64,000 bases of DNA from assembly GCA_013334575.1 (NCBI GenBank), contig JAAXXG010000001.1, positions 208,315 to 272,314 on the forward strand, given 5' to 3'. Below, one piece after another: positions 1-64,000 of the stretch. A program made the position numbers and the translations under genes. Each line of letters begins with the position of its first letter. Position 1 is the first letter of the stretch. The notes beneath the pieces were generated by a model, which saw nothing but the letters and a program-made list of their open reading frames with translations, did no database searches and had not been told where the DNA came from. This stretch comes from Candidatus Moraniibacteriota bacterium. Lineage in GTDB: Bacteria > Patescibacteriota > Minisyncoccia > Moranbacterales > UBA1568.

Positions 1-76
1 CATGAAATCATGTTTTCCGCAACCGGAAGAACCCCACAGGAGAACAGGGTCTTCGAAACGGCCATCTGCCTTACGA

Positions 77-1366
77 CTATTGCGGTCGTTCGGAAAACGC
101 GACGGAAACATCTTTCGTCTCCCCCTTGTGGAAGATCTTCAGCGTAACGGTATCCCCGACACGATGACCGGCGACCATGTCGCCGACCGTATGATCGGAA
201 TCGATCCTGGTCCCGTCTATCTCGAGGATGATATCGTTCTCAACGATACCCGCCTTATCGGCAGGCGACCCCGGAATCACCGCCAAGTCAGACGCTTTGG
301 TGCCACGGACCACGATCGCCCCGTACGAATACGGCAGCCCGTTCTCCCGCGCGACGGATTCGTCGATTGCCGCATAACGGACCCCCAGGTACGGGACGGA
401 AATCCTTCCGGTCGCCTTCACTTCCTCGATCACTTGTTTCACCTGATCGATAGGGATCGCGAATCCGATATTTTCGGCGTTCGCAGCGACCGCGACGTTG
501 ATGCCGATAACGCTGCCGGAAAGATCGAGTAACGGCCCCCCGGAATTACCAGGGTTGATCGCCGCGTCCGTCTGTATGATATCCGAGAGTGTCTCCTCGC
601 CCAGTCCGTACCCGCTCCCGGCGGTCACGTCGCGATTAAGGCCGGAAATGATTCCACGGGAAACGGAATTCGGAAACTCTCCAAGCGGATTACCGATCGC
701 GATCGCGGTCTGCCCGACCTTGAGCTTCGAAGAATCGCCGAGCGGCAGCGCGGTGAATCCGGCACCGCCGATCCGAAGCACCGCGATATCCTTCGTAGGC
801 GACTTGGCGAGCACCTTCGCCGGATACTCATTGCCACCGGAAACAACGACCGTATATTCGGCCGAATCATCTTCGACCACATGCTTGTTGGTGACAACGA
901 GTCCGTCCGACGAAACGAAGAATCCCGTCCCACTCGCGACCGCCCGCTTCTGAACGCTTCCGCGATCGCCGTTCCCGTCCGGAGAACCGTTCCTTCCTGA
1001 ACCGATACCAAGCCGTCCGAAAAAGAACGGCAGATCGCCGAGACTTCCGATATTCGAGACCTCTTTCGAAGCGACCACCGACACCACGGCGCCAGACGAC
1101 CGCTCGACGATTCCGACAATGGTCTCGTCGTCACCGGAAAGCGCCTCCGACACGGGATCGATCTTTTCCTCCGGCATCTGTTCGATTCCCGGGAATAACA
1201 CTTTCCTCACCTGCCGCTCAATGGACGGTCCGGACATTCCCGCAAGCAAAGCGATCACGATGACTCCGAGAAGTCGCGCGGCGGATTTCAGGCGTGTGGC
1301 GGAATTTCCGACTTGCGAAACCTCATTATTCCCACCCCCATTCGCATCAGTCATTTCCCGTTCCAT
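77..1366 (-). CDS. htrA: HtrA/DegP-family trypsin-like serine protease with C-terminal PDZ domain
   Basis: 429 aa ORF. TNKHVV catalytic His region, D, and GNSGGPL serine motif. C-terminal PDZ-like segment. N-terminal TM/signal (LLGVIVIALLAG). Confidence 0.85.
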   Translation of the reverse strand: MEREMTDANGGGNNEVSQVGNSATRLKSAARLLGVIVIALLAGMSGPSIERQVRKVLFPGIEQMPEEKIDPVSEALSGDDETIVGIVERSSGAVVSVVASKEVSNIGSLGDLPFFFGRLGIGSGRNGSPDGNGDRGSVQKRAVASGTGFFVSSDGLVVTNKHVVEDDSAEYTVVVSGGNEYPAKVLAKSPTKDIAVLRIGGAGFTALPLGDSSKLKVGQTAIAIGNPLGEFPNSVSRGIISGLNRDVTAGSGYGLGEETLSDIIQTDAAINPGNSGGPLLDLSGSVIGINVAVAANAENIGFAIPIDQVKQVIEEVKATGRISVPYLGVRYAAIDESVARENGLPYSYGAIVVRGTKASDLAVIPGSPADKAGIVENDIILEIDGTRIDSDHTVGDMVAGHRVGDTVTLKIFHKGETKDVSVAFSERPQ

Positions 1367-1504
1367 ACGATATTCGTTAATGTGTTACAGATCATCGGCG
1401 GCACAGCGAAAAATCGCGCACAATACCCTTACGCGGACGGATACGAACCAAAGGAAAAAAAGTTTTCATGCGTACCCGACCCGTTTCACCGACCGAAGCC
1501 GACG

Positions 1505-2563
1505 TCAGAAAATGACCGAAGCGTCGCCTTCTGAATTCCTCGCGAGGTTCGCTTCGAACTCACGCATCGATCGATCCCGGAACTCGACACGTGCAGCGTC
1601 CCGGTCCCATTCGTACGACGGAGACAGCACTCGGACCGGCATCATGCGCATCTCATCGGCAAGCCAATCGCCGAACGTCTGTTTCGGAACGAAAATCTGC
1701 GCCAACTGGACAAGATCCTTCCCGCTCTCGGCTTTTCGATCCTTCACGAGAAGAATATGGAATCCGAGACCGCTTTCGACAACGTCGCCGGGCTTCCCGA
1801 CCGCCTGATTCCCTGCCGCATCGCGAAGCGAGACATCCAGATCGTCGTACGAGAACCACCCCATGTCACCGCCGTCCCGAGCGGTCCTTCCGTCCGAAAA
1901 CTCCTCGGCGACATCTGCAAAATCCCTCCCGTCACGGAGACGTTTTTCGGCATTCTCGGCTTTTGCTCTCGCATCGGAAAACCGGGAAGTATCGGATTCG
2001 AACCGCTTCCGAAGCTCCTCCTCATACAAGGCCGGCTTCACTACCTTCCCGGTAAATTCGGAGATGTTCCAACCGTACAGCGTTTTCAGCCGACGTTCGA
2101 CGTCCTGAACGTCGTTTCCTTCCGTATTAAGCTGGTCCGAGACGGCCTTCTCCACCTCGTCATCGGAGATCGCGATCCCTTCCCGACGAGCTATGCGCCG
2201 AATCGCCTCGTTCTCGATCGCCCGATTGATGATCTCGCGTTCACGGACCATGAGGCGTTTCTTCCCGTCTTCGGTCGTGAAATCGACACGAAGGCCGACG
2301 GACGAGAAATCCTGACTCTCATAAAAACGTCGCACCGATGCGAGGTCCTCCGCGACGCTCCGAAAGCTCGCCGCCGGACTAGCCCCGACGGTCGCCAACG
2401 GAAACGGAAGCCGATCGGAAACGAACGACGTTAACGCCCACGAACGAGGCGCGACATAACAGGAAAGAAGACCGATGACCAGGAGAACCAACACGGCGCT
2501 TCCCGTTCCCAGAAACCAGGAACCGACCCGAAACGACTCCCAGTATTCCCGGACACGCTCCAT
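1505..2563 (-). CDS. Parvulin-type peptidyl-prolyl cis-trans isomerase (SurA/PrsA-like), membrane anchored
   Basis: Parvulin signature (GWFSYDDL ... GFHILLV). N-terminal TM helix after proposed start MERVREYW (internal Met of the 398-aa ORF track entry). SurA-like N domain. Confidence 0.7.
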   Translation of the reverse strand: MERVREYWESFRVGSWFLGTGSAVLVLLVIGLLSCYVAPRSWALTSFVSDRLPFPLATVGASPAASFRSVAEDLASVRRFYESQDFSSVGLRVDFTTEDGKKRLMVREREIINRAIENEAIRRIARREGIAISDDEVEKAVSDQLNTEGNDVQDVERRLKTLYGWNISEFTGKVVKPALYEEELRKRFESDTSRFSDARAKAENAEKRLRDGRDFADVAEEFSDGRTARDGGDMGWFSYDDLDVSLRDAAGNQAVGKPGDVVESGLGFHILLVKDRKAESGKDLVQLAQIFVPKQTFGDWLADEMRMMPVRVLSPSYEWDRDAARVEFRDRSMREFEANLARNSEGDASVIF

Positions 2564-2615
2564 GAATTTTCGAGGAATCATACATTTTTTCGTTAAGCCC
2601 TGATAATGGATAATA

Positions 2616-3020
2616 CTATCGAAACGGTCGGTCCGCCACACCGAAATAAGCGAACCATTTCCGATAATTCGGCGTCGAATCCGAAAGACGATCTCCATCA
2701 TCGCGTACGCCCGAACCGTCCAATGTCTCGGACCCGAGCACGGAACCGGTATCGACGGAAACCACCTCCTCGTCCCCCTTCTTCATATCGAGTTTTTCCT
2801 TCGCTTCCCGCTCTTGGAACGGCTCCGTCGAATAGTACGCGATCTTTTCCTCGATGGTGCGGTTCTCGTTCCGGATCCTCTCGGCCTCCTGCCGCAGAGA
2901 GTCGACCTCGGACTCGATCCGCCTTGAACGTTGCATCTCCTTCCATCCGGAGGAAAGCATCGCAACGGTTCCCAATGCGAGCACGACGACCAGCAGTTTC
3001 GCGAACAAAGGTACCCGCAT
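2616..3020 (-). CDS. FtsB/DivIC-like septum formation initiator (TM + coiled coil)
   Basis: 134 aa with an N-terminal TM helix followed by a charged coiled-coil region (RIESEVDSLRQEAERIRNENRTIEEKIAYY). Confidence 0.45.
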   Translation of the reverse strand: MRVPLFAKLLVVVLALGTVAMLSSGWKEMQRSRRIESEVDSLRQEAERIRNENRTIEEKIAYYSTEPFQEREAKEKLDMKKGDEEVVSVDTGSVLGSETLDGSGVRDDGDRLSDSTPNYRKWFAYFGVADRPFR

Positions 3021-3035
3021 ATGCCAAAATCGCCG

Positions 3036-3149
3036 TTATCGGGAATAGAACACGGGTGCGAACAAGAACGCGACCATGGAGACGGCGACGATCGCGGAGG
3101 TGATTACCCAGAACAGGTAGAGCTTCTTGTGGCGCTTTCTGAACTCCAT
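3036..3149 (-). CDS. 37-aa small single-TM protein (MEFRKRHKKLYLFWVITSAIVAVSMVAFLFAPVFYSR), hypothetical
   Basis: Hand-translated minus-strand ORF below the 60-aa ORF-track cutoff. Basic N-terminus plus one hydrophobic helix. Sits in the gap between the T4CP-like gene and the ftsB-like gene. Confidence 0.25.
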   Translation of the reverse strand: MEFRKRHKKLYLFWVITSAIVAVSMVAFLFAPVFYSR

Positions 3150-3202
3150 ATGTTTCGCTCATGATACCAGAATTCCGACGTTTCCGGAACCCGGCCAAAA
3201 GA

Positions 3203-5278
3203 CTACGTCTCAGAAGAAGCGTCACCCCGGGACGGACGGTCCTGTCTCGTCGAACCGAGCAGATCGCGCACCGCGCCGAGGTCGGGCGCCGACCGCTCGC
3301 GGAGCGGACGGAACTTCTTCGGCGCGACAAGTGCTGCCCGGGAAAGCGAGATCGGAGCCTCTGCAGACACATAGCTTCTCGTTCCGGCCGGAGCCATCGG
3401 TCTTACGGGAGGCGCCGGGCGACGCGGCGCGACAGGACGGCTTGCGGACATCGTCGGCCGCTGACCCCCTTGCGGCCGCTCTTCCGGTTTCGCCTTCACG
3501 AGCGTGCGCTGATGATTCTTGAAACATTCCTTACAGTAAGTCGGACGTTTCCCGTCCGGCTGAAACGGGACGCGGATCTCCGACCCGCAGCTGTCGCAGA
3601 TCGCGGGATACATCGGACGGTCCTCGAAAGACGGCTTCGGGGGTTTGACGGGTTTCGTAGCCGCGGCAAGAAGCAGCTCCTCGTCCTCGTCCGGCACGAC
3701 GACCGGCTGCCGACGATGCAGCGGGACGGACTCCGTCACCTGTATCGGTTCTTCCGGCGACACTTTCTCGACCGCGTCTCGTCGACCGTCGTCATCCGAA
3801 ACGACGACGGAAGATGACATGGGAGAGAGCGGGGGCTCCGGCATCGCGACGGGAGCGGAGCTCATTACCGGAGCCACACGAGCAGGCGCCGACACGACCG
3901 GAGCCGAAACCGGAGACGGAGATACGGGCGCGGACACCTGTTCGGAAGGCAGGAGCCCCTTCTTCCGAAGCAGTTCGTTGCGTTCCTCTTCGGTCAGCAT
4001 TCCGCTCCACCGCCGTATCTTGTCCTCAACCTCCTTCTTCGAGGACGCATAGCGCTCACGCGAGATCCGGACGACCTTCTCCTCGTTTTCCCTCGTCTCC
4101 TCGAGTGAGATCGGCGGTAACACCGTCGCGGAGAACGCGTCTCCGGCGATGCCGTCGATCATGAGCTTGAGATAGATGTTGTACTTCGGCAGGTTCACGA
4201 TATCGTTCATCATGAAGACCGGCTCGAACTCCTTCTCGAGGACCTCGGCATCGGCAGCGCCGACGCGGAACGAGATAATCGTCCCGGCGTTTCCGAAGAT
4301 CGCGTCGGACACCTTCTCGTCGAGCTGCGCGATGTACTGGTTCGCAAGGATGAGATTGAGGTGGTATTTCCGGGCCTCGGAAAGGATGTTCGCGAAGGAT
4401 TCCGTCGCGAAGTTCTGGAACTCGTCGACGTAGAGGTAGAAGTCGTTTCGATCATCCTCGGGCATGTCGACACGCTCCATCGCGGCGAGCTGGATCTTCG
4501 TAATCATCATGGCCCCAATAAGGGCGCTCGCATCCTCGCCTATGCGCCCCTTCGAGAGGTTCATGATGAGGATCTTCCGGTTATCCATCACCTCGCGCAC
4601 GTCGAAGGACGACACCGTCTGACCGACGATGTTGCGGATGAGCGAGGTCGAGAGGAACTGACCGACCTTGTTCTGGATCGGCGAGATGACCTCCTGCAAC
4701 ACGCGGTCGTTCCATTTGGAGAATTCGTCCACCCAGAAAGCACGGACGACCGGATCGGAAACCTTGGCGACAACCCGTTCACGATAGTCCTTGTCGACCA
4801 GGATGCGAGTGACGCCGAGAAGCGTCGAACCGGGATACTCGAGCAGCGCGAGAATGGCGTTACGGAGGATGTACTCGAGCCGCGGACCCCACGAATCTGC
4901 CCAGAGCTTCTTGAACACGCCGACGAGACCCGATGCGACGAGATGCTGATACTCCGGATCGACCTTCTCCATCACGTTGAACGCGATCGGATACTCCTGG
5001 TCGGCCGGGTTGAAATAGATGACGTCGTTGATGCGTTCCGCGGGAATGGCCTTGATAAGCTTCTCGGCGGTATCGCCGTGCGGATCGATGAACGCGACGC
5101 CCTTCCCGTGCTTGATGTCCTGAATTGCCAGATTCTCGAGCAGGTTCGTCTTGCCCATACCGGTCTTGCCGATCACGTACATGTGACGGCGACGGTCGTC
5201 GGTCTTGATACCGAAAATCCGTTCCTGGTTCCGGAAGTTGGTCTTGGCGAAGAAACTGATTTCGTTCTGCTGCGGCAT
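3203..5278 (-). CDS. T4CP-like (TrwB/TraD/VirD4 family) P-loop ATPase with Pro-rich linker and C-terminal CxxC..CxxC zinc ribbon; no N-terminal TM anchor
   Basis: 691 aa. Walker A RRRHMYVIGKTGMGKTN followed by GVAFIDPHGD. Walker B FYLYVDEFQNF. Pattern closely resembles TrwB/TraD NTP-binding core. C-terminal AICDSCGSEIRVPFQPDGKRPTYCKECF. Low-complexity SAPV repeats. Confidence 0.75.
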   Translation of the reverse strand: MPQQNEISFFAKTNFRNQERIFGIKTDDRRRHMYVIGKTGMGKTNLLENLAIQDIKHGKGVAFIDPHGDTAEKLIKAIPAERINDVIYFNPADQEYPIAFNVMEKVDPEYQHLVASGLVGVFKKLWADSWGPRLEYILRNAILALLEYPGSTLLGVTRILVDKDYRERVVAKVSDPVVRAFWVDEFSKWNDRVLQEVISPIQNKVGQFLSTSLIRNIVGQTVSSFDVREVMDNRKILIMNLSKGRIGEDASALIGAMMITKIQLAAMERVDMPEDDRNDFYLYVDEFQNFATESFANILSEARKYHLNLILANQYIAQLDEKVSDAIFGNAGTIISFRVGAADAEVLEKEFEPVFMMNDIVNLPKYNIYLKLMIDGIAGDAFSATVLPPISLEETRENEEKVVRISRERYASSKKEVEDKIRRWSGMLTEEERNELLRKKGLLPSEQVSAPVSPSPVSAPVVSAPARVAPVMSSAPVAMPEPPLSPMSSSVVVSDDDGRRDAVEKVSPEEPIQVTESVPLHRRQPVVVPDEDEELLLAAATKPVKPPKPSFEDRPMYPAICDSCGSEIRVPFQPDGKRPTYCKECFKNHQRTLVKAKPEERPQGGQRPTMSASRPVAPRRPAPPVRPMAPAGTRSYVSAEAPISLSRAALVAPKKFRPLRERSAPDLGAVRDLLGSTRQDRPSRGDASSET

Positions 5279-5284
5279 AGGTTA

Positions 5285-6580
5285 TTAGTCCTCAAGAATA
5301 GGAAGGTTCGAAGGGGCCGACCCGCGCTTCGCTGAGACGCGAGTGAGCGCCGGCGCCATGACGGAAAGATCGGGCGGGTGAAAGATGGTCGCGAGCTCCT
5401 CGACGGAAAGCACGAACTGCTTGTCGGACGGGGTTCGGTCGCGGGTTCGGTACCGGGCATAGATACGACGCTGAAGAAAGCGCAGCCGCTCAGTCACGAA
5501 CAGATAGTCCGCCTGCGTCTTGGAAGCGCTCTCGGGCTTGAATCCGTTGAGGTTGTTATCCGAGAACTGCTTGAGGGCGCCGGTGAACATCGATACGAAC
5601 GTCTTCGTGAACCCCTCACGGAGCCCGAAATAGACCGCCCGCATCTTCACTCGGTACATCTGCTTCCCGATATTGCTCTCAAGCGCCTTCAACACCTCTT
5701 TCTCCCCCGGCGAAAGACGGAACTCGAGCGGCTGATCGCTTTTTTCCTCTTTCTTCGCCTTCTCGAATTCGGGAGTGGATACGAACGCCTTGAAGAGATT
5801 CCTGAGGATATCGGCGACATCTCCGAAAAACGCGGCGAGCGGTCCCTTCGATTCCTTCTTCGCCTTACCGAGGAAGACATCGATCGTCGCGCGACCCTTC
5901 TCCTTGTGCCAGCTATCCTTTTCGGGCGCGATGATAAGCTGCCACCAGAGATGCTGTCCCGGAGGAAGCTTCCCCATCAACTCTATGATGCTCGCCAGGG
6001 GATCGATCATCTTTCCGGTGACATCCTCCTCGAAGAACCGGTATGTCTTGATAGGATACAGATCCGGTTTCGTCAGCTCGAAATCCGAGCCCCACAGCTC
6101 GTACCGATCGTTCGGAATCATCTTCGGGGCGGACTCGACGTAATCGGGCACCTCGACGATTTCCAGATCGGGATACTGGGCGAAGAAGTTCGCCTCGACG
6201 AGGTTCCGGAAGACCGCCGGCGTCCGGACGTAGAAATGGACCGAACCGCCGTCGTTGGCGAATTCCAGACTGAACGCCGGAACAAACATGCCCTCGACGA
6301 ACGCCTCGTACGTATTATAGTTCTTGGCGACGCCGGCCATTCCCGAAAAGACCGACTCCATGAGTTTCGGACTTTTTTCAACCTCCCGAGGAGGGATGAT
6401 TTCGAGTAGGACGTACTTCACGCCGGATGCGTACAATCCCTGTGCGTGATCAAGCCAGATTTCGCGGAAAAGATGATAGAAGATCGGAGGAAGGACAAGA
6501 TACCACACCGCACCGAGAAGCGAGAACGCGTCTCCGACACTCCGATACAGGCTCGCGAAGGATGCAAGAAGGGCGTGCAT
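5285..6580 (-). CDS. Hypothetical membrane-anchored protein, co-transcribed with T4CP-like ATPase (7-nt gap)
   Basis: 431 aa. N-terminal hydrophobic segment (LLGAVWYLVLPPIFYHLF). Stop lies 7 nt before the ATPase start. No recognisable catalytic motifs. Confidence 0.6.
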   Translation of the reverse strand: MHALLASFASLYRSVGDAFSLLGAVWYLVLPPIFYHLFREIWLDHAQGLYASGVKYVLLEIIPPREVEKSPKLMESVFSGMAGVAKNYNTYEAFVEGMFVPAFSLEFANDGGSVHFYVRTPAVFRNLVEANFFAQYPDLEIVEVPDYVESAPKMIPNDRYELWGSDFELTKPDLYPIKTYRFFEEDVTGKMIDPLASIIELMGKLPPGQHLWWQLIIAPEKDSWHKEKGRATIDVFLGKAKKESKGPLAAFFGDVADILRNLFKAFVSTPEFEKAKKEEKSDQPLEFRLSPGEKEVLKALESNIGKQMYRVKMRAVYFGLREGFTKTFVSMFTGALKQFSDNNLNGFKPESASKTQADYLFVTERLRFLQRRIYARYRTRDRTPSDKQFVLSVEELATIFHPPDLSVMAPALTRVSAKRGSAPSNLPILED

Positions 6581-6676
6581 GGCGGTCGTGGCCGGGAGCC
6601 GCGTCGTTGCGCGTCAGCCGTCCGGATGTTTCGTTTATCTTTCCGTCTTCCTTATGTTCCGGACGATCGTCCGGAC

Positions 6677-7741
6677 CTACTTCACCTTCACAGTATACCT
6701 GTCTTTCCCGACCTTGCCAAAGAAGGAATTCAGATTGATGACGATGGTCGATCGCTTCACGGTCCGGACCTTGAGCACTTCGTCGATGATCGCTTCCCGC
6801 GACATCGGCGACTTGGAACGGGAAAGGATCGCGGTGATAACGTCGCGAACGGTCCCCTTCTCGTATCCCCACTCGGCCAACGCATACAGACCGCGTCCTA
6901 CGAGAACGAACTTCTTATCCTTGATAAGCTCGTTATGGACGGTCTGCGGATGCGTAACCCGACCACGCTTCTGGAGACCGGCCTCGTCGATCCGTTTCGC
7001 GATCTCCTTGAAATGCATCGGCTCTCCGTGCATACGGAGAACAAGATAGGCCTTCTCCCGCGTCCCCCGCGGGGAGATCTCCCCGGATTCGGCAAGTCCC
7101 CATCGGCCGAACGGATTCCGTCTCACTACGGAAGAGACCGCGAGGTATCCGAAGAACGTCTTACGATCGACGCCTACCCCCCGTTTCTTGGCAGCAGCGA
7201 AGAACTCGTCCTCGGTCAGCACGCCCTCGGCATCCTTCACGACGGCGACAGCTGCCGAATGAACGTTCTCCCACTCGCCGAACGGGAATCCGGCAACCGC
7301 ATACGCGCGGACCCGGTTCTTTCCCTCGCGTTCCTCGCGCACGTTCCTCACGCACTCAAGGAAAAAGGAAAGGGCTCCGGCCTCCGCCTTCGAACCGCCG
7401 GCAAGATCGGCAAACAGGTCATCGACCGTCACGATACCGGAACGGTCCCGAACCGCCTTTTCGATCCGCTCCGCGACAGCTACGAACCCAGGATCTTCGC
7501 GACGCTGCTTCACGGACGTGAACGCCCCGGCAAGAATCTGGCGGACGCGCTCCCTCGTGATGCCGTACGTCTTCCCAATCGCCTCAAGCGTCTTCGGTTT
7601 CGCGCCGGAAAGTCCGAAACGGGCACGGACAATATCGTTCGTCCGAGGCAAAAACGACGCGGAAAATATCCCGAGAGCATCCGAAAACGGAGCATCCCCC
7701 TTCTCTGCCGCGGCAACGGCGCGGGATTTGACATTTGCCAT
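6677..7741 (-). CDS. DNA-binding protein with sigma-70 region-4-like HTH (N-term) and HARE-HTH/winged helix (C-term)
   Basis: TLEAIGKTYGITRERVRQIL resembles sigma70 r4.2. C-terminal HFKEIAKRID...KFVLVGRGLYALAEWGY matches the RpoE-delta/HARE-HTH pattern. Confidence 0.6.
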   Translation of the reverse strand: MANVKSRAVAAAEKGDAPFSDALGIFSASFLPRTNDIVRARFGLSGAKPKTLEAIGKTYGITRERVRQILAGAFTSVKQRREDPGFVAVAERIEKAVRDRSGIVTVDDLFADLAGGSKAEAGALSFFLECVRNVREEREGKNRVRAYAVAGFPFGEWENVHSAAVAVVKDAEGVLTEDEFFAAAKKRGVGVDRKTFFGYLAVSSVVRRNPFGRWGLAESGEISPRGTREKAYLVLRMHGEPMHFKEIAKRIDEAGLQKRGRVTHPQTVHNELIKDKKFVLVGRGLYALAEWGYEKGTVRDVITAILSRSKSPMSREAIIDEVLKVRTVKRSTIVINLNSFFGKVGKDRYTVKVK

Positions 7742-8104
7742 ACGTGATATCGATTACACTCGAAGCGTTATCGCGACCCGCCAAATCCTCCATCGGTACG
7801 GCGGCAGCTGAAAGCGCTTCGAAGCGGCCAGTTACTACTAATATTACTATCGCATATTATAATACTTTGTCAAGTATCTGGTTATCAAAGGACGGAACGA
7901 TGGAAATTCGAGTCGGTTTCCTCGTCCGTCCGAATCCACGAATATGGAGCGCCGAGTGGGCTGGATCGACAGACCTCGGCAACGGTATAACAGGTACCCC
8001 TTGTCGACCGATTCCGATTCACGTATACTTAAGACAATATAAACAGTAGGAGGACGAGTCGCATCCGAAAAAAACGGAGAGCGATCGTACCACGAAAAGA
8101 AACT

Positions 8105-8956
8105 ATGAACACGGGGGATTATACCGACGACATCTCTCATGCCGCCGCCGATACGGCCATCAAGGTACAGGCGCTGCGCGACATGATCATGAACGCGGAA
8201 CGCACCATACAGGGAGCCAAGGCTATGCTCCTGCAGATCGAAGGAAAGAAGAAGACCGGCCGGCCGCGCAAGATCGAGGCCGGAGCGGATGAAGGCACCG
8301 TCGTTCAGGGAACGTTCGACGGCCAATCCATGCAGGGAGCGGACGGAAAACAGTATCCCGTCCCGGCAAACTACGCTTCGAAGTCGAAGCTCGTGGAAGG
8401 CGACATGCTCAAACTGACCATTACCCGGGACGGTTCGTTCATCTACAAGCAGATCGGTCCGGTGGAACGGAGGCACGTGATCGGGATCGTGACGCAGGAC
8501 GAACACGGAAACTTCGTCATCGTCGCCGACGGTCGCGGGTATCGCGTCCTGCTCGCTTCGGTAACCTATTTCAAGCTCGAACCGGGCGACGAGGTCGCCA
8601 TCCTGCTTCCGCGGGATCTTCAGGCGTCGTTCGCCGCCATCGAACACGTGCTTCAGAAGGGAGCGCTCGTTCCGGAAGAAACGCTCGATGCCGCCAGAAA
8701 CGCTACAAGCGCCGGAACCGCACGGATGGATACCTGGAAACAGGAACTCGGGCATCAGACCGAACCGGAAAGGACTGAAACCGTGCCGGAAACACCGACA
8801 ACACAGGTTCCCGTAAACGCGAACGAATCTTCGGACACGGGAGGCATCCTTGAAGAATGGATTCGCGAGATGGAGGCACTCGAAAAGGAGATCGCAGCCG
8901 AGGAAAATCGCACCGTGGATCAGGCGAATCAGAATATGCCCGCAAGCGGCCAGTAA
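8105..8956 (+). CDS. Hypothetical protein (283 aa), no recognisable domain
   Basis: Long ORF with own upstream AT-rich promoter-like region and AGGAGG-like RBS. Acidic Thr/Glu-rich C-terminus. Confidence 0.55.
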   Translation: MNTGDYTDDISHAAADTAIKVQALRDMIMNAERTIQGAKAMLLQIEGKKKTGRPRKIEAGADEGTVVQGTFDGQSMQGADGKQYPVPANYASKSKLVEGDMLKLTITRDGSFIYKQIGPVERRHVIGIVTQDEHGNFVIVADGRGYRVLLASVTYFKLEPGDEVAILLPRDLQASFAAIEHVLQKGALVPEETLDAARNATSAGTARMDTWKQELGHQTEPERTETVPETPTTQVPVNANESSDTGGILEEWIREMEALEKEIAAEENRTVDQANQNMPASGQ

Positions 8957-8991
8957 CATTGAAAATCCTTATCCGATACCGCTGATCTCAT

Positions 8992-9648
8992 ATGAAAAAT
9001 CCTCTCGACCGGAAGGACTGGACATTCGGAGCCGTCATCGGACTCCTGATCGGCATCTTTTTCCTTCCCATTCTGAAGACGGCGTTTCCGGACCTTTTTC
9101 CCGTCCTCTCATACGCCGTCATCCCGTTCTTCTTCCTCGGCGCCCTTGCCGGTCTCTTCGTAAGCCGGCTCATCGGAACGAAGATTCCCGTCATCTGGCA
9201 GATCGCGAAATTCGGCCTCATCGGGGTGCTCAATTCCTTCATCGACCTCGGAGTCCTCTCGGGACTTTCGCTGATCGGGCGATCGGCATTATCGGTCGAC
9301 GGGGCGGACTCCATCATCCTGATCGGCGCCTTCGCGCTCACCTACTACATGGTCTTCAAGACGATCTCCTTCGTCGTATCGAACGCGAACAGCTACTTCT
9401 GGAACAAGCATTGGACCTTCGAGAGCGCGAAGAAGAAGATGGACCATGCGGGATTCCTCCAGTTCTTCGCGGTCAGCCTCATCGGATTGTTCGTAAACGT
9501 TGCGGTTTCAGCGACGGTCTATCAGCTCGGCGTCACGACCACCTCCCTTACGAGCGGACAGTGGGGTCTTCTCTCCGGTCTCGCCGGCATTTTCGCGGGG
9601 CTCGCCTGGAACTTCATCGGCTACAAATTCGTCGTCTTCAAGGACTGA
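8992..9648 (+). CDS. GtrA-family polysaccharide-synthesis membrane protein with N-terminal extension
   Basis: C-terminal half shows the GtrA pattern (NANSYFWNKHWTF ... WNFIGYKFVVF). Extra N-terminal TM segments are present. Confidence 0.7.
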   Translation: MKNPLDRKDWTFGAVIGLLIGIFFLPILKTAFPDLFPVLSYAVIPFFFLGALAGLFVSRLIGTKIPVIWQIAKFGLIGVLNSFIDLGVLSGLSLIGRSALSVDGADSIILIGAFALTYYMVFKTISFVVSNANSYFWNKHWTFESAKKKMDHAGFLQFFAVSLIGLFVNVAVSATVYQLGVTTTSLTSGQWGLLSGLAGIFAGLAWNFIGYKFVVFKD

Positions 9649-9666
9649 TCTATCCGCCATGACCCG

Positions 9667-9698
9667 AAACCCTCCCCTTTCGGGAGGGTTTTCCGTTT
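9667..9698 (+). terminator. Rho-independent terminator after gtrA-like gene
   Basis: ccctccc-ctttc-gggaggg hairpin followed by ttttccgttt. Confidence 0.6.
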
Positions 9699-9775
9699 GA
9701 TATACTGGAACGAAGCAAGTCGAAACACACGCCCAAACCGTTCGCCATAGGTCGCGCATCGATTATCGAAACCCT

Positions 9776-11365
9776 ATGCCCGTCTTCTACCGAACCTACC
9801 GTCCGACACGATTCTCCGACATCATCGGCCAGGAACATATCGTTCGGACCCTCGAGAACGCCCTACGCGCGGATCGGATCGGACACGCATACCTCTTTAC
9901 GGGCCCTCGCGGGACGGGAAAGACTACGCTCGCCCGGCTTCTTGCAAAGGCGGTAAACTGCACGGACCGGAAGGATGCCGAACCCTGCGGAAAATGTGAG
10001 AATTGCTCTCTCATGGCCGAGGGCCGCTCACTCGACCTCATCGAGTTCGATGCCGCGACACACACGCAGGTTGACCGCATGCGCGAGATCCTCGAGACGG
10101 TCCCGACCCCTCCCGCATCCGGCCGCTATAAGGTCTATATCATCGACGAGGCCCACATGCTCACCTCCGGCGCCTGGAACGCGTTTCTCAAGACGCTCGA
10201 GGAACCCCCGGCGCATGCCCTGTTCATCCTCGCGACCACGGCGTTCCACAAGGTCCCCGAGACCATCGTCTCGCGCTGCCAACGGTTCGACCTTGCACGC
10301 TTTCCGGTCGGCGACATCGTAGAAAAGCTGTCCCGGATAGCAAAACAAGAAAAACTCAAGATAGACGACGACGCACTCCGGCTGATCGCGCTCACTGCCG
10401 AAGGGGGCATGCGCGACGCGGAATCACTCCTCTCGCAGGTGGCATCGCTTCAGGAAAGCCCTATCACCGAGGAGAACGCGGCAGCCATCCTCGGTGCGAC
10501 CAGCCAATCGAAAATCTCCGCCTTTGCCGGACTGATCACCTCCGGAGACCTTCCGGGATCGATGACGTTCATACGGGAACTGTCCGAACGGGGGGAGAAT
10601 CTTCCGGCATTCGTCCCAGCGTTCCTGCGACACCTCCGGATACTCCTCCTGGCCTCCATCGACCCTGTCGCCGCGGAAACGGATCTCGAATCCTTCACCA
10701 CGGAACGACGCAAGGAAACACTCGCGACCGCGGCCTCGTTCACTCCCGACCGCCTCGTCGAGATCATCGGGCACTTCCGCGACGCGGAAGCGTCCGTACG
10801 CAGCGCGTCCATTCCGGAACTCCCGCTCGAGATAGCGATCGTCAGATCACTCCGAGGGCGCCCTGCCACCGCCCGGGAACTGCGGCGCGAAGAAGAGGAG
10901 GAAGAGGAGGAGATCAGACCTCTTTCGACGAAAACGGCGAGTGATTCGGCTCCCGTGTCCGCACCTGTCATTCCGGCATCCGAAGAAGAGAATCGCCCGA
11001 AGGAGAGCCTTCCGGAATCCGAAGCATCCGACCACGACGGGCCAGCGACGTTCTCGCTCGTCGACGTACAGGACCGATGGCGGGACATCCTCCGGGAGGC
11101 CACCCGCCTCAACGCCTCACTCACGCTCGCGCTGACGAACGCGCAGCCCGTTACGACCGACGGAAATCGGGTCACGATCGCCGTCCGGTTCCCCTTTCAC
11201 AAGGACCGGCTCGAGAACCACGCGAACGCATTGACCCTCGCCCAGGCCTTTGATACCATTCTCTCGGCCAAGACGAGGATCTCCGTCATCGTGGATGCCG
11301 CAAGCGGGACCGGACACCCGCTCGTCTCGCAGGCACTCTCCGCCCTCGGCGGCGAAGTGGTGTAG
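9776..11365 (+). CDS. dnaX: DNA polymerase III subunit gamma/tau
   Basis: N-terminal RPTRFSDIIGQEHIVRTLENAL...GPRGTGKTT clamp-loader AAA+ motifs. Zinc module CTDRKDAEPCGKCENC. Confidence 0.9.
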   Translation: MPVFYRTYRPTRFSDIIGQEHIVRTLENALRADRIGHAYLFTGPRGTGKTTLARLLAKAVNCTDRKDAEPCGKCENCSLMAEGRSLDLIEFDAATHTQVDRMREILETVPTPPASGRYKVYIIDEAHMLTSGAWNAFLKTLEEPPAHALFILATTAFHKVPETIVSRCQRFDLARFPVGDIVEKLSRIAKQEKLKIDDDALRLIALTAEGGMRDAESLLSQVASLQESPITEENAAAILGATSQSKISAFAGLITSGDLPGSMTFIRELSERGENLPAFVPAFLRHLRILLLASIDPVAAETDLESFTTERRKETLATAASFTPDRLVEIIGHFRDAEASVRSASIPELPLEIAIVRSLRGRPATARELRREEEEEEEEIRPLSTKTASDSAPVSAPVIPASEEENRPKESLPESEASDHDGPATFSLVDVQDRWRDILREATRLNASLTLALTNAQPVTTDGNRVTIAVRFPFHKDRLENHANALTLAQAFDTILSAKTRISVIVDAASGTGHPLVSQALSALGGEVV

Positions 11366-11465
11366 CCGGGATAGAGAATAAAGAATGAAGCAAAGGATGA
11401 ATCGGACCGAATTCGAAAGTTTGATTCATTATTCATGATTCTTGATCCTCTATTCCGGAAAAAAT

Positions 11466-11537
11466 TGGGGAGTAGCCAAGTGGTAAGGCAACAGGTTTTG
11501 GTCCTGTCATACGTAGGTTCGATCCCTACCTCCCCAG
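11466..11537 (+). tRNA. tRNA-Gln (anticodon UUG)
   Basis: Cloverleaf by hand: acceptor TGGGGAG/CTCCCCA (U1:A72 as in bacterial tRNA-Gln). D-arm GCC-AAGTGGTAA-GGC. Anticodon stem ACAGG/CCTGT with loop TTTTGGT. T-arm GTAGG-TTCGATC-CCTAC. Discriminator G. Near-identical architecture to E. coli tRNA-Gln(UUG). Confidence 0.85.
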
Positions 11538-11553
11538 CAACTATTTTCCCACT

Positions 11554-12120
11554 ATGAAATCGGCGATCATTCTGCATGGAATGCCTTCGAAAGATGAGTA
11601 CTTCGATCCGAAAAGTCCGGCACAATCAAACAAACACTGGTTGCCATGGATTCAACGACATCTCATCCTTCGCGGAATCCTCGCGCAAACACCGGAGATG
11701 CCCGACGCATATGCGCCGAATTACGAAAAATGGCGTACGCTGTTCGAACAGTTCGCGATAGACGAAGAAACGATGCTAATAGGTCATAGCTGCGGAGCCG
11801 GCTTTCTCGTCCGCTGGCTGAGTGAAAACAAAACGAAGGTCGGCAAGGTCGCGCTCGTGGCGCCCTGGCTCAATCTCGACCATGAGTACGACATTGACTT
11901 CTTTGATTTCGAAATCGACGAATCACTCGCGGAAAGAACGGATGGTGTCACGATATTCGTCTCATCGGACGATTACCAAACCATCATAGACAGCGTCGCG
12001 AAGATACGGAGTACCGTCAAATCCGCAGGTGTAAAGAAATTCACCGATCAGGGTCATTTCACTTTCAACGACATGAAGACGGTGGAATTTCCGGAATTAC
12101 TCGATACCCTGATTCGATAG
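11554..12120 (+). CDS. Alpha/beta hydrolase, RBBP9/YdeN-like serine hydrolase
   Basis: 188 aa. GHSCG nucleophile elbow. Size and motif order typical of the YdeN/RBBP9 family. Confidence 0.7.
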   Translation: MKSAIILHGMPSKDEYFDPKSPAQSNKHWLPWIQRHLILRGILAQTPEMPDAYAPNYEKWRTLFEQFAIDEETMLIGHSCGAGFLVRWLSENKTKVGKVALVAPWLNLDHEYDIDFFDFEIDESLAERTDGVTIFVSSDDYQTIIDSVAKIRSTVKSAGVKKFTDQGHFTFNDMKTVEFPELLDTLIR

Positions 12121-12156
12121 GAATTCCATCTTCGTCCCAGAGTCCAGACAACCATC

Positions 12157-12807
12157 ATGGAAAACGATTTGGTCAATTTACGGCAGATATACGAGAGGTT
12201 TTCGGTGCCGCCGAACCTCGCGGAGCATATGGAGACGGTGGCACAGGTCGTCCGCGTCATACGGGATCACTGGATCGGTGAGTCGGTCGACTGGGACTTC
12301 ATCATCCAGGCGGCACTGCTCCACGATATCGGAAACATAGTGAAGTTCGATTTCGAGGCTCACCCGGAATTCCTTGGAGACGAAGCAAAAAACGTCGAAT
12401 ACTGGAAGGAAGTACGGACGGACATCATTGCCCGGTACGGGAATGACGACCATCTGGCAAGCGGCAACATGCTCAGGGAAATCGGAGTCTCCGACGAGCT
12501 CCTTTCGACCATTCAGAACAAATCGTTCGCGAATGCCATCGACGTAGCCGCCGGGAACGATTGGAACGCGAAGATACTGCTGTACGCGGACATGCGGGTC
12601 ATGCCGCACGGAGTAACGTCTCTGGAGGAGCGTCTTGCCGATGTCCGACGCCGCATGCCGCAATACTACCGACGGCTGGATTTCGAGGAACTTCTCGATG
12701 CCGCTCGGGACATAGAGACCCAGATAACCGCACACCTCGACAAGGCCGTGACGGATATTACGTGGGTCGAAAATGAGGGTTCCGACGATAATTCGGTACG
12801 CATATGA
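12157..12807 (+). CDS. HD-domain metal-dependent phosphohydrolase
   Basis: H...HD motif (LAEHMETV ... ALLHDIGN) and downstream Asp residues. Confidence 0.75.
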   Translation: MENDLVNLRQIYERFSVPPNLAEHMETVAQVVRVIRDHWIGESVDWDFIIQAALLHDIGNIVKFDFEAHPEFLGDEAKNVEYWKEVRTDIIARYGNDDHLASGNMLREIGVSDELLSTIQNKSFANAIDVAAGNDWNAKILLYADMRVMPHGVTSLEERLADVRRRMPQYYRRLDFEELLDAARDIETQITAHLDKAVTDITWVENEGSDDNSVRI

Positions 12808-13133
12808 ACGACATGGAAGATAGGATCGAGGCGATGGAACGCGAGCTGGCCGCCATACGGGAGCGAAATGTCCGGGTGGAGGCGGACAAGGCCTGGGAAA
12901 CCAGTCCTGTACGCATCGTCTCAATCGTAGTCACGACCTACCTGATCGCCGCTGTTGTTCTCTCGGCCATCGGGAATGATTCCCCGTCCCGCAATGCGCT
13001 GATCCCAGCACTCGGATACCTGCTCTCGACCCTTTCCCTGGGTTTCGTACGGAACACCGTAAAGCAGATAACCTTAAAACACTTCCAACACCCCTCAAGG
13101 AAGATGAAAATCCGACAGAATCGTAATCAATAA
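12804..13133 (+). CDS. Small coiled-coil + 2-TM membrane protein, hypothetical (start overlaps HD gene stop, ATGA)
   Basis: 109 aa. 4-nt overlap with the upstream gene suggests translational coupling. Hydrophobic segments IVSIVVTTYLIAAVVLSAIG and LIPALGYLLSTLSLGF. Confidence 0.45.
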   Translation: MNDMEDRIEAMERELAAIRERNVRVEADKAWETSPVRIVSIVVTTYLIAAVVLSAIGNDSPSRNALIPALGYLLSTLSLGFVRNTVKQITLKHFQHPSRKMKIRQNRNQ

Positions 13134-13198
13134 CAAGATTGCTCGATTTAAAATATTTTGGCTTTTATTGGCTATTTTTCGTATAAATCCCTGCAGGT

Positions 13199-13226
13199 AT
13201 TGACAAATTCATCAAGTCATGTATAA
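13199..13226 (+). promoter_or_regulatory. Consensus sigma70 promoter (TTGACA-16-TATAAT) with no downstream ORF
   Basis: Exact TTGACA at 13199-13204 and TATAAT at 13221-13226 within an AT-rich island. Next + strand gene is over 1.6 kb away (the IS). Confidence 0.5.
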
Positions 13227-13555
13227 TAGGGACCAGATAGGGGTTTCTGACAATATACAGCCTTGTGGCTCGTTGTCTCACCTATATCTTTGTTCTCTGG
13301 TGTTAGATTTTCGTTATCCTCGAAGATAACGTTGGCCCTTCCCGATAGTCTCTTGTGTTTTTCGGCTCAAGATGGATTCAGCCGAGTAACACTGGAAGGG
13401 ATTGAATGAATCCAAAAACGTGGGACGTCAAAGGTCGATGTTTCCACGAGAGAAAAGACCTGGGATTTCCTCAATTGGAAATCTGACGTGGCGTGAATCC
13501 TATATGGTTTCGCGTCACTTTTCTTTTTCTCAGGCCTTGCAACTTCTCCGAAACA

Positions 13556-13596
13556 TCCGAAAAACATGAAAGCCTCGGCGTTACGCCCGAGGCTTT
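13556..13596 (-). terminator. Rho-independent terminator (agcctcgg...ccgaggct hairpin), serves minus-strand APH-like gene, possibly bidirectional
   Basis: 8-bp GC-rich stem. Minus-strand reading is followed by tgtttttcgg. Confidence 0.6.
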
Positions 13597-13602
13597 CTTC
13601 GT

Positions 13603-14529
13603 TCATTCGATTCCATTCCTGATAAGCCGTACCATGAGCTGGATCTTCGCATCACGGTCCTTTGCTGGAATATATTCGGCGCTATGCTTGAGCAGGTCCC
13701 ATCCGAGCGCTCCTATCAGCCGGAATGCCAGAACGGCATTCACTTCATCCGACGCATAGTCGCCGAGATATCCAAGAAGAGGCTGTCGCACCGTCTCGTA
13801 CGTCCGTTCCGAATCCCCCACCGAAAGTAACAGGAAATCGAAGGCTCGCAACAGGTCGTAGTAAGCCGGCGCTATACGCGGAACCGCCTCTAGATCAAGA
13901 AGATACGGCTTCCCACCGCCTTCCGGAAGAATGACATGATCGCCGATGACGTTCCCGTGTACATAGCCGAACCGTCCGGGTCCGTCCGAAAGATGTGCGA
14001 TCCGATCCGAAAGACCCCTCACTTCCTCGAACGACAGGAATCCCGCGTCGACGATCGGCCTGGACCAGAGGCTTAGTCGGGAAAGCATCCATTTATTCCC
14101 TTCCGCGGAGGCATCGGGCATCCCTTTCTCCTGTACCAGCGCATCGACGACACGACGGTACGACTCCGATATTTCCCAACATACGGAAAGGTACCGTTCC
14201 GGATCGGAATCGGCGAGCATATTGAGCGACTCGCCGGCTATCTCTTCGAGAAGGACCCATCCCTCACCCTCGTCCAGTACGACAGGAACGAGAAACGGAA
14301 GGACTCCTTCAATCCGCTTAGCAAGCGCGAACAAACAGACCTGCGATTCGGATATCCTTCCTGTCTTGAGAACGGCCCTCGCGCCGGAATCGTTCACGAT
14401 AACACGCGAGACGTTCTCCTTTCCTCGGAAAAACCCTGCCTCGACGAGCGTCAGTCCCTTCTCCCGAAGGACAAGATCGCGATCCGCCGACGGCATATCC
14501 TGCTCACTACCTGCATTGGTCGCTCTCAT
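13603..14529 (-). CDS. Aminoglycoside/choline-kinase-like phosphotransferase (APH family)
   Basis: Brenner motif HGNVIGDHVIL and LLDLE (APH catalytic loop / DxD). Start chosen at internal Met (MRATNAG) because the upstream extension runs into the AT-rich intergenic region. Confidence 0.7.
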   Translation of the reverse strand: MRATNAGSEQDMPSADRDLVLREKGLTLVEAGFFRGKENVSRVIVNDSGARAVLKTGRISESQVCLFALAKRIEGVLPFLVPVVLDEGEGWVLLEEIAGESLNMLADSDPERYLSVCWEISESYRRVVDALVQEKGMPDASAEGNKWMLSRLSLWSRPIVDAGFLSFEEVRGLSDRIAHLSDGPGRFGYVHGNVIGDHVILPEGGGKPYLLDLEAVPRIAPAYYDLLRAFDFLLLSVGDSERTYETVRQPLLGYLGDYASDEVNAVLAFRLIGALGWDLLKHSAEYIPAKDRDAKIQLMVRLIRNGIE

Positions 14530-14858
14530 ATGCAGCAAAAAGGAAACTGGTTGGTGCAAAAGCCGAACACGAAGAGCGGCCCGACACGCCAGAGAAATAA
14601 TATCATATCGCATGATGATTCGCGTTTTGTTTTTAAAATAACAGTCCAAAGCCGAAAAATACGTCCGCCACCAGGTTTAGTGAAGTGACAAACGTATATT
14701 CTCAAATGAGGCTTTTATTCCTCTCTGGTCGTTCCCCGTTTCCCGTGAAATTATGGCTTTAAAAAAACATCAATCCTCCTGTCTTAGCTTTACAGAATAA
14801 TAAATCACTTTGTTTATTATATATCATTTTAAAAAAAGTGTCAATCTTCTTTGGTAAT

Positions 14859-15875
14859 GTGTACACACATATGGCGGTTCTGCTAGGCTCCGAGGTCCAT
14901 CCCTCATCCTGGCTCATATGTCCGTCCATATGCCGAAAACGATACAGGAAGAGCGGTTGAGATGGGTCCTGCCCATCGTGGGAAAGGAGGTGAGACTCTG
15001 TGATATCGCGAAAGTCTGTCCTCACGGGAAACGGACCCTGGAACGATGGGTCGCGGCATATCGGAGGGGCGGCAAGGAAGCGCTGATTCCCCGATCGACC
15101 CGACCGAAGACCTCACCGTATGAGACGCCGATCCATATCAAGGAACAAGTGATATCGCTCCGAAAGAAGACCGGGCTCTGCGCGAGGAAGCTGTCGTGGA
15201 AATTGGGAAAGGAAGGGGTCGCGATACACGGGCGGGTGGTCGGGAAGATCCTGAAGCAGGAAGGCCTCGTCCGGACGTATCGGGTCAGGAAGGTGAAGAC
15301 GAAGTACGTGAAGATGCCGCTTCAGCCGGGAGAACTCATGGAAATCGACGTGAAGTATGTGCCCGAAAGAATAGGTGAGAAGGCGTATTTCCAGTATACG
15401 GCCATCGATTGCTCCTCGAGGTGGCGATATCTGCTCGCATACGAGGAGATGAATATCGGCAACTCGATACGGTTCCTGGAATCGGTCATATCCGTCTTCC
15501 CGCACCGCATACGGTCCGTGAAGACCGACAACGGGTCGATCTTCACCAACTCCTACCTCGGGACGAACAAACGGAGCGACATGACCGTGAAGACGATCCA
15601 CGCGTTCGATATCTTCTGCCGGGACAATGGGATCATCCACTACCTGATCGATCCCGGGAAACCCGCCCAGAACGGGAAGGTCGAACGGAGCCACCGGGAG
15701 GACCAGGAGAAGTTCTATGAGTGCAATGTCTTCGTCTCGTTCGAGGATTTGCAAACGAAGCTCAAAACGTGGAATATGTACTACAACGATCTGGAACACT
15801 GCGGATTGAACGGAAAGAGTCCGAACGAATTTCTGAAAGAGTTCGAGTTAATCAATCCGCCAAATGTGTGTACCT
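14859..15875 (+). mobile_element. IS481-family insertion sequence (about 1.0 kb) with 17-bp imperfect terminal inverted repeats
   Basis: Left IR GTACACACATATGGCGG (14861-14877). Right IR CCGCCAAATGTGTGTAC (15857-15873), 16/17 match as reverse complement. Single DDE transposase ORF fills the element. Inserted in an AT-rich intergenic region. Confidence 0.75.
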
Positions 15876-15877
15876 AG
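14918..15877 (+). CDS. IS481-family DDE transposase (N-terminal HTH + rve integrase core)
   Basis: 319 aa. HTH region (RLCDIAKVCPHGKRTLERWV). Integrase core with D (MEIDVKY), D (KTDNGSIF) and E (QNGKVERSHRE) spacing. Confidence 0.85.
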   Translation: MSVHMPKTIQEERLRWVLPIVGKEVRLCDIAKVCPHGKRTLERWVAAYRRGGKEALIPRSTRPKTSPYETPIHIKEQVISLRKKTGLCARKLSWKLGKEGVAIHGRVVGKILKQEGLVRTYRVRKVKTKYVKMPLQPGELMEIDVKYVPERIGEKAYFQYTAIDCSSRWRYLLAYEEMNIGNSIRFLESVISVFPHRIRSVKTDNGSIFTNSYLGTNKRSDMTVKTIHAFDIFCRDNGIIHYLIDPGKPAQNGKVERSHREDQEKFYECNVFVSFEDLQTKLKTWNMYYNDLEHCGLNGKSPNEFLKEFELINPPNVCT

Positions 15878-15908
15878 GACATCGTGATTCATATCGGAAC
15901 GGGATATA

Positions 15909-16589
15909 ATGAAAATACAGCATCGGAACGACATGGATCTTCTGGAACTTCTCCGCCTCGTCTTCGGCACCGACGCGAACGCCGACCTCAACCGGTCGAC
16001 GATCTGGACCTTCGTCCTCGTCGTCGTCGCCTATCTCCAGTTCCGACGGGCGAACCACATCTCGAGCGCCGACTTCATCCATCGGCTCAAGAACGATTTC
16101 TTCGGTAAGGAGACGCGCGAGCTCTTCTTTCTCTTCGAGAAGGATTACCTGAGGTTCGATGCGGAATCGGAAGTGTTCACGCTGGTACGGATTGACAGGC
16201 GGACCCGCGAAGAACTCGGAATCACCCGGAAATTCTACACGATCTACGAGGTGGACGACTTCATCCTCGGCGACGTGTACGACCTCGGACTATTCGAACA
16301 GAAACACATCGTCGACATAGACATGGTCTACGAGGAATTCGGATACTATGTCGAAACGATATATGCTAACAAGGCGATCAGGTTCTATATCGACAACCAG
16401 CGTCGCGAAACCAAGCATCGCGCCGTCTATGACAAGCTGGACTACATAGGCCTCAAGTGCCGACTCTACGGCGACTCTAAACGAAAAAAACGCTCGCTCC
16501 TCCGATGGCGGATACGGACCTGCTTCCAGGAGGCACGGCTCAGACGGATAGAACGCATACTCAGCGCTATCGGTATAAGCGAAAAATGA
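15909..16589 (+). CDS. Hypothetical protein (226 aa) immediately downstream of IS right end
   Basis: Long ORF with no recognisable motifs. Start uncertain (ATG at 15909 or MDLLELL at 15933). Confidence 0.45.
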   Translation: MKIQHRNDMDLLELLRLVFGTDANADLNRSTIWTFVLVVVAYLQFRRANHISSADFIHRLKNDFFGKETRELFFLFEKDYLRFDAESEVFTLVRIDRRTREELGITRKFYTIYEVDDFILGDVYDLGLFEQKHIVDIDMVYEEFGYYVETIYANKAIRFYIDNQRRETKHRAVYDKLDYIGLKCRLYGDSKRKKRSLLRWRIRTCFQEARLRRIERILSAIGISEK

Positions 16590-16798
16590 CCAGGTATCCT
16601 ATGGACCAAGAACTCAAAGACCGGCTCGACGCGCAGGACAAGAAACTCGATGCGATCTACGTGTCGGTCGAGAAGGCGCGGAAGTACTTCCTCTGGACGC
16701 TCATCGCGACCGTCGTCGCGTTCGTCCTCCCGCTTCTTGCGGCCATAATCCTGGTCCCCTTGATGCTCGGACCGCTCATGTCCGCCTATTCGATCTGA
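16586..16798 (+). CDS. Small C-terminally TM-anchored protein (about 70 aa), hypothetical
   Basis: Internal Met start MTRYPMDQELK. Coiled-coil N-terminus plus hydrophobic tail LWTLIATVVAFVLPLLAAIILVPLMLGPLM. Confidence 0.4.
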   Translation: MTRYPMDQELKDRLDAQDKKLDAIYVSVEKARKYFLWTLIATVVAFVLPLLAAIILVPLMLGPLMSAYSI

Positions 16799-16807
16799 TA
16801 CCGGCGG

Positions 16808-17026
16808 TCAGGAAATCTCGATGATCTTTTTCCTTGATGATGTTCCCGAAACGATGCGAATGCATGACGGAGCGACGCCGAAACGGTCCGCGATGACCTT
16901 TAAAAGCCGCACATTCGCCTTCCCTTCACGGCTCGGCGCCTTGACCGATACGGAGAGAGCTCCGTCCTCCCGCTCGACTATCTCGTCTTTTCTCGCGTTC
17001 GGTTTGACCGTGACGGATATCCTCAT
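16808..17026 (-). CDS. DUF167/YggU-family protein
   Basis: 72 aa. Motif pattern VKPNARKDEIV...RIVSGTSSRKKII is typical of UPF0235/DUF167. Confidence 0.6.
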   Translation of the reverse strand: MRISVTVKPNARKDEIVEREDGALSVSVKAPSREGKANVRLLKVIADRFGVAPSCIRIVSGTSSRKKIIEIS

Positions 17027-17029
17027 ACC

Positions 17030-18274
17030 TCATTTCTTCGGGGAAAATATGGCGTCCCATGCCGCCTCGTCGTCGCAGGAAAACCGGTCGTCCGGCGTAT
17101 AGAACCGGGCCGACGGACCGACGCATCCGCCATTGGCCACGTTCAGCCGGGCCAGGTACGGAATCAGGAATCCGACTCCCTTCGAATTGAAGTACGCGTG
17201 CAGGCGCGCCGTCGTCTCGTGACGAGCCTTCTCGTCCATCCTGGTAAAAACGCTCATGTCGTCGCCGATTTTTCCGCTCCAGTCGTAATGGACGAAGACG
17301 TTTTTAGCCTTGGTCCGGTACCGGTCGTTCCACAAGAGCGCCCAGCACCAATCCCCGGGCTTTTTCCACCACCGGGAGAAGCATGCTCCATCCTCGACCG
17401 TCCCGTCGGCCTTGAGTCCGACGCCGCCTTCGATGAAATCGAAGTTCGAGAGGTACGCCTCGTCGGTAATCTCGTTCGTCTGCGCGCCCACGTAGATCTT
17501 CATGCCGTGATATGCGGCGTACTCGCGCATCTCGGCAATGACGCCCGAAATCGGCGACTTCGAATGATCCGGCGTATCCTGCAGATACACCTGCCCAAAC
17601 ATGAAGACTTGCACGCCGCGATCGATCGCGCGCCGCGTAATATAGCGCAGATACGTCTGATATTCCTTACTCGGAAGATAGGGCTTACAGGTATGCTCCC
17701 CCCAGAAGTTCTTGGAACCGGGCCGGCACATGCGGTCGAAATCGAAATCACGGTTCTCGAAGGGGTAGAAGTAGTTCGCCTTGGTATCGATCGCCTCGGC
17801 AAGAAACATTCCGACCGTAAATCCGCTTCGAAGATCCTTCAGGTTCTCGTCGATATCCTTGAAATCCGGAGGAGCAAGCCAGGTTTCGATCGCCCGGTGA
17901 AGATAGTAACACTTCGAATCGTTGATAAGCTTCATCGTCTTACCATCACCGGGAAAGTCTCCGTTCAGAAGCCCGTCCGCGACGCATCCTCTGGTTTTCA
18001 TAAGGTCCATCGAAGGGTCCGCCGGAGGCGGTCCCAGCTCCTCGCCGAGAAGCCCTGTCACCTTGATCGGTTCCCCATCCGCATCTGTCGGCAGCGGAAC
18101 GGTATTCCCGGAAGATCCATCCGAATCGGATCCTCCGACAGTCATGTCCGCCTCGTCGGCAGCGCCGTTTCGATCAGAAAAGAACCGAAAAAAGGCATAC
18201 GACGAAACAACGACGACGAGAACCGCCGCGGATACGGCCAAAACGACTTTTTTGGGGACCGGGTGACGATACAT
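17030..18274 (-). CDS. Membrane-anchored exported protein, possible glycoside-hydrolase-like fold, hypothetical
   Basis: Start set at MYRHPVPKK followed by TM VVLAVSAAVLVVVVSS. Trp/Cys-rich extracytoplasmic domain. Annotation of the fold is a guess. Confidence 0.5.
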   Translation of the reverse strand: MYRHPVPKKVVLAVSAAVLVVVVSSYAFFRFFSDRNGAADEADMTVGGSDSDGSSGNTVPLPTDADGEPIKVTGLLGEELGPPPADPSMDLMKTRGCVADGLLNGDFPGDGKTMKLINDSKCYYLHRAIETWLAPPDFKDIDENLKDLRSGFTVGMFLAEAIDTKANYFYPFENRDFDFDRMCRPGSKNFWGEHTCKPYLPSKEYQTYLRYITRRAIDRGVQVFMFGQVYLQDTPDHSKSPISGVIAEMREYAAYHGMKIYVGAQTNEITDEAYLSNFDFIEGGVGLKADGTVEDGACFSRWWKKPGDWCWALLWNDRYRTKAKNVFVHYDWSGKIGDDMSVFTRMDEKARHETTARLHAYFNSKGVGFLIPYLARLNVANGGCVGPSARFYTPDDRFSCDDEAAWDAIFSPKK

Positions 18275-18353
18275 AGCGCTACCAGTATAACAGAAAACGG
18301 CCTCCTCGGTTTTCACCGGGAAGCCGTCGGCGGACCTGATGCCGAATATCCCC

Positions 18354-19016
18354 TTATTCTTCGACGGCCTTTCCCGCCGAATTCCCACGGCGAGATTCGT
18401 TCCGTTCCCGAAGAAGATGGTATACGCCCGGCAGGACCGAAATGACGATGATCGCAAGGACGATCGGCAACAGATAATGATCGATGTCCGGAATGGATGC
18501 GCCGAGGAAATAGCCGAGGAACGTGAGTCCTGCAGCCCAGATGACCGCGCCGATGACATTGTAAAGCATGAACTCGGAATACCCCATCCTCGCAACCCCG
18601 GCAAGGATCGCCGCGAACGTACGCACGACCGGAATGAACCGCGCGATCATGACCGTCTTGCCCCCGTACCGATTATAGAATCCTTCGGTCCGCACGACAT
18701 GCTCCTTTCGGAAGAACATGGAATCCTCCCGGGAGAAGAGCTTCGTACCGACACGACGTCCGAACTCGTACCCTGCCATGTTTCCGGCGACAGCGGCCAC
18801 GAACAGGACGAATGCCAGCAGTGCCGGATGAAAGAATCCCTGTGACGCCAGGAATCCCGCGACGAAGATGAGACTGTCCCCGGGAAGGAAGAACCCGAGA
18901 AAAAGCCCCGTCTCGGCAAAGACGATTCCGAACAATCCGACATATCCGACCGTCTTGATCACTTCGACCAGATCGACTCCGAAATATTCCATAGGTATAT
19001 CTTTATAATCACCCAT
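18354..19016 (-). CDS. DedA/SNARE-associated (VTT domain) membrane protein
   Basis: Characteristic DedA core (GLFLGFFLPGDSLIFVAGFLA ... FIPVVRTFAAILAG). Confidence 0.8.
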   Translation of the reverse strand: MGDYKDIPMEYFGVDLVEVIKTVGYVGLFGIVFAETGLFLGFFLPGDSLIFVAGFLASQGFFHPALLAFVLFVAAVAGNMAGYEFGRRVGTKLFSREDSMFFRKEHVVRTEGFYNRYGGKTVMIARFIPVVRTFAAILAGVARMGYSEFMLYNVIGAVIWAAGLTFLGYFLGASIPDIDHYLLPIVLAIIVISVLPGVYHLLRERNESRRGNSAGKAVEE

Positions 19017-21123
19017 CGACACGATCTCCGGCAAACTCGCGTTCCCGCAACTCGTCACGGAGCATGACCGAAAGTTTCGGTGTGATCATCTCGTTCTCGG
19101 TAAGCTCGTCGAGCTCCGCTTCCTCAGTCTTGAAAAGCCCCTTCCGGGCGAAGGCCTCGTTGATGGTCTCGAGCTCCTCCTTATGGGACTCGAACACGTC
19201 GTTCGCCTTCTCGGCCGCATGCCCGCGGAACTGCTTGTACTGGGAGATGACCTTCTCCAGGATAGCACGGTTCCCGAAGGTGTCGAATCCCGATCCCGAA
19301 AGGAACGACGAGAGATGGACGGTGACCTTCTTGGCGATGATCGACTGCGCACGATAGTATGCATATCGGTCGGCGACCGAGATTCCGGCAGACCTCTTCC
19401 CGAAAACGAGCTTCCGGAAGAATCCCACGAACTGCTCGATCCAGTCGTCACGGAACACCTCGTTGAGCGAAGCGATCTGGGTTTCGGCGTGTTCGACACG
19501 CTCCTGTTGTACGTCGAGTTTCGCAAGAATCCGCTTGAAGACCGGCTCGGTCACTTCTCCGTACCGGAAGAGAACCTTGAGGAAATGACGTTCTATACCG
19601 ACCGCATAGATGCGGAGCGCCTGCTCGGCACGCGCCGGATCGGACTCTGAAAAGAACTCCCGGCACCGCCCCTGCGATTCCTGGTACCCCGCGTCATGAT
19701 CCCTGCGCAGGACGTCGTAAACGCGCTGATCCACGTACCCGCGCTCGCGGAACCGGTCGAGCGCCGCGATGGCCTTCGTATGGATGAGCGACTTGGCCTG
19801 GTGATACTGGGCCTCCTCGAGCGCGTGCAGGCTTCCGACGCCAAGCCGGTTCATAAGCCGACTGATCGTCGTCGCCTTTATGAAGAGCGTGAAATAGACG
19901 CAACCGATGGTGAGCGCGGTCACGAACTCCTTGACCGAGAAGGTATAGTGCCAACCCGGCACCGTCGCGTCGTCCGGAATAAGCAGCACCATGATGACCG
20001 CGAGCGCCCCGCGAAGACTTCCCCACGAAAGCAGATGCTGCCAGCTCATAGGAATCTCCCGTTCCTTGCCGAGCCGGTTCAGAAACCCAACTACCGGATA
20101 GACGGAGACCGCCCGGCCGACCATGACCGCAAGGATCGTCAGGATGATGGGGACGAGGAACTGCTCGAACCGGATGGGAAGCGACGCGAACAGAAGTCCC
20201 ATGAGCAGAAAAACGAGCGAGTTCGAGACGAAGGCGAAATACCCCCAGAACTTTTCCATGTACTCCTCGACGCGCGGCGATATTTTGGCCCGACCATAGT
20301 TGCCGATCACCATGGCCGTCATGACCGTCGCGATGATGGAGGACAACCGGAACTCGATACCGAAGAAGTGCATATGTTCCGAAAGGACCTCGGAAAGCAG
20401 GAAGGTGAAGTGTGCCGAGAGCATGGTCAGTGTCACTTCCAGGTTCTCGTCGTCGGACACGAGACCGATCAACTTCGAGAAGAGCACGCCCATCAGAAGA
20501 CCGAACAGGACACCGCCCACGATCATTCCGAAAAACAGAAGCACCCCCTCGGCGATGGAACCGATACCGGAAAACCCCTTGAGAAGGACTTCCAGGACGA
20601 CCAGGAAGAGCGCGAACGAGGTTCCGTCATTGAAAAGGCTCTCACCTTCGAATAGGAGCGAAAGGCGCCTCGGCGCACCGTACTCCTTGAAGAGCGCCAG
20701 AACCGCCACCGGGTCCGTAGCCGATACAAGCGAACCGAAGAGGAGCGCGACGATGAACGGGATTTCGAAGCCGATGAATCGGAACAGGAAGAAGATCGCG
20801 ACCGCGATGAACGCCGCCGATACGACCAGACTGGCCACCGAAAGCCACGAGACCGCGCGCGCGTTGGCCGCAAGCTCGCGGATGTTCATGTTATACGCGG
20901 ACTCGAAGATAAGAATCGGCAGAAACACGAAGAAGAGCATCTCCGGCGTCAGGTCGAAATCCCTCAGGAAGGAAAGTGCGGGCAGATGGGTGACGGGCAC
21001 AAGCACTGTCCCGACCAGCACGAGAAGGACCGAGTACGGGACCCGGTATCGGCGCGAGACGGAATATACCGCGACGGAAACCAGCACCAAAGAGAAGAAC
21101 GCAAGAAACGGCTCTATCTGCAT
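19009..21123 (-). CDS. CPA1-family Na+/H+ antiporter with long C-terminal cytoplasmic regulatory domain
   Basis: 704 aa. 10-12 TM N-terminal domain with ATDPVAV motif. Large soluble C-terminal domain. Confidence 0.85.
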   Translation of the reverse strand: MQIEPFLAFFSLVLVSVAVYSVSRRYRVPYSVLLVLVGTVLVPVTHLPALSFLRDFDLTPEMLFFVFLPILIFESAYNMNIRELAANARAVSWLSVASLVVSAAFIAVAIFFLFRFIGFEIPFIVALLFGSLVSATDPVAVLALFKEYGAPRRLSLLFEGESLFNDGTSFALFLVVLEVLLKGFSGIGSIAEGVLLFFGMIVGGVLFGLLMGVLFSKLIGLVSDDENLEVTLTMLSAHFTFLLSEVLSEHMHFFGIEFRLSSIIATVMTAMVIGNYGRAKISPRVEEYMEKFWGYFAFVSNSLVFLLMGLLFASLPIRFEQFLVPIILTILAVMVGRAVSVYPVVGFLNRLGKEREIPMSWQHLLSWGSLRGALAVIMVLLIPDDATVPGWHYTFSVKEFVTALTIGCVYFTLFIKATTISRLMNRLGVGSLHALEEAQYHQAKSLIHTKAIAALDRFRERGYVDQRVYDVLRRDHDAGYQESQGRCREFFSESDPARAEQALRIYAVGIERHFLKVLFRYGEVTEPVFKRILAKLDVQQERVEHAETQIASLNEVFRDDWIEQFVGFFRKLVFGKRSAGISVADRYAYYRAQSIIAKKVTVHLSSFLSGSGFDTFGNRAILEKVISQYKQFRGHAAEKANDVFESHKEELETINEAFARKGLFKTEEAELDELTENEMITPKLSVMLRDELREREFAGDRVDG

Positions 21124-21230
21124 AGTCGATCATTCAATGAAAAGCCGCCGACGGAAACGTCAGCGACCGGCGGATCGCCGAAAGACACGGATATGATATG
21201 CCAGGGGTCCGACAGTGTCAACGGAATCGG

Positions 21231-21254
21231 AAAACGCCCCTCTCGGGGCGTTTT
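21231..21254 (-). terminator. Palindromic A/T-flanked hairpin terminator downstream of rplL (potentially bidirectional)
   Basis: aaaacgcccc-tctc-ggggcgtttt perfect stem with A/U tracts on both sides. Confidence 0.55.
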
Positions 21255-21280
21255 CGGGACATGCGGTCGGAATGAAAATA

Positions 21281-21688
21281 CTACTTGAGGGTCACGGTCG
21301 CGCCGGCCGCCTCGAGCTTCTTCTTCATCTCCTCGGCTTCCGCCTTGGCGACCTTCTCCTTGATCACCTTCGGTGCGCCGTCGACGAGATCCTTCGCCTC
21401 CTTGAGACCGAGGCCCGTCACCTCACGGACCGTCTTGATCACGTTGATCTTCTGGTCACCCGCCGCGACGAGCTCGACATCGAAGTCGGTCTTCTCCTCG
21501 GCCGCTTCGGCCGCACCGCCAGCAGCCGGCATGGCACCCATCATGACGGGAGCCGCCGCCGACACGCCGAACTTCTCCTCGAGCACCGAAACGAGCTCGG
21601 AAAGATCGAGCACGCTCATCTTTTCGATCTCCTCGACGAGCTTCGCGAACTTCTCCGGCACCACCACTTCCTTCTTCTCCTCGGACAT
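21281..21688 (-). CDS. rplL: 50S ribosomal protein L7/L12
   Basis: 135 aa. Ala-rich hinge and conserved C-terminal domain ([24 protein letters not shown]...). Confidence 0.92.
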
Positions 21689-21742
21689 AGTCTTCTTCTT
21701 ACCTGATTACCGACTGATTATGATACCGACAACCGAAAAAAC

Positions 21743-22264
21743 CTACTTCCGACTCTCCGCCACGGCGCCCAGCACCCGGACGAATCCGCCGTACGTACCG
21801 GACAGGGCCCGTACGAACGAGGATACCGGAGCCTGAAGCGTTCCCGCGAGGCGGGCCCGCATCTCGTCCTTCGACGGGAGTTTCGCGAGAGCGTTCACCT
21901 CCGCCGCCGAAAGGGACTTCCCCTCGAGAGCTCCGCCGACGATCGAGAGCTTCACCTCTTTGTTCACCTTCACGAAGTCGGCGATCGTCTTGGCAGCCGA
22001 GACCTCGTCCGGAGCGAACGCGACGCCGATCTGCCCCTCGAGCTTCCGGGCATCCACCTCGATTCCCGCCTCGCGAAGCGCGATGTCGAGAATAGTCTTC
22101 TTGAGGATCTTGAAACGCGATCCACCTTTGCGAAGCTCCCCGCGAAGCGCGGAAAGCTGCTTTACGGTCACACCCTTGTAGTCAGAAAAGACGAGCGACT
22201 TCGCCGCTTTCGCCTCCGTCACGACTTCCGAAAGGAGTGCTTCCTTTTCTGTCCTTCTCATCAT
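21743..22264 (-). CDS. rplJ: 50S ribosomal protein L10
   Basis: 173 aa with L10 N-terminal pattern (KEALLSEVVTEAKAAKSLVFSDYKGVTV). Immediately upstream of rplL. Confidence 0.9.
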   Translation of the reverse strand: MMRRTEKEALLSEVVTEAKAAKSLVFSDYKGVTVKQLSALRGELRKGGSRFKILKKTILDIALREAGIEVDARKLEGQIGVAFAPDEVSAAKTIADFVKVNKEVKLSIVGGALEGKSLSAAEVNALAKLPSKDEMRARLAGTLQAPVSSFVRALSGTYGGFVRVLGAVAESRK

Positions 22265-22433
22265 AGGCCTTTCCGATAAAAAATCCGCGGACGAGCCGCA
22301 GACAAGGAGTCCCCGAAACGGGGCGACATCCTCGTGAGGACTTCCGCAGGTTTCCCTGCCGCCTCATGTCTACGGAATCGATATCGCTTTTATATGGGCC
22401 GAGTATAGCGCCGTCGGCCCCCGCTGTCAACCG

Positions 22434-22772
22434 CTACTCCGCCGCAGAGGTCTCTTCCGCCTTCGCTTCACCGGACTCGGACGGAGCCTCCTCTTCCTTC
22501 TTCACCGGGCGAGGCATCTTGATCGCCGACTTCTTGCCCTCGATGACTCCCTGGGAAACGAGCAGGTTGCGGACCGAATCGGACGGCTGTGCACCGACGC
22601 CGATCCAGTGCAGGATGCGCTCGCGCTTCAGGACCGTAGTCTTGGAATGGGGGTCGTGGCTTCCGAGCACCTCTACATGCCGATGATTCGGCGCTTTGGC
22701 GCTTTCCTGGAGAACGATACGGAACGACGCGCGATTCTTCTTGCCGGTACGGTTGAAACGGATGGTGAGCAT
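22434..22772 (-). CDS. rpsP: 30S ribosomal protein S16 with Lys/Glu-rich C-terminal extension
   Basis: MLTIRFNRTGKKNRASFRIVLQESAKAPNHRHVEVLGSHDP matches bS16. Extra about 35-aa acidic/basic tail. Confidence 0.85.
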   Translation of the reverse strand: MLTIRFNRTGKKNRASFRIVLQESAKAPNHRHVEVLGSHDPHSKTTVLKRERILHWIGVGAQPSDSVRNLLVSQGVIEGKKSAIKMPRPVKKEEEAPSESGEAKAEETSAAE

Positions 22773-22840
22773 ACGGGGAGAAAAACAAAAAAGACGGTCA
22801 CGACTATCGGAAATCATCATACCGCGACTCGAAAACCCTG

Positions 22841-25138
22841 TCAAGAAGCGGTTTTCTTCCCGGCGCCGCGGAACTTCTCGATATCCTCGAGATGGAGCGA
22901 GAGGATCTGAGACGATCCGTCGTCTCCCATCGTAACCCCGTACAGAAGGCTTGCCTGACGCATCGTCTCGCGGTTGTGCGTGATGACGATGAACTGCGTC
23001 CGCTCCGAAAGTTCCGAGAGAACCTTCCCGAAACGGCGGGAATTCGCCTCATCGAGAGCGGCTTCGACTTCGTCAAGAACGGCAAACGGCGGCGGATTAT
23101 GCGAGATGATGGCGAACAGGAGCGCTAGCGAGGTCAGGGAACGCTCACCGCCCGAAAGCATCGAAAGGTTGGAGATCCGCTTCCCGGGTGGACACGCCGT
23201 GATCTCGATCCCGGCCGCCTCCTGCGAAGCGACATCCTCCCCGTCCGCCGGCTCGCCGTCATCGTCAACTCGGACCGTTTTCCGTTTCGGAGCGATCCGA
23301 ACGAGTTCGGCCTTGCCGCCGTTGAAGATGAGAGAGAAATAATGGCTGAATTTTCTGGCTATCTCGTCGAAGGCCGCGGAGAACTCCTTCTCGATGCGCT
23401 CGTCCATCTCGCGGATGACCTCCTCGAGCGAGGCCATGGCTTTCCTGAGATCTTCGGACTCCGTCGAAAGGAACGTAAAACGCTTCTCAGTCTCCTCGTA
23501 TTCCTGCGCGACCAGCGGATCGATGGCTCCGATACGTTCCGCCTCCCCCTTAAGCCGGATAATCTCACGCATGAGCGCATCGCGGTCGCGGGGATTCCCA
23601 TCCCAGGCGAGATCCCGCACGTCGACCGACAGTTCCTCGCGCACCTCGTTCACCAGGTCTTCCTCGCGCACCTCGATCCGAGCCAATCGGACCTTCACGT
23701 CGTTCAGACGGTCCTTCGCGGCGGACAGCTCCCGTTCCTTGTCCCGAACCTGCCTCTCGAGCAGAAAATACCGTTCACGCGCCTCGCGTCCCTTCTCCCG
23801 TTCGGCCCGGATCCGTTCCTCGGCCGCCGCGATATCGGCACGGAGCGCTTCCATTCTTTCGGAACTTTCCTTCTGCTCCTTTCGGAACGCGGCAATCCTC
23901 GAATCGCTTTGACGCTTCTCATCCTCGGGAAGAGAGATGGTCACCTTCTCGGTCACCTTCCCCGCCTCGACCTTGGTATCGAGATCGACCACCTCCTGAC
24001 CGATGGCACGGGCGAACTCGCGGATATCCTGTATGTCCTCGAGCCGTTCGACGTTGCCGAGACGTTCGAACAGGCTCCGCTGGTTCGCGCCGATGCGTTC
24101 GAGGGACTTGCGGATATATCCGAGGTCGACCGGAATGGTACGCACTTCCTCGCGGTCCTTCTGCCGGTCGAGCTCCGCCTCGATCCTGCCGGAAAGGATA
24201 GCCGCATCGCGTTCGAGCGCGTTCAGCTCACCGCGGGATTTCGCGATATCCTGGGAGACCGAATCCGCACTCCCCCCGTCCTCGAGCGTCTTCGCCAGTC
24301 CCGCCGCCTCGTCACGGAGCGTGTCCGTCTCACGCTCGAGTGACGCCGCCCGACGAGCCAGATCCTCGCGTTCTTCCGAGAGTCCCCCACGCTCCCCTTG
24401 AAAGGAATGCCAGAGATATCCGTACAGTTCGGTCTGCTTCGCGAGCAGCCGTTCGGCGACATCCTTCCCCTGGGAAAATCGCTCCGCCTGCCGACGGAGA
24501 ATCCGAAGGTGCGGTTCGATTTCGACCAGAAGCGCGTCGACACGGGACAGATTCTCCTTCGTCGACTCGAGCTTCCGTACCGCACGCTCCTTCTGGATCT
24601 GATACTGCTTCACGCCCGCGGCGTCCTCGAAAATCGCGCGCCGTTCGACCGGCGTCGCCGAGAGCGTCGCGTCGCTCATGCCCTGCGTGATGACGCAGTA
24701 GCTGTCCTTACCGATGCCGGACTTCGCCAGAAGGTCGACGATATCGAGCAACCTAACCTTCGCGCCGTTTATCAGGAACTCACTCTCGCCGCTTCGGTGA
24801 AGTTTCCGTCGAATGGCGACCTCCTCGTATTCGATCGGGATACGATGATCGCGATTCTCGAAATGAAGCGTCACCGAGGCGCTTCCCACCTTTCCCCGCT
24901 TCGCGGTCCCGCCGAAAATCACGTCCTCGGACTTCTTGCCGCGGAGATTCTTGGATGACTGCTCGCCGATCGCCCAACGGATCGCGTCGGCGACGTTGGA
25001 CTTGCCGGACCCGTTCGGTCCGACGATCGCGGTAATACCGAGACGGCGCTCGGCCCCCTCGCCGTCCGGCGAAAAATCGAGGACCGTACGGTCCGCGAAC
25101 GACTTGAATCCGGAAATTTCGACTTTACGGAGAAACAC
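22841..25138 (-). CDS. smc: SMC-like chromosome segregation ATPase, short form without recognisable hinge
   Basis: Head motifs: Walker A GPNGSGKSN, signature LSGGERSL, Walker B FAVLDEVEAALD. About 440 aa uninterrupted coiled-coil between the heads. No globular Gly-rich hinge and no CxxC hook. Confidence 0.8.
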   Translation of the reverse strand: MFLRKVEISGFKSFADRTVLDFSPDGEGAERRLGITAIVGPNGSGKSNVADAIRWAIGEQSSKNLRGKKSEDVIFGGTAKRGKVGSASVTLHFENRDHRIPIEYEEVAIRRKLHRSGESEFLINGAKVRLLDIVDLLAKSGIGKDSYCVITQGMSDATLSATPVERRAIFEDAAGVKQYQIQKERAVRKLESTKENLSRVDALLVEIEPHLRILRRQAERFSQGKDVAERLLAKQTELYGYLWHSFQGERGGLSEEREDLARRAASLERETDTLRDEAAGLAKTLEDGGSADSVSQDIAKSRGELNALERDAAILSGRIEAELDRQKDREEVRTIPVDLGYIRKSLERIGANQRSLFERLGNVERLEDIQDIREFARAIGQEVVDLDTKVEAGKVTEKVTISLPEDEKRQSDSRIAAFRKEQKESSERMEALRADIAAAEERIRAEREKGREARERYFLLERQVRDKERELSAAKDRLNDVKVRLARIEVREEDLVNEVREELSVDVRDLAWDGNPRDRDALMREIIRLKGEAERIGAIDPLVAQEYEETEKRFTFLSTESEDLRKAMASLEEVIREMDERIEKEFSAAFDEIARKFSHYFSLIFNGGKAELVRIAPKRKTVRVDDDGEPADGEDVASQEAAGIEITACPPGKRISNLSMLSGGERSLTSLALLFAIISHNPPPFAVLDEVEAALDEANSRRFGKVLSELSERTQFIVITHNRETMRQASLLYGVTMGDDGSSQILSLHLEDIEKFRGAGKKTAS

Positions 25139-25309
25139 GGATGAGAATCGAAAAATTACGAGGAAGGCTTCGAAATACGGAAATGGACGCCGTCATCCCG
25201 CTTCAATCACAGTATACCAGAAAGAATCCGAAGCCTCCAGAAAAGCAAAAAAACGAGGCTTTCACCCCGTTACCGCCTTCCGTTTCAGGATCAGAAAATC
25301 CGAATACGC

Positions 25310-26008
25310 TTATCCCCAGCCCTTCGCGGCGATGGCCGCGGCGGCAGCGGCACGCTGAGCCTCCTGTTTGGACGCGCCCTCGCCCTCGGCGACGAGTGTC
25401 TCGTTCAGGAAGACTCCGGCCGTAAAATGTCGATCATGATCGGGCCCCCATTCCTTGAGCACCCGGTACGACGGGGTGATGCCGGTCTTCTCCTGGGAGA
25501 GTTCCTGGAACCGGCTCTTGGGATCGGTATGCAGCCCCGCCTCGATGACGCGCGGGAGTTCGGAAATCACATTGCGCTCGATGAAGACCCGGGCAGCCCC
25601 GTATCCCTGATCGAGATAGAGCGCTCCGATGACCGCCTCGATCGCGTTGGCGAGCAGCCACATGCGCGCACGACCGGTATCCTTGGCCTCCCCCCTGCTC
25701 ATGAGCAGGAAATCCCCGAGCCCAAGTCTGCCGGCGATCTCGGCGAGAATCTCTCCGTTGACGATCGATGCCCGGAAACTTGTCAGTTCCCCCTCCGGAT
25801 TCGGATAGTGACGGTACAGGTAATCGGTCACGACCAGCTCCAAAACCGCATCGCCGAGAAACTCGAGACGCTCGTTATGGTCGAGCCGGTATCCGCGGTG
25901 TTCGTTGAGATATGAACGATGAGTGACGGATTCCTGAAACAGGTCGGCATCGATGACTTCGATCCCGAGCGCCTCCGAGAACCGTTTCGCGTCGAATTCC
26001 GTATTCAT
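25310..26008 (-). CDS. rnc: Ribonuclease III
   Basis: RNase III signature ERLEFLGDAVLELVVTDYLY. C-terminal dsRBD. Confidence 0.92.
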   Translation of the reverse strand: MNTEFDAKRFSEALGIEVIDADLFQESVTHRSYLNEHRGYRLDHNERLEFLGDAVLELVVTDYLYRHYPNPEGELTSFRASIVNGEILAEIAGRLGLGDFLLMSRGEAKDTGRARMWLLANAIEAVIGALYLDQGYGAARVFIERNVISELPRVIEAGLHTDPKSRFQELSQEKTGITPSYRVLKEWGPDHDRHFTAGVFLNETLVAEGEGASKQEAQRAAAAAAIAAKGWG

Positions 26009-26029
26009 ACCGAGAATCTCTCAGAAGAT

Positions 26030-26602
26030 TCAGTCCTGCGCCGCTTCCTTTTCGGAAGCCGAATCCACCTCGGCGGACACACCGCCCTCGGCCGCGCCTC
26101 CCGCTCCCACGGACTCCGCTTCCTCCCGAAGGCTATCCACACGCGCCTTTCGCTTTTCCGAGGAATCGTCCTTCATCGGCTCTCCCATCTCACGATAGAT
26201 GGTACCAAGCACGCCGTTGACGAACTTCGGCGAGCTGTCGGAACCGAACGACTTCGCGAGTTCGATAGATTCGTTGATAGCGACCTTCGGCGGCACCTCA
26301 TCGTAGTCACCGTAGAGGAGTTCGAAGATACCGAGCCGGAGTATCGTCCGGTCGACCGAAGCGATCTGCTCGAGCGGCCATTCAGGCGCGCACTTCTCTA
26401 TAAGCCGGTCTATAGTCGCCTGTTCCTTGACGACACCCTCCGTGAGGCGCGATGCGAATCCGCCACCGCCCTCGAGCCCGGGAGCGAACTCGTCCAGGTT
26501 ATGCTTCACGATATCCATGATGACATCGTTCGGATACCCCTTGAAATCCCATTCGTAGAGGGACTGCATCGCTACGGAACGCTGAAGGTGTCGGTTCGCC
26601 AT
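26030..26602 (-). CDS. nusB: Transcription antitermination factor NusB (with acidic C-terminal tail)
   Basis: NusB fold motifs ([17 protein letters not shown] ... [14 protein letters not shown]). Confidence 0.85.
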
Positions 26603-26661
26603 ACGGAAGGGACGGTTAGCCTCTTGTTAGTGTTTTTTCGAAAAACGAGTGTCGGGACAGG

Positions 26662-26877
26662 CTACTCCGCCTGCTTCTTTGACTTCCTTCCGAGTGTCGG
26701 AAGAGACTTCTTGACGACGGCGCGACCACGGTACTCCCCGCACTTCTGACAAGCGCGATGAGGAACGACTGGTGTACCGCACTTCGGACAAGAAACGGTC
26801 TGAGTCGGGGTCATTTCGAGCTCTCGACGCGCGCGATCGCGACGGTGTCTCGTGTGTCTCTGCTTCGGCAGTGCCAT
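26662..26877 (-). CDS. rpmF: 50S ribosomal protein L32 with C-terminal extension
   Basis: MALPKQRHTRHRRDRARR ... CPKCG...HRACQKCG zinc-ribbon bL32 pattern. Start at internal Met of the ORF-track entry. Confidence 0.75.
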   Translation of the reverse strand: MALPKQRHTRHRRDRARRELEMTPTQTVSCPKCGTPVVPHRACQKCGEYRGRAVVKKSLPTLGRKSKKQAE

Positions 26878-26986
26878 AACGGGAACGAAAATGATAAACG
26901 CGGGCTCTCGGCCCTTTCGAAAATAAAGTACCATCCGTCGGCCATCTTGGCAAGCGTCGGAATGGAATGCGTGACTGGGAGGCGTG

Positions 26987-27856
26987 CTATGACGACATTC
27001 CGGGAAGCGTGCGGTCCGAATCGGGTCCGTACCCCTTCATGAATCCGTCCAGGATCGAAAGGAGCCGCCTCGTGACCGGACCGACCTCGCCGGAACCGAT
27101 GGAAAGCGCATTTACCTGGGTTATCGGGACGATCATCTTGTTTGATGCCGTCAGGAACGCTTCGTCGCAGGACCGGAGATCGTCTTCGAACAGGCCATGC
27201 TCGCGGACCGGTATTCCGGCACCCTTCGCCAGCCGTACGACGAGATCGCGCGTGATTCCGGAACGCGGCCCGTGACCGGTCGTCCGGATCTCCCCGTCCT
27301 TGACGATGAAGAAGTTGCTCGTCGACGCCTCGAGGATGCGCCCGCCATGCACATATAGGATTTCCACCGCGCCTTCGGCGAGTTTCCGCTCGCGCTCCCG
27401 GACCGGAACGATGAAGTCGGCCGTCCGCGAACTCGGCAACGTCCGGCGGTATCCGAGCGTGATGACCTTACCCCCTTTCTCGTAGAGCTCCCGGGGCAGC
27501 GGTGCGGTCTCTTCCACCATCATACAGAACGTCTCGTTTCCTTCCGGAAGAAACCCGTTCCCGCTGGGACCGCCGGAAAGCACGGTCCGGACGATCATAG
27601 TCTCGTAGTCATGTCGGCGGATGAGGTCCCTGGCGATGTCATGTGCCTCGTCGGATGCGACCGGAGGCGTAAGCCCGAGGTCAGCCGCGGACCGCTCGAA
27701 CCGCTTCCAATGATCCTCGAAGAGAAACGGTTCGCCGTTGACAACCGGCATCACGTCGTAAACGGCATAGCCTCTCAGAAAGCCGAGGTCGCGCGGACTG
27801 ATGACGACCTCATCGAGCGATACGGTCTTCCCGTTGAAATGGCAGTATTCCGCCAT
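26987..27856 (-). CDS. Class IV aminotransferase (branched-chain amino acid / D-amino acid aminotransferase family)
   Basis: 289 aa. Fold-type IV motifs (LRGYAVYDVMPV..., ...FLTASNKMIVPIT). Confidence 0.8.
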   Translation of the reverse strand: MAEYCHFNGKTVSLDEVVISPRDLGFLRGYAVYDVMPVVNGEPFLFEDHWKRFERSAADLGLTPPVASDEAHDIARDLIRRHDYETMIVRTVLSGGPSGNGFLPEGNETFCMMVEETAPLPRELYEKGGKVITLGYRRTLPSSRTADFIVPVRERERKLAEGAVEILYVHGGRILEASTSNFFIVKDGEIRTTGHGPRSGITRDLVVRLAKGAGIPVREHGLFEDDLRSCDEAFLTASNKMIVPITQVNALSIGSGEVGPVTRRLLSILDGFMKGYGPDSDRTLPGMSS

Positions 27857-27988
27857 ATGGTTCCGTTACGGATGAACACTCCGATATGCGTCCAAGATAG
27901 ACCCAATTCCGCACATGGGAGCCGGAATAGGCCTTCAAACCGATTCCGGTCGGTCATTATACGTACAAAACGGGAAAAAAGGAAAGGG

Positions 27989-29848
27989 CTACTTCCGCAG
28001 GATGGATAGGAAGGCTTCGGACGGAATGGACACCTTCCCGATCGCCTCCATCTTCTTCTTCCCCTTCTTCTGCTTCTCAAGCAGCTTCCGTTTCCGCGAG
28101 AAATCGCCGCCGTAGAGCTTGGCAGTCACATCCTTGCGGAAGGCGGATATCGTCTCGCGAGCGATCACCTTGCCACCGATCGCCGCCTGGATGGCGACCG
28201 CGAAGTTCTGACGCGGGATCGATTCCTTAAGCTTCTCGACGGTCCGCTTCCCTTCGTCGTACGAGCGGGATTTCGGGACCATGCGGGAAAACGCATCAAC
28301 CTTGTCGCCCGCGACCAGGATATCGAGCTTCACCACGTCGCTCTCCCGATACCCGATCGGTTCGTAGTTCATGGAGGCGTATCCGGAGGTCACGCTCTTG
28401 AGATCGTCGTGGAAGTTCACGATCACCTCCATGAGCGGTGCCTCGAAGGAAAGCAGCACACGTTCCGCATCGATGTATTCGGTATTCCGGTAGACCGCAC
28501 GCACCCCCTGCGCGAGCGTCATGACGCTTCCGAGGTATTCGCTCGGAACGACGATCGAAAGCTCGACGTACGGCTCGAAGATCCTCTCGATGCCGGCCGG
28601 ATCCGGCATGTCCGCCGGGGAATACATCGGCACCCGCCCTTCGCCGCGCATCTCGAGCTCATACACGACCGACGGCGTCGTGATGGTCGGCTCCATGCCG
28701 AACTCGCGCCGCAGGCGCTCCTGGATGATTTCCATGTGCAGGAGCCCGAGGAAACCGCACCGGAAACCGCGGCCGAGCGCCTGGTTCGATTCGGGTTCGA
28801 ACACGAACGCCGCGTCGTTGAGACGGAGCTTGTCGAGCGCGTCGCGCATGAGCGCGTATTCGTCACCCTCGACCGGATAGAAGCTCGCATAGACGACCGG
28901 TTTCATCTCGCGATATCCGGGAAGCGCCTCGACCGTGACACCGTCCCGCTCGCGGGGACGGAGCGTGATCGTGTCGCCCACCCGGCAGTGCGCCACGTCC
29001 TTGAGTCCCGTCGCGATATAGCCGATGTCCCCTGCCGAGATCGCCTTCTCCGGAACGAACTGCGGATGGAAAGTACCCACCTCGATCGCGAGACTCTCCT
29101 GTCCGGTCCCGATCATCCGGAGCGCCGTGTCGCGGGAAACCTCGCCGTCGACAAGCCGGACATAGGCGACGACCCCCTTGTACGTGTCGTATACCGAGTC
29201 GAAGATGAGCGCACGGAGCGGTTTCCCGGAATCGCCCGAAGGGGCGGGCACCCGCTCGACGATCCGGTCCAGGATCTCCCGGATACCGATACCGGTCTTT
29301 CCCGATGCGAGCAGGATATCTTCTTCCGAACAGCCGAGAATGTGCACGATCTCCTTCTTCGTCTTGTCGACCTGCGCGTTCGGCAGGTCGATCTTGTTCA
29401 CGACCGGAACGATCTCGAGTCCCTGTTCGATAGCGAGATACAGGTTCGCCAGGGTCTGCGCCTGCACGCCCTTCGTCGCGTCGACAAGGAGCACCGCCCC
29501 CTCGACCGCGGCAAGCGAACGTGACACCTCGTAGTGGAAGTCCACGTGCCCGGGAGTGTCGATCAGGTTCAGGACATATTCCTCTTCGTCCCCGCCGCTG
29601 ACGACTCCTCCCGGATGATCCCCGTTGTCATTTTCAGTCGTAGGTCGCTTCCGGTATCGCATCGTGACCGGCTGCAGCTTGATCGTGATGCCGCGCTCCC
29701 GCTCCAGATCCATCTGGTCGAGGAGCTGCTCCTTCATCTTGCGGTCCTCGACGGTATGCGTGAACTCGATAAGCCGATCGGCCAGGGTAGATTTCCCGTG
29801 GTCGATATGGGCGATGATGCAGAAGTTCCGGATAAGCCGCTGGTCCAT
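27989..29848 (-). CDS. lepA: Elongation factor 4 (LepA) with about 16-aa insertion in the G domain
   Basis: G1 AHIDHGKST, DTPGHVDF, NKID. LepA-specific C-terminal domain. Confidence 0.95.
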   Translation of the reverse strand: MDQRLIRNFCIIAHIDHGKSTLADRLIEFTHTVEDRKMKEQLLDQMDLERERGITIKLQPVTMRYRKRPTTENDNGDHPGGVVSGGDEEEYVLNLIDTPGHVDFHYEVSRSLAAVEGAVLLVDATKGVQAQTLANLYLAIEQGLEIVPVVNKIDLPNAQVDKTKKEIVHILGCSEEDILLASGKTGIGIREILDRIVERVPAPSGDSGKPLRALIFDSVYDTYKGVVAYVRLVDGEVSRDTALRMIGTGQESLAIEVGTFHPQFVPEKAISAGDIGYIATGLKDVAHCRVGDTITLRPRERDGVTVEALPGYREMKPVVYASFYPVEGDEYALMRDALDKLRLNDAAFVFEPESNQALGRGFRCGFLGLLHMEIIQERLRREFGMEPTITTPSVVYELEMRGEGRVPMYSPADMPDPAGIERIFEPYVELSIVVPSEYLGSVMTLAQGVRAVYRNTEYIDAERVLLSFEAPLMEVIVNFHDDLKSVTSGYASMNYEPIGYRESDVVKLDILVAGDKVDAFSRMVPKSRSYDEGKRTVEKLKESIPRQNFAVAIQAAIGGKVIARETISAFRKDVTAKLYGGDFSRKRKLLEKQKKGKKKMEAIGKVSIPSEAFLSILRK

Positions 29849-29940
29849 GACGGGAAAGATGAATCAGGAATCAAGGATACTGAATAACGCCAAAACTGGC
29901 AAGACGCTGTTCCTCGTCATTCTACAGTATGATCGGTCCG

Positions 29941-29978
29941 GGAAAAAATCAAAGGACCGGATGACACTTCCGGTCCTT
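29941..29978 (-). terminator. Rho-independent terminator for hypothetical gene 29989-30798
   Basis: aaggaccgg...ccggtcctt stem followed on the minus strand by tgattttttcc. Confidence 0.6.
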
Positions 29979-29988
29979 ATATCATGAT

Positions 29989-30798
29989 TCATCTCCTTTT
30001 GCCCGACAGTATCCATTCCCTCGCCAGATTGGCGATCTTGATGACGCCGGTCATGAGCGAGATCTGCTGATAGTACGTATCGATATTATGCGGTGAGAAC
30101 GAATGCCCGTATCCCGGATACGGCTCACGGTCCGTTCCGATGCACGCGCAGTCTCCCGGCACCCTCAATCGGACAAGTTTCTCGCTTCCATAACACTGAC
30201 CAAGAAAGAATTGATCCCAAAACAGGCTCCTGTCTCTCTTGCCAAAGGCGAGTACTCTAAAATACGATTCCCGCATGGCATCGATCACGGCATTCCTATT
30301 CGCATCTTCCCAAAGTTCCGCCCCGATGTACGAGAGTACTTCCACGTCATAGGAGAACGAGAAACCGGCATATCCAAGCCCACCTTTTCCATCGGGCTGA
30401 CCGATGAAATCGAAAGTCAGGAGTTGCCGCGGTCCCTCGATATCCGCATCGCCCGCCCTCTCGAAATCGGCCGAGAGTCCAAGAAACCGTGACATCGAAC
30501 GGGAAAACTGGTCGAGTTGTTCGAGCGTCTTCTTTCCTTTCGGGATCCGGAAGGAATAGGTCAGAAAATCCGGCAGTGCCGGATGCGGCTCGCAGGCTTT
30601 CATGACGCCGCCATACCCGAAGCGGGTCTTCGAGGCTACAAACGGATCCGGTTCACTTCCAACAATCTTGGAATCGGCGATGCGGTCCGCGATGCGATCA
30701 ATCACCGATGGCGCGATGGAGAGGCAGATGGCAAGCGGATCCGTAGAGACCCGGAACTCGTATTCGAGGGGGAACGACTCTATGGTAAGGAATCCCAT
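29989..30798 (-). CDS. Hypothetical protein (269 aa), no recognisable domain
   Basis: Long ORF with downstream terminator. No motif recognised. Confidence 0.5.
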   Translation of the reverse strand: MGFLTIESFPLEYEFRVSTDPLAICLSIAPSVIDRIADRIADSKIVGSEPDPFVASKTRFGYGGVMKACEPHPALPDFLTYSFRIPKGKKTLEQLDQFSRSMSRFLGLSADFERAGDADIEGPRQLLTFDFIGQPDGKGGLGYAGFSFSYDVEVLSYIGAELWEDANRNAVIDAMRESYFRVLAFGKRDRSLFWDQFFLGQCYGSEKLVRLRVPGDCACIGTDREPYPGYGHSFSPHNIDTYYQQISLMTGVIKIANLAREWILSGKRR

Positions 30799-30943
30799 GA
30801 TATCCTCCGCATTCTAGATTGTTAACGACTCCTGACCGCAATAAAGCACAAGCCTACCATGCTGTCAAAACACAGATCCGAGAAGATTCTTTCCACATCA
30901 CTCCGACCTTATGGTTTTTCTGTCATCGCATAACAGACTCGAT

Positions 30944-30983
30944 AAAATACAAAAAGTCGGCATGCCTTACGCACACGCCGACT
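30944..30983 (-). terminator. Rho-independent terminator for XRE regulator gene
   Basis: agtcggc...gccgact stem followed on the minus strand by ttttgtatttt. Confidence 0.55.
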
Positions 30984-31014
30984 ACTCAGTTATCCGATCC
31001 GATCACAGGCCATT

Positions 31015-31326
31015 CTACGCTCTTGAGCAACTTTCTACGAACTGCTTGAGTTTGTCATCAATATCGGGATCTTCACGAATAAGCTCCCGAAGCGCCACCA
31101 GAATACCGTCACCCTCGAGAATGCGCACCATATCGGTACCGAGAGCCGTCGCCACCTTATCGATCTCCGCCATACGATAACGCTCAGAGGATTCGATCGC
31201 TTCGATCGCCTCAATCGGGAGTCCCGATAACTCGGCAAGTTCTCCGGTTGAAAGTTGCAGCTCGTTCCGGTAACGCTGGACATTCTTTCCGAGCGTCTTT
31301 TCCAACTTCTTTTTTTCAGGTACCAT
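31015..31326 (-). CDS. XRE-family (Cro/C1-type) HTH transcriptional regulator
   Basis: HTH LGKNVQRYRNELQLSTGELAELSGL. Divergent from the nitroreductase gene. Confidence 0.65.
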   Translation of the reverse strand: MVPEKKKLEKTLGKNVQRYRNELQLSTGELAELSGLPIEAIEAIESSERYRMAEIDKVATALGTDMVRILEGDGILVALRELIREDPDIDDKLKQFVESCSRA

Positions 31327-31536
31327 CGTAGCTCCATTTTTTCCGCACAGCGGCGTTGACGAAATTTTCTCTGCTTCAGACGAAGCCATTTTGTTATAGA
31401 ATAAATCCAGTAAAATGTCAGCAGCCTCGACTGAAACTGACGCGGTCGCAGGGCGTGTTCGGGTGACACCAGAGCATATCCACTGAGCCTACGTACATGA
31501 ATGAGGTATACTGAATGCGAACGGTAACGCAATCTT

Positions 31537-32067
31537 ATGGAATTCGAGGACGTGATCCGAAAAAGGCGGTCGATCAGACAATTCGAACCCGAACCGATAC
31601 CGGACGAAACGATCCGCAAGATCCTCGCCCTCTCGCAGCATGCTCCGTCGGCGGGAAACCTGCAGGCATATCGGATACTGGTCGTTACCGACTCGAACGG
31701 CAAGGGAACGCTTAAGAACGCCACCTATTCGAAACTGAATAACGCCAAACAGGACTGGGCATTCGGCGCCCCGGTCATCATTGTCATCTGCGCGGATACC
31801 GAAGCATCGGCGGAAAGATTCGGGGAGCGCGGGCGGGATACCTACTCCATTCAGGATGCGACACTCTTCGCCGCGTATGCCCAGCTTGTCATTACCTCGT
31901 TTGGACTCGCCTCAGGCTGGATCGGCAACGTCGAAGAGCAAGCGCTAAAAGATGCGTTCCATCTTCCGGAATATCTGCGGATCGTCGCACTTATCCCCTT
32001 CGGTCACCCTGCCGGTGAACCGAAACCATTCGAACGGAAGTCTCTCAACGACATTCTTCTCGGATAA
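31537..32067 (+). CDS. Nitroreductase-family flavoprotein
   Basis: RRSIRQF ... PSAGNLQ ... canonical nitroreductase N-terminal and dimer-interface motifs. Confidence 0.85.
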   Translation: MEFEDVIRKRRSIRQFEPEPIPDETIRKILALSQHAPSAGNLQAYRILVVTDSNGKGTLKNATYSKLNNAKQDWAFGAPVIIVICADTEASAERFGERGRDTYSIQDATLFAAYAQLVITSFGLASGWIGNVEEQALKDAFHLPEYLRIVALIPFGHPAGEPKPFERKSLNDILLG

Positions 32068-32444
32068 GACACCGGCCCTCCACCCTCGAGCGGGAAAAAA
32101 CCGCGCCACGGAAGGCGATCGTGGAAATCGATACAACCAAATTTCGTAATATGGTAGTCAGTCGATGCAAAAATACGTCGAAATCCCCCCACCTATACGA
32201 CCCGGAACGCGGCCCCGTGACCGGGTACTATATAGTCAGCCTCCGCAAGCACTCTTTTCCTACTCTCCAGAAGCGCCTCCGGATCCTTCACATACGGATC
32301 CTCGAGCGCGAGCAGACTCTCCCGATCGGTCTTCTGCTCCACTCCGTCTGACCCTCAAAAGATGCCTTGACAAATATTCAGAATAATATATAATAACGCT
32401 ATCGTTTTTTTTCCAACTTGCCCAATAAATCAGGAGTTACGATC

Positions 32445-32927
32445 ATGAATACCTTTTCCAAGGCAGACAGTTACTCGCTCGCTATTACCGGAATATCCGC
32501 AGATTTCAGCATGATTACACATCTCCTCTTTCCGTTAATCGTGCCGTTCCTCCTCCAGGCATGGCATCCCGTATTATGGATTCATGTTTTCGTCTCATTC
32601 GCAAGCATGCTATTCATAAGAACCACATTACAGAATATACAGCACCAAGTTCCTGTTTTCAATGAACGAATATTGGCTCTCGGGAGAAAGTTCCTGACTA
32701 TTTCAAGCCTCGCCGCACCATCCGTATGGATTCTCGGAACGCTTGTCGCGCTTCCGTTCTACCAGTCCGCAAAAGGAACACCGAGCGAGGCGACCTTTAT
32801 CCAGGCCTTCCCTACGGCGATTCTCTGGCTCTATTTTCTGACACTCACCGCTTCCATATCAAGCATCGGACTCATAACATCCGGTCTCTATGACGTGCAG
32901 GGAGCAAAGACGCCCGGTAACAGATGA
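32445..32927 (+). CDS. Hypothetical polytopic membrane protein in low-GC island, with sigma70-like promoter and AGGAG RBS
   Basis: Start MNTFSK 7 nt after AGGAG. TTGACA-like -35 and AT-rich -10 at about 32385-32415. 4-5 hydrophobic helices. Confidence 0.45.
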   Translation: MNTFSKADSYSLAITGISADFSMITHLLFPLIVPFLLQAWHPVLWIHVFVSFASMLFIRTTLQNIQHQVPVFNERILALGRKFLTISSLAAPSVWILGTLVALPFYQSAKGTPSEATFIQAFPTAILWLYFLTLTASISSIGLITSGLYDVQGAKTPGNR

Positions 32928-33042
32928 CTCTCAAAATCCGCGAACTATCGAAAAGAGACGAAAAGCGTCCACATAACAAGGTTGGACGCTTTTTTCTTTA
33001 TCGTTTCGTCCGACACACCGTCCCGTTTCCGGCCAGACATTC

Positions 33043-34701
33043 CTACCACTCCCCCTTCTCCGGATGGCCCTCGACGGAGGAGATGGCCTCCGGCGTCCGG
33101 AACACCTTCGCCAGGATGAACCGCCGTAGCGAACGGTATTCCTCGACCCCGAACCAATGACAGAGCAAGAGGAAGGTCCCGAGGCCGAGGACACTTCCGA
33201 ACGCGAGCTGCAAGAACACCTTGACGAACGTATCCAGTGGCGACATGGCGAAGAATGCGAAGAGCGACTTGGACAGCTGCGCGACGATGCCGGCGATGAC
33301 CGCCGCTCCGACGATCCTGGCGTTTTCCGCGAAGAATCGCCTGTCGTCCCACGAGGTCGCCCGCTTCCGGAGCGCGAAGAGCAGGAAGACGAAGTTCACG
33401 ATGCTCCCAAGGGAGAATGCGAACGCGAGCGCGTCCGTTCCGAACGAGGGAAGCAACAGCCAGACGCACGCGACATAGACCGCCTCTCCCAGTACCGCGA
33501 AGAGGAGCGGCGTCTTGGTATCCTGAATCGCGTAGAACGCGCGGGCAAACAGCGGGATGAGCGCCTGCGCGAACAGGCTCACGGACAGGAGCCCGAGCAC
33601 GCCGAAGGTGGCGATCGTATCCTGCCAGTCGAACCGTCCGCTTCCGAGGACGACCCGGACGACCTGCGCCCGGAACACGATGAAGAGCATGGAGACGGGC
33701 ACGACGAAGAACAGGATCCGCTTCGTCGTCGCAGAAAGCGTATCGAAGAATTCCCCGTCGCGCTTCCCGGACGCGCTCTCGGAGAGGTTCGGGAACGCGG
33801 CGAGCGAGAACGATACCGCGAAGAGCCCTATCGGGATCGCCGCGATATTGGATGCGAGCGTGAAGATCGCCAGGCTTCCGGAAGCGAGCCAGGACGCGAA
33901 AAAGGTGGTCAGGAAGAGACTCAGCTGGTTCGCGGCGATCCCGAGCGTCCGGGGAATCATAAGCGTCGCCACGCGCCGCACGTCACCGTCGAACCGAAGC
34001 CGTCGATGAAAAAGGGCCGGAAAGAATCCGCGCTTCCTGACGGACGGGATCTGGACCGACATATGCAACAGCGCCCCGAACGCGACCCCGAACGCGAGGC
34101 CCGCCATCCCGAAAACGGGCACGAGAACGGTTATGCCGACGATGATGCCAAGATTGTAGAGGATCGGCGCGAACGAATACGCGACGAAATCACGGAAGGA
34201 GAGCAGCATCCCCCCGAACACCGCGCTCGCGCCGAGAAAAAGCGGCGACAGCAGCATGATACGGGTAAGGGCGACGGTCATTTCCCTCTTTTCACCCGAG
34301 AAGCCGGGCGCGAGGACCGATACGATCGCCGGAGCCGCGAGTGCGGCCGCGAGTGAGAGGAGCCCTAGAAGCAGCAATATCCATTCGAGGACGCCCGCCG
34401 CAAGCGAGAGCGCCTCGGCACGTTTCCGTTTCGTGACGAGCTCGGTAAAGACCGGTACGAATGCGGCCGACAAAGCGCCCATGACGAGCAGGTTATAGAG
34501 CGTATCCGGAATCCGGAACGCGGCATAATACGCGTCGAGCGTATCCCCCGCACCGAAGTGCCCCGCTAACAGACGGTCTCGGAGAAACCCGAGCAGCCGA
34601 CTCGCGACCCCCGCGGCCGCGATGACGAACGCCGCCCCGGAAACGGTACCGGAGGACGTCTCGGAAAGCCGACGCATGAAGGATATTCCCTTTCCTGCCA
34701 T
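33043..34701 (-). CDS. murJ: Lipid II flippase MurJ (MviN)
   Basis: MurJ N-terminal pattern (FLRDRLLAGHFGAGDTLDAYYAAFRIPDTLYNLL). 14-TM topology. Start at internal Met MAGKGISF. Confidence 0.85.
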   Translation of the reverse strand: MAGKGISFMRRLSETSSGTVSGAAFVIAAAGVASRLLGFLRDRLLAGHFGAGDTLDAYYAAFRIPDTLYNLLVMGALSAAFVPVFTELVTKRKRAEALSLAAGVLEWILLLLGLLSLAAALAAPAIVSVLAPGFSGEKREMTVALTRIMLLSPLFLGASAVFGGMLLSFRDFVAYSFAPILYNLGIIVGITVLVPVFGMAGLAFGVAFGALLHMSVQIPSVRKRGFFPALFHRRLRFDGDVRRVATLMIPRTLGIAANQLSLFLTTFFASWLASGSLAIFTLASNIAAIPIGLFAVSFSLAAFPNLSESASGKRDGEFFDTLSATTKRILFFVVPVSMLFIVFRAQVVRVVLGSGRFDWQDTIATFGVLGLLSVSLFAQALIPLFARAFYAIQDTKTPLLFAVLGEAVYVACVWLLLPSFGTDALAFAFSLGSIVNFVFLLFALRKRATSWDDRRFFAENARIVGAAVIAGIVAQLSKSLFAFFAMSPLDTFVKVFLQLAFGSVLGLGTFLLLCHWFGVEEYRSLRRFILAKVFRTPEAISSVEGHPEKGEW

Positions 34702-34724
34702 ATTCCTTTCGTATATCCCCGTGT

Positions 34725-37247
34725 TTATTCGCTGCCCCGACTCGAGAAGACCGCTCCATAGTACGCGTCCGTCGAGAGCGTTGCGGAGAACCCGTATCCG
34801 TCGCGATCCATCGAAAGTCCGTCGCTCTTCCAATCCGCGACGTATCCACCCGGAACCGAAAGCCTCGAACGGAGCGAGACGCCGTCGGTGCCGGACTGTT
34901 TCTGAAACAAGACGGAATACGAAGCGGGTTCGTCGGTGTCCGGACGTACCGAAAACGGAAGCCGGTACGTGTATTCCACCGTCACGCTCTCTCCGGGACT
35001 CACGTAGACCCAGTTCCCGAAGACGGTCTTTCCGGACTCCTCCGAAATCCTCGTCCCCCCCTTGTCCGTGACCGTCCCCGACTCTTCCCGGACGACGTCC
35101 TCGTCCCTCCGGAATCCGAGCGCATCGTAATCGAGCGGAGGTTTCGTGACTTCGAACGTCTGCCCGGACGCGGAAACGAGTTCGGATCCCTTCGGAACGT
35201 AGACGCGAAGATAATCGGAGTTCACCCGATTGAACCAGTCGTACGGGGTATTTCCCCCGGTATGTTTCCTCGTGATCCTGACCGTGTCAAGTACCGAGCC
35301 GTCGGCCTGGACCGCGGCCATATGCTCGACGGACTCCCGGATGACCGCGTCGGTCTTGTACCCATTGAGGTTGGTATGTACCACGCTCAGATAATCGCGA
35401 GGCGTCTCGAGCAATCGTCCGGACCAGCCGGCACCGTCGATAAGCGCCTCCACGTCCGGATTCGCCGAATAGAGGAGTACCTGTTTCCCGTTCAGCGACG
35501 ACGAAAGCGTTTCCGCGAGCGCGGCGAACCCGGAAGCGCTCCGAACCGAGAATATGCGGTCGAGCAGGATGGGAGCGAGGTCGGCAAGGATCTTCTTCGG
35601 CTGATTGAGTTCACGATCATATTTCTCCTCCACCTGCTCCTGGACGATCTCGAGGAAATTGTCCGCATCGACCGTCACGCCGTATTCCGGCATGTCGACC
35701 GGTCCGGTCAGACGAAGCAGCTCGCGGATGACGTCCGGCGTAAGCGTGACGACCCCGTCGACGGTCGGCCCGCCGGTCTTCTCGTAGAAAAACATCGCCT
35801 TCCGCGCCGACGTCGGGAAATCCGGCCACCAGTTGCTGTCGTGTAGGCTCCATGCGGCGCTCACCTTCTGGATCGGCGCCGGCGGCACGAAATTCTCACT
35901 CAGCTGTCCGTCGGGATTGAAGATGCCGTCCACGAAGAACTTCCGGATATGACCGCCATCAACCTTGAGGAGTCCGTACGTCCCGATAAAACCGCCCGTC
36001 GGACGAAGTTCGGCATTGTTCTGAAACAGGAACAGATAGAGCCGGGGACCGTTCGCACCAAGCAACTCACGGACAAGATATGAATTCCGGTTGAACCCCT
36101 GAAGCGCCGCCAGAACCGCCGGCAACCGCTCCCGGACGGAAAGGAACTGCTCCCGCTGCGCTTCTGGAACATCTTCCGGCCGCACGCGGTCGAATGCTTC
36201 CCGGGCTGCGGCGATATCGTCCGCCGCCGAAACGGACTCCTTCTCGGCCTCGTCGACGATATCGAGGAACGAGGTCTCCGTTCCTGCCCCGGAAGACGCC
36301 GACGGAACGAGCGCAAGCATCCTGCTCAGGGAAGCTCCGGCAGCGGAAAGATGCCTCGCCCCCTCGAGCATTGCTTGTCCGGAAGCGGCCTTTGAGAATC
36401 CCGGAACGGCACCTATCGTCCTCAGGAATACGTTCCCGGCGGTTCCAATCGTCGAAGAGGTCTCGGTAAACATCCTGCTCGCCTCCTCGAACTTCGCCGC
36501 GGAAGACTCGAAATCCGCATGGGAGAGATTATCGACAGCGTCGGTCGCCAGCGAGACGCCCGCGACGCTTCCCTTGATAACCGAATCCTTGAGCGAGAAC
36601 AACCGATCGACGGACCAGATGCCGCCAACCAGAACGGTCACGAAGACGAGGGCCAGCGACAATACCCCGGAGAACCGTATCGCAGGAACGGCCTGCAACC
36701 GGAACCCGGAAATTATATGGAACGCACCCCGAAAGCGATCGACCATTGGACCGATCAAATCGGAAAGAGTCGCCTTGCCGGATAATACTCCGCGCGACTC
36801 GTCATGATATGCCTCACTTCCCAACTCCGTATCGTTCCGATCGGAAACGGGGCCGTCCGTATCCGTATCGAACGACCCGTCCGCGGATTCGCGAAAACCG
36901 TCCGCCGGGCCGTCGGAGACGGTGTCCCATTCCGATCCGTCCGCCACCTCGTATCCGGGTACGTACCATTCATCCGATTCCACCGCCGCAAACGGACGAT
37001 ACGGGGCGTCGCAATCGGCACCAGCCGTTTCGAGCGGCCGGTTTTCCGGACCATGATCCGTTCGCGACGTCCCGACCGATCCGATCCGATTCCAATCAAG
37101 ATCGCCCGACCGGTCGACCGGACGGACATCGAACATCTGCGGTATGATATTGTTCTTCGGATCCCGTCGTTCCATATCCCTCCGCTCCCTTATCTGTCCA
37201 AGGCTTCCGCGTAAGTCCGCAACGTCTCCTCGGCCATCCGATTCCAA
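34725..37247 (-). CDS. DUF4012-domain cell-envelope protein (N-terminal TM, large extracytoplasmic domain)
   Basis: Hallmark DUF4012 motif [16 protein letters not shown]. Acidic N-terminal region then TM ([16 protein letters not shown]). Confidence 0.75.
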
Positions 37248-38296
37248 TCGAACGACGCCGAGCGGGCCTTCCCCTTTTCGAAAAGCCGCGCAACCACGTC
37301 TTCGTCGGTCAGCACCGTCTCTACCGCGCGCACCAGCGAATCCGGATCGTCCGGATCGAAATACAGCGCCGCATCCCCGAGAATTTCCGGCAACGAGCCC
37401 CGCTTTGCCGCAATGACCGGCGTGCCGAACGACATCGCCTCAAGCGGCGGAAGTCCGAACCCCTCGTAGAGGGACGGGAACACGTATCCGGTCGCATCGC
37501 GATACAGCGAAACGAGCCGCTCGTCCGGAACGAATCCCGGAAAGAGCATATTCGTGACGCTCTCCCTTCCGACTTCCTCCCTCAGTCGCCGATAGAAATG
37601 ATCCTCCTTCCCCACAAGCACGAACGAGACCCGCGGGAACCGTTTCGCGAGCGGAATGAACGCCTCGAGATTCTTGTGCGGATAAGCGTTCCCCACGTAC
37701 AGGAAGAACGGCTTCATTATACCATGTTCGGAACCCGAAGGCGCCCCGTGACGTCCGGAAAATCCGCTCCCCTCGTAGGCCACGACCGTCTTCCCCGCCG
37801 CGGACGGAAAGACACCGAGAATATCCGACTCCGTGAATCGGGAAACCGTCAGGATCTTCCGAGCGCGACGGACCGCCGAACCAATCGTCAGCCGATAGGC
37901 GAGATATTTCGCCCAGTAAGTCGCCACGCTCCGCGTCGTATTCCTGACGGTCGGAAAATGAAGCAGGATGAGGTCGTGAATCGTCACGACGAACGGACGA
38001 ACGTACGAAATCGGGACATTGAAGTGGGGGAAATGAACGAGATCCAGGTCGTACCCGTAGAGGAGGACCGGAAACAGCGTCTGTTCCCGAAACGAATACC
38101 AGGGGAAATCGGCGAGTACCTTGATGAAATTCCGCTTCTTCGGAACGTACGCGTCGAAATTCTCCTTTCGAAGAAAAACGAAGAACCGATCCTTATCGGA
38201 GGCAACCGACTCGAGGTTCCGGATAAGCTCTTCCGTGTAGCGTCCCAGTCCTTTTCCAACAGGCCCATAAAATCGGGCGTCGATACCGATTCTCAT
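37190..38296 (-). CDS. GT4-family glycosyltransferase
   Basis: GT-B C-terminal motif ([27 protein letters not shown]) with EX7E. Confidence 0.85.
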
Positions 38297-39012
38297 AAGA
38301 CCTGAGTCTCACCCGTTGCCGCGTCATGACGGCTGAAGTCCATACCTCGTTCGAGCAGGTAGAGTATGAGTGCCTGTGTCGCAAGCGTCTCGAGAAGCCC
38401 CGGATCGTCGATGCGGTTCACGCGCTTCGGAAACGAGAGGAACGCCGTCCAATGCCCGACTATCTCGCGGGACCGCACCACTACGCACCCTCCCTCCTCA
38501 AACATCTTTTTTGAAGAGGCGAGCAGCGTTCCGATCGGAATCCTGATGCATGATTCACATTTCCCTACGCGGAGCTCCTTCTCGATCTCGCCCCGTTCGG
38601 AATCCACGATGCGCACCAAAAAAGATGGCGACTTGCACGCCGTAATCACCGACCGCTCGAACGCCCGGTATGCCCGCCTCGTTTCTCCCCGACGAAAACG
38701 GTCTGCCGTATCCGGAAGCGAGAGGATAAGACCCTTCAGAAGATCGATCTTCCGGTTCGCTTCCCCGATATACGAATACGAATCGGAAAGGTCCTTCGTA
38801 ATCTCGCTCTTTTCCCGCTGAAGATTGAGCTTTTCCCGAAGATGCCGAAGGAGCGATTTCTCCTTCACGAAGAACATGAAGAATCCGACCGAACCGAACA
38901 ACAGGACGAGAAGCGTCTCGGTCACCTCTTCCGAAACTCCGAAAAACGTCCCACGGACCGCCTCGGGCGTCAGAACGGCGAGCAGGAACAGAAAAAGATA
39001 CATCCAGTACAT
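38293..39012 (-). CDS. Hypothetical membrane protein (N-terminal 2 TM), overlaps GT4 start by 4 nt
   Basis: 239 aa. MYWMYLFLFLLAVL... hydrophobic N-terminus. Translationally coupled to the glycosyltransferase. Confidence 0.5.
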   Translation of the reverse strand: MYWMYLFLFLLAVLTPEAVRGTFFGVSEEVTETLLVLLFGSVGFFMFFVKEKSLLRHLREKLNLQREKSEITKDLSDSYSYIGEANRKIDLLKGLILSLPDTADRFRRGETRRAYRAFERSVITACKSPSFLVRIVDSERGEIEKELRVGKCESCIRIPIGTLLASSKKMFEEGGCVVVRSREIVGHWTAFLSFPKRVNRIDDPGLLETLATQALILYLLERGMDFSRHDAATGETQVL

Positions 39013-39018
39013 CCCCGT

Positions 39019-39903
39019 TCAGACGGACAGGCTCTTGAGGTATCCCCGAAGCTTCTCGCCGACTTCCGGATGCTTCAGGCCCAAGTGAATGGTCGCCTTG
39101 AGGAAATTGAACTTGTCACCCGTATCAAGCCACTCTCCCTCGAGCATATGCGCGTGAAGAGGCGACCCCTTCTCGAGCATGAGGTCGAAGGCGTCCGCAA
39201 GCCTGATCTCTCCGGACTTTCCAGACTCCATCCGTGCAAGAATATCGAACACTTCACGGGTAATGACGTACTTTCCCACCGCAACCGCGCGACTCGGTGC
39301 CTCTTCCGGCCTCGGTTTCTCGACCATCCTTGTCACGCGCATATCCAGGTCGGCGACCATGTCTCCGGCGACCACTCCGAACTTGGAAACCTCGTCAAGC
39401 GACACTTCCGCGGCGCCGATGACCGGCGTCCGATAGCGCTCGTACGTCTCGATGATCTGCCGCGCGGCCGGAATCTCGCTATCGTAGATACAGTCTCCGA
39501 AGAAAACCAGCACCGGTTCGTCATCATCGACAAGATGCGCCGCCTGCAAGAGCGCATGCCCGTCGCCGAGCGGCTTCGACTGGCGGACGTACGAGAACTT
39601 CGCGAGTCCCGAGATATGCTGAACCTGCTCCAGCAGGTCGTGCTTGTTCTTCTCGACGAGCGTATCCTCAAGCTCGTACGAAACGTCAAAGTGATCCTCG
39701 ATGGCGCGCTTCCCGCGGCCGGTCACGAAGATGATCTCCTGGATGCCGGAGGCGACCGCCTCTTCGGCAAGATATTGTACGACCGGCTTGTCGACGACCG
39801 GCAGCATCTCCTTCGGCTGCGCCTTGGTCGCCGGAAGGAACCGGGTCCCGAATCCCGCAACGAGAAACACCGCCTTCTTGATCTTCATGGGTTCCCTGCT
39901 CAT
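39019..39903 (-). CDS. galU: UTP--glucose-1-phosphate uridylyltransferase
   Basis: KAVFLVAGFGTRFLPATKAQPKEMLPVVDKP canonical GalU N-terminus. Confidence 0.9.
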   Translation of the reverse strand: MSREPMKIKKAVFLVAGFGTRFLPATKAQPKEMLPVVDKPVVQYLAEEAVASGIQEIIFVTGRGKRAIEDHFDVSYELEDTLVEKNKHDLLEQVQHISGLAKFSYVRQSKPLGDGHALLQAAHLVDDDEPVLVFFGDCIYDSEIPAARQIIETYERYRTPVIGAAEVSLDEVSKFGVVAGDMVADLDMRVTRMVEKPRPEEAPSRAVAVGKYVITREVFDILARMESGKSGEIRLADAFDLMLEKGSPLHAHMLEGEWLDTGDKFNFLKATIHLGLKHPEVGEKLRGYLKSLSV

Positions 39904-39970
39904 ATCGAAACATCACTGCTTATGGGATATCGACAACAGTATAACACCCGGCGAACAGCCACGGAAACCG

Positions 39971-40768
39971 CTACTTCTGAAGGGAAACCAGCCGCTTGTA
40001 CTCGGCATCGAACTCCGAGATAGCGTCGTTCACGATCGGATGGAAACGACTCCCGAAACCCTTCTCCTTCACATACACGGACGCCTCGAGGAGCGAATCG
40101 TGCGTCCCCGCATCGAAATAGGCTCCGGAGATGCTTCGGACATCGAGTTCTCCGCGATCAAGATACGCGCGATGCATATCGACGATCTCGAGCTCTCCGC
40201 GTTCCGAACGCGACAGTCCCCGGGCGATTTCCGACGCACGACCGTCGTAGACGTAGATACCGGGAATAGCGAAGCGGCTTTTCGGGACAGACGGCTTCTC
40301 CTCGATCGAGAGAACCTTCCCGGTCCCGTTCTCGAATTCGACCACGCCGTACCGCTCCGGATCCGGAACCTCCTTCGCGAAGATCCGTCCCCCGCCCGTG
40401 AAACTTCCGATCGCATCGGTGAAATCGTCCTCGAATATGTTGTCACCGAGGATAAGTGTCGACGCCCCCCCGTCGAGAAAGTCCTCCCCGAGGATGAATG
40501 CCTCCGGCAATCCGCCTGGCCGCTTCTGGACGACGAAGGATATGTTTATCCCGCGACCCGAGAACATCGATCCGAGCAGGTTGAGATAGCTTCCGGAATA
40601 CTCCGGCGGAACGATGATAAGGATATCCCGGATCCCCGCCTTGATGAGCGTATTGAGCGGATAGAAAATCATCGGGCGATCGTAGACCGGCAGAAGCTGC
40701 TTCACGAGGACCGCCGTGAGCGGCAGGAGCCGCGTGCCGGTCCCGCCGGCAAGGATAATGCCTTTCAT
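39971..40768 (-). CDS. rmlA: Glucose-1-phosphate thymidylyltransferase
   Basis: MKGIILAGGTGTRLLPLT...QLLPVYDRPMIFYPL RmlA motifs. Start at internal Met of the ORF-track entry. Confidence 0.9.
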   Translation of the reverse strand: MKGIILAGGTGTRLLPLTAVLVKQLLPVYDRPMIFYPLNTLIKAGIRDILIIVPPEYSGSYLNLLGSMFSGRGINISFVVQKRPGGLPEAFILGEDFLDGGASTLILGDNIFEDDFTDAIGSFTGGGRIFAKEVPDPERYGVVEFENGTGKVLSIEEKPSVPKSRFAIPGIYVYDGRASEIARGLSRSERGELEIVDMHRAYLDRGELDVRSISGAYFDAGTHDSLLEASVYVKEKGFGSRFHPIVNDAISEFDAEYKRLVSLQK

Positions 40769-40815
40769 GAGTGTTGAGTTAGGAATCACAGATGGCCGAA
40801 GAGACGAAAAGACGC

Positions 40816-42060
40816 CTAACGGTAGATCGGAAATGCCTTGCAAAGCGCTTTCACCTCGCGACGGATCGCGGAAAGCTCGCGTTTCCTGCCTCCGCTCCGG
40901 AGCGCCCGGTCTATCCACAGGACGATCTGTCGCATCTCGGCCTCCTTCATGCCGCGGGTCGTCGCGGCCGGAACGCCGATGCGGACGCCGGAGGGATCCA
41001 TCGGGCCCCGCGGATCGTCCGGCAGCACGTTCTTGTTAAGCGTGATACCGGCAGCATCGAGCCATTCCTGCGCGTCACGACCGGACACGCCGCGACTCTT
41101 CACGGTATCGATGAGCAGCATATGGTTCTCGGTCGTCCCGAAGACGATCGAATAGCCGAGCGAGACGAACTCCGACTCCATCGCCTTGGCGTTCCGGAGG
41201 ATCTGCGCGGCATACTCGCGGAATTCCGGCCGAAGCGCCTCGCCGAACGCGACCGCCTTCGCGAGCACCATATGCATATGCGGACCGCCCTGCACGCCCG
41301 GGAAGACCGCCTTGTCGACCGCCCTCGCGAACGCCTCCTTGCAGAGGATAAGCCCGCCGCGCGGCCCGCGGAGCGTCTTATGCGTCGTCGCCGTCACGAT
41401 ATCGAAATGCGGGACCGGATTCGGAAGCGCCCCGCCGGCTATCATGCCGGCGATATGAGCCATATCCATCATCGTCACCGCGCCGACCTTGGCGGCGATC
41501 GCCGCGAACCGGGCATAGTCGATTTGCCTGGTATACGAGGAGAATCCCGCGAGCATGAGCCTCGGCTTCTCGGAGAGCGCGAGTGCCTCGAGTTTCTCGT
41601 AGTCGATCGCGCCATCGGCCTCGGTCTTGTAGCGCACGAACCGGTAGACTTTGGCCGGAAGCGTGACCGGATGTCCGTGGGTCAGATGGCCGCCGTGCGA
41701 AAGGTCCATGCCGAGGACCGTGTCACCGGGCGCAAGCACGGAGACGTACGCCGCGAGATTCGCCGCCGCGCCGGAAAGCGGCTGCACGTTGGCATGTTCC
41801 GCACCGAAGAGCTCTTTCGCCCGATCGATCGCGAGCGTCTCGATCACGTCGGTGAAGTCCTGCCCTCCATAGTATCGGTTCCCGGGATATCCTTCCGAAT
41901 ACTTGTTCGTGAAGACGGAACCGAGCGCGTCGAGCACCGCCGGTGAGACGGTGTTCTCCGAGGCGATGAGTTCGAGTCCCTCTTCCTCACGCTTCATCTC
42001 CCCCTTGAGTGCGGCGAAGGCCTGCGGATCGGATTCCCTGAGCGAACGATAGGCATTCAT
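40816..42060 (-). CDS. glyA: Serine hydroxymethyltransferase
   Basis: Canonical SHMT motifs (ELIASENTVSPAV, VTTTTHKTLRGPRGG). Confidence 0.95.
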   Translation of the reverse strand: MNAYRSLRESDPQAFAALKGEMKREEEGLELIASENTVSPAVLDALGSVFTNKYSEGYPGNRYYGGQDFTDVIETLAIDRAKELFGAEHANVQPLSGAAANLAAYVSVLAPGDTVLGMDLSHGGHLTHGHPVTLPAKVYRFVRYKTEADGAIDYEKLEALALSEKPRLMLAGFSSYTRQIDYARFAAIAAKVGAVTMMDMAHIAGMIAGGALPNPVPHFDIVTATTHKTLRGPRGGLILCKEAFARAVDKAVFPGVQGGPHMHMVLAKAVAFGEALRPEFREYAAQILRNAKAMESEFVSLGYSIVFGTTENHMLLIDTVKSRGVSGRDAQEWLDAAGITLNKNVLPDDPRGPMDPSGVRIGVPAATTRGMKEAEMRQIVLWIDRALRSGGRKRELSAIRREVKALCKAFPIYR

Positions 42061-42087
42061 GGCGGTGTCGTTAGGATAAGGATTGAA

Positions 42088-43038
42088 TTAGTCGAGCGGA
42101 CAGGAGTGGACAGGCGCCATAGGCGGCACCGACCGGAGCGAGCGACGGAAGAAGTATCCGACGACCGCGACCGTCGAGAGCGGTGCGAACCATTCCGGGA
42201 TATGCGCTCCGAACGCGTGTCCGATCATGACCGCGCCGAGAATCGCGATCGAATACATCGCCCCGTTCTTGAGATAGAGATAGCGCTTCACCCGATCGAT
42301 GTTCGCCACCGTAAGCTGTCGCACCACGACCGCTCCGATACCGTTGCCGATCAGGATAAGCGGCACCGAGAGCGTGAACGCGAACGCGCCGAGCACGCCG
42401 TCGATCGAGAACGACAGGTCGATCACCTCGAGGAACAGAACCTTGGCGATATCCGAAAGGCCGGACGCGGAACCGGCCATCCGTTCCTCGACCGCCTCTG
42501 CGTGCTGCCGGAACCCGTGCGTGATGAAGAAGGCCGTCGAACCGACCACCGCGCCGAACCCGAGCATCGAGCTCTCCTTGAGCGCGAACCAGACGACGAC
42601 GGACAGGAGGATCGAGATCGTCGCATAGAACCACGCACCCTGCCGGATGAAGAAGGTTTCCACGCCGTTCCAGCCGAAGTTCTTCTGTTCCAGGAACAGC
42701 CAGTGGAAGAAGAGGAAGAGAAGGAATACGCCGCCGCCGATAAGCAGGATCGGCGCGCTCGCCTCGATCGCATGCGCCACCGACGGATCGTTCGAGAAGG
42801 TCGCCGTGAAGGAACCCAGGAATCCCAGCTCCGGAACCGTCGCCCACACGATGAGCCACGGAAGGAGTCCGCGGACCACGAAGACCGCGATGAAGATTCC
42901 CCAGGTCAGGAAGAAGCGCCGCGCCTTCTTCCCCATGGTCGAAAGCACCTCGGCATTGATGACCGCGTTGTCGATGCTCGAGACCGCCTCGAAGAGCGCG
43001 AGTCCGAAGACGGTCAGGAGCGAAGAAAGGAAAACCAT
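42088..43038 (-). CDS. DUF475-family integral membrane protein
   Basis: N-terminus LALFEAVSSIDNAVINAEVL resembles the DUF475 family. Multiple TM helices. Confidence 0.55.
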   Translation of the reverse strand: MVFLSSLLTVFGLALFEAVSSIDNAVINAEVLSTMGKKARRFFLTWGIFIAVFVVRGLLPWLIVWATVPELGFLGSFTATFSNDPSVAHAIEASAPILLIGGGVFLLFLFFHWLFLEQKNFGWNGVETFFIRQGAWFYATISILLSVVVWFALKESSMLGFGAVVGSTAFFITHGFRQHAEAVEERMAGSASGLSDIAKVLFLEVIDLSFSIDGVLGAFAFTLSVPLILIGNGIGAVVVRQLTVANIDRVKRYLYLKNGAMYSIAILGAVMIGHAFGAHIPEWFAPLSTVAVVGYFFRRSLRSVPPMAPVHSCPLD

Positions 43039-43059
43039 ACCGGTATTGTATATTCTTCT

Positions 43060-43926
43060 TTAGCCGATCTTTCCGGAAAACGCCGCGAGCGCCTCGCGCA
43101 GACTCCGAAGCCGGGGCCGCTTCGTATTACGAAGCGTCGAATCCTTCGGCCGCCGAGCCGGGCGCGGAAACGCGTCACCGGAAACGGGAGTAACCGGCGT
43201 GTCGATTCCCGCGACGTCGAAATACGTCCGGAGCGCTCCGTACCAGGTCGCCGCCCCCTCGTTCACGAGATGATACGTCCCGAACGGCGCTTCGTCGGAA
43301 ACGAGTGAGAGCGTCGCGTCTGCGAGGTCCGGCGCATAGGTGAAGCAGCCGTTCTCGTCGTCCACCGCCGAGACCGTCCCCTTCTCGTGCGCGACCGTCG
43401 CCATCTTCGCGAAGAAACTTTCCTTGCCGCCCGCCGAGATCGCCGGCTTTCCGAAGAGCTTCGACAGCCGGATCACGTACGACTTCCCGCCGACTTCGGC
43501 GACCGACCGTTCCCCGCCCAATTTGCTCCTGCCGTAGACCGAAAGCGGATTCGGATCCGCATCCTCCGCATAGCCGCCGGTTTCCTGCTCCCCGTCGAAG
43601 ACATAATCCGTCGAATAGTGGACGAGTATCGCACCGAGCCCATTCGCGACCGCGGCAAGCTCTCCGGGAACCTCGGCATTGAGACGCCATGCCTTCTTCG
43701 CCTCCGCCTCATCCGATTCGCAGAGATCGACGGCGTTATACGCGACGGCGTTGAGAATGACATCCGGAGACAACATCAGGATCCTCTCCCGCGCCGCCAC
43801 GGTATCCGTCACATCGATATCGCCGAAGTCCCATCCGGTCACCGCATATCCTCCCTCTGCAAAGACACGGACCAGTTCCTGTCCGAGCATTCCCTTCGAA
43901 CCCAATATGAGGACTTTCTTTTCCAT
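43060..43926 (-). CDS. rmlD: dTDP-4-dehydrorhamnose reductase
   Basis: MEKKVLILGSKGMLG Rossmann start. YSTDYVF and SVYGRSKLGGE catalytic YxxxK region typical of RmlD. Confidence 0.9.
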   Translation of the reverse strand: MEKKVLILGSKGMLGQELVRVFAEGGYAVTGWDFGDIDVTDTVAARERILMLSPDVILNAVAYNAVDLCESDEAEAKKAWRLNAEVPGELAAVANGLGAILVHYSTDYVFDGEQETGGYAEDADPNPLSVYGRSKLGGERSVAEVGGKSYVIRLSKLFGKPAISAGGKESFFAKMATVAHEKGTVSAVDDENGCFTYAPDLADATLSLVSDEAPFGTYHLVNEGAATWYGALRTYFDVAGIDTPVTPVSGDAFPRPARRPKDSTLRNTKRPRLRSLREALAAFSGKIG

Positions 43927-43941
43927 ACGTCGATTTCGGAT

Positions 43942-44490
43942 TCAGTGTTCATTCGCTCTTAACCATCGTTCATAGAAAGCGAGCGGGGAAAGAGAAAAAT
44001 TCGTCAGTTCGGATCCGAAAGAAAGGTTCCTCACTTCATCAAGCGAAACAGATTTCAGCCGAATATCCTCTGAACCATCCGGTGAGGCAACTCCCTCGCG
44101 GAGTCCTTGTGCTAAAAAGACAAAGGCTTCCTGGCCCATTATTCCAGCCTGCATGAAATACGCCCCAAGCAACTCCCATTTCTCCGCATCATATCCCGTC
44201 TCTTCACGAAGCTCCCTCTTCGCCGCCTCGAGGACTTCTTCGCCGACATCCGCCGCTCCGGCAGGAAATTCGTAGAGATACTTCCCGACTGGATACCGCG
44301 ATTGGCCAACGAGAACGATATTCCCCTCTAAATCGACCGGAATAATGACAACCGCCGGTGTCGGAAGGGAAACGACAAAATAGTCACCAGGCTTTCCGTC
44401 CGGACGGACAACGGAATCCTTCCGGACCGAAAACCACGGGTTCTCGTGCACTAATTCGGTATGTTTTGTTATCCACTCGAAGGGTTCATC
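43942..44490 (-). CDS. NUDIX hydrolase (ADP-ribose/NDP-sugar pyrophosphatase-like)
   Basis: Nudix box PAGAADVGEEVLEAAKRELREETG. Embedded between rmlB and rmlD. Confidence 0.75.
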   Translation of the reverse strand, partial: DEPFEWITKHTELVHENPWFSVRKDSVVRPDGKPGDYFVVSLPTPAVVIIPVDLEGNIVLVGQSRYPVGKYLYEFPAGAADVGEEVLEAAKRELREETGYDAEKWELLGAYFMQAGIMGQEAFVFLAQGLREGVASPDGSEDIRLKSVSLDEVRNLSFGSELTNFSLSPLAFYERWLRANEH

Positions 44491-44531
44491 CATATTCGGA
44501 AGATCATTCGGATCATACACCGGGCCGTTCT

Positions 44532-45533
44532 CTATTTCCCGTACTGCCTCCCGTAGTACTCGCGGTACGCGCCGCTCTTCACCGACTTCCACCAATCCTC
44601 GTGCGTCCGGAACCATTCTACGGTATCCCGGAGCCCCTCCTCGAGCGTGACCGACGGCTCCCAGCCGAGCTCGGTCCTGATCTTCGAGAAGTCGATCGCG
44701 TAGCGGCGGTCGTGCCCGGGACGGTCCTTCACGTATTCTATCGCGCCCTCGTCCCGCCCCACATGGGAAAGCAGTGTCCGGACGATCTCGATGTTCTCGC
44801 GTTCTCCGTTCCCGCCGACGCAGTAGGTTTCGCCGATCCGACCCCTGCGCAGCACGAGGTCGACCGCGCGGCAGTGATCCTCCACATGGAGCCAGTCACG
44901 GACCTGCTTCCCGTCGCCATAGACCGGAACCTTCTTGCCTTCAAGCAGGTTCGTGATCGCAAGCGGAATGAGCTTCTCGGGAAAATGATACGGTCCGTAA
45001 TTGTTCGAGCAGTTCGTGATCGTGACCGGCAGGCCGAACGTATGGAAGTACGCACGGACCAGATGATCCGACCCCGCCTTGGACGCGCTGTAGGGGCTCC
45101 GCGGATCGTACGGCGTCGTCTCGGAGAACGGCACATCGTCGGGCCCGAGCGCGCCGAACACTTCATCGGTCGAAACATGATGGAAGCGCCTCCCGTGCTC
45201 ACGTGCCGCATCGAGGAGCACCTGCGTCCCGAGGACGTTCGTCCGCACGAACGCCGAGGGCTCCATGATCGAACGGTCCACGTGCGACTCCGCCGCAAAA
45301 TGCACGACCGCGTCACATTCCGCGACAAGCGGCTTCACGGCCTCCGGATCGGCAATGTCTCCCTTTACGAACCGGAATCGCGGATTTCCTTCGGCTTCCC
45401 TCAGGTTCTCCAGATTCCCGGCATACGTCAGCAGGTCGAACACCACGACCTCGTCCTCGGGATGTTCCCGCAGGACATGATGCACGAAATTCGATCCGAT
45501 GAATCCGGCTCCGCCGGTGACAAGCAGTTTCAT
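44532..45533 (-). CDS. rmlB: dTDP-glucose 4,6-dehydratase
   Basis: [28 protein letters not shown] (YxxxK). RmlB length and motif order. Confidence 0.95.
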   Translation of the reverse strand: MKLLVTGGAGFIGSNFVHHVLREHPEDEVVVFDLLTYAGNLENLREAEGNPRFRFVKGDIADPEAVKPLVAECDAVVHFAAESHVDRSIMEPSAFVRTNVLGTQVLLDAAREHGRRFHHVSTDEVFGALGPDDVPFSETTPYDPRSPYSASKAGSDHLVRAYFHTFGLPVTITNCSNNYGPYHFPEKLIPLAITNLLEGKKVPVYGDGKQVRDWLHVEDHCRAVDLVLRRGRIGETYCVGGNGERENIEIVRTLLSHVGRDEGAIEYVKDRPGHDRRYAIDFSKIRTELGWEPSVTLEEGLRDTVEWFRTHEDWWKSVKSGAYREYYGRQYGK

Positions 45534-45769
45534 ATGGCTCCAATGGATAACTAACCCGCGGCATCTTCGTGCGCTGACCCGCTCTCGAAGACGAGTGGGC
45601 AACTTACAATAGCTCAGGATCGGTCCTTTCAGGACTTTTCATTCACTCACAGTATACATGACACGCATATCATATTAAAGAAGACAGGAAAACGTATGAA
45701 AGATACGAAAGAGAAAAGAGAGAGTCAGAAAGCACATTCCACCTTATTATATTACCCCTTTTCGCGGTA

Positions 45770-45798
45770 TTGACATTATTATTTTTTTGATATATAAT
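45770..45798 (+). promoter_or_regulatory. Consensus sigma70 promoter TTGACA-17-TATAAT (cassette 1)
   Basis: Exact hexamers 45770-45775 and 45793-45798 in AT-rich DNA. About 45 nt upstream of the lipoprotein ORF. Confidence 0.55.
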
Positions 45799-45842
45799 AT
45801 TCATAATAATTTCTAGTAACAACAAACGAAAAAACAGCGATC

Positions 45843-46091
45843 ATGAAACAGCTCGTTTCCATTCTTTCAATTCTCTTCCTGGTCGGCTGCAGCCAAAACC
45901 AGGAAAGCAAGTACTCCCGTGGAGAAACGGCGGTTGACACGACCGTGGCGGCCTCAAACCAACACGGCTCTACCTCCGCTTCGGTACGGGCAAAAGCGCC
46001 AGAGGGATATCATATCGACTACAAGATCGAAGTGGAGAGTGGGCCGGGATATTCCAGCTCCTCTTCGGAGGTATTCATACGGAGCAAATAG
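45843..46091 (+). CDS. Small lipoprotein (82 aa), hypothetical
   Basis: Signal peptide with lipobox LFLVGC. Ser-rich mature part. Own promoter and terminator. Confidence 0.5.
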   Translation: MKQLVSILSILFLVGCSQNQESKYSRGETAVDTTVAASNQHGSTSASVRAKAPEGYHIDYKIEVESGPGYSSSSSEVFIRSK

Positions 46092-46118
46092 CTGTCCGTG
46101 TACGGCATCAAGATTAAA

Positions 46119-46153
46119 CAGCACTCGATTCATCCGAATACGAGTGCTCTTTT

Positions 46154-46157
<4 letters not shown>
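46119..46157 (+). terminator. Rho-independent terminator after lipoprotein gene
   Basis: cagcactcg...cgagtgct hairpin followed by cttttttatt. Confidence 0.65.
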
Positions 46158-46701
<544 letters not shown>

Positions 46702-46775
46702 TCAATCATATTCCGAAGAATCGCCCGTTTAAAATCATTATTTTCCCTTATTTACGATAATATTACCGCCTACTA

Positions 46776-46804
46776 TTGACAAAAGCTTAAAAATGGAGTA
46801 TCAT
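46776..46804 (+). promoter_or_regulatory. sigma70 promoter TTGACA-17-TATCAT (cassette 2)
   Basis: Hexamers at 46776-46781 and 46799-46804, upstream of the small TM ORF. Confidence 0.5.
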
Positions 46805-46847
46805 AGAAAGTTGATTTGAATATTACTAACAAAAATAGAAGCCATCA

Positions 46848-47003
46848 ATGTACTATAACATCGAAGTTACCGGCTCGAAGGTCGCGATGTATGTGCTGAC
46901 CTTCATTATGCTCATCGGCAGTTTCGCCGTCGGGCCAAAAATTATCCCGGAGACGGTCTACTATGCGACCGCTCCGGAAATCGTCGTCACGGCCACCAAA
47001 TAG
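46848..47003 (+). CDS. 51-aa single-TM peptide (MYYNIEVTGSKVAMYVLTFIMLIGSFAVGPKIIPETVYYATAPEIVVTATK), hypothetical
   Basis: Hand-translated ORF below the ORF-track cutoff. Own promoter upstream and hairpin plus T-run (47025-47058) downstream. Confidence 0.35.
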   Translation: MYYNIEVTGSKVAMYVLTFIMLIGSFAVGPKIIPETVYYATAPEIVVTATK

Positions 47004-47046
47004 CCGTGCGACGGCAAAAAGTTTCGGTCTCACGCGCCCCCATGCG

Positions 47047-47140
47047 TGCGGCCGATTTTTTTATTTCCCGAACTTCAGCTCCTCCCAACAGGCCGGGTCG
47101 GATTCAAGCGCGGCGAGCGTCGGATGGTTCCGGTCCTTAT
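47047..47140 (-). repeat. Third copy of rmlC 3' end (about 90 bp, 2 mismatches vs 48662-48735), fused downstream of SDR gene
   Basis: cccgaacttcagctcctcccaacaggccgggtcggattcaagcgcggcgagcgtcggatggttccggtcctta is nearly identical to the genuine rmlC terminus. It encodes KDRNHPTLAALESDPACWEELKFGK* right after the SDR stop codon. Confidence 0.8.
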
Positions 47141-47946
47141 TCAGACTCTGCTTCGATGTTCTCTTCCGAGATCGTAACGACCTCACACTGACCGATCGGC
47201 ATGTTGTACTCCCCCGTTTCGGCATCGAATTTCATTCCGGAAAGCGCCATCTTCGATACGATCCGTCCGACAATCTCAGGATCCCTCAAGGCACCCTCTT
47301 GAATGATCTGCGCAGTACGTTTCCTTACGGCACCGCTTCCATGCTCCAAGATGTCCTTGTGCATCCGTGTATCACAAGATCCCGGTATGACCGAAAAAAT
47401 AGCGATTCCTTCATTCTCAGGTCGTTCGGAAAATTCTTGCAGCCATTCTTCTATCCGTTTCTTGGAAACTCCATACGATTCCACCCCTTCAATATTCTTT
47501 GCGGACGAGGACAAAAAGACAACTCGCCCATGAGTTCTTCTCAAAGCCTCTGACGCCTCTCGCGTCATGGCAACCTGCGCCACCTGGTTAACCTTGAACG
47601 TATAATCCAGGCCTTCTGTTATACCTGTCACTGCTGCGTTTAAAATAAGCACGTCGAGACCTTCAAGCTCATCGATACTTTCACGTACGAACCCTGACGC
47701 CGCACGGCGATCCGAGAGATCAACCTGACGAGCGATAACATCTTCGTGCTCGCCAGAAAATTCGACCAGCTTATCTTTGGTCCTCGCACAAATAGCCATC
47801 TCATGTCCATCCGAAGACAATTCCTCGGAAATCGCCCGGCCAATTCCTTCCGTTCCGCCAGTAATGATAATTCGCTTCCGCTCGATTTCATTCGTCACAC
47901 GATTGGGTGCGTACTTTTCTGCAAGGTTCCCGAACATACGCGTCAA
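47137..47946 (-). CDS. SDR-family short-chain dehydrogenase/reductase with non-SDR C-terminal tail derived from rmlC
   Basis: TGGTEGIGRAI Rossmann motif and NAAV...YGVSK (YxxxK). Lower GC than flanking core genes. Last about 20 codons (MPIGQCEVVTISE...) align in frame to rmlC DWPIREGLTISD at the DNA level. Confidence 0.85.
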   Translation of the reverse strand: MTRMFGNLAEKYAPNRVTNEIERKRIIITGGTEGIGRAISEELSSDGHEMAICARTKDKLVEFSGEHEDVIARQVDLSDRRAASGFVRESIDELEGLDVLILNAAVTGITEGLDYTFKVNQVAQVAMTREASEALRRTHGRVVFLSSSAKNIEGVESYGVSKKRIEEWLQEFSERPENEGIAIFSVIPGSCDTRMHKDILEHGSGAVRKRTAQIIQEGALRDPEIVGRIVSKMALSGMKFDAETGEYNMPIGQCEVVTISEENIEAESE

Positions 47947-48127
47947 TTACATTCCCTTATATTCAGTATACACGAGTGATAAATCGACGTGAAACACGAG
48001 TTCGGAAGATAGCGTCCATGTCGATCCAAATCGGAACATCCCGACAATGCATGACTTTCTTCCTGCTAATAGCATTCCGGAAAACCTCAATATTCGGCTC
48101 TGTTAAAGGACTTTACGGTTTGGAACA

Positions 48128-48156
48128 TTGACATGGATTATAAATTAAACCATAAT
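48128..48156 (+). promoter_or_regulatory. sigma70 promoter TTGACA-17-CATAAT (cassette 3)
   Basis: Hexamers 48128-48133 and 48151-48156, upstream of the secreted protein ORF. Confidence 0.5.
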
Positions 48157-48206
48157 GCATAGTCAGTATCAGACGATTGACCGCTTAACAACCAAACCGC
48201 AAAACA

Positions 48207-48596
48207 ATGAAACACTCACCGTTCGCCCTGTCCAAGGCTTATGCCGCCGCAATTATCATGTTCATCTACCTGTTCATCCACCAGGGACCTGTCCACGCCG
48301 AAAGCATCGCGGGTATCAAGCCCAAGGTTTCGATCACCGCGGCATACAACCACTATGGGTTCGAGCCGATTCTGCACGTCGACTATCCAGGGCCATATGA
48401 GGTAAGTACCAGGGAGCTCAATTCAAATGTTGAAATCCGGTACATATGTAACGGGCCGACTGACATAAAGTTATTCTCGCCGGGAGATTTCACTTTTATC
48501 AAGGTGTACGCGCCGGACAAGAATCATAAGGAGACCCTGATCCTGAAGGGGAAAATCAGGAACGATGGTAACAAGACCGTCACGTTCGAGCGATGA
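48207..48596 (+). CDS. Small secreted protein (129 aa) with cleavable signal peptide, hypothetical
   Basis: Signal peptide AAIIMFIYLFIHQGPVHA|ES. Predicted beta-rich mature domain. Own promoter and terminator. Confidence 0.5.
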   Translation: MKHSPFALSKAYAAAIIMFIYLFIHQGPVHAESIAGIKPKVSITAAYNHYGFEPILHVDYPGPYEVSTRELNSNVEIRYICNGPTDIKLFSPGDFTFIKVYAPDKNHKETLILKGKIRNDGNKTVTFER

Positions 48597-48618
48597 TTCC
48601 TACCTCGCAACACACAAT

Positions 48619-48656
48619 AAGCGCTCCAATTCCAAACGGAGCGCTTCTTTATTTCC
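48619..48656 (+). terminator. Rho-independent terminator after secreted-protein gene (convergent with rmlC)
   Basis: aagcgctcc...ggagcgctt hairpin followed by ctttatttcc. Confidence 0.65.
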
Positions 48657-48669
48657 TTGATCGGACGTT

Positions 48670-49242
48670 TCAGACGAACCTCAGCTCCTCCCAACGGGCC
48701 GGGTCGGATTCAAGCGCGGCGAGCGTCGGATGGTTCCGGTCCTTATCCGAAATCGTAAGTCCCTCGCGGATCGGCCAGTCGATACCGAGTTCGGAATCGT
48801 TCCAGAGAATACCGCGGTCATGATCGCGGGAATAGACGTTGGTGCATTTGTAGGAGAAGACCGTATCGGGTTTCGTCGTCAGGAATCCGTGCGCGAATCC
48901 CCGGGGAATAAAAAACTGTCGGTGATTCTCCGCAGAGAGCGTCACGGCGACATGCTTCCCGAAGGTCGGTGAGTCGCGGCGGATGTCGACCGCCACGTCG
49001 AACACCTCTCCCGAAACGACCTGGATGAGCTTTCCCTGCGAGAAGGGTTCGGCCTGATAATGAAGACCGCGCAGTGTTCCGACCGGTCTCGAGAACGAGA
49101 GATTGTCCTGCACGAAATCCGGCAGACCGATCGCGGCATACCGTTCCCGGCTGTAGGTTTCCTTGAAATAGCCGCGCTCGTCCGAAAAAACGTCCGGCTC
49201 GATGATGAGGACTCCGGGAATCTCCGTTTCGATGACGTTCAT
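48670..49242 (-). CDS. rmlC: dTDP-4-dehydrorhamnose 3,5-epimerase
   Basis: Cupin RmlC motifs (RGLHYQ ... FIPRGFAHGF ... NVYSRDHDRGILWND). Confidence 0.9.
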   Translation of the reverse strand: MNVIETEIPGVLIIEPDVFSDERGYFKETYSRERYAAIGLPDFVQDNLSFSRPVGTLRGLHYQAEPFSQGKLIQVVSGEVFDVAVDIRRDSPTFGKHVAVTLSAENHRQFFIPRGFAHGFLTTKPDTVFSYKCTNVYSRDHDRGILWNDSELGIDWPIREGLTISDKDRNHPTLAALESDPARWEELRFV

Positions 49243-49344
49243 AGGCGAAAGATAAACGCTTCCAGTATACCCGTAACGGACGAAAAACGGTAGAGACGGG
49301 GCATGCCCCGTCTCTACGCTTCGGACCGGATTCTGGATTTGCGC

Positions 49345-49752
49345 TTACAGCCGGATATCGTTCATCACGTCGTCCAGCGTCCGTTTCGCCGGTTCCGGCT
49401 TCGGTTCCTCGGAACGGGACTCCGACACGGGCGCCTCCTCGTGACAGACCGCTTCCGTAGGAACATCGGACGACGGCGTCTCCTCGTGCCGATGACCACG
49501 GGTCGACCCTTCCGGCTCGTTGATCTTGAGATTCACGCGGGCGTTGTTCTTCGCGCCGATGACGCGCAAGAGAGTACGCAATGACTTTGCCGTCATACCC
49601 TCGCGCCCGATCACCATGCCCATGTCGTCCGGATGCACGTCAAGCGTTATCAACACGCCCATCTCGTCCACCTTGCGCGAAACCTTCACTTCTTCCGGAT
49701 GATCCACAAGCGCCTTCACCACGTATTCGATGAACTCCTGGTCACGTTCCAT
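49345..49752 (-). CDS. KH-domain RNA-binding protein (KhpA/YlqC-like) with acidic C-terminal extension
   Basis: IEYVVKALVDHPEEVKV ... GMVIGREGMTAKSLRTLLRVIG type-II KH pattern (GxxG). Confidence 0.7.
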   Translation of the reverse strand: MERDQEFIEYVVKALVDHPEEVKVSRKVDEMGVLITLDVHPDDMGMVIGREGMTAKSLRTLLRVIGAKNNARVNLKINEPEGSTRGHRHEETPSSDVPTEAVCHEEAPVSESRSEEPKPEPAKRTLDDVMNDIRL

Positions 49753-49832
49753 ACGCTTCCCTTACGTCGTTAGAGGGACACCCGTCTTCCCATCCTCAGT
49801 ATACCGCGGGCGTTCGGAGTGTCAACGAACGA

Positions 49833-51188
49833 TCAGGCGTCTTTCATCCACTCCGACGGAGGAGAGAAGGGCTTCGCCCGCCACGAAGCGGACTGCCGGC
49901 AGAGAACCGATGACGCCTCTTCTTTATTTTCAAGCAACGCTTCGGATACTTTCTCCATACGGACGCCCTGTGATCCCTTCACAAGTACGAGATCACCCTC
50001 GCGTACGAGATCCGAAGCGGCGGCCGCGGCTGAATCGGGATCCGAAAACACGAGTACCGAACCATGCGGTACACCGCGTGACAGCAGCTCCTCGCCGAGT
50101 GCGGCCGAGCGAGGTCCGACAAGAATCATAAGCGAGACGCCCGCGGCAAGCACGTCGTCGGCAAGTGCCCGATGCTGCTCCTCCGAACCGGAACCGAGCT
50201 CGAGCATATCGCCGAGCGCGATTATCTTGCGCCGTGCGGGAATTTCGGAAAGGGTCGAGAGTGCGGCTCGAACCGATGCCGGCGAAGCGTTGTATGTGTC
50301 ATCGAGCACTCCGGATCCGTTCCGACCGACAAGAAGGCGCAAGCGCCCCGGGAGCGGCACGAACGATTCGAGCCGTTTCGCGATATCGACGAGATTCATC
50401 GCTGCCGCGATGCCGACCGCCGCTCCGGCAAGCGCATCGGAAATGTGATGCCTGGCGATTACGCCGGGTAATCGGACCGGGATCGATTTTCCGGCATAGT
50501 TGAGCTTGAAACTCGATCCGAGTCCGCCGCCTTCCGTCACCTGCGGAATCACATGATCCGCACGGAGCGCCGCTTCCGGGGAAAACCCGTACGTCACGAC
50601 GACACCCTTCACTTTCTTTCCCATGTTCAGGACGCGGGAATCGTCCGCATTCAGGACGGCGAATCCGTCCGCGGGAACGGAAGTGACGAGCCGTCCTTTC
50701 TCCTTGGCGATATTCGCAAGACTTCCGAAGTATTCGAGATGGCTCTCACCGACGTTCGTCACCACGCCGACCTTCGGGGAGACGATCCGAAGCAACTCGG
50801 CCATGTCACCCGGACGGTCCACTCCCATCTCGAGTACGAGCGCTTCCGGATAGCCCGGAAACAGAAGCGACGGGAGGAATCGCACGCACGCCGAGAGAAT
50901 GCGTGAAAACGCGGTACCCCCCTCGGGAACGCCGAGCACGGTCAGAGGAAGGCCGACCTCGTTATTGAAATTCCCCTCGCTCTTCCGTACCCGCATCGTA
51001 CCCGACAGAACGAGTGCCGCCGCTTCCTTGGCGGAGCTCTTTCCTACCGATCCGGTAACACCGACGATAAGCGGCCGGCGGCGGCGCAAGACGGTGCGCG
51101 CCATAAACCCGAGCAGCTGTTCGACCGCCCTGAGTTTCGCGCTTTTTCCGTCGTTCCGGTGTGTCATAGTCATTCGGGCAGTATACAT
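49833..51188 (-). CDS. murF: Mur ligase, most likely UDP-MurNAc-pentapeptide synthetase MurF with shortened N-terminal domain
   Basis: P-loop GVTGSVGKSS. C-terminal DDTYNASPASV (the MurF DxSYNANP motif). P-loop unusually close to the N-terminus (residue about 44). Confidence 0.7.
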   Translation of the reverse strand: MYTARMTMTHRNDGKSAKLRAVEQLLGFMARTVLRRRRPLIVGVTGSVGKSSAKEAAALVLSGTMRVRKSEGNFNNEVGLPLTVLGVPEGGTAFSRILSACVRFLPSLLFPGYPEALVLEMGVDRPGDMAELLRIVSPKVGVVTNVGESHLEYFGSLANIAKEKGRLVTSVPADGFAVLNADDSRVLNMGKKVKGVVVTYGFSPEAALRADHVIPQVTEGGGLGSSFKLNYAGKSIPVRLPGVIARHHISDALAGAAVGIAAAMNLVDIAKRLESFVPLPGRLRLLVGRNGSGVLDDTYNASPASVRAALSTLSEIPARRKIIALGDMLELGSGSEEQHRALADDVLAAGVSLMILVGPRSAALGEELLSRGVPHGSVLVFSDPDSAAAAASDLVREGDLVLVKGSQGVRMEKVSEALLENKEEASSVLCRQSASWRAKPFSPPSEWMKDA

Positions 51189-51257
51189 GTGATTTCGGAC
51201 GAAATCGAGAATCGTGACAAATATTGGCTTATTAAAGCCTTGTAATTTCTTCGAATT

Positions 51258-53042
51258 TCATTCCGAACCGGGAATCGGCTCCGTCGTCGGCACTTTCGCA
51301 TAGGACAGCAGGAATTTCATCATGGCTCCGAACATCGGAGCCGCACTCGACTCGGCCCATTCGACATTCTTGGGATTGTCGACCTTGGTCAGGACCACGA
51401 ACTTCGGATCGGCGATCGGCGCATATCCCACGAACGAACCGATCGACAGCCCTTCCTCGTACCCTCCACCGCCTTCCTTGGCAACCTGCGCGGTTCCCGT
51501 CTTTCCTCCGACGCGGTATCCGGGAACCGCCGCGCGCTTCCCGTGCCCCCGAAGGACCACGTCCTCGAGCATCTTCCCCATCTTCTCGGCCGTCTCCGGA
51601 CTCACGACCTGACGTATCTCTTCGGGCTCGACGACCTCCTCACGGCCGTCCTCGTAGACATACTTCGAGACGATCCGCGGCTTCATGAGGATTCCATGAT
51701 TGGCCAACGCCCCGTATGCGGTAATCAGCTGCAACGGCGTCGTGGTAACACCCTGGCCGAACGACGCGGTATAGAACTGTATATCGCGCCGCGTCTCCGA
51801 CAGGTTTCTGGTATTCCCGGGAAGTTCCGCAGGCAGGTCGATGCCCGTCCGTTTTCCGAAGCCGAACTGGGCCAGCCGGTCCGCGAACCGCGCGTTCCCT
51901 ACCAGGCTCTCGACATGAATCACGCCCGTATTGATGGAATCGTTCAGCACGCCATACATGTCCGTCTTCCCGTAGCACTTCTCCTCCGCGTTATGCAACA
52001 CGTATCCGGACACGCTCACCGAGCAGGGATCGTCGAACGCGGTTTCCGGCTCCACCTTCCCCTCGTCGATGCCGATCGCCATCGTGATAGGCTTCATCGT
52101 GGATCCCGGCTCATAATTCACGCTCACGGTCGGATTCATGAACCGGGCATAGTCGTCGACTTTCCCGTACTCGTTCGGATCGAACGACGGATTCGACGCC
52201 ATCGCGAGTATCCTGCCGGTAGAAGGCTCCATGACCACGATACTGCCGCCGTCTCCGGCGAACTTCTCGACCGAGTCGCGGAGAATGACCTCCGCCTCGT
52301 GCTGGATGACATGATCGATCGTCAGCACGACGTCGGGCCCCTTCTCGGCAGGAACCATGACGCGATCGTCCGTCGAGATCCATCGTCCGGCGGCATCGCG
52401 CATCTGCTCGACCTGCCCCGACCTGCCCCGAAGCTTCTCGTCGAACCACGACTCGATGCCGTATCTGCCGACATCCCCCTGACCAGGCTCACCCGGGCTG
52501 ACGAACCCGACGACCTGCGATGCCAGATCGCCGCCGGAATAGTACCTGTACTTCTCCGTCCGCAGGTGCACGCCGGCAAGGCCGAGCGTCTCGATCCGTG
52601 AGGCCTCATCATCGGAAAGCTTCCGCTTGATCGGAACGAACTGACTCCGAAGATTCGCGCATTTCGAACGGATCTCGTCCTCCGGAACGCCGACGATACC
52701 GGAAAGCGCGGCGGCGGCGGCAGGTATGTTGTCCATCTCCCCTGGAACGAGAAACAGAAGCGGGTACTCCCGGTTCACCGCAGCGGGATAGACGGAGTCG
52801 CCCTCGCGAAAATAGACTTCGCCCCGATCCGGGACCAGTTCGGCCGAGACGGAATGCTGGTCGGCAGCGGCGGCGCGCCATCGTTCGACGTCGAATATCT
52901 GAAGATCCGCAAGTCTGATCGCAACGACGGCAGCCGCAAGCAGCACGAAAAAAAGAAGGGCGCGAACCCTTCCGGAACCGGTCGGAGCCTGACGGCCCGA
53001 CCGATCGATCGCCCCAGTCGTAGACGTCCGTCTCGTCGTCAT
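51258..53042 (-). CDS. ftsI: Penicillin-binding protein 2 / FtsI-type transpeptidase
   Basis: STMKP (SxxK), SIN (SxN) and KTGTA (KTG) motifs. N-terminal TM and dimerisation domain. Confidence 0.85.
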   Translation of the reverse strand: MTTRRTSTTGAIDRSGRQAPTGSGRVRALLFFVLLAAAVVAIRLADLQIFDVERWRAAAADQHSVSAELVPDRGEVYFREGDSVYPAAVNREYPLLFLVPGEMDNIPAAAAALSGIVGVPEDEIRSKCANLRSQFVPIKRKLSDDEASRIETLGLAGVHLRTEKYRYYSGGDLASQVVGFVSPGEPGQGDVGRYGIESWFDEKLRGRSGQVEQMRDAAGRWISTDDRVMVPAEKGPDVVLTIDHVIQHEAEVILRDSVEKFAGDGGSIVVMEPSTGRILAMASNPSFDPNEYGKVDDYARFMNPTVSVNYEPGSTMKPITMAIGIDEGKVEPETAFDDPCSVSVSGYVLHNAEEKCYGKTDMYGVLNDSINTGVIHVESLVGNARFADRLAQFGFGKRTGIDLPAELPGNTRNLSETRRDIQFYTASFGQGVTTTPLQLITAYGALANHGILMKPRIVSKYVYEDGREEVVEPEEIRQVVSPETAEKMGKMLEDVVLRGHGKRAAVPGYRVGGKTGTAQVAKEGGGGYEEGLSIGSFVGYAPIADPKFVVLTKVDNPKNVEWAESSAAPMFGAMMKFLLSYAKVPTTEPIPGSE

Positions 53043-53080
53043 ATGATCACGTACCGGGAAAGATTTCCGAGATCCCGACC

Positions 53081-53422
53081 CTATCGCAACGCGACCGCAC
53101 CGCGGCCCCCGACGGTCTTCATGTCGGTAATCCTGTCCATGGACCGCTCACGAACGGAACTCTCGATGCGGGACAGGGAAAGCGCCTGAGCCTCGTCGAG
53201 CCGGAGTTTCCGATTCTCCTCCTTGAGAGATTCGATATCGGACTCCGCTTTGCGGGCCTCATACCCTTGTACCGCTCCCAGATTAAGCGCATACACATAC
53301 CCGATGCTCGACAGAAAGAACACGAACATCCCGACGAGCGCCATCGGATGCACGGCACCCGAAAACGTCCGCGAACGTTTTCGCGAGCCTGTCTGCGCGG
53401 AAATACGATAATCCCTTGTCAT
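53081..53422 (-). CDS. ftsL: FtsL-like cell division protein (TM + coiled coil)
   Basis: 113 aa. TM MALVGMFVFFLSSIGYVYAL then coiled coil. Canonical position between rsmH and ftsI. Confidence 0.5.
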   Translation of the reverse strand: MTRDYRISAQTGSRKRSRTFSGAVHPMALVGMFVFFLSSIGYVYALNLGAVQGYEARKAESDIESLKEENRKLRLDEAQALSLSRIESSVRERSMDRITDMKTVGGRGAVALR

Positions 53423-53476
53423 ACGCCTGCCCCCCTGTTCGATTTTTCTGTTTGTTTTTTCCGTCGCCGCCTTGTC

Positions 53477-54442
53477 TTACACCCGCTCCGCGAACCGGAG
53501 CTTCGCGCTCCGTGCCCGGGGGTTTTCCGCCGTCTCTTCCGCAGTCGGAACGACGAACCTTGGCGTTCCGAGCCGGAGCAGAGGTTTTCTTCCGCATACG
53601 CACGCCGGAAACTCCGGCGGACATACGCATCCCTTCGCCATCTCGCCGAAGATCCGTTTCACGAGCGCATCCTCTCCGGAATGGAAGGTAATGACCGCGA
53701 TCCGACCCCCCTTCCGCAGAAGCGGTACCGCCTCCCGAAGGAACGATTCGATCGCCGCGAGCTCGCCGTTGACCTCTATGCGTATCCCCTGGAAGGTCCG
53801 CGTCGCCGGATGGATACCCATCCCGCGTCGCTCCTCGGGAGAGAAGCACGCAGCCACCGTTTCGGAAAGGTCGGTCGTCGTCCGAAACGGACGTTCCGAC
53901 CTTCGCGAGATGATCGCGCCCGCGATCTTCCGCGCCTTCGGCTCATCACCGTATTCCCGAAGGATCCTCACGAGCCGCGACTCATCGTACCCGTTGACCA
54001 CCCGTTCCGCCGTAAGCTCCGTCCGCGGGTCGAGCCGCATATCGAGCGGTCCGTCCATACGGAACGAGAACCCGCGCGACGGGTCGTCCATCTGGTCCGA
54101 CGAGAACCCGAAATCCGCGAGAACCGCGTCCGCCTGGGCGATACCGAGAGAACCGAGCGTTTCCCTGATCCGGGAAAAATTCCTTCCCACCGTGACGAGC
54201 GACCCCTTCATAGCCGCTTCACGCACGACCCCGTCCGACTCCGCGGAACCGAGGAAACGCTCGATCGCTCTCTCGTCGGCATCGAATGCGACGACCCTCC
54301 CACCGGGGGTCACGCGCGAGAGCATCTCCCGCGTATGACCGCCGCCCCCGAGCGTCGCGTCCACTGCCGTATCGCCCTTTTGAAGGTTCAGCGCGTCCAC
54401 CGCCTCCCGAAGGAGTACGGAGACATGTCTCGTCTTGCTCAT
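53477..54442 (-). CDS. rsmH: 16S rRNA (cytosine1402-N4)-methyltransferase RsmH/MraW
   Basis: HVSVLLREAVDAL...DATLGGGGH SAM-binding signature. Confidence 0.9.
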   Translation of the reverse strand: MSKTRHVSVLLREAVDALNLQKGDTAVDATLGGGGHTREMLSRVTPGGRVVAFDADERAIERFLGSAESDGVVREAAMKGSLVTVGRNFSRIRETLGSLGIAQADAVLADFGFSSDQMDDPSRGFSFRMDGPLDMRLDPRTELTAERVVNGYDESRLVRILREYGDEPKARKIAGAIISRRSERPFRTTTDLSETVAACFSPEERRGMGIHPATRTFQGIRIEVNGELAAIESFLREAVPLLRKGGRIAVITFHSGEDALVKRIFGEMAKGCVCPPEFPACVCGRKPLLRLGTPRFVVPTAEETAENPRARSAKLRFAERV

Positions 54443-54557
54443 AACAGTCCGGGCATCAGGAATGAATCGTTCCGCTTTCCGTCTTCGTGTTCATTTCCGA
54501 TGTCCGCCCTGTTCGTGTTCCGCCGTCCGTCGACCCGCCGCTCCACGATTCCGGAAC

Positions 54558-54992
54558 CTAGTACACCCCCAGCTTCCCAAGCTCCTCGGCAACCTCGCCG
54601 GCGCTCTTCTCCGCATCGGTCTTGTACGACTTCCATGCGTCCTCGTCCCAGAGTTCGAGTCGGTTGAAGAGTCCGACGACGATTACGTTCTTCCCGAGTC
54701 CCGCGTATTCCTTGAGGTAATCGGGAATGAGGATCCGGCCCTGGGAATCGAGCTCGACATCGGTCGCTCCGGCGAGCTGAAGCCGCACGAAGCTCCGCGT
54801 ACCGGACTCGCCGACCGGCATGGCGCCGAGCTTCTCGGCAAGCGCCTCCCACACTTTCATCGGGTACACGAAGAGCGAACGGTCCAACCCGCGAGTGACG
54901 ACCACCCGGCTTCCGAGCTCCCCGCGGAACTTCGACGGAAGCGCGAGCCGCCGCTTCGGATCGATGCTGTGCGAGTATTCACCGATGAACAT
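54558..54992 (-). CDS. mraZ: Transcriptional regulator MraZ
   Basis: Two DPKRRLALP-type repeats (IDPKRRLALPSKFR ... DSQGRILIPDYL). Start at internal Met MFIGEY. Confidence 0.85.
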   Translation of the reverse strand: MFIGEYSHSIDPKRRLALPSKFRGELGSRVVVTRGLDRSLFVYPMKVWEALAEKLGAMPVGESGTRSFVRLQLAGATDVELDSQGRILIPDYLKEYAGLGKNVIVVGLFNRLELWDEDAWKSYKTDAEKSAGEVAEELGKLGVY

Positions 54993-55429
54993 AGGTTCAC
55001 CACTATTCCCCACTTCTTGGCACTTCCCTGCCATTTTACTCCACTCTTCTTTCCAGTGTCAACACTCCGAAAAGAATCAGAATCGATGCCTTATATAAAG
55101 GAAAATCCTTCCAATAACCGACGAAGACCCCTCACCGATCCTTTCGAAGACGGAGTGGGTCTATATCCCTCGCACCGAAATCAATCTACGATTGAATCCA
55201 AACAAAAAGGAGCTGGATTGATACCAGCTCCCGAAGAGGACTCACACCCGCGCTACCATTCGAACCACTGATTCAACAACTCGGACGCATCTTCCCGCCG
55301 TTCGTACAGCAGTAACCAGGCGAACGGCCACGCCACTACGCCGAGCACATTCGAAACTGGCGAAATGAAGCCCTTTAATTCCGCGCTTGCGAACACACAG
55401 CGCTGTTCGAATTTTCTCAGATACCGGCG

Positions 55430-55655
55430 TTAATGACGCAGCGCAAGCATCGCCAATGCGAACACGTGCATACCCGCCAGATACGCGAACGCCGCAAATT
55501 TGAGGTACGGACCGACAAAACCGACGCCGAATACCCACAAGGCAAGCGCCGGAAATACAGACACGCTCACGATGAAAAGCGCCCACGTGACTACAAATAC
55601 GACGACGCCGATCAACACCTTGAGTACAGACGCATCCTTCGATCTTCCGAACATG
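55430..55655 (-). CDS. Small 2-TM membrane protein, hypothetical
   Basis: Hydrophobic helices VLKVLIGVVVFVVTWALFIVSVSVF and FAAFAYLAGMHVFALAMLAL. Start uncertain. Confidence 0.35.
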
Positions 55656-55742
55656 CGACCCCTTTTTCCCACGTTAATGAACCTTGACCGATCGCAGCAC
55701 GACCTGCCATCTTTTTTCAAGCCACCGAGAAATAGCGACCTA

Positions 55743-56483
55743 TCAGAGCCCCTCTGTCAACGGTCCTCCGCGAAGATACCCCTTCCGCTCCGCTTCCGGC
55801 AGCCGCTCGATCGCGTAGCGGAGCATGGTCCGCGGCATGCGCGAGGCATACGCATCAAGAAATGTACGAAGAACGGAAATATCCCTCTTCCCGACCTCTC
55901 GGAGCATCCATCCCGCCGCCTTATGGATAAGATCGTGCCGATCGGCAAGGAGCCGCTCCGCGATCGAAAGCGCATCAGCGAAATCGCCCTCGCGGATGAA
56001 CGAAAATGTCGAGACGATGGCGATCCGTCGCTCCCAGAGGTTATCCGACTCCGCGAGCGTATACAGAATCTTCCGCTCCTTCTTCCTCTTCGTGAGGTAT
56101 ACACCGATCGTCTTCGGCGCAATCACATCGACGAGATCCCAGTTGTTCATCGCGACCCGACGGGAAAGAAGGAAATCGAAAATCGCCGTCCGGTGATCTT
56201 CATCCGCCTTCGCGTACGCGTAGGTCAGGATGAGCAGGCCCGCCATGCGCGCCTCGTGATACCGGCTCGCAAGCAGTTTCGAGACTTCCGGAAACGGAAG
56301 ATCGAAGAATTCCTTCGAGATTTTCCGGATCTCCGGCACGGTGACTCCGAGAAAGATGTCCCCTTCCCCGTACTGCCCTTCGCCCGTCTTGAAGAAACCG
56401 GAAAGCACCTGAGCCTTTTCCGAAGACGCACGCTCTCTCAGCCTGTTCAGTACGGTCGTCGATCGCACGTTTTTCCGTATCAT
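55743..56483 (-). CDS. DNA alkylation repair enzyme (AlkD/AlkC-like HEAT-repeat glycosylase family)
   Basis: 246 aa all-alpha. Motifs ...NNWDLVD... and KAAGWMLREVGKRD characteristic of the PF08713 family. Confidence 0.7.
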   Translation of the reverse strand: MIRKNVRSTTVLNRLRERASSEKAQVLSGFFKTGEGQYGEGDIFLGVTVPEIRKISKEFFDLPFPEVSKLLASRYHEARMAGLLILTYAYAKADEDHRTAIFDFLLSRRVAMNNWDLVDVIAPKTIGVYLTKRKKERKILYTLAESDNLWERRIAIVSTFSFIREGDFADALSIAERLLADRHDLIHKAAGWMLREVGKRDISVLRTFLDAYASRMPRTMLRYAIERLPEAERKGYLRGGPLTEGL

Positions 56484-56570
56484 ATCCGTTCATGCTGGCA
56501 GGAATCGCCGGAAAAGGCAAACGAAAAAAGAGGGCGCCGCAACGACACCCCCTCAAGCCCGTTCGGGCGA

Positions 56571-56834
56571 TCATGTTCGGGCCTTTTTCTTCGGTTCGTA
56601 CAGGCGATAGAACGAAGTTTCCCTCACTCCGCCCCTTAATATCGTTCCCGTCACGAAATATCCGCCATCCCCGTACAACAGCACGGCACCGAAGCAGCTC
56701 TCTCCGGGAAGTTCGATAACGCACCGATCGTGCCGGCCGACCCGCACGCTGACGCGGTCCCGAGGCTTATCGAACATCCGGCAATACGCGTCACGAAACG
56801 CTTCTCCGATTCTTTCCTTCCGATTACTCATCTC
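56571..56834 (-). CDS. Hypothetical small protein (about 87 aa)
   Basis: ORF with plausible internal start MSNRKERIGEAF. No motif recognised. Confidence 0.3.
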   Translation of the reverse strand, partial: EMSNRKERIGEAFRDAYCRMFDKPRDRVSVRVGRHDRCVIELPGESCFGAVLLYGDGGYFVTGTILRGGVRETSFYRLYEPKKKART

Positions 56835-57063
56835 GTTTCCCTTTTGAACTGACCGCGTGCCGAAACCGCTGCGACACGCAAAACGACCGTCACGATCCGA
56901 AGACGGAATATGCAAAAACCGCCGATTATCAGAATCACCAGACGAAGAAACGTCCGTTCTCCCGGATTGTTAAGGTCGTTTCCCTTATATCAGGGAACCG
57001 GGACCGTGGCAACAGGGACACGGAAATGCTACACTGCGACCAAGAGAACATAACCGAAATCCA

Positions 57064-57279
57064 ATGAACCGGAGCAAGAAAGAGACGCTCGCCTATTTCG
57101 GCAAGCATCTCTACCACCTGACCGGGATCGTGCTCGTCTGGAGGGGCGTCTGGTATATTTTGGACCTAATCGACGCGACGCTCTTCAGCGGCGGGCATAT
57201 CCTGACCGCGCTCGGCGGCATCCTTGTCGGACTCCTGCTTCTCTATCTCCCCGACGGAGACCTCAAGGAGATCATCTGA
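57064..57279 (+). CDS. Small 2-TM membrane protein (71 aa), hypothetical
   Basis: LTGIVLVWRGVWYILDLI and ILTALGGILVGLLLLYL helices. Lone + strand ORF between minus-strand genes. Confidence 0.35.
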   Translation: MNRSKKETLAYFGKHLYHLTGIVLVWRGVWYILDLIDATLFSGGHILTALGGILVGLLLLYLPDGDLKEII

Positions 57280-57283
57280 AAAA

Positions 57284-58540
57284 TCATTCCCCCTCGAACC
57301 GGACATACTTCCGTCCCTTGAGCCGCTCGGGCAGGTAGTCCTGCTTCGCATCCTCGGGGTCCTGGAAGTCCGGCGTGTATTTGTATCCTTTCCCGTAGCC
57401 GACGTCCTTCATGAGCCGGGTCGGGGCGTTTCGCAGATGGAGCGGGACGCCCTCGCCGGGATAGCGGTTCGCGTCGGCTTTCGCCTCGCCGTAGCCGACA
57501 TAGAGCGCGTTCGACTTCTTGGACTTCGCCAGGTACGTGACCGCCTGCGCGAGCGCGAGCTCACACTCCGGCATGCCGATATATTGGCATGCCTGATATG
57601 CGGCGATCGCCTGTGGCAGCGCGAAGGAATTCGCGAGTCCCACGTCCTCGGACGCGAACCGCACGAGCCGTCGCGCGACGAAGAGCGGATCCTCCCCCGC
57701 CTCGAGCATACGCGCCAGCCAATAGAGCGCCGCGTCCGCATCGCCGCCACGCATCGATTTATGCAGGGCCGAAATGATGTTGTAGTGTTCCTCGCCGCCC
57801 TTGTCATACAGGAGGTGCGGCCGCCGTACGACCGCCTCGACGGTTTCCGCCGTGATCCTCTTTCCCGAAGCCGCACAGGCCTCGAGGGTATTGAGTGCCA
57901 TGCGCGCGTCCCCCGCCGAAACCTCGGCGATGAAATCGATCGCCGCTTGGTCGGCCTCGACGGCGCCTGCCAGACCGCGCTCGTCCGCAAGCGCCTGCCC
58001 AAGGATTCCCGCGACCGCCCGCGGGGAAAGCTTCTCGAGCACGACGACGCGTGCCCGCGAGAGGAGCGCGGCGTTGACCTCGAAGCTCGGATTCTCGGTC
58101 GTCGCCCCGATGAGCGTCAGAAGCCCGCGCTCGACGTGCGGCAGGAGCGCGTCCTGCTGCGACTTGTTCCACCGGTGGATCTCGTCGATGAAGAGGATCG
58201 TCTTCTTCCCGGTCTCGCGGTTCCGTTCGGCCACCTCGACGATGCCGCGGAACTCCTTCACGCCGCTCCCGACCGCGGAGAGCTGCTCGAACTCGGCCGA
58301 GGTCTCGTGCGCGACGATGGTCGCCAAGGTCGTCTTGCCGGATCCCGGCGGCCCCCAGAGGATAAGTGACGGCACACGATCCTCCTCGATCGCCGCACGA
58401 AGAAGCGACCCTTCCCCGAAGAGTTTCTCCTGCCCGAAGAACTCCCCGAGGGTCCGGGGCCGCATCCGATCCGCCAGAGGCGCGGATCGCGGAGTTGGAT
58501 TCTTTCGCTGTGCCATACGTATCCGGCTCCCGGTCGACAT
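57284..58540 (-). CDS. rarA: Replication-associated recombination protein A (RarA/MgsA AAA+ ATPase)
   Basis: LILWGPPGSGKTTLA Walker A and ILFIDEIHRWNKSQQDALLPHVE (Walker B / sensor). C-terminal MgsA domain. Confidence 0.9.
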   Translation of the reverse strand: MSTGSRIRMAQRKNPTPRSAPLADRMRPRTLGEFFGQEKLFGEGSLLRAAIEEDRVPSLILWGPPGSGKTTLATIVAHETSAEFEQLSAVGSGVKEFRGIVEVAERNRETGKKTILFIDEIHRWNKSQQDALLPHVERGLLTLIGATTENPSFEVNAALLSRARVVVLEKLSPRAVAGILGQALADERGLAGAVEADQAAIDFIAEVSAGDARMALNTLEACAASGKRITAETVEAVVRRPHLLYDKGGEEHYNIISALHKSMRGGDADAALYWLARMLEAGEDPLFVARRLVRFASEDVGLANSFALPQAIAAYQACQYIGMPECELALAQAVTYLAKSKKSNALYVGYGEAKADANRYPGEGVPLHLRNAPTRLMKDVGYGKGYKYTPDFQDPEDAKQDYLPERLKGRKYVRFEGE

Positions 58541-58544
58541 TCCG

Positions 58545-59900
58545 TCATTTCGTACGCGAGAACCGCTTCATCAGTTTTCCCATCGCGTCCTCGGTCGCCA
58601 TGATGATCGGGTCCATGAACGGCCACGGCGAGAGACTCGGGTGGGCGATATAGTTGTACCGAAGCATCCGAAGGATGCCCGTCCGCTGACCGATCGCGAA
58701 GCTCGCCACGTCCGCCGACGCGATGACGCCGTTTCCGAACGCCTGATATCCCACGAGCCGCAGGCGGGGCCCGGCGAAGACGAGCTTCACCGAAAGCGGC
58801 TTGTTCCCTTTGAGGTCGCGATACACGTCCGTCGTCTCGGCGACGCCGGTTACGACGAACCGGAACCGTTCCCGCGCCGCGGTCTCGGTAAGACCGGCGA
58901 CCGCGAATTCCCGACCGAGCGTCCGGAAGGCGGCCGCACCGGTCGACCCCTTGTAGCGGATCGGGAAGCCGGCCAACTGGAATCCGACGATCTTCGCCTG
59001 CTGGATCGCGCCGCTCGCGAGGCCGGAGGAGCGATGTTCCCCCGTCACGCCGAAGGGCGGCATCGAACAGTCACCGCACGCGTAGACGTCCGATACGTTC
59101 GTCCGCATCCGATCATCGACCGGGATACCCTGTTTCGACGTGCGGATCCCGGAACCCTCGACGACATCGAGGTTCGGCCGTACCCCGGCCGCGACGATGA
59201 CCAGGTCGGTCCCGATCACCCTCTCCGTATCGCCTGTCTTCACGACGACCTCCTTGCGCCCCGACGCATCGTCCCGAATGCCGGTCACCTTACCCGAAAA
59301 GACCGTCTCGATGCCGCGCTCCTTCAGATGGGAAACGAGTCGTTCCGCGAACTCCGGATCGGCGAGGTCGCTCGATATCCCGGCCGACGCCTCGACGAGC
59401 GTCACGCCTACGCCCTTCTCACGCAACGCGCCGGCCATCTCCATTCCGATGACGCCCGCACCGATGACGACGGCATGCTTCGCGTCGGCCGCCTCACGGC
59501 CGATATGCTCCATGTCTTCGCTCGTACGGACCGTATGCACCCGCGCCCCGTCGGCTCCGGGAATCGGCGGCACGAACGCGCGCGCGCCGGTCGCGACGAC
59601 CAGCGAATCGTACGGATATTCCGTCCCGCTCTCCCCGACGACGACACGCTGCCGCGTATCGATACGGACCGCCCGGTCATGAACGATCGTGAGGCCGTAA
59701 TCGGCGAACATGCACTCCGGCTGGATCGCATCGGCCAGCTCCGCCTCTCCGGTCAGGATGTACGGCGACGTGCACCGGCAGTACACGTCCTGCTCGTCGG
59801 AAAGGACCGTCGCCGTGAACTTCCCCTTCCGAAGCTGATTCGCGACGATGAGACTGAACATCCCCGCCCCGCCGCATCCGATAGCCACCAGGTTCCTCAT
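58545..59900 (-). CDS. FAD-dependent pyridine nucleotide-disulfide oxidoreductase (NADH oxidase/CoA-disulfide reductase-like)
   Basis: Two Rossmann GxGxxG motifs (VAIGCGGAGM and VVIGAGVIGME). CGDC near the C-terminal part. Confidence 0.8.
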   Translation of the reverse strand: MRNLVAIGCGGAGMFSLIVANQLRKGKFTATVLSDEQDVYCRCTSPYILTGEAELADAIQPECMFADYGLTIVHDRAVRIDTRQRVVVGESGTEYPYDSLVVATGARAFVPPIPGADGARVHTVRTSEDMEHIGREAADAKHAVVIGAGVIGMEMAGALREKGVGVTLVEASAGISSDLADPEFAERLVSHLKERGIETVFSGKVTGIRDDASGRKEVVVKTGDTERVIGTDLVIVAAGVRPNLDVVEGSGIRTSKQGIPVDDRMRTNVSDVYACGDCSMPPFGVTGEHRSSGLASGAIQQAKIVGFQLAGFPIRYKGSTGAAAFRTLGREFAVAGLTETAARERFRFVVTGVAETTDVYRDLKGNKPLSVKLVFAGPRLRLVGYQAFGNGVIASADVASFAIGQRTGILRMLRYNYIAHPSLSPWPFMDPIIMATEDAMGKLMKRFSRTK

Positions 59901-59964
59901 ACGATGAAAATATCCTTTATAAAGGCATATTATCACACCCGCTCCCCGCTGTCCTTCGTCGCCT

Positions 59965-59993
59965 TTGCAAGAGAACGTCTGTTCCCCTATACT
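59965..59993 (+). promoter_or_regulatory. lexA promoter (TTGCAA-17-TATACT) with Cheo-type LexA box GAACGTCTGTTC in the spacer
   Basis: GAAC-N4-GTTC palindrome at 59973-59984, about 30 nt upstream of the lexA start, between the -35 and -10 hexamers. Confidence 0.55.
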
Positions 59994-60013
59994 GAAAGAC
60001 GAACCGAACCCAT

Positions 60014-60586
60014 ATGGACAGGTACACTGCCTTCGAAAAACTCACTTCCTTTTTCGACCGGAAGAAACGCATGCCGACCTTCCGGGAAATCCGCGACGAG
60101 ATCCTCGGAATCGCCTCGATGAAAGAGACCGTGCGCTTCGTGGACGGACTCGTCAAAGAGGGACTCGTCGGCCGTGACGCGACCGGGAAGCTTCTCCCGA
60201 CCGGAGCCTTTTTCGGCATCCGGAAGCTCGGCTACGTCGAAGCCGGTTTTCCCTCTCCTGCCGAGGAAGAACTGCTCGACACGATGACCCTCGACGACTG
60301 GCTGATCGGCAATCGCGAAGCGACCTTCATGCTCGAGGTGAAAGGCGAGTCGATGCGCGACGCCGGCATACGTCCGGGCGATACCGTTCTCGCCGAACGC
60401 GGACGAACCCCGAAAGAGGGAGACATCGTGATCGCCGAAGTCGACCGGAAATGGACGATGAAGGAGTACCGCATCGACCGCGACGGCGTCGTCCTCCTTC
60501 CGGCCAACCCGGCGTTCCGCCCCATCCGCCCCCGCGAGGAACTCCGTATCGAGGCGGTCGTCACCGCGGTCATCCGGAAATACTGA
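60014..60586 (+). CDS. lexA: SOS repressor LexA (S24 peptidase)
   Basis: N-terminal winged HTH. Cleavage-site region and catalytic S/K (VKGESMRDAGI ... K). Confidence 0.9.
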   Translation: MDRYTAFEKLTSFFDRKKRMPTFREIRDEILGIASMKETVRFVDGLVKEGLVGRDATGKLLPTGAFFGIRKLGYVEAGFPSPAEEELLDTMTLDDWLIGNREATFMLEVKGESMRDAGIRPGDTVLAERGRTPKEGDIVIAEVDRKWTMKEYRIDRDGVVLLPANPAFRPIRPREELRIEAVVTAVIRKY

Positions 60587-60591
60587 CCCGT

Positions 60592-61902
60592 ATGTCCGCC
60601 CTGCTCGCGCGCGGCGCTTTCCCGCGGGCGATCCTCCACATCGACGGGGACGCTTTCTTCGCCTCATGCGAACAGTCGCGCGACCCGGCACTCCGCGGCA
60701 GGCCGGTCATAACCGGCGCCGAACGCGGCATCGCCTCATCGATGAGCTATGAGGCCAAGGCCAAGGGAATCACCCGAGCGATGCGCCTTCACGAGATCCG
60801 CCGCCTCTGTCCGGATGCCGTCATCCTCCCGTCCGACTACGAAACCTATTCGCTCCTCTCCAAGCGCTTCTTCGACATCGTCCGCCGCTACACGCCGGAC
60901 GTGGAAGAGTACGGCATCGACGAATGCTTCGCCGACATCACCGGCTGGAACCGGCCGCTCGGCATCGGGTATGCCAAGATGGCCGAGCGGATCCAAGAAG
61001 ACCTACGCCGCGAACTCGGGTTTACGTTCTCGATCGGGCTCGCCTCGACCAAGGTCCTGGCCAAGACCGGATCGAAGTGGCAGAAGCCGTTCGGCCTCAC
61101 CGCGATAGAAAACCGCCGGATTCCGGACTATCTTGCCGAACTCCCCGTCGGAAACGTCTGGGGCATCGGCCCACGCACGACCGACATCCTCGTCCGGCTC
61201 GGCATCAGGACCGCACTCGACCTCGCACGGTCGGATGATGCCCGCCTCGATCCCTTCCTCTCCAAGCCTTTCAGGGAAATACGCTCCGAACTCCGCGGAC
61301 ACAGCGCACTCCCGTTCGAGTCCGGTACGCGAAAAACGCATTACTCCGTCCAAAAGATGAAGACCTTCACGCCGGCCTCCAACGATCCGCGGTTCGTCTT
61401 CGCCCAGCTCGCCAAAAATATCGAATCCGCCTGCATGCGCGCACGCCAGTACGGCCTCGAGGCCGGAAAGGTCCTCATCCTCTTGCGAACACAGACGTTC
61501 GAACATCACGCGAGCGAAATCGACCTCTCGCGGCCGACCAACTTCGCACACGAGCTTCTTGATGCGGCCAAGCCCGTCTTCGACGGTCTTTTCCGACCCG
61601 GCATGCTCTATCGTGCGACCATGATAACGCTCCTTGACCTCCGTACGCCGAATCCGCAGCCGGACCTGTTCGGCGAATCGCTCAAGGTCGACGGCTTCCG
61701 ACGGATCTACGAAGGCATCGACGCGGTCCGTGCCAAATATGGCAAGCACACGATCCACTTCGGTCCGTCTTTCGACGCACTCCATTCACCGCAACACAAG
61801 AGCTCCCGTGGCGAGTCGCCTGCCCGAGCCCGCCACCTTCTCCGCGGCGAGTCCGCCCGCAAACGCCTCAATATCCCGATGTTCCTCGGCGAGGTGGAAT
61901 AG
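60592..61902 (+). CDS. Y-family DNA polymerase (DinB/UmuC-like), co-transcribed with lexA
   Basis: LHIDGDAFFASCEQ and GIDECFADITG catalytic Asp/Glu motifs. 6-nt gap after the lexA stop. Confidence 0.85.
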   Translation: MSALLARGAFPRAILHIDGDAFFASCEQSRDPALRGRPVITGAERGIASSMSYEAKAKGITRAMRLHEIRRLCPDAVILPSDYETYSLLSKRFFDIVRRYTPDVEEYGIDECFADITGWNRPLGIGYAKMAERIQEDLRRELGFTFSIGLASTKVLAKTGSKWQKPFGLTAIENRRIPDYLAELPVGNVWGIGPRTTDILVRLGIRTALDLARSDDARLDPFLSKPFREIRSELRGHSALPFESGTRKTHYSVQKMKTFTPASNDPRFVFAQLAKNIESACMRARQYGLEAGKVLILLRTQTFEHHASEIDLSRPTNFAHELLDAAKPVFDGLFRPGMLYRATMITLLDLRTPNPQPDLFGESLKVDGFRRIYEGIDAVRAKYGKHTIHFGPSFDALHSPQHKSSRGESPARARHLLRGESARKRLNIPMFLGEVE

Positions 61903-61903
61903 A

Positions 61904-61930
61904 AAAACGGGGCTTAGCCCCGTTGTCAGT
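61904..61930. terminator. Hairpin terminator between convergent Y-family polymerase and DUF2207 genes
   Basis: aacggggc-tta-gccccgtt stem. A T-run follows on the minus-strand reading. Confidence 0.55.
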
Positions 61931-61981
61931 CGTAAGTTGCGGGTTGTAAGTTTTTTTCACTTTCAACTTCAAACTGTTTCC

Positions 61982-63712
61982 CTACCATCCTCCTCCGCCT
62001 CCGCCGCCACCACCGCTGCCGGAACCGCCGCTCCCACCGGAACCCGAAGGCGACGACGTACTCGCCGCGATACTCGATGACAGTCCGTCCATCGCGCTCG
62101 TGAAGCTGTCCGCATTGAATGATCCGCTTCCCGCGACATACCACAGCATCGGATGCGTCGCAAAGTATTCCTCGCCGTAGATATCGCGCATCCGCTTGAT
62201 CCACTGTTTCGTCATCCCGAAGAGGATCGCGTACGGCAAACCTTTCTCGAACAGATTCTCCTTTTCGTAATAGACGGCCCGATCCTTGTCGACGGTCTCG
62301 AGGAACAGCCTGAACCCCTTGATCTGCCAATTCAGTTCAGCGCCTTCCTTGGTCCGTTTCGGCATGATGGCGCCGAATATGATCAGGATGATCGCGGACA
62401 GTCCCAGACTCAACCCGAGGAATCCCGAGGCCCCTACCGAGACGATCGAGACGAATATCAGGAATATCCCCAGCGGAACCAGGATATTCCTCGCCAAAAG
62501 ACCTCTCGCTTCGGTCAGCCCCTTGTCTTTCAGGCCTTCGTTTCCCGCCTTCGTAATCGCCGGCAGATGCTTGTAGAACGAATTCTTCAGCGAGGAAAGT
62601 CGGACCGTATCCGTGCCCGCGTCAAACAGGTCGTTCAGGATCTCACGTTGTGTCGCGTTCATGGCTGCTTCGGCTTCCGCGCTGCCGGTCTTCGCCAACT
62701 CATAGTCCTTGCTCGTGAAGAACAGGATCTTGTTCTCGACCTCCGTGATCGTGATGACGCCGTGGGTCGCCAACCAGACGATTTCCGCCGTGATGAACGT
62801 ATTCTCGAACGTTCCGTTCTTCATGAGCATGCCCATCTCGACAGGCGTCAGATTTCCGGGAACGTCGTATTCCGCCATGACCGTCCTGTTCACGTCCGGA
62901 TCGTCCCCATATTTCCGCCAGAGTGACAGACCGCCGAGAAAGGTGAAAAACGGGATCAGGAAAAAGAAGTATTTCCCGTTCGTTTCCCAGAATCCCGGAA
63001 CGTATCGGGTGAAGATACCCTTCGGAAACGTGACCGAGGCCGTGATACCCTCCCGCATCGGAAGCATGCTCGTCGATCGGAATTCCAGGACCGAGGGCGC
63101 CATCCACGCATAGGTCGCGCCGGTCTTGTCCTTCGACCCGGTAAGGCCGGTATAGTAATCGATCTTCGTATTCGAATCGGTCACCTCCTTCGGGAATCGG
63201 ATCGAGGCATGAAACGCATCCGTCTCCAAATCCCAGAAATTCCCGTTGAGGTTCCAATAGAGCTCGTCGTACTCCGCGTTGCCGAATCGGATAGCATTCT
63301 TCACCGAATACGAGATCACGTACGTATGCGCGCCCTGCACGGTCGTGTCCGCGGCACCGATCTTCCACGTCACCGTTCCATCGGAAGCATTTTCGATCGT
63401 CTGATAGGCATACGGCGTTCCGTTTTCATCCGTGATGCTCCCGAGGGTCACGGGCGTTTCCACCTTCTTCCCGTCGATGGAGAGGCGCGTCGGCAGGATG
63501 CGGAAGATGCCGTGCTTCCCGACCGCCATCCCGCAGTCCGCCACGATCGTCTCGGTGATATCAAGCGACGAATCCTTATTGACGATAATCTGCGAATCGA
63601 AATCCCGGATATACCAGTCCGTCACGTTTTCCCGGGCGGACGAAACGTTCGGTACCGCCAACACCGCCACCGTCGCCAGTACCCCCACAAGATATTTCCA
63701 GTTTCGAAACAT
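61982..63712 (-). CDS. DUF2207-family membrane protein with Gly-rich C-terminus
   Basis: Signal/TM, large extracytoplasmic domain, TM cluster, then C-terminal SGSGGSGGSGSGGGGGGGGGW tail typical of DUF2207 proteins. Confidence 0.7.
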   Translation of the reverse strand: MFRNWKYLVGVLATVAVLAVPNVSSARENVTDWYIRDFDSQIIVNKDSSLDITETIVADCGMAVGKHGIFRILPTRLSIDGKKVETPVTLGSITDENGTPYAYQTIENASDGTVTWKIGAADTTVQGAHTYVISYSVKNAIRFGNAEYDELYWNLNGNFWDLETDAFHASIRFPKEVTDSNTKIDYYTGLTGSKDKTGATYAWMAPSVLEFRSTSMLPMREGITASVTFPKGIFTRYVPGFWETNGKYFFFLIPFFTFLGGLSLWRKYGDDPDVNRTVMAEYDVPGNLTPVEMGMLMKNGTFENTFITAEIVWLATHGVITITEVENKILFFTSKDYELAKTGSAEAEAAMNATQREILNDLFDAGTDTVRLSSLKNSFYKHLPAITKAGNEGLKDKGLTEARGLLARNILVPLGIFLIFVSIVSVGASGFLGLSLGLSAIILIIFGAIMPKRTKEGAELNWQIKGFRLFLETVDKDRAVYYEKENLFEKGLPYAILFGMTKQWIKRMRDIYGEEYFATHPMLWYVAGSGSFNADSFTSAMDGLSSSIAASTSSPSGSGGSGGSGSGGGGGGGGGW

Positions 63713-63795
63713 CGTTTTTTATTCGAAGGATATGGCTTCAGTATAACACTTCTTGGTCAATATATGCCTACTCATTTGACTCATATACCGCTCTT

Positions 63796-63886
63796 TTTGA
63801 CTAAATAACTTAGCTTCGTTAATAAAGACACATCCAGTTTTACACTCTGAGTGACATTTGACTTGAAGTCATTAAAAGAGTATAAT
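63796..63886 (+). promoter_or_regulatory. Tandem sigma70 promoters (TTGACT-17-TAATAA and TTGACT-17-TATAAT) in AT-rich leader, likely rrn P1/P2
   Basis: Hexamers at 63796-63801/63819-63824 and 63858-63863/63881-63886, upstream of the rRNA-like sequence. Confidence 0.45.
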
Positions 63887-63919
63887 AAGCCTGCTTCCGG
63901 GTTAAGCTGGGAGCAACTC

Positions 63920-64000
63920 ATGGAGTCAGTCTATGAGGCGGCGCGTTAATCAACGCCAAGGCGATTCTAAACAGCTTGACCATCGGTACCCGCGACCCAG
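63920..64000 (+). rRNA. Probable 5' end of a divergent 16S rRNA gene (partial, runs off window)
   Basis: CTCATGGAGTCAG...GAGGCGGCGCGTTAATCAACGCCAAGGCGA parallels the 16S 5' elements TCATGGCTCAG...GCTGGCGGCGTGCCTAATACATGCAAGTCGA, with mismatches to the 27F site. Confidence 0.4.

Follow-up and report, generated by a model that had tools for sequence, protein, structure and literature searches.

Two adjoining genes on the reverse strand of the analyzed stretch (the window, 64,000 nucleotides of a Candidatus Moranbacteria chromosome) encode a 431-aa DUF8128 (PF26449) protein and a 691-aa ATPase, at the positions given in the original prediction (5285–6580 and 3203–5278). On balance, we favor the reading that each encodes one half of a single membrane-tethered P-loop translocase, which would combine a VirB4-like architecture with a VirD4/TrwB-like motor and would act independently of a T4SS, probably on DNA.

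A coupling-protein-type ATPase

The ATPase gene comprises the following features:

3203–5278, reverse strand: ATPase gene (691 aa; coupling-protein (T4CP)-like, without membrane anchor)
4094–5278, reverse strand: motor core, residues 1–395 (TrwB-type nucleotide-binding domain and all-alpha-domain region)
5147–5170, reverse strand: Walker A, GKTGMGKT, residues 37–44 (invariant in 32 homologues)
4415–4438, reverse strand: Walker B, YLYVDEFQ, residues 281–288 (invariant in 32 homologues)
3968–4093, reverse strand: charged helical segment following the core, residues 396–437 (conserved; NEEKVxRxSRERYxxxxxEVEDKIRRWSGMLT)
3620–3967, reverse strand: Pro/Val/Ser/Ala-rich low-complexity linker, residues 438–553 (differing in length and sequence between homologues)
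3509–3619, reverse strand: zinc ribbon CxxC-x17-CxxC, residues 554–590 (PF23477 zf_Tbcl_2/TIGR04272)
3206–3508, reverse strand: basic Pro/Arg-rich stretch (residues 591–635) and conserved C-terminal motif (residues 636–675)

The predicted TrwB/TraD/VirD4-type core was borne out. The Walker A region (RRRHMYVIGKTGMGKTN, residues 29–45), the FIDPHGD motif and the Walker B region (YLYVDEFQNF, residues 281–290) are all present, and many further core residues are invariant among the 32 aligned homologues. TrwB_AAD_bind (45.7 bits, cut-off 20.5) and TraG-D_C (29.2 bits, cut-off 22) both exceed their Pfam cut-offs, as does DUF87 (25.5 bits, cut-off 23.2), the last with a match confined to the P-loop surroundings; scores for the NCBIfam T4CP equivalog models are far under all cut-offs (best, 56 bits versus 366). 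When the ATPase family profile was compared by hhalign, TrwB reached 95.9% over 269 columns (TrwB residues 109–393, all-alpha domain included), compared with 7.2% for FtsK, 6% for TrsK and 4.9% for TrwK/VirB4, and the P-loop alone aligned with TrsE. TrwB was also the best match in a PDB sequence search (7e-7), followed by DotL (1.6e-5), with HerA at 0.17–0.66. The T4CP reading thus stands against its FtsK and HerA rivals: FtsK/SpoIIIE and HerA belong to the same ring-translocase superfamily, but sequence support for them is poor. Judged by sequence, the core is of the TrwB/VirD4 coupling-protein type, far closer to it than to VirB4, FtsK or HerA. As anticipated, the protein contains no TM-like segment (top Kyte–Doolittle 19-residue score, 1.26).

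The C-terminal arm largely matched its earlier description as well. The linker is rich in Pro, Val, Ser and Ala (P21/V19/S16/A11 of 116 residues) and leads to a zinc ribbon (zf_Tbcl_2, 55.3 bits in Pfam; cysteines C561, C564, C582 and C585), although the two CxxC pairs are 17 rather than 18 residues apart. The ribbon is carried by Moranbacteria and some other lineages, is absent from two loci (L085 and L088) and is an accessory that varies by lineage. C-terminal tails are basic in homologues with and without it; here, residues 591–635 have a net charge of +8 and are followed by the conserved motif YVSxEAPxSLSxxxxxxPKKFxPLxxRxxxDLxxVR.

The DUF8128 partner and its predicted fold

The partner, its junction with the ATPase gene and the upstream region are laid out as follows:

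5285–6580, reverse strand: DUF8128 (PF26449) partner gene (431 aa)
6467–6526, reverse strand: single predicted N-terminal TM helix, about residues 19–38
5336–6421, reverse strand: putative cytoplasmic alpha+beta domain, about residues 54–415 (~360 aa; predicted VirB4-N-terminal-domain-like fold)
5288–5335, reverse strand: C-terminal tail with the near-invariant motif APxNLP[IFV]
5279–5293, reverse strand: gene junction (Shine–Dalgarno-like site, partner stop and spacer)
6692–6720, reverse strand: promoter-like TTGGCA-17-TATACT upstream of the DUF8128 gene (consensus match only)
6677–7741, reverse strand: conserved upstream neighbor, a 354-aa protein with Sigma70_r4 (residues 32–78) and HARE-HTH (residues 229–291) domains

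The partner gene lies immediately upstream of the ATPase gene as described, with a spacer of 6 nt (taacct, 5279–5284) instead of 7. A Shine–Dalgarno-like GAGGA (5289–5293) lies within the end of the DUF8128 gene, the stop codon TAA occupies 5285–5287 and the ATPase ATG 5276–5278, a layout compatible with translational coupling. The promoter-like sequence overlaps the HARE-HTH gene at its 3′ end; that gene may be a functional member of the module.

The N-terminal hydrophobic segment ascribed to the partner is only moderate in this orthologue (1.48), yet it corresponds to a family-wide TM helix (median, 1.98; at least 1.6 in 105 of 124 members). Lys and Arg counts flanking this helix (0.39 before versus 2.38 after, family-wide) show a positive-inside bias that predicts an N-out/C-in topology with the large domain in the cytoplasm. 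At the other end of the protein, P423 and P427 are invariant and L426 nearly so across 124 sequences, and A422, P423, N425, L426 and P427 are all invariant in a 30-sequence Moranbacteria alignment; we regard this tail as a candidate docking peptide for the ATPase.

The cytoplasmic domain was modeled with AF2 (pLDDT 91, pTM 0.85), and the top 14 matches of the model in a PDB fold search were all full-length TrwK/VirB4 chains (probability, 0.95–1.0). CTD-only VirB4, TrwB, FtsK and HerA structures were absent from the matches listed, and an earlier, weaker model gave an identical outcome. TrwK residues 15–400 are known to form the N-terminal domain (NTD), which binds VirB3 and the tails of VirB8. 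The assignment to this domain follows from which chains match, namely those containing the NTD, as the fold search does not display the aligned TrwK residues. The predicted VirB4-NTD-like fold is a structural likeness only; TM-scores are low (0.29–0.37) and hhalign comparisons with TrwK and TrsD are insignificant. Matches in BFVD include the VirB4-like gp155 of phage G.

Split and fused forms across Patescibacteria and phages

The idea of a split coupling protein holds in part. It is split, because fused versions exist; it is not merely a T4CP that has lost its anchor, given the ~360-aa VirB4-NTD-like domain predicted for the partner. The profile phrog_5156 spans both proteins (partner at positions 26–312, ATPase at 407–818), and Bacillus phage G gp156 contains both halves in one 825-aa protein, with residues 15–321 matching DUF8128 (hhalign 98.4%, E = 8.7e-15) and residues 377–755 the ATPase (99.9%, E = 5e-33). 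SPO1-like phages (Shanette gp151, JL) carry 913-aa relatives, and structural matches to the fused phage proteins (gp156/phrog_5156 and the SPO1-like group) reached E = 3.8e-18 and 9.2e-16. The two modules occur in the same order in these phages but in a single polypeptide without N-terminal TM helix or zinc ribbon. In phage G the fused gene adjoins a VirB4-like ATPase, and phage relatives adjoin Replic_Relax, partition and ParA-like genes (Replic_Relax and partition genes in Shanette). Sequence comparison marks DUF8128 and the ATPase as the split version of a single polypeptide found elsewhere.

A further relative, SEML1_0293 of Southlakia epibionticum (a Saccharimonadia 't4cp homologue' of 921 aa), carries TrwB_AAD_bind, TraG-D_C and DUF87 domains, with its P-loop domain at residues 361–795, and is immediately preceded by a Sigma70_r4+HARE-HTH gene, as is the pair in Moranbacteria. 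From its domain coordinates alone, it looks like a fused form. Published Tn-seq data list it as non-essential in co-culture and flag it 1/1 in two unlabeled columns, which we take to be Patescibacteria family flags.

The gene-neighborhood comparison confirmed that the partner is conserved with the ATPase, which directly follows DUF8128 in 79 of 80 Moranbacteria loci retrieved via DUF8128 (the exception being a contig end), as well as in 6 of 7 loci from distant Patescibacteria; a 6.9-kb Magasanikbacteria contig (L092) has DUF8128 without an adjoining ATPase. The Sigma70-region-4/HARE-HTH gene is almost always immediately upstream, forming a triad. Across distant lineages the motor core is 57–68% identical where the partner is 30–39% identical. 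The module is flanked by core genes (DnaX, tRNA-Gln, DivIC, PpiC and HtrA) and has the GC content of its surroundings; genes of protein export and of the envelope (SecDF, PpiC, HtrA, DivIC and Mur), rather than DNA-handling genes, recur as neighbors, and three loci (L086, L093 and L094) have different flanks. As claimed, no T4SS component or relaxase was found among all real-looking ORFs of at least 180 aa in the window, nor were T4SS genes found in the flanks of the fetched related loci. Carried on the chromosome and inherited vertically, the module is near-universal in Patescibacteria, and the notion of an orphan as a rare curiosity had to be dropped: orphan T4CP homologues have already been reported in 2,918 of 3,035 Patescibacteria genomes. 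The ATPase is thus already known, but in that survey we found nothing about the partner or its fold, or about how split and fused forms relate.

Like TrwB, VirD4 and TraD (PF10412, PF02534, PF12696), the ATPase has a P-loop domain with an inserted all-alpha domain. Unlike them, it lacks an N-terminal TM domain and a nearby relaxase or T4SS, comes with a VirB4-NTD-like domain, either in a partner protein or fused to it, ends in a zinc ribbon and belongs to a chromosomal, near-universal and very slowly evolving module. The order of an N-terminal alpha+beta domain (~360–385 aa) and a P-loop domain (~420 aa) recalls VirB4/TrwK, although the motor sequence is not VirB4-like and the partner has its own predicted TM helix, whereas VirB4 relies on VirB3. 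With its ~360-aa VirB4-NTD-like domain, the whole would therefore amount to a VirB4 architecture with a VirD4-like motor. A stand-alone VirB4-NTD-like gene adjoining an ATPase gene has a precedent in TrsD/TrsE (pGO1/pSK41). Separate membrane proteins also recruit soluble T4CP motors in pIP501 (TraJ with TraI) and in Legionella DotL–DotM–DotN, where DotN is a zinc-binding accessory. Unlike the module here, these are parts of complete T4SSs, and none of our searches revealed homology of DUF8128 to their partners.

Competing explanations and proposed function

The ATPase could instead be the true coupling protein of a Patescibacteria T4SS encoded apart from the virB4 cluster, which we consider possible, if unlikely. 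The partner would then dock the motor, in VirB4 fashion, on VirB3/VirB6/VirB8-like subunits for protein or DNA substrates. The T4CP-like motor, the VirB3- and VirB8-binding role of the fold predicted for the partner and the VirB4-like neighbor of phage G gp156 are consistent with this, and T4CP genes are often distant from virB4. However, only 148 of 5,713 Patescibacteria T4CP homologues lie near virB4, no T4SS gene occurs in the window or any fetched flank, and Southlakia T4SS genes are essential whereas SEML1_0293 is dispensable. We regard as improbable a motor that acts on proteins or some other envelope substrate instead of DNA, powering their export or quality control alongside the syntenic Sec accessory and foldase genes. 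In three distant lineages the triad is indeed immediately preceded by SecD, which often carries fused rotamase domains, and SecF; PpiC and HtrA are downstream in Moranbacteria, and some T4CPs carry proteins only (T4SS effector systems). Such housekeeping synteny can reflect inherited gene order and is broken in L086, L093 and L094, and three features point to nucleic acid: the basic tail, the zinc ribbon and the position of phage relatives beside Replic_Relax and partition genes.

The division-linked role originally suggested is disfavored because Southlakia retains a canonical FtsK (with 4TM, alpha, motor and gamma domains) that is essential, whereas its T4CP-like orthologue is non-essential. 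An FtsK-like chromosome translocase, which the partner would fix to the septum and whose zinc ribbon would correspond to the FtsK gamma domain, is thus very improbable, even though the combination of a membrane anchor, a motor, a long linker and a small domain of DNA-binding type resembles the FtsK layout and DivIC is directly downstream in Moranbacteria and near in L094, by Mur and PBP genes; many loci lack DivIC adjacency, and the hhalign match to FtsK is weak. It is extremely unlikely that the locus is a mobile-element remnant or an anti-phage defense module (for example, MADS-like). PADLOC matched the ATPase to mad8 (64.5 bits) and weakly to HerA, and the upstream gene to an MzaA-like sigma region 4, and phages carry relatives, but no further MADS or MZA component was matched. 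The locus is moreover single and syntenic in Moranbacteria, with unremarkable GC content and core-gene flanks; the same triad recurs in distant classes, and the between-class identity of the ATPase is unlike that of fast-evolving defense genes.

In the translocase reading that we favor, DUF8128 would supply one N-out/C-in TM helix, a VirB4-NTD-type cytoplasmic domain and the APxNLP tail, and the downstream protein would supply the motor, presumably a hexamer of TrwB-type nucleotide-binding and all-alpha domains, with a flexible C-terminal arm bearing the basic stretch and, in this lineage, the zinc ribbon. Tight coupling of the genes would yield both halves at roughly 1:1, and these would join on the cytoplasmic face of the membrane, rebuilding the ~825–920-aa single polypeptide of other lineages. 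The module would operate independently of any conjugative relaxase and most likely of the T4SS as well. Its most likely activity would be to use ATP to move DNA at the membrane, gripping the nucleic acid by means of the basic tail and zinc ribbon. Of the DNA-translocase-like two-gene module originally proposed, the conserved gene pair stands, and we infer the DNA substrate from the family relationship, the basic C-terminal tails, the phage relatives beside Replic_Relax, partition and ParA-like genes, and the Southlakia orthologue, which like ComEC and DprA is dispensable.

ComFA, a cytoplasmic ATPase that associates with the membrane and has a zinc-binding motif, pulls DNA through ComEC. Its likeness to the module is a functional analogy only, as ComFA is a DEAD-box helicase of unrelated fold. 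ComEC is close to the module in one locus only (L085). Southlakia is competent and has ComEC and DprA, both dispensable in Tn-seq like SEML1_0293, and no ComFA is annotated in it. The most concrete testable role of the module would be that of the missing cytoplasmic DNA-uptake motor, a ComFA analogue working with ComEC.

The gene pair and its surroundings

Both open reading frames of the original prediction proved real, the ATPase carrying Walker A and Walker B as quoted there and its partner lying directly upstream:

3203-5278, reverse strand: ATPase gene, 691 aa
5285-6580, reverse strand: partner gene, 431 aa

The junction reads ...GAGGAC TAA taacct ATG, leaving a spacer of 6 nt; because a GAGGA Shine-Dalgarno-like site also lies inside the 3' end of the upstream gene, translational coupling of the ATPase gene to the partner gene is plausible from the sequence. 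The ATPase shows 100% identity to a protein from a Candidatus Moranbacteria MAG (contig of 274,643 bp). Both genes share the GC content of their surroundings, and the window is ordinary chromosome, encoding HtrA, PpiC, DivIC, DnaX, tRNA-Gln, SMC, LepA and MurJ, together with a PBP, a Mur ligase, SHMT, rhamnose-pathway genes and one IS. ORF scans revealed no T4SS or relaxase gene within the 64 kb, bearing out the earlier statement that relaxase, VirB4 and other T4SS components are missing there.

The sole mobile-element signature seen in the window was an IS-type integrase (HTH_32 + rve + rve_3; 14918-15877, forward strand), which sits in a lower-GC stretch within 12000-16000 (0.51-0.52 versus about 0.58). 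Beside GtrA and DnaX, and divergent from the HARE-HTH gene upstream of the partner, a 283-aa protein (8105-8956, forward strand) had no Pfam or NCBIfam match and is kept at the same position across Moranbacteria loci (54-72% identity). Two large uncharacterised ORFs lie on the reverse strand, one for an 840-aa DUF4012 protein (34725-37247) beside MurJ and genes for glycosyltransferases, the other for a 524-aa protein (17030-18604) that had no Pfam match.

Family and domains of the ATPase

By sequence, the motor is TrwB/VirD4-like. In Pfam, TrwB_AAD_bind (PF10412) scored 45.7 bits (cut-off, 20.5) and TraG-D_C 29.2 bits (cut-off, 22), with DUF87 at 25.5 bits (cut-off, 23.2) over the P-loop region only (residues 30-96) and HerA_C at an E value of 0.062. 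A search of PDB sequences returned TrwB (7e-7) and DotL (1.6e-5), with HerA weak (E = 0.17-0.66). With a 32-sequence family profile as the hhalign query, R388 TrwB was matched at 95.9% (E = 5.9e-9, 269 columns), compared with 4.9% for TrwK/VirB4, 7.2% over 58 columns for E. coli FtsK, 6% for pSK41 TrsK and 66%, confined to the P-loop, for pSK41 TrsE. The T4CP-type P-loop core proposed originally is thus upheld by the PF10412 score and the TrwB alignment, and a core closer to HerA/FtsK than to T4CPs was not observed, TrwB being best in both hhalign and the PDB search. Walker A and Walker B are invariant in the 32-sequence alignment, and the sequence-profile alignments run through the all-alpha-domain region (query 20-323 versus TrwB 109-393; PF10412 positions 11-310).

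The ATPase shares with T4CPs (VirD4/TrwB/TraD) the TrwB-type nucleotide-binding domain and its Walker A/B motifs, but it has no N-terminal transmembrane domain on its own polypeptide (maximum KD19 of 1.26, with no TM-like window), the anchor residing on a separate DUF8128 protein, and its gene shows no association with relaxase or VirB4 in the 64-kb window or the flanks of related loci. It also fell far under every cut-off of the curated NCBIfam T4CP models (TraD, CD1115, TrbC and others), the best score being SXT_TraD at 56.3 bits (cut-off, 366) and the remainder at most 38 bits (cut-offs of at least 250). Unlike VirB4 proteins (TrwK/TraC/TrsE), the motor is not of the AAA_10/CagE_TrbE_VirB/TIGR00929 type (TIGR00929, 21 bits versus 643). 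It likewise differs from FtsK/SpoIIIE, with their alpha/beta motor, gamma domain and 4TM anchor, the Pfam scan giving no FtsK match, and from HerA (HAS-barrel plus ATPase with a NurA-type or other partner), its own partner not being NurA-like.

A Pro-, Val-, Ser- and Ala-rich linker (residues 438-553) leads to a zinc ribbon recognized by zf_Tbcl_2 (PF23477; residues 554-590; 55.3 bits, cut-off 27) and by the NCBIfam CxxC-x17-CxxC domain TIGR04272 (56.6 bits, cut-off 36), whose cysteines C561, C564, C582 and C585 are invariant in the 32-sequence alignment. Within the zf_Tbcl_2/TIGR04272 family, zinc binding has been demonstrated for Methanosarcina members only. A basic stretch of net charge +8 lies C-terminal of the ribbon, and a PDB sequence search with the last 155 aa returned only noise.

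Topology and predicted fold of the DUF8128 partner

The partner was assigned to DUF8128 (PF26449) through its homologues, every one of which carries a precomputed match to this family; Pfam scans left the partner itself without a match and gave nothing consistent for 40 family members, the Pfam set apparently being without PF26449. Searched against 1.84 billion cluster representatives, the DUF8128 profile retrieved 2,719 (50% identity) with a threshold of E ≤ 1e-3, of which 918 reached E ≤ 1e-30. Across 124 members, an N-terminal hydrophobic segment (median KD19, 1.98) is preceded by 0.39 and followed by 2.38 Lys+Arg per 15 residues, which together indicate a single N-out/C-in TM helix with a large cytoplasmic domain. 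The extreme C terminus carries a near-invariant APxNLP[IFV] motif that is repeated in long variants. Six of these (P0362, P0364, P0376, P0383, P0353 and P0307) bear a C-terminal extension with an acidic FDYDxDxFExRFA motif and terminate in a second APxNLPF tail copy.

With 30 sequences as input, AF2 gave a poor model of the partner (pLDDT 64.7); a second, built from the 124-sequence alignment, reached a pLDDT of 91.0 and a pTM of 0.85. With both models, the top 12-14 Foldseek matches in the PDB were all TrwK/VirB4 chains from R388 cryo-EM structures (probability 0.95-1.0, E = 5e-5 to 4e-3), at low TM-scores of 0.29-0.37. The R388 entries contain the VirB4 N-terminal domain (residues 15-400, built de novo in the cryo-EM study), and CTD-only VirB4, TrwB, FtsK and HerA structures were absent among the PDB matches listed, from which we infer that the modelled fold corresponds to the VirB4 N-terminal domain. 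In the R388 study, this domain is the part wrapped by VirB3 and the place where VirB8 tails bind VirB4. By hhalign, DUF8128 matched neither TrwK nor TrsD significantly; the single best local segment against TrwK was TrwK 186-233 in both runs. Searching the PDB with a profile of the partner gave no match. TrsD adjoins Patescibacteria virB4 and is, according to Quinonero-Coronel et al. 2025 (PMC12102498), remotely homologous to the N-terminal part of VirB4.

In comparison with VirB4 (TrwK/TraC/TrsE), structural evidence suggests that a VirB4-type N-terminal domain of ~385 aa is supplied in trans by DUF8128. Sequence and structure comparisons show the pair as a split form of a protein of predicted VirB4 architecture with a VirD4/TrwB-like motor; the anchor in the membrane and a cytoplasmic domain resembling the VirB4 NTD both come from the partner. 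The original prediction was partly right, in its T4CP-like motor with a partner, but it underestimated the nature of that partner and the spread of the module.

Distribution, fused relatives and possible role

The proposed gene-neighbourhood check drew on 80 GTDB loci, all Moranbacteria-type, retrieved via DUF8128 with two lineage-specific peptide patterns. The ATPase adjoins DUF8128 directly downstream in 79 of them, the sole exception being a contig end, and in all loci with sequence on the upstream side, DUF8128 is immediately preceded by a Sigma70_r4+HARE-HTH gene; further out, the flanks vary (DnaX/GtrA at one end, DivIC/PpiC/HtrA at the other). Wider taxa were reached by profile search followed by contig look-ups: a profile from ~30%-identical representatives extended to Parcubacteria, Azambacteria, Magasanikbacteria and unclassified Patescibacteria, with the HARE-HTH gene and the adjoining pair together in six of seven distant loci. 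SecD(+rotamase)/SecF lie upstream of this triad in three distant loci, and one further locus sits amid Mur and DivIC genes. The only uncoupled case seen, in Magasanikbacteria (L092; 795-2243), has DUF8128 with neither an adjacent ATPase nor HARE-HTH upstream; its contig is just 6.9 kb, so the ATPase may be elsewhere in that genome. Gaps between DUF8128 and the ATPase are mostly 2-12 nt, reaching 65 and 307 nt. Across distant lineages, identity is 57-68% for the ATPase core, 30-39% for the partner and 28-36% for the HARE-HTH protein, and only some lineages carry the zinc ribbon, others having Arg/Lys/Ser/Pro-rich tails in its place. The flanks of related loci contained no gene for a T4SS component or relaxase. 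Our results show a module that belongs to the core of Patescibacteria, evolves slowly and has no linkage to T4SS genes.

The HARE-HTH protein of the window (6677-7741, reverse strand; 354 aa) combines an N-terminal sigma-70 region 4 with an RNAP-delta-type HARE-HTH near its C terminus, and its gene precedes DUF8128 from Moranbacteria to Paceibacteria-type lineages where upstream sequence exists (L092 excepted). The records of numerous loci, L011, L015, L018 and L019 among them, bear the title 'uncultured Bdellovibrionales bacterium' despite their Moranbacteria-type synteny; these GTDB species representatives look like mislabelled MAGs.

In Southlakia epibionticum, Tn-seq tables (Wang et al. 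2023; PMC10633639) give SEML1_0294 (349 aa; Sigma70_r4 27-72, HARE-HTH 225-283; mis-named RpoS) as essential, although the ATPase gene directly downstream, SEML1_0293 (921 aa; PF10412 402-719, P-loop domain 361-795), is non-essential. Given its length, the position of its P-loop and the same upstream neighbour, this Saccharimonadia orthologue appears to be a fused form, with an N terminus that is putatively DUF8128 by domain coordinates. Also essential are a second T4CP-like paralogue, SEML1_0142 (1019 aa; P-loop 381-800), and the small gene upstream of it, SEML1_0141; the closest ECOD template of SEML1_0142 is FtsK 2IUT (PMC10633639).

Phages also encode fused relatives. The family phrog_5156 (824 positions, annotated function unknown) matched the partner at 26-312 (E = 1.7e-9) and the ATPase at 407-818 (E = 1.8e-62), and the ATPase core, used as a query against phage genomes, gave 48 records, mostly from Bacillus phages. 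For example, gp156 of Bacillus phage G (825 aa) aligned by hhalign with the DUF8128 profile over residues 15-321 (98.4%, E = 8.7e-15) and with the ATPase profile over residues 377-755 (99.9%, E = 5e-33). BFVD structural matches of the partner model included gp156 (E = 3.8e-18, TM 0.51), a 913-aa protein of phage JL (E = 9.2e-16) and, encoded next to gp156, gp155 (E = 1e-5). As gp155 is itself a VirB4-like ATPase (CD1110 family, 174 bits), this is a second link between the DUF8128 fold and proteins of VirB4 type. In phage G (L095, 2220-6362), the gp155 gene directly precedes that of gp156, the DUF8128+T4CP-like fusion, giving a phage-borne pair of VirB4/VirD4-like ATPases; the stretch viewed around them showed no further recognisable T4SS gene. 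The SPO1-like phage Shanette (L096, 2747-6314) has a partition gene, a 913-aa distant fused relative and then Replic_Relax (PF13814); in SPO1-like phages this relative is often mis-annotated as 'lipid A export MsbA'. An ATPase relative in a Microcystis phage adjoins a ParA-like gene. A tblastn search of phage genomes with DUF8128 gave no match, and the DUF8128 alignment matched a single, truncated sequence in IMG/VR.

The assembly would be a membrane-tethered hexameric translocase, in which the partner's conserved tail and the ATPase's invariant N terminus may form the interface replacing the covalent junction, the basic C-terminal arm would bind nucleic acid, with or without a zinc ribbon, and the substrate would presumably be DNA. 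Its VirB4-like docking domain makes an in-trans T4CP of the Patescibacteria T4SS plausible, a reading weakened by the essentiality of the Southlakia T4SS, set against dispensable SEML1_0293, and by T4CPs exceeding virB4-linked copies phyletically: the 2025 survey (PMC12102498) counted 5,713 VirD4-type T4CP homologues, of which just 148 lie near virB4, with 2,918 of the 3,035 Patescibacteria genomes carrying such a homologue, and concludes that exaptation 'cannot be ruled out'. An FtsK-like division role is disfavoured and replacement of FtsK was rejected, Southlakia having an essential canonical FtsK (PMC10633639). A further rival reading, a role in protein export, is suggested by synteny with SecDF, PpiC and HtrA. 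The ATPase alone scored 64.5 bits with mad8 of MADS; no other MADS gene matched among the neighbours, the genomic context is core, and a defence system or mobile-element remnant was rejected on the core synteny of the locus.

The most testable specific role, by analogy, may be that of a ComFA-like DNA-uptake motor. This would fit Southlakia, where ComEC and DprA are non-essential like SEML1_0293 and ComFA is not annotated (PMC10633639); against it, a neighbourhood link to ComEC was rejected, ComEC lying near the module in only 1 of 91 loci. More broadly, and with considerable doubt, the pair and its fused orthologues could constitute a third, hitherto unrecognised T4SS-type ATPase lineage, with a VirB4-type NTD and a VirD4-type motor, inherited vertically in nearly all Patescibacteria and independent of the T4SS, possibly as the missing counterpart of ComFA, drawing DNA in through ComEC either for transformation or to scavenge nucleotides.

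The ATPase family is already in print; a DUF8128-type partner did not come up in the main text of PMC12102498, nor did the partner's identity, the split/fused relationship or the phage relatives in the papers searched. Patescibacteria account for a large part of the diversity of bacteria with tiny genomes of their own, and ~96% of them keep T4CP-like ATPases unlinked to their T4SS, which according to the 2025 survey 'may have been exapted' (PMC12102498). With a VirB4-NTD-like membrane partner, split or fused, these would no longer be annotated as plain coupling proteins. DUF8128, a family of about 2,700 clusters at 50% identity, would gain a fold and a role, and is now connected to uncharacterised Bacillus phage proteins. 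SEML1_0293 offers an experimental route in Southlakia, the one genetically tractable system. The findings also bear on the divergence of VirB4 and VirD4, since the architecture of the pair may preserve an intermediate between them.

Follow-up and report, generated by a model that had tools for sequence, protein, structure and literature searches.

The window analysed here, a stretch of 64,000 nt from Candidatus Moraniibacteriota bacterium, carries a group of rml genes on its minus strand; in their own direction the order is rmlC, p129, SDR, c3', tm51, rmlB', rmlC', lipo82, rmlB, Nudix and rmlD, where primes denote partial copies (Table 1).

Table 1. Features of the rml locus, in the direction of the rml genes; positions are those of the window.
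Feature	Position	Strand	Evidence or remark
Hairpin between the KH-domain gene and rmlC	49290-49317		perfect 12-bp-stem, GC-rich (GTAGAGACGGGGCATGCCCCGTCTCTAC), followed by a T run; probably a terminator, conserved in L093
Intact rmlC (dTDP-4-dehydrorhamnose 3,5-epimerase, 190 aa)	48670-49242	minus	PF00908, E 2.5e-71, full length
Repeat copy A, last 72 nt of the live rmlC	48675-48746	minus	repeat family D3; alignment
Hairpin between the convergent rmlC and p129	48619-48646	.	terminator-like; cassette-type downstream flank common to L001 and L003
p129, small predicted secreted protein	48207-48596	plus	promoter consensus-like, 48128-48156
Classical SDR oxidoreductase ORF	47137-47946	minus	269 aa from TTG; 266 aa from ATG at 47937 (NCBI annotation)
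Native C-terminal SDR subdomain	47140-47235	minus	residues 238-269; three strands and a helix
SDR stop codon TAA	47137-47139	minus	inside the rmlC-derived repeat; rmlC has GAT AAG there
c3', displaced rmlC 3' end (72-nt repeat copy B and old stop after ...FGK)	47061-47140	minus	non-coding here
Hairpin with flanking A/T runs	47033-47050	.	just past the old rmlC stop and the convergent tm51; kept in L093
tm51, small membrane protein (51 aa)	46848-47003	plus	promoter-like site 46776-46804
rmlB'::rmlC' chimeric pseudogene	46154-46626	minus	
rmlB', 5' fragment (84 codons)	46375-46626	minus	94% identical to 45277-45535; at the rmlB position of L007 and L093
rmlC', 3' fragment (about 221 nt)	46154-46374	minus	fused out of frame to rmlB'
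lipo82, small lipoprotein-like protein (82 aa)	45843-46091	plus	perfect TTGACA-17-TATAAT promoter, 45770-45798
Intact rmlB (dTDP-glucose 4,6-dehydratase)	44532-45533	minus	Pfam; comparison with L093
Nudix gene	43942-44616	minus	between rmlB and rmlD

The SDR gene encodes a protein ending in ...MPIGQCEVVTISEENIEAESE and a stop codon, as the earlier note had read it. Pfam assigns residues 24-200 to PF00106 (adh_short) with an E value of 4e-30 (105.2 bits, cut-off 26.6), and in an alignment of the protein with 29 homologues of 40-100% identity (alignment A1) the motif T29 GGTEGIG36, of the TGxxxGxG type, and the residues Y158 and K162 of the Y-x3-K pair are invariant or nearly so. The AlphaFold model has a mean pLDDT of 90 and displays a Rossmann-type SDR fold; its best 50 Foldseek matches in the PDB are all SDRs, with E values down to 2e-16, and the nearest folds are those of yeast YIR035C (6uhx) and KRED1-Pglu (6yc8), at a TM-score of about 0.75. 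The protein shares with the classical SDRs (PF00106) the Rossmann fold, the TGxxxGxG motif and the catalytic Y-x3-K pair, while it differs from them by a C-terminal extension of about 30 residues, which is peculiar to a Patescibacteria subfamily and lies outside the PDB sequence matches. It is an ordinary, complete member of this Patescibacteria-wide classical SDR subfamily. Some other members (P0010, P0043, P0046-P0049 and P0052) reach 420-460 aa, with an extra region of about 180 residues. The genomic context of the gene differs by lineage, being the rml locus in some and a ruvB/queH neighbourhood in L087. In the window its GC content is 0.50 and its GC3 0.51, against a GC3 of 0.67-0.85 in murF, rmlC, rmlB, rmlD and TerC, and the lower GC relative to the backbone that had been noticed from the letters alone is thus real.

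The earlier note had also proposed that about 60 nt at the end of the gene can be matched to rmlC in the same frame once an insertion of 24 nt is allowed, and that the protein consequently has a hybrid, rmlC-derived C-terminus. Neither point held up. The last 30 residues or so (…EYNMPIGQCEVVTISEENIEAE) align with genuine members of the family, an outcome that the note itself had named as refuting its reading; they are conserved in the 29 homologues of alignment A1 down to 40% identity; their consensus is KFNPETxEYDIPIxxCEVVxISDENIEFE, with Y247 invariant and F240, N241, D248, I251 and E267 conserved in at least 90%. The same tail is present in SDR homologues without an RmlC match in their flanks of 6-8 kb (L087, where the gene sits between ruvB-side genes and queH, and L008-L014). 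In the AlphaFold model, which was built from alignment A1, residues 238-268 form three strands and a helix with a pLDDT of 95-98 over the block. A PDB sequence search for the tail gave matches that end at about residue 205-245.

At the DNA level, a standard local alignment of the SDR 3' end with rmlC stops exactly at ATAAGG and does not extend upstream. A permissive gapped alignment of the 100 nt upstream of the junction scores 15 against rmlC, compared with 9.35 +/- 3.8 for all 100-nt windows of this sequence, shuffles serving as a further background; scores of at least 15 were reached by 18 of the 1278 windows, and the similarity is marginal, at about background. The SDR tails of the relatives score 5-12.75. 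What the two genes share is essentially GCCGATC and TTACGATYTCGG, coding for P-I and T-I-S-D/E in both proteins, and the T-I-S-D of rmlC is found in this species only, its relatives having TVLE, AVSD or ILSE. Aligning these stretches takes a gap of 25 nt, not 24, together with one of 6 nt, so that the rmlC remnant lies in another frame than the SDR, and for this reason the GAT AAG of rmlC is read by the SDR as its TAA stop. The subfamily's own extension, a beta-hairpin and a helix, happens to contain P-I...T-I-S-E; apart from its stop codon the gene owes nothing to rmlC, and this protein has no hybrid C-terminus.

Conversely, the near-exact copy of the rmlC 3' end that had been reported right after the SDR stop is there: 47069-47140 and 48675-48746 are identical at 70 of 72 positions, the repeat beginning at the ATAAGG inside the SDR stop codon. 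In the rmlC frame c3' reads KDRNHPTLAALESDPACWEELKFGK up to the old stop. It holds only the last 26 codons of rmlC, compared with the about 170 residues of a complete cupin domain (PF00908), and is a gene fragment, not an RmlC gene. Past it, the hairpin at 47033-47050 is the native terminator region of rmlC and tm51, while the live rmlC continues with GTCTGA and a different hairpin, as it does in L001 and L003. A search of Rfam at a permissive E-value over 45000-49600 gave no RNA family, and the folding of the remnant with its flank is not unusual (z = +0.96).

The origin of this remnant is clarified by a Moranbacteria contig found in a search with tm51 (L093; GCA_013336155.1, JAAXUE010000002.1), which is 98.3% identical to the window over 51500-48675 and 98.8% over 45534-42000. 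Its locus consists of rmlC-tm53-rmlB only. The last 72 nt of its single rmlC and the flank downstream (...GGTTCGGGGAATAAAAAAATCGGCCGCACGCATGGGGGCGCGTGAGACC...) run collinear with what the window has as remnant and adjoining flank, so that the remnant is the displaced native end of rmlC. Compared with L093, the window has a 1.6-kb insert (terminator, p129 and SDR) bounded by the 72-nt direct repeat; taken together, about 3.2 kb of the window, roughly from 48739 to 45505, stand in place of about 0.5 kb. This is a presence/absence polymorphism within a species, with its boundaries inside rmlC and rmlB. On one side the window's rmlC is 100% identical to that of L093 for about 458 nt, from about 49197 to 48740, past which it has 7 changes in 27 nt, all of them also found in the remnant; on the other side identity picks up again about 30 nt into rmlB. 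The idea that a foreign SDR had been grafted into a copy of rmlC was thus partly right: a compositionally atypical SDR gene was joined by recombination to a partial rmlC end, but no copy of rmlC was invaded, the remnant being the original end of the only rmlC.

The junction is not confined to this genome. In three other Moranbacteria lineages (L001/L002, L003-L006 and L007) an SDR gene is followed by an rmlC-end remnant starting at the same AAGGAC. The SDR of L001/L002, 77% identical to that of the window, runs on out of frame through 11 codons of the remnant (...ESEEGPDLSDARRA), and in P0002, which has this same C-terminus, the ...EEGPDLSDARRA portion is the remnant read out of frame; the SDRs of L003-L006 and of L007, both 75% identical, end in ...QKGPAA and ...QEGPAA, respectively. 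At the position of the window's TAA these relatives carry GAA, AAA or GAA, and the SDR frame reads 5-11 codons onward. Out-of-frame hybrid SDR tails are thus real in the relatives and absent from this genome. Since the SDR-remnant junction is common to four SDR lineages that are 75-77% identical, it is old. The join lies at AAGGAC, where breakpoint and microhomology on the SDR side cannot be placed to the base because the native ends of the family vary after ...EAE. In L086, with an SDR 70% identical, at most a possible remnant relic of about 18 nt precedes rmlB, which calls for a loss or another history in that lineage. In L006 (CAINXS010000083.1) the place immediately upstream of the SDR, taken by rmlC and p130 in other lineages, is occupied by an IS256-type transposase (PF00872) at 301-1257. 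L007 (DATMYW010000041.1) is titled 'Candidatus Fimivivens sp.'; its locus is syntenic with Moranbacteria (murF-KH-rmlC-...-rmlB-rmlD-TerC), with 70-83% DNA identity, and the label or the binning of this MAG looks wrong.

Because the duplication predates the split of the lineages, the two copies within one genome are expected to be no more alike than orthologues. They are more alike in two cases, both over short tracts: the two rmlC ends of the window match at 71 of 75 positions, compared with 61 of 75 for the remnants of the window and L001 (Fisher p=0.02), and the copies of L007 share an identical 51-nt tract, where those of L003 match at 35 of 49 (p=4e-5). Moreover, the T that forms the SDR TAA matches the GAT codon of rmlC, which is GAT in L093 too. 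These patterns point to gene conversion between remnant and live rmlC, probably in both directions; the seven variant bases present in both copies could alternatively mean that a haplotype boundary lies at 48739, with no conversion into rmlC. A simple Campbell integration into an L093-like recipient was considered as the sole explanation and rejected, since both copies carry the same 7 non-L093 bases on the left side.

A second scar is found further along. The fragments rmlB' and rmlC' are joined at GAGTCGCAC/ACGGATTCC, with a 6-nt microhomology, TCGCAC (46375-46380), and out of frame, so that the product would be a truncated peptide of 87 aa (...AAESHTDS and stop). The rmlC' fragment is itself a mosaic, whose 5' 122 nt share 89% identity with the resident rmlC, while its 3' 96 nt are 68% identical to the resident gene and 73-77% to L090/L091. 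On the two sides of the join the window follows different relatives: 47873-46375 is collinear with SDR-c3'-tm51-rmlB of L007, and 46384-44536 with rmlC-lipo82-rmlB of L091. The window thus carries two alternative haplotypes in tandem, joined at rmlB'::rmlC', and alternative haplotypes, rmlC-lipo82-rmlB and rmlC-tm51-rmlB, were found in relatives as predicted.

The content of the interval between rmlC and rmlB differs in every lineage examined: it is p130-SDR-c3'-Nudix in L003, Nudix-SDR-c3'-tm51 in L007, p141-SDR in L086, lipo82 alone in L090 and L091 and tm53 alone in L093. The p129 protein is 87% identical to the protein found at the same position in L003, and p129 is cargo travelling with the SDR. 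A homologue of tm51 (P0072) lies between rmlC and rmlB in L093, and tm51 is also present in L007; it is the native rmlC neighbour in the simple haplotype. Homologues of lipo82 (P0067 and P0068) occupy the same interval in L090 and L091, one lipo82 homologue being labelled YcfL by JGI. A Pfam search with p129, tm51 and lipo82 gave no family match. All three are recurrent cargo of this variable slot in the relatives, the stretch from rmlC to rmlB as a whole being a hypervariable slot whose cargo strains exchange. As a further observation, the three small genes lie on the strand opposite to the rml genes, each behind a near-consensus promoter of the sigma-70 type. The Nudix gene has a GC3 of 0.51, as low as that of the SDR, and there is an 85-nt overlap between its longest ORF and the 3' end of rmlB; in L003 rmlB is flanked by two Nudix paralogues, while the one of L007 stands between rmlC and SDR.

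The reading that best accommodates these data, to which we assign a probability of roughly three in four, is that a native SDR and a displaced rmlC end came together by the entry of a block into an exchanged, hypervariable slot, followed by conversion; how the DNA recombined, which way conversion ran and in what order the events took place are inferred. A block formed by a new rmlC end, its terminator, p129 and SDR would have entered the locus and pushed the original rmlC 3' end downstream, most likely by a homologous crossover within rmlC at one edge, while at the other edge the SDR 3' end was joined illegitimately to codon K167 (AAGGAC) of rmlC. Gene conversion would later have made the orphan end and the live rmlC alike again, and would have put the T of the rmlC GAT AAG into the SDR frame as TAA; on this account the SDR ends in ...AESE, and not 5-11 codons into the remnant, because conversion created the stop. 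The remnant is now non-coding and merely separates the SDR from the native rmlC/tm51 terminator. The two scars agree in polarity, with foreign DNA joined inside rmlC and followed by an old rmlC end with its native neighbour; this shared polarity fits a homologous crossover in rmlC with an illegitimate join downstream, as in homology-facilitated illegitimate recombination (HFIR), as well as 'sequential displacement'.

Integrative elements can target the 3' end of a gene, which is then duplicated as attL and attR. A decayed site-specific element with its att site in the rmlC 3' end, carrying a cassette with a replacement end, would likewise leave the 72-nt repeats as attL/attR, and the locus resembles such insertions in having a partial 3' copy as direct repeat at the far end of an atypical insert, two genes of low GC3 at the 3' end of a conserved gene, and a precise empty site in a strain 98-99% identical. 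However, this origin is unlikely: neither within nor next to the insert is there an integrase, recombinase or transposase in the window, L001, L003, L007 or L086, and a Pfam search covering the ORFs of the window and 5 related loci found no recombinase or integrase domain, L006 alone having the IS256-type transposase. Moreover, what lies between rmlC and SDR varies by lineage (p129, Nudix or a relic), the repeats would be kept alike by conversion and not by recent integration, and the second scar, where rmlB meets rmlC at a microhomology, is no att-type event.

An artefact of metagenome assembly or binning, in which haplotypes of co-occurring strains were threaded in series and produced false repeats, was given weight by several circumstances. 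The GenBank MAG accessions behind the window, L001 and L093 seem to be neighbours, several haplotypes do exist, and the rmlB'::rmlC' junction is seen in this assembly only; an exact 24-nt scan for it in JGI metagenome contigs gave 0 matches, and the exact window proteins (the rmlB' ORF and P0001), looked up in other assemblies, were not on record. Against this, the SDR-remnant junction recurs in independent assemblies (NCBI, Logan, ENA and GTDB), the 6 nt shared at rmlB'::rmlC' are presumably too short for bridging in a k-mer graph, and the duplicated parts have diverged (94% for rmlB', an 89%/68% mosaic for rmlC') as expected of old copies, which makes a chimera very unlikely. It is more improbable still that rmlC was duplicated in tandem by unequal crossing-over and that the SDR landed in the second, dying copy. 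The presence within 3 kb of three 3' ends of rmlC and two 5' ends of rmlB would suit that course of events, but L093, with its single rmlC end, is collinear with the remnant and flank, the third copy has the 3' end and downstream flank of the L090/L091 haplotype, no 5' rmlC remnant stands upstream of the SDR junction, and no relative with two full rmlC genes flanking an SDR was seen in 9 loci. Finally, the origin of the last 20 or so SDR codons from rmlC (DWPIREGLTISD with an insertion), giving a chimeric enzyme C-terminus, is scarcely credible: the two short shared stretches and the gapped score that speak for it are outweighed by a tail that is conserved across the family, also at loci without rmlC, and confidently structured in the model, and by an alignment that changes frame. 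Four shared residues and an adjoining gene fragment do not make a chimeric enzyme, and a tempting misreading is thereby corrected.

In Enterobacteria, the rml genes are known from the O-antigen literature as recombination borders of variable polysaccharide clusters. The present locus is similar in that haplotype boundaries fall inside rml genes and near-identical flanks enclose a swapped interior; unlike those clusters, the interior is made of small ORFs with an SDR or Nudix gene, not of glycosyltransferase sets, and the host is a CPR bacterium.

The block entry proposed above has counterparts in two processes. The first is HFIR, described in PMC3240628 and known from Acinetobacter, S. pneumoniae and P. 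stutzeri through the original papers as referenced in PMC5361080. As in HFIR, the insert adjoins an anchor and is held by homology on one side, here rmlC, which equals that of L093 over about 458 nt up to 48740, while on the other side it would be joined without homology or at a microhomology of a few bases, which is clear for the 6 nt of rmlB'::rmlC'; an empty site is found in L093. The difference from the HFIR studies is that here the process is deduced from scars in uncultivated Patescibacteria, with a junction on the SDR side that is not resolved to the base. The second is the displacement of C-termini with formation of orphan 3' arrays at the rhs, cdiA and T6SS effector-immunity loci (Kirchberger et al. 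2017, PMC5361080; Jackson et al. 2009, as cited in PMC5361080), for which a 'sequential displacement' model has been proposed (PMC5361080; PMC3240628). In those arrays, as here, an intact gene is followed by older 3' ends, each with its own neighbour (c3' with tm51, rmlC' with lipo82), and new material comes in upstream via the conserved 5' part. However, rmlC is a housekeeping epimerase, its displaced ends encode nothing useful and the ORFs downstream are no known immunity genes; a comparison with polymorphic toxin C-termini and immunity pairs found no such pair, the displaced ends being rmlC and p129, tm51 and lipo82 being without a Pfam family. Nothing points to selection for the array at rmlC.

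A bolder view, which we consider unlikely, is that the conserved 3' end of rmlC and, in the same way, the 5' end of rmlB serve as integrase-free docking sites, where homologous recombination between the 72-nt repeats excises a p129-SDR circle. If so, reinsertion by a single crossover at any rmlC end would recreate the structure seen, the interval would be an integron-like slot for small secreted or membrane genes and accessory enzymes among Patescibacteria populations, and the homogenisation of the repeats in the window and in L007 would mark cycling rather than passive gene conversion.

The repeat is real and explained: it is a recombination scar of a known kind in a very variable sugar-synthesis locus of Moranbacteria. 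What is known of SDRs, of rhamnose synthesis and of recombination mechanisms is left unchanged by it. The locus may also serve as an example of how conversion from a live gene into an orphan fragment can shift the stop codon of a neighbour. Recombination is little documented in the CPR group, and this locus, with its empty counterpart in a strain 98-99% identical, offers a clean, datable example from an uncultivated member of how insertions leave scars, genes are converted and alleles are swapped.
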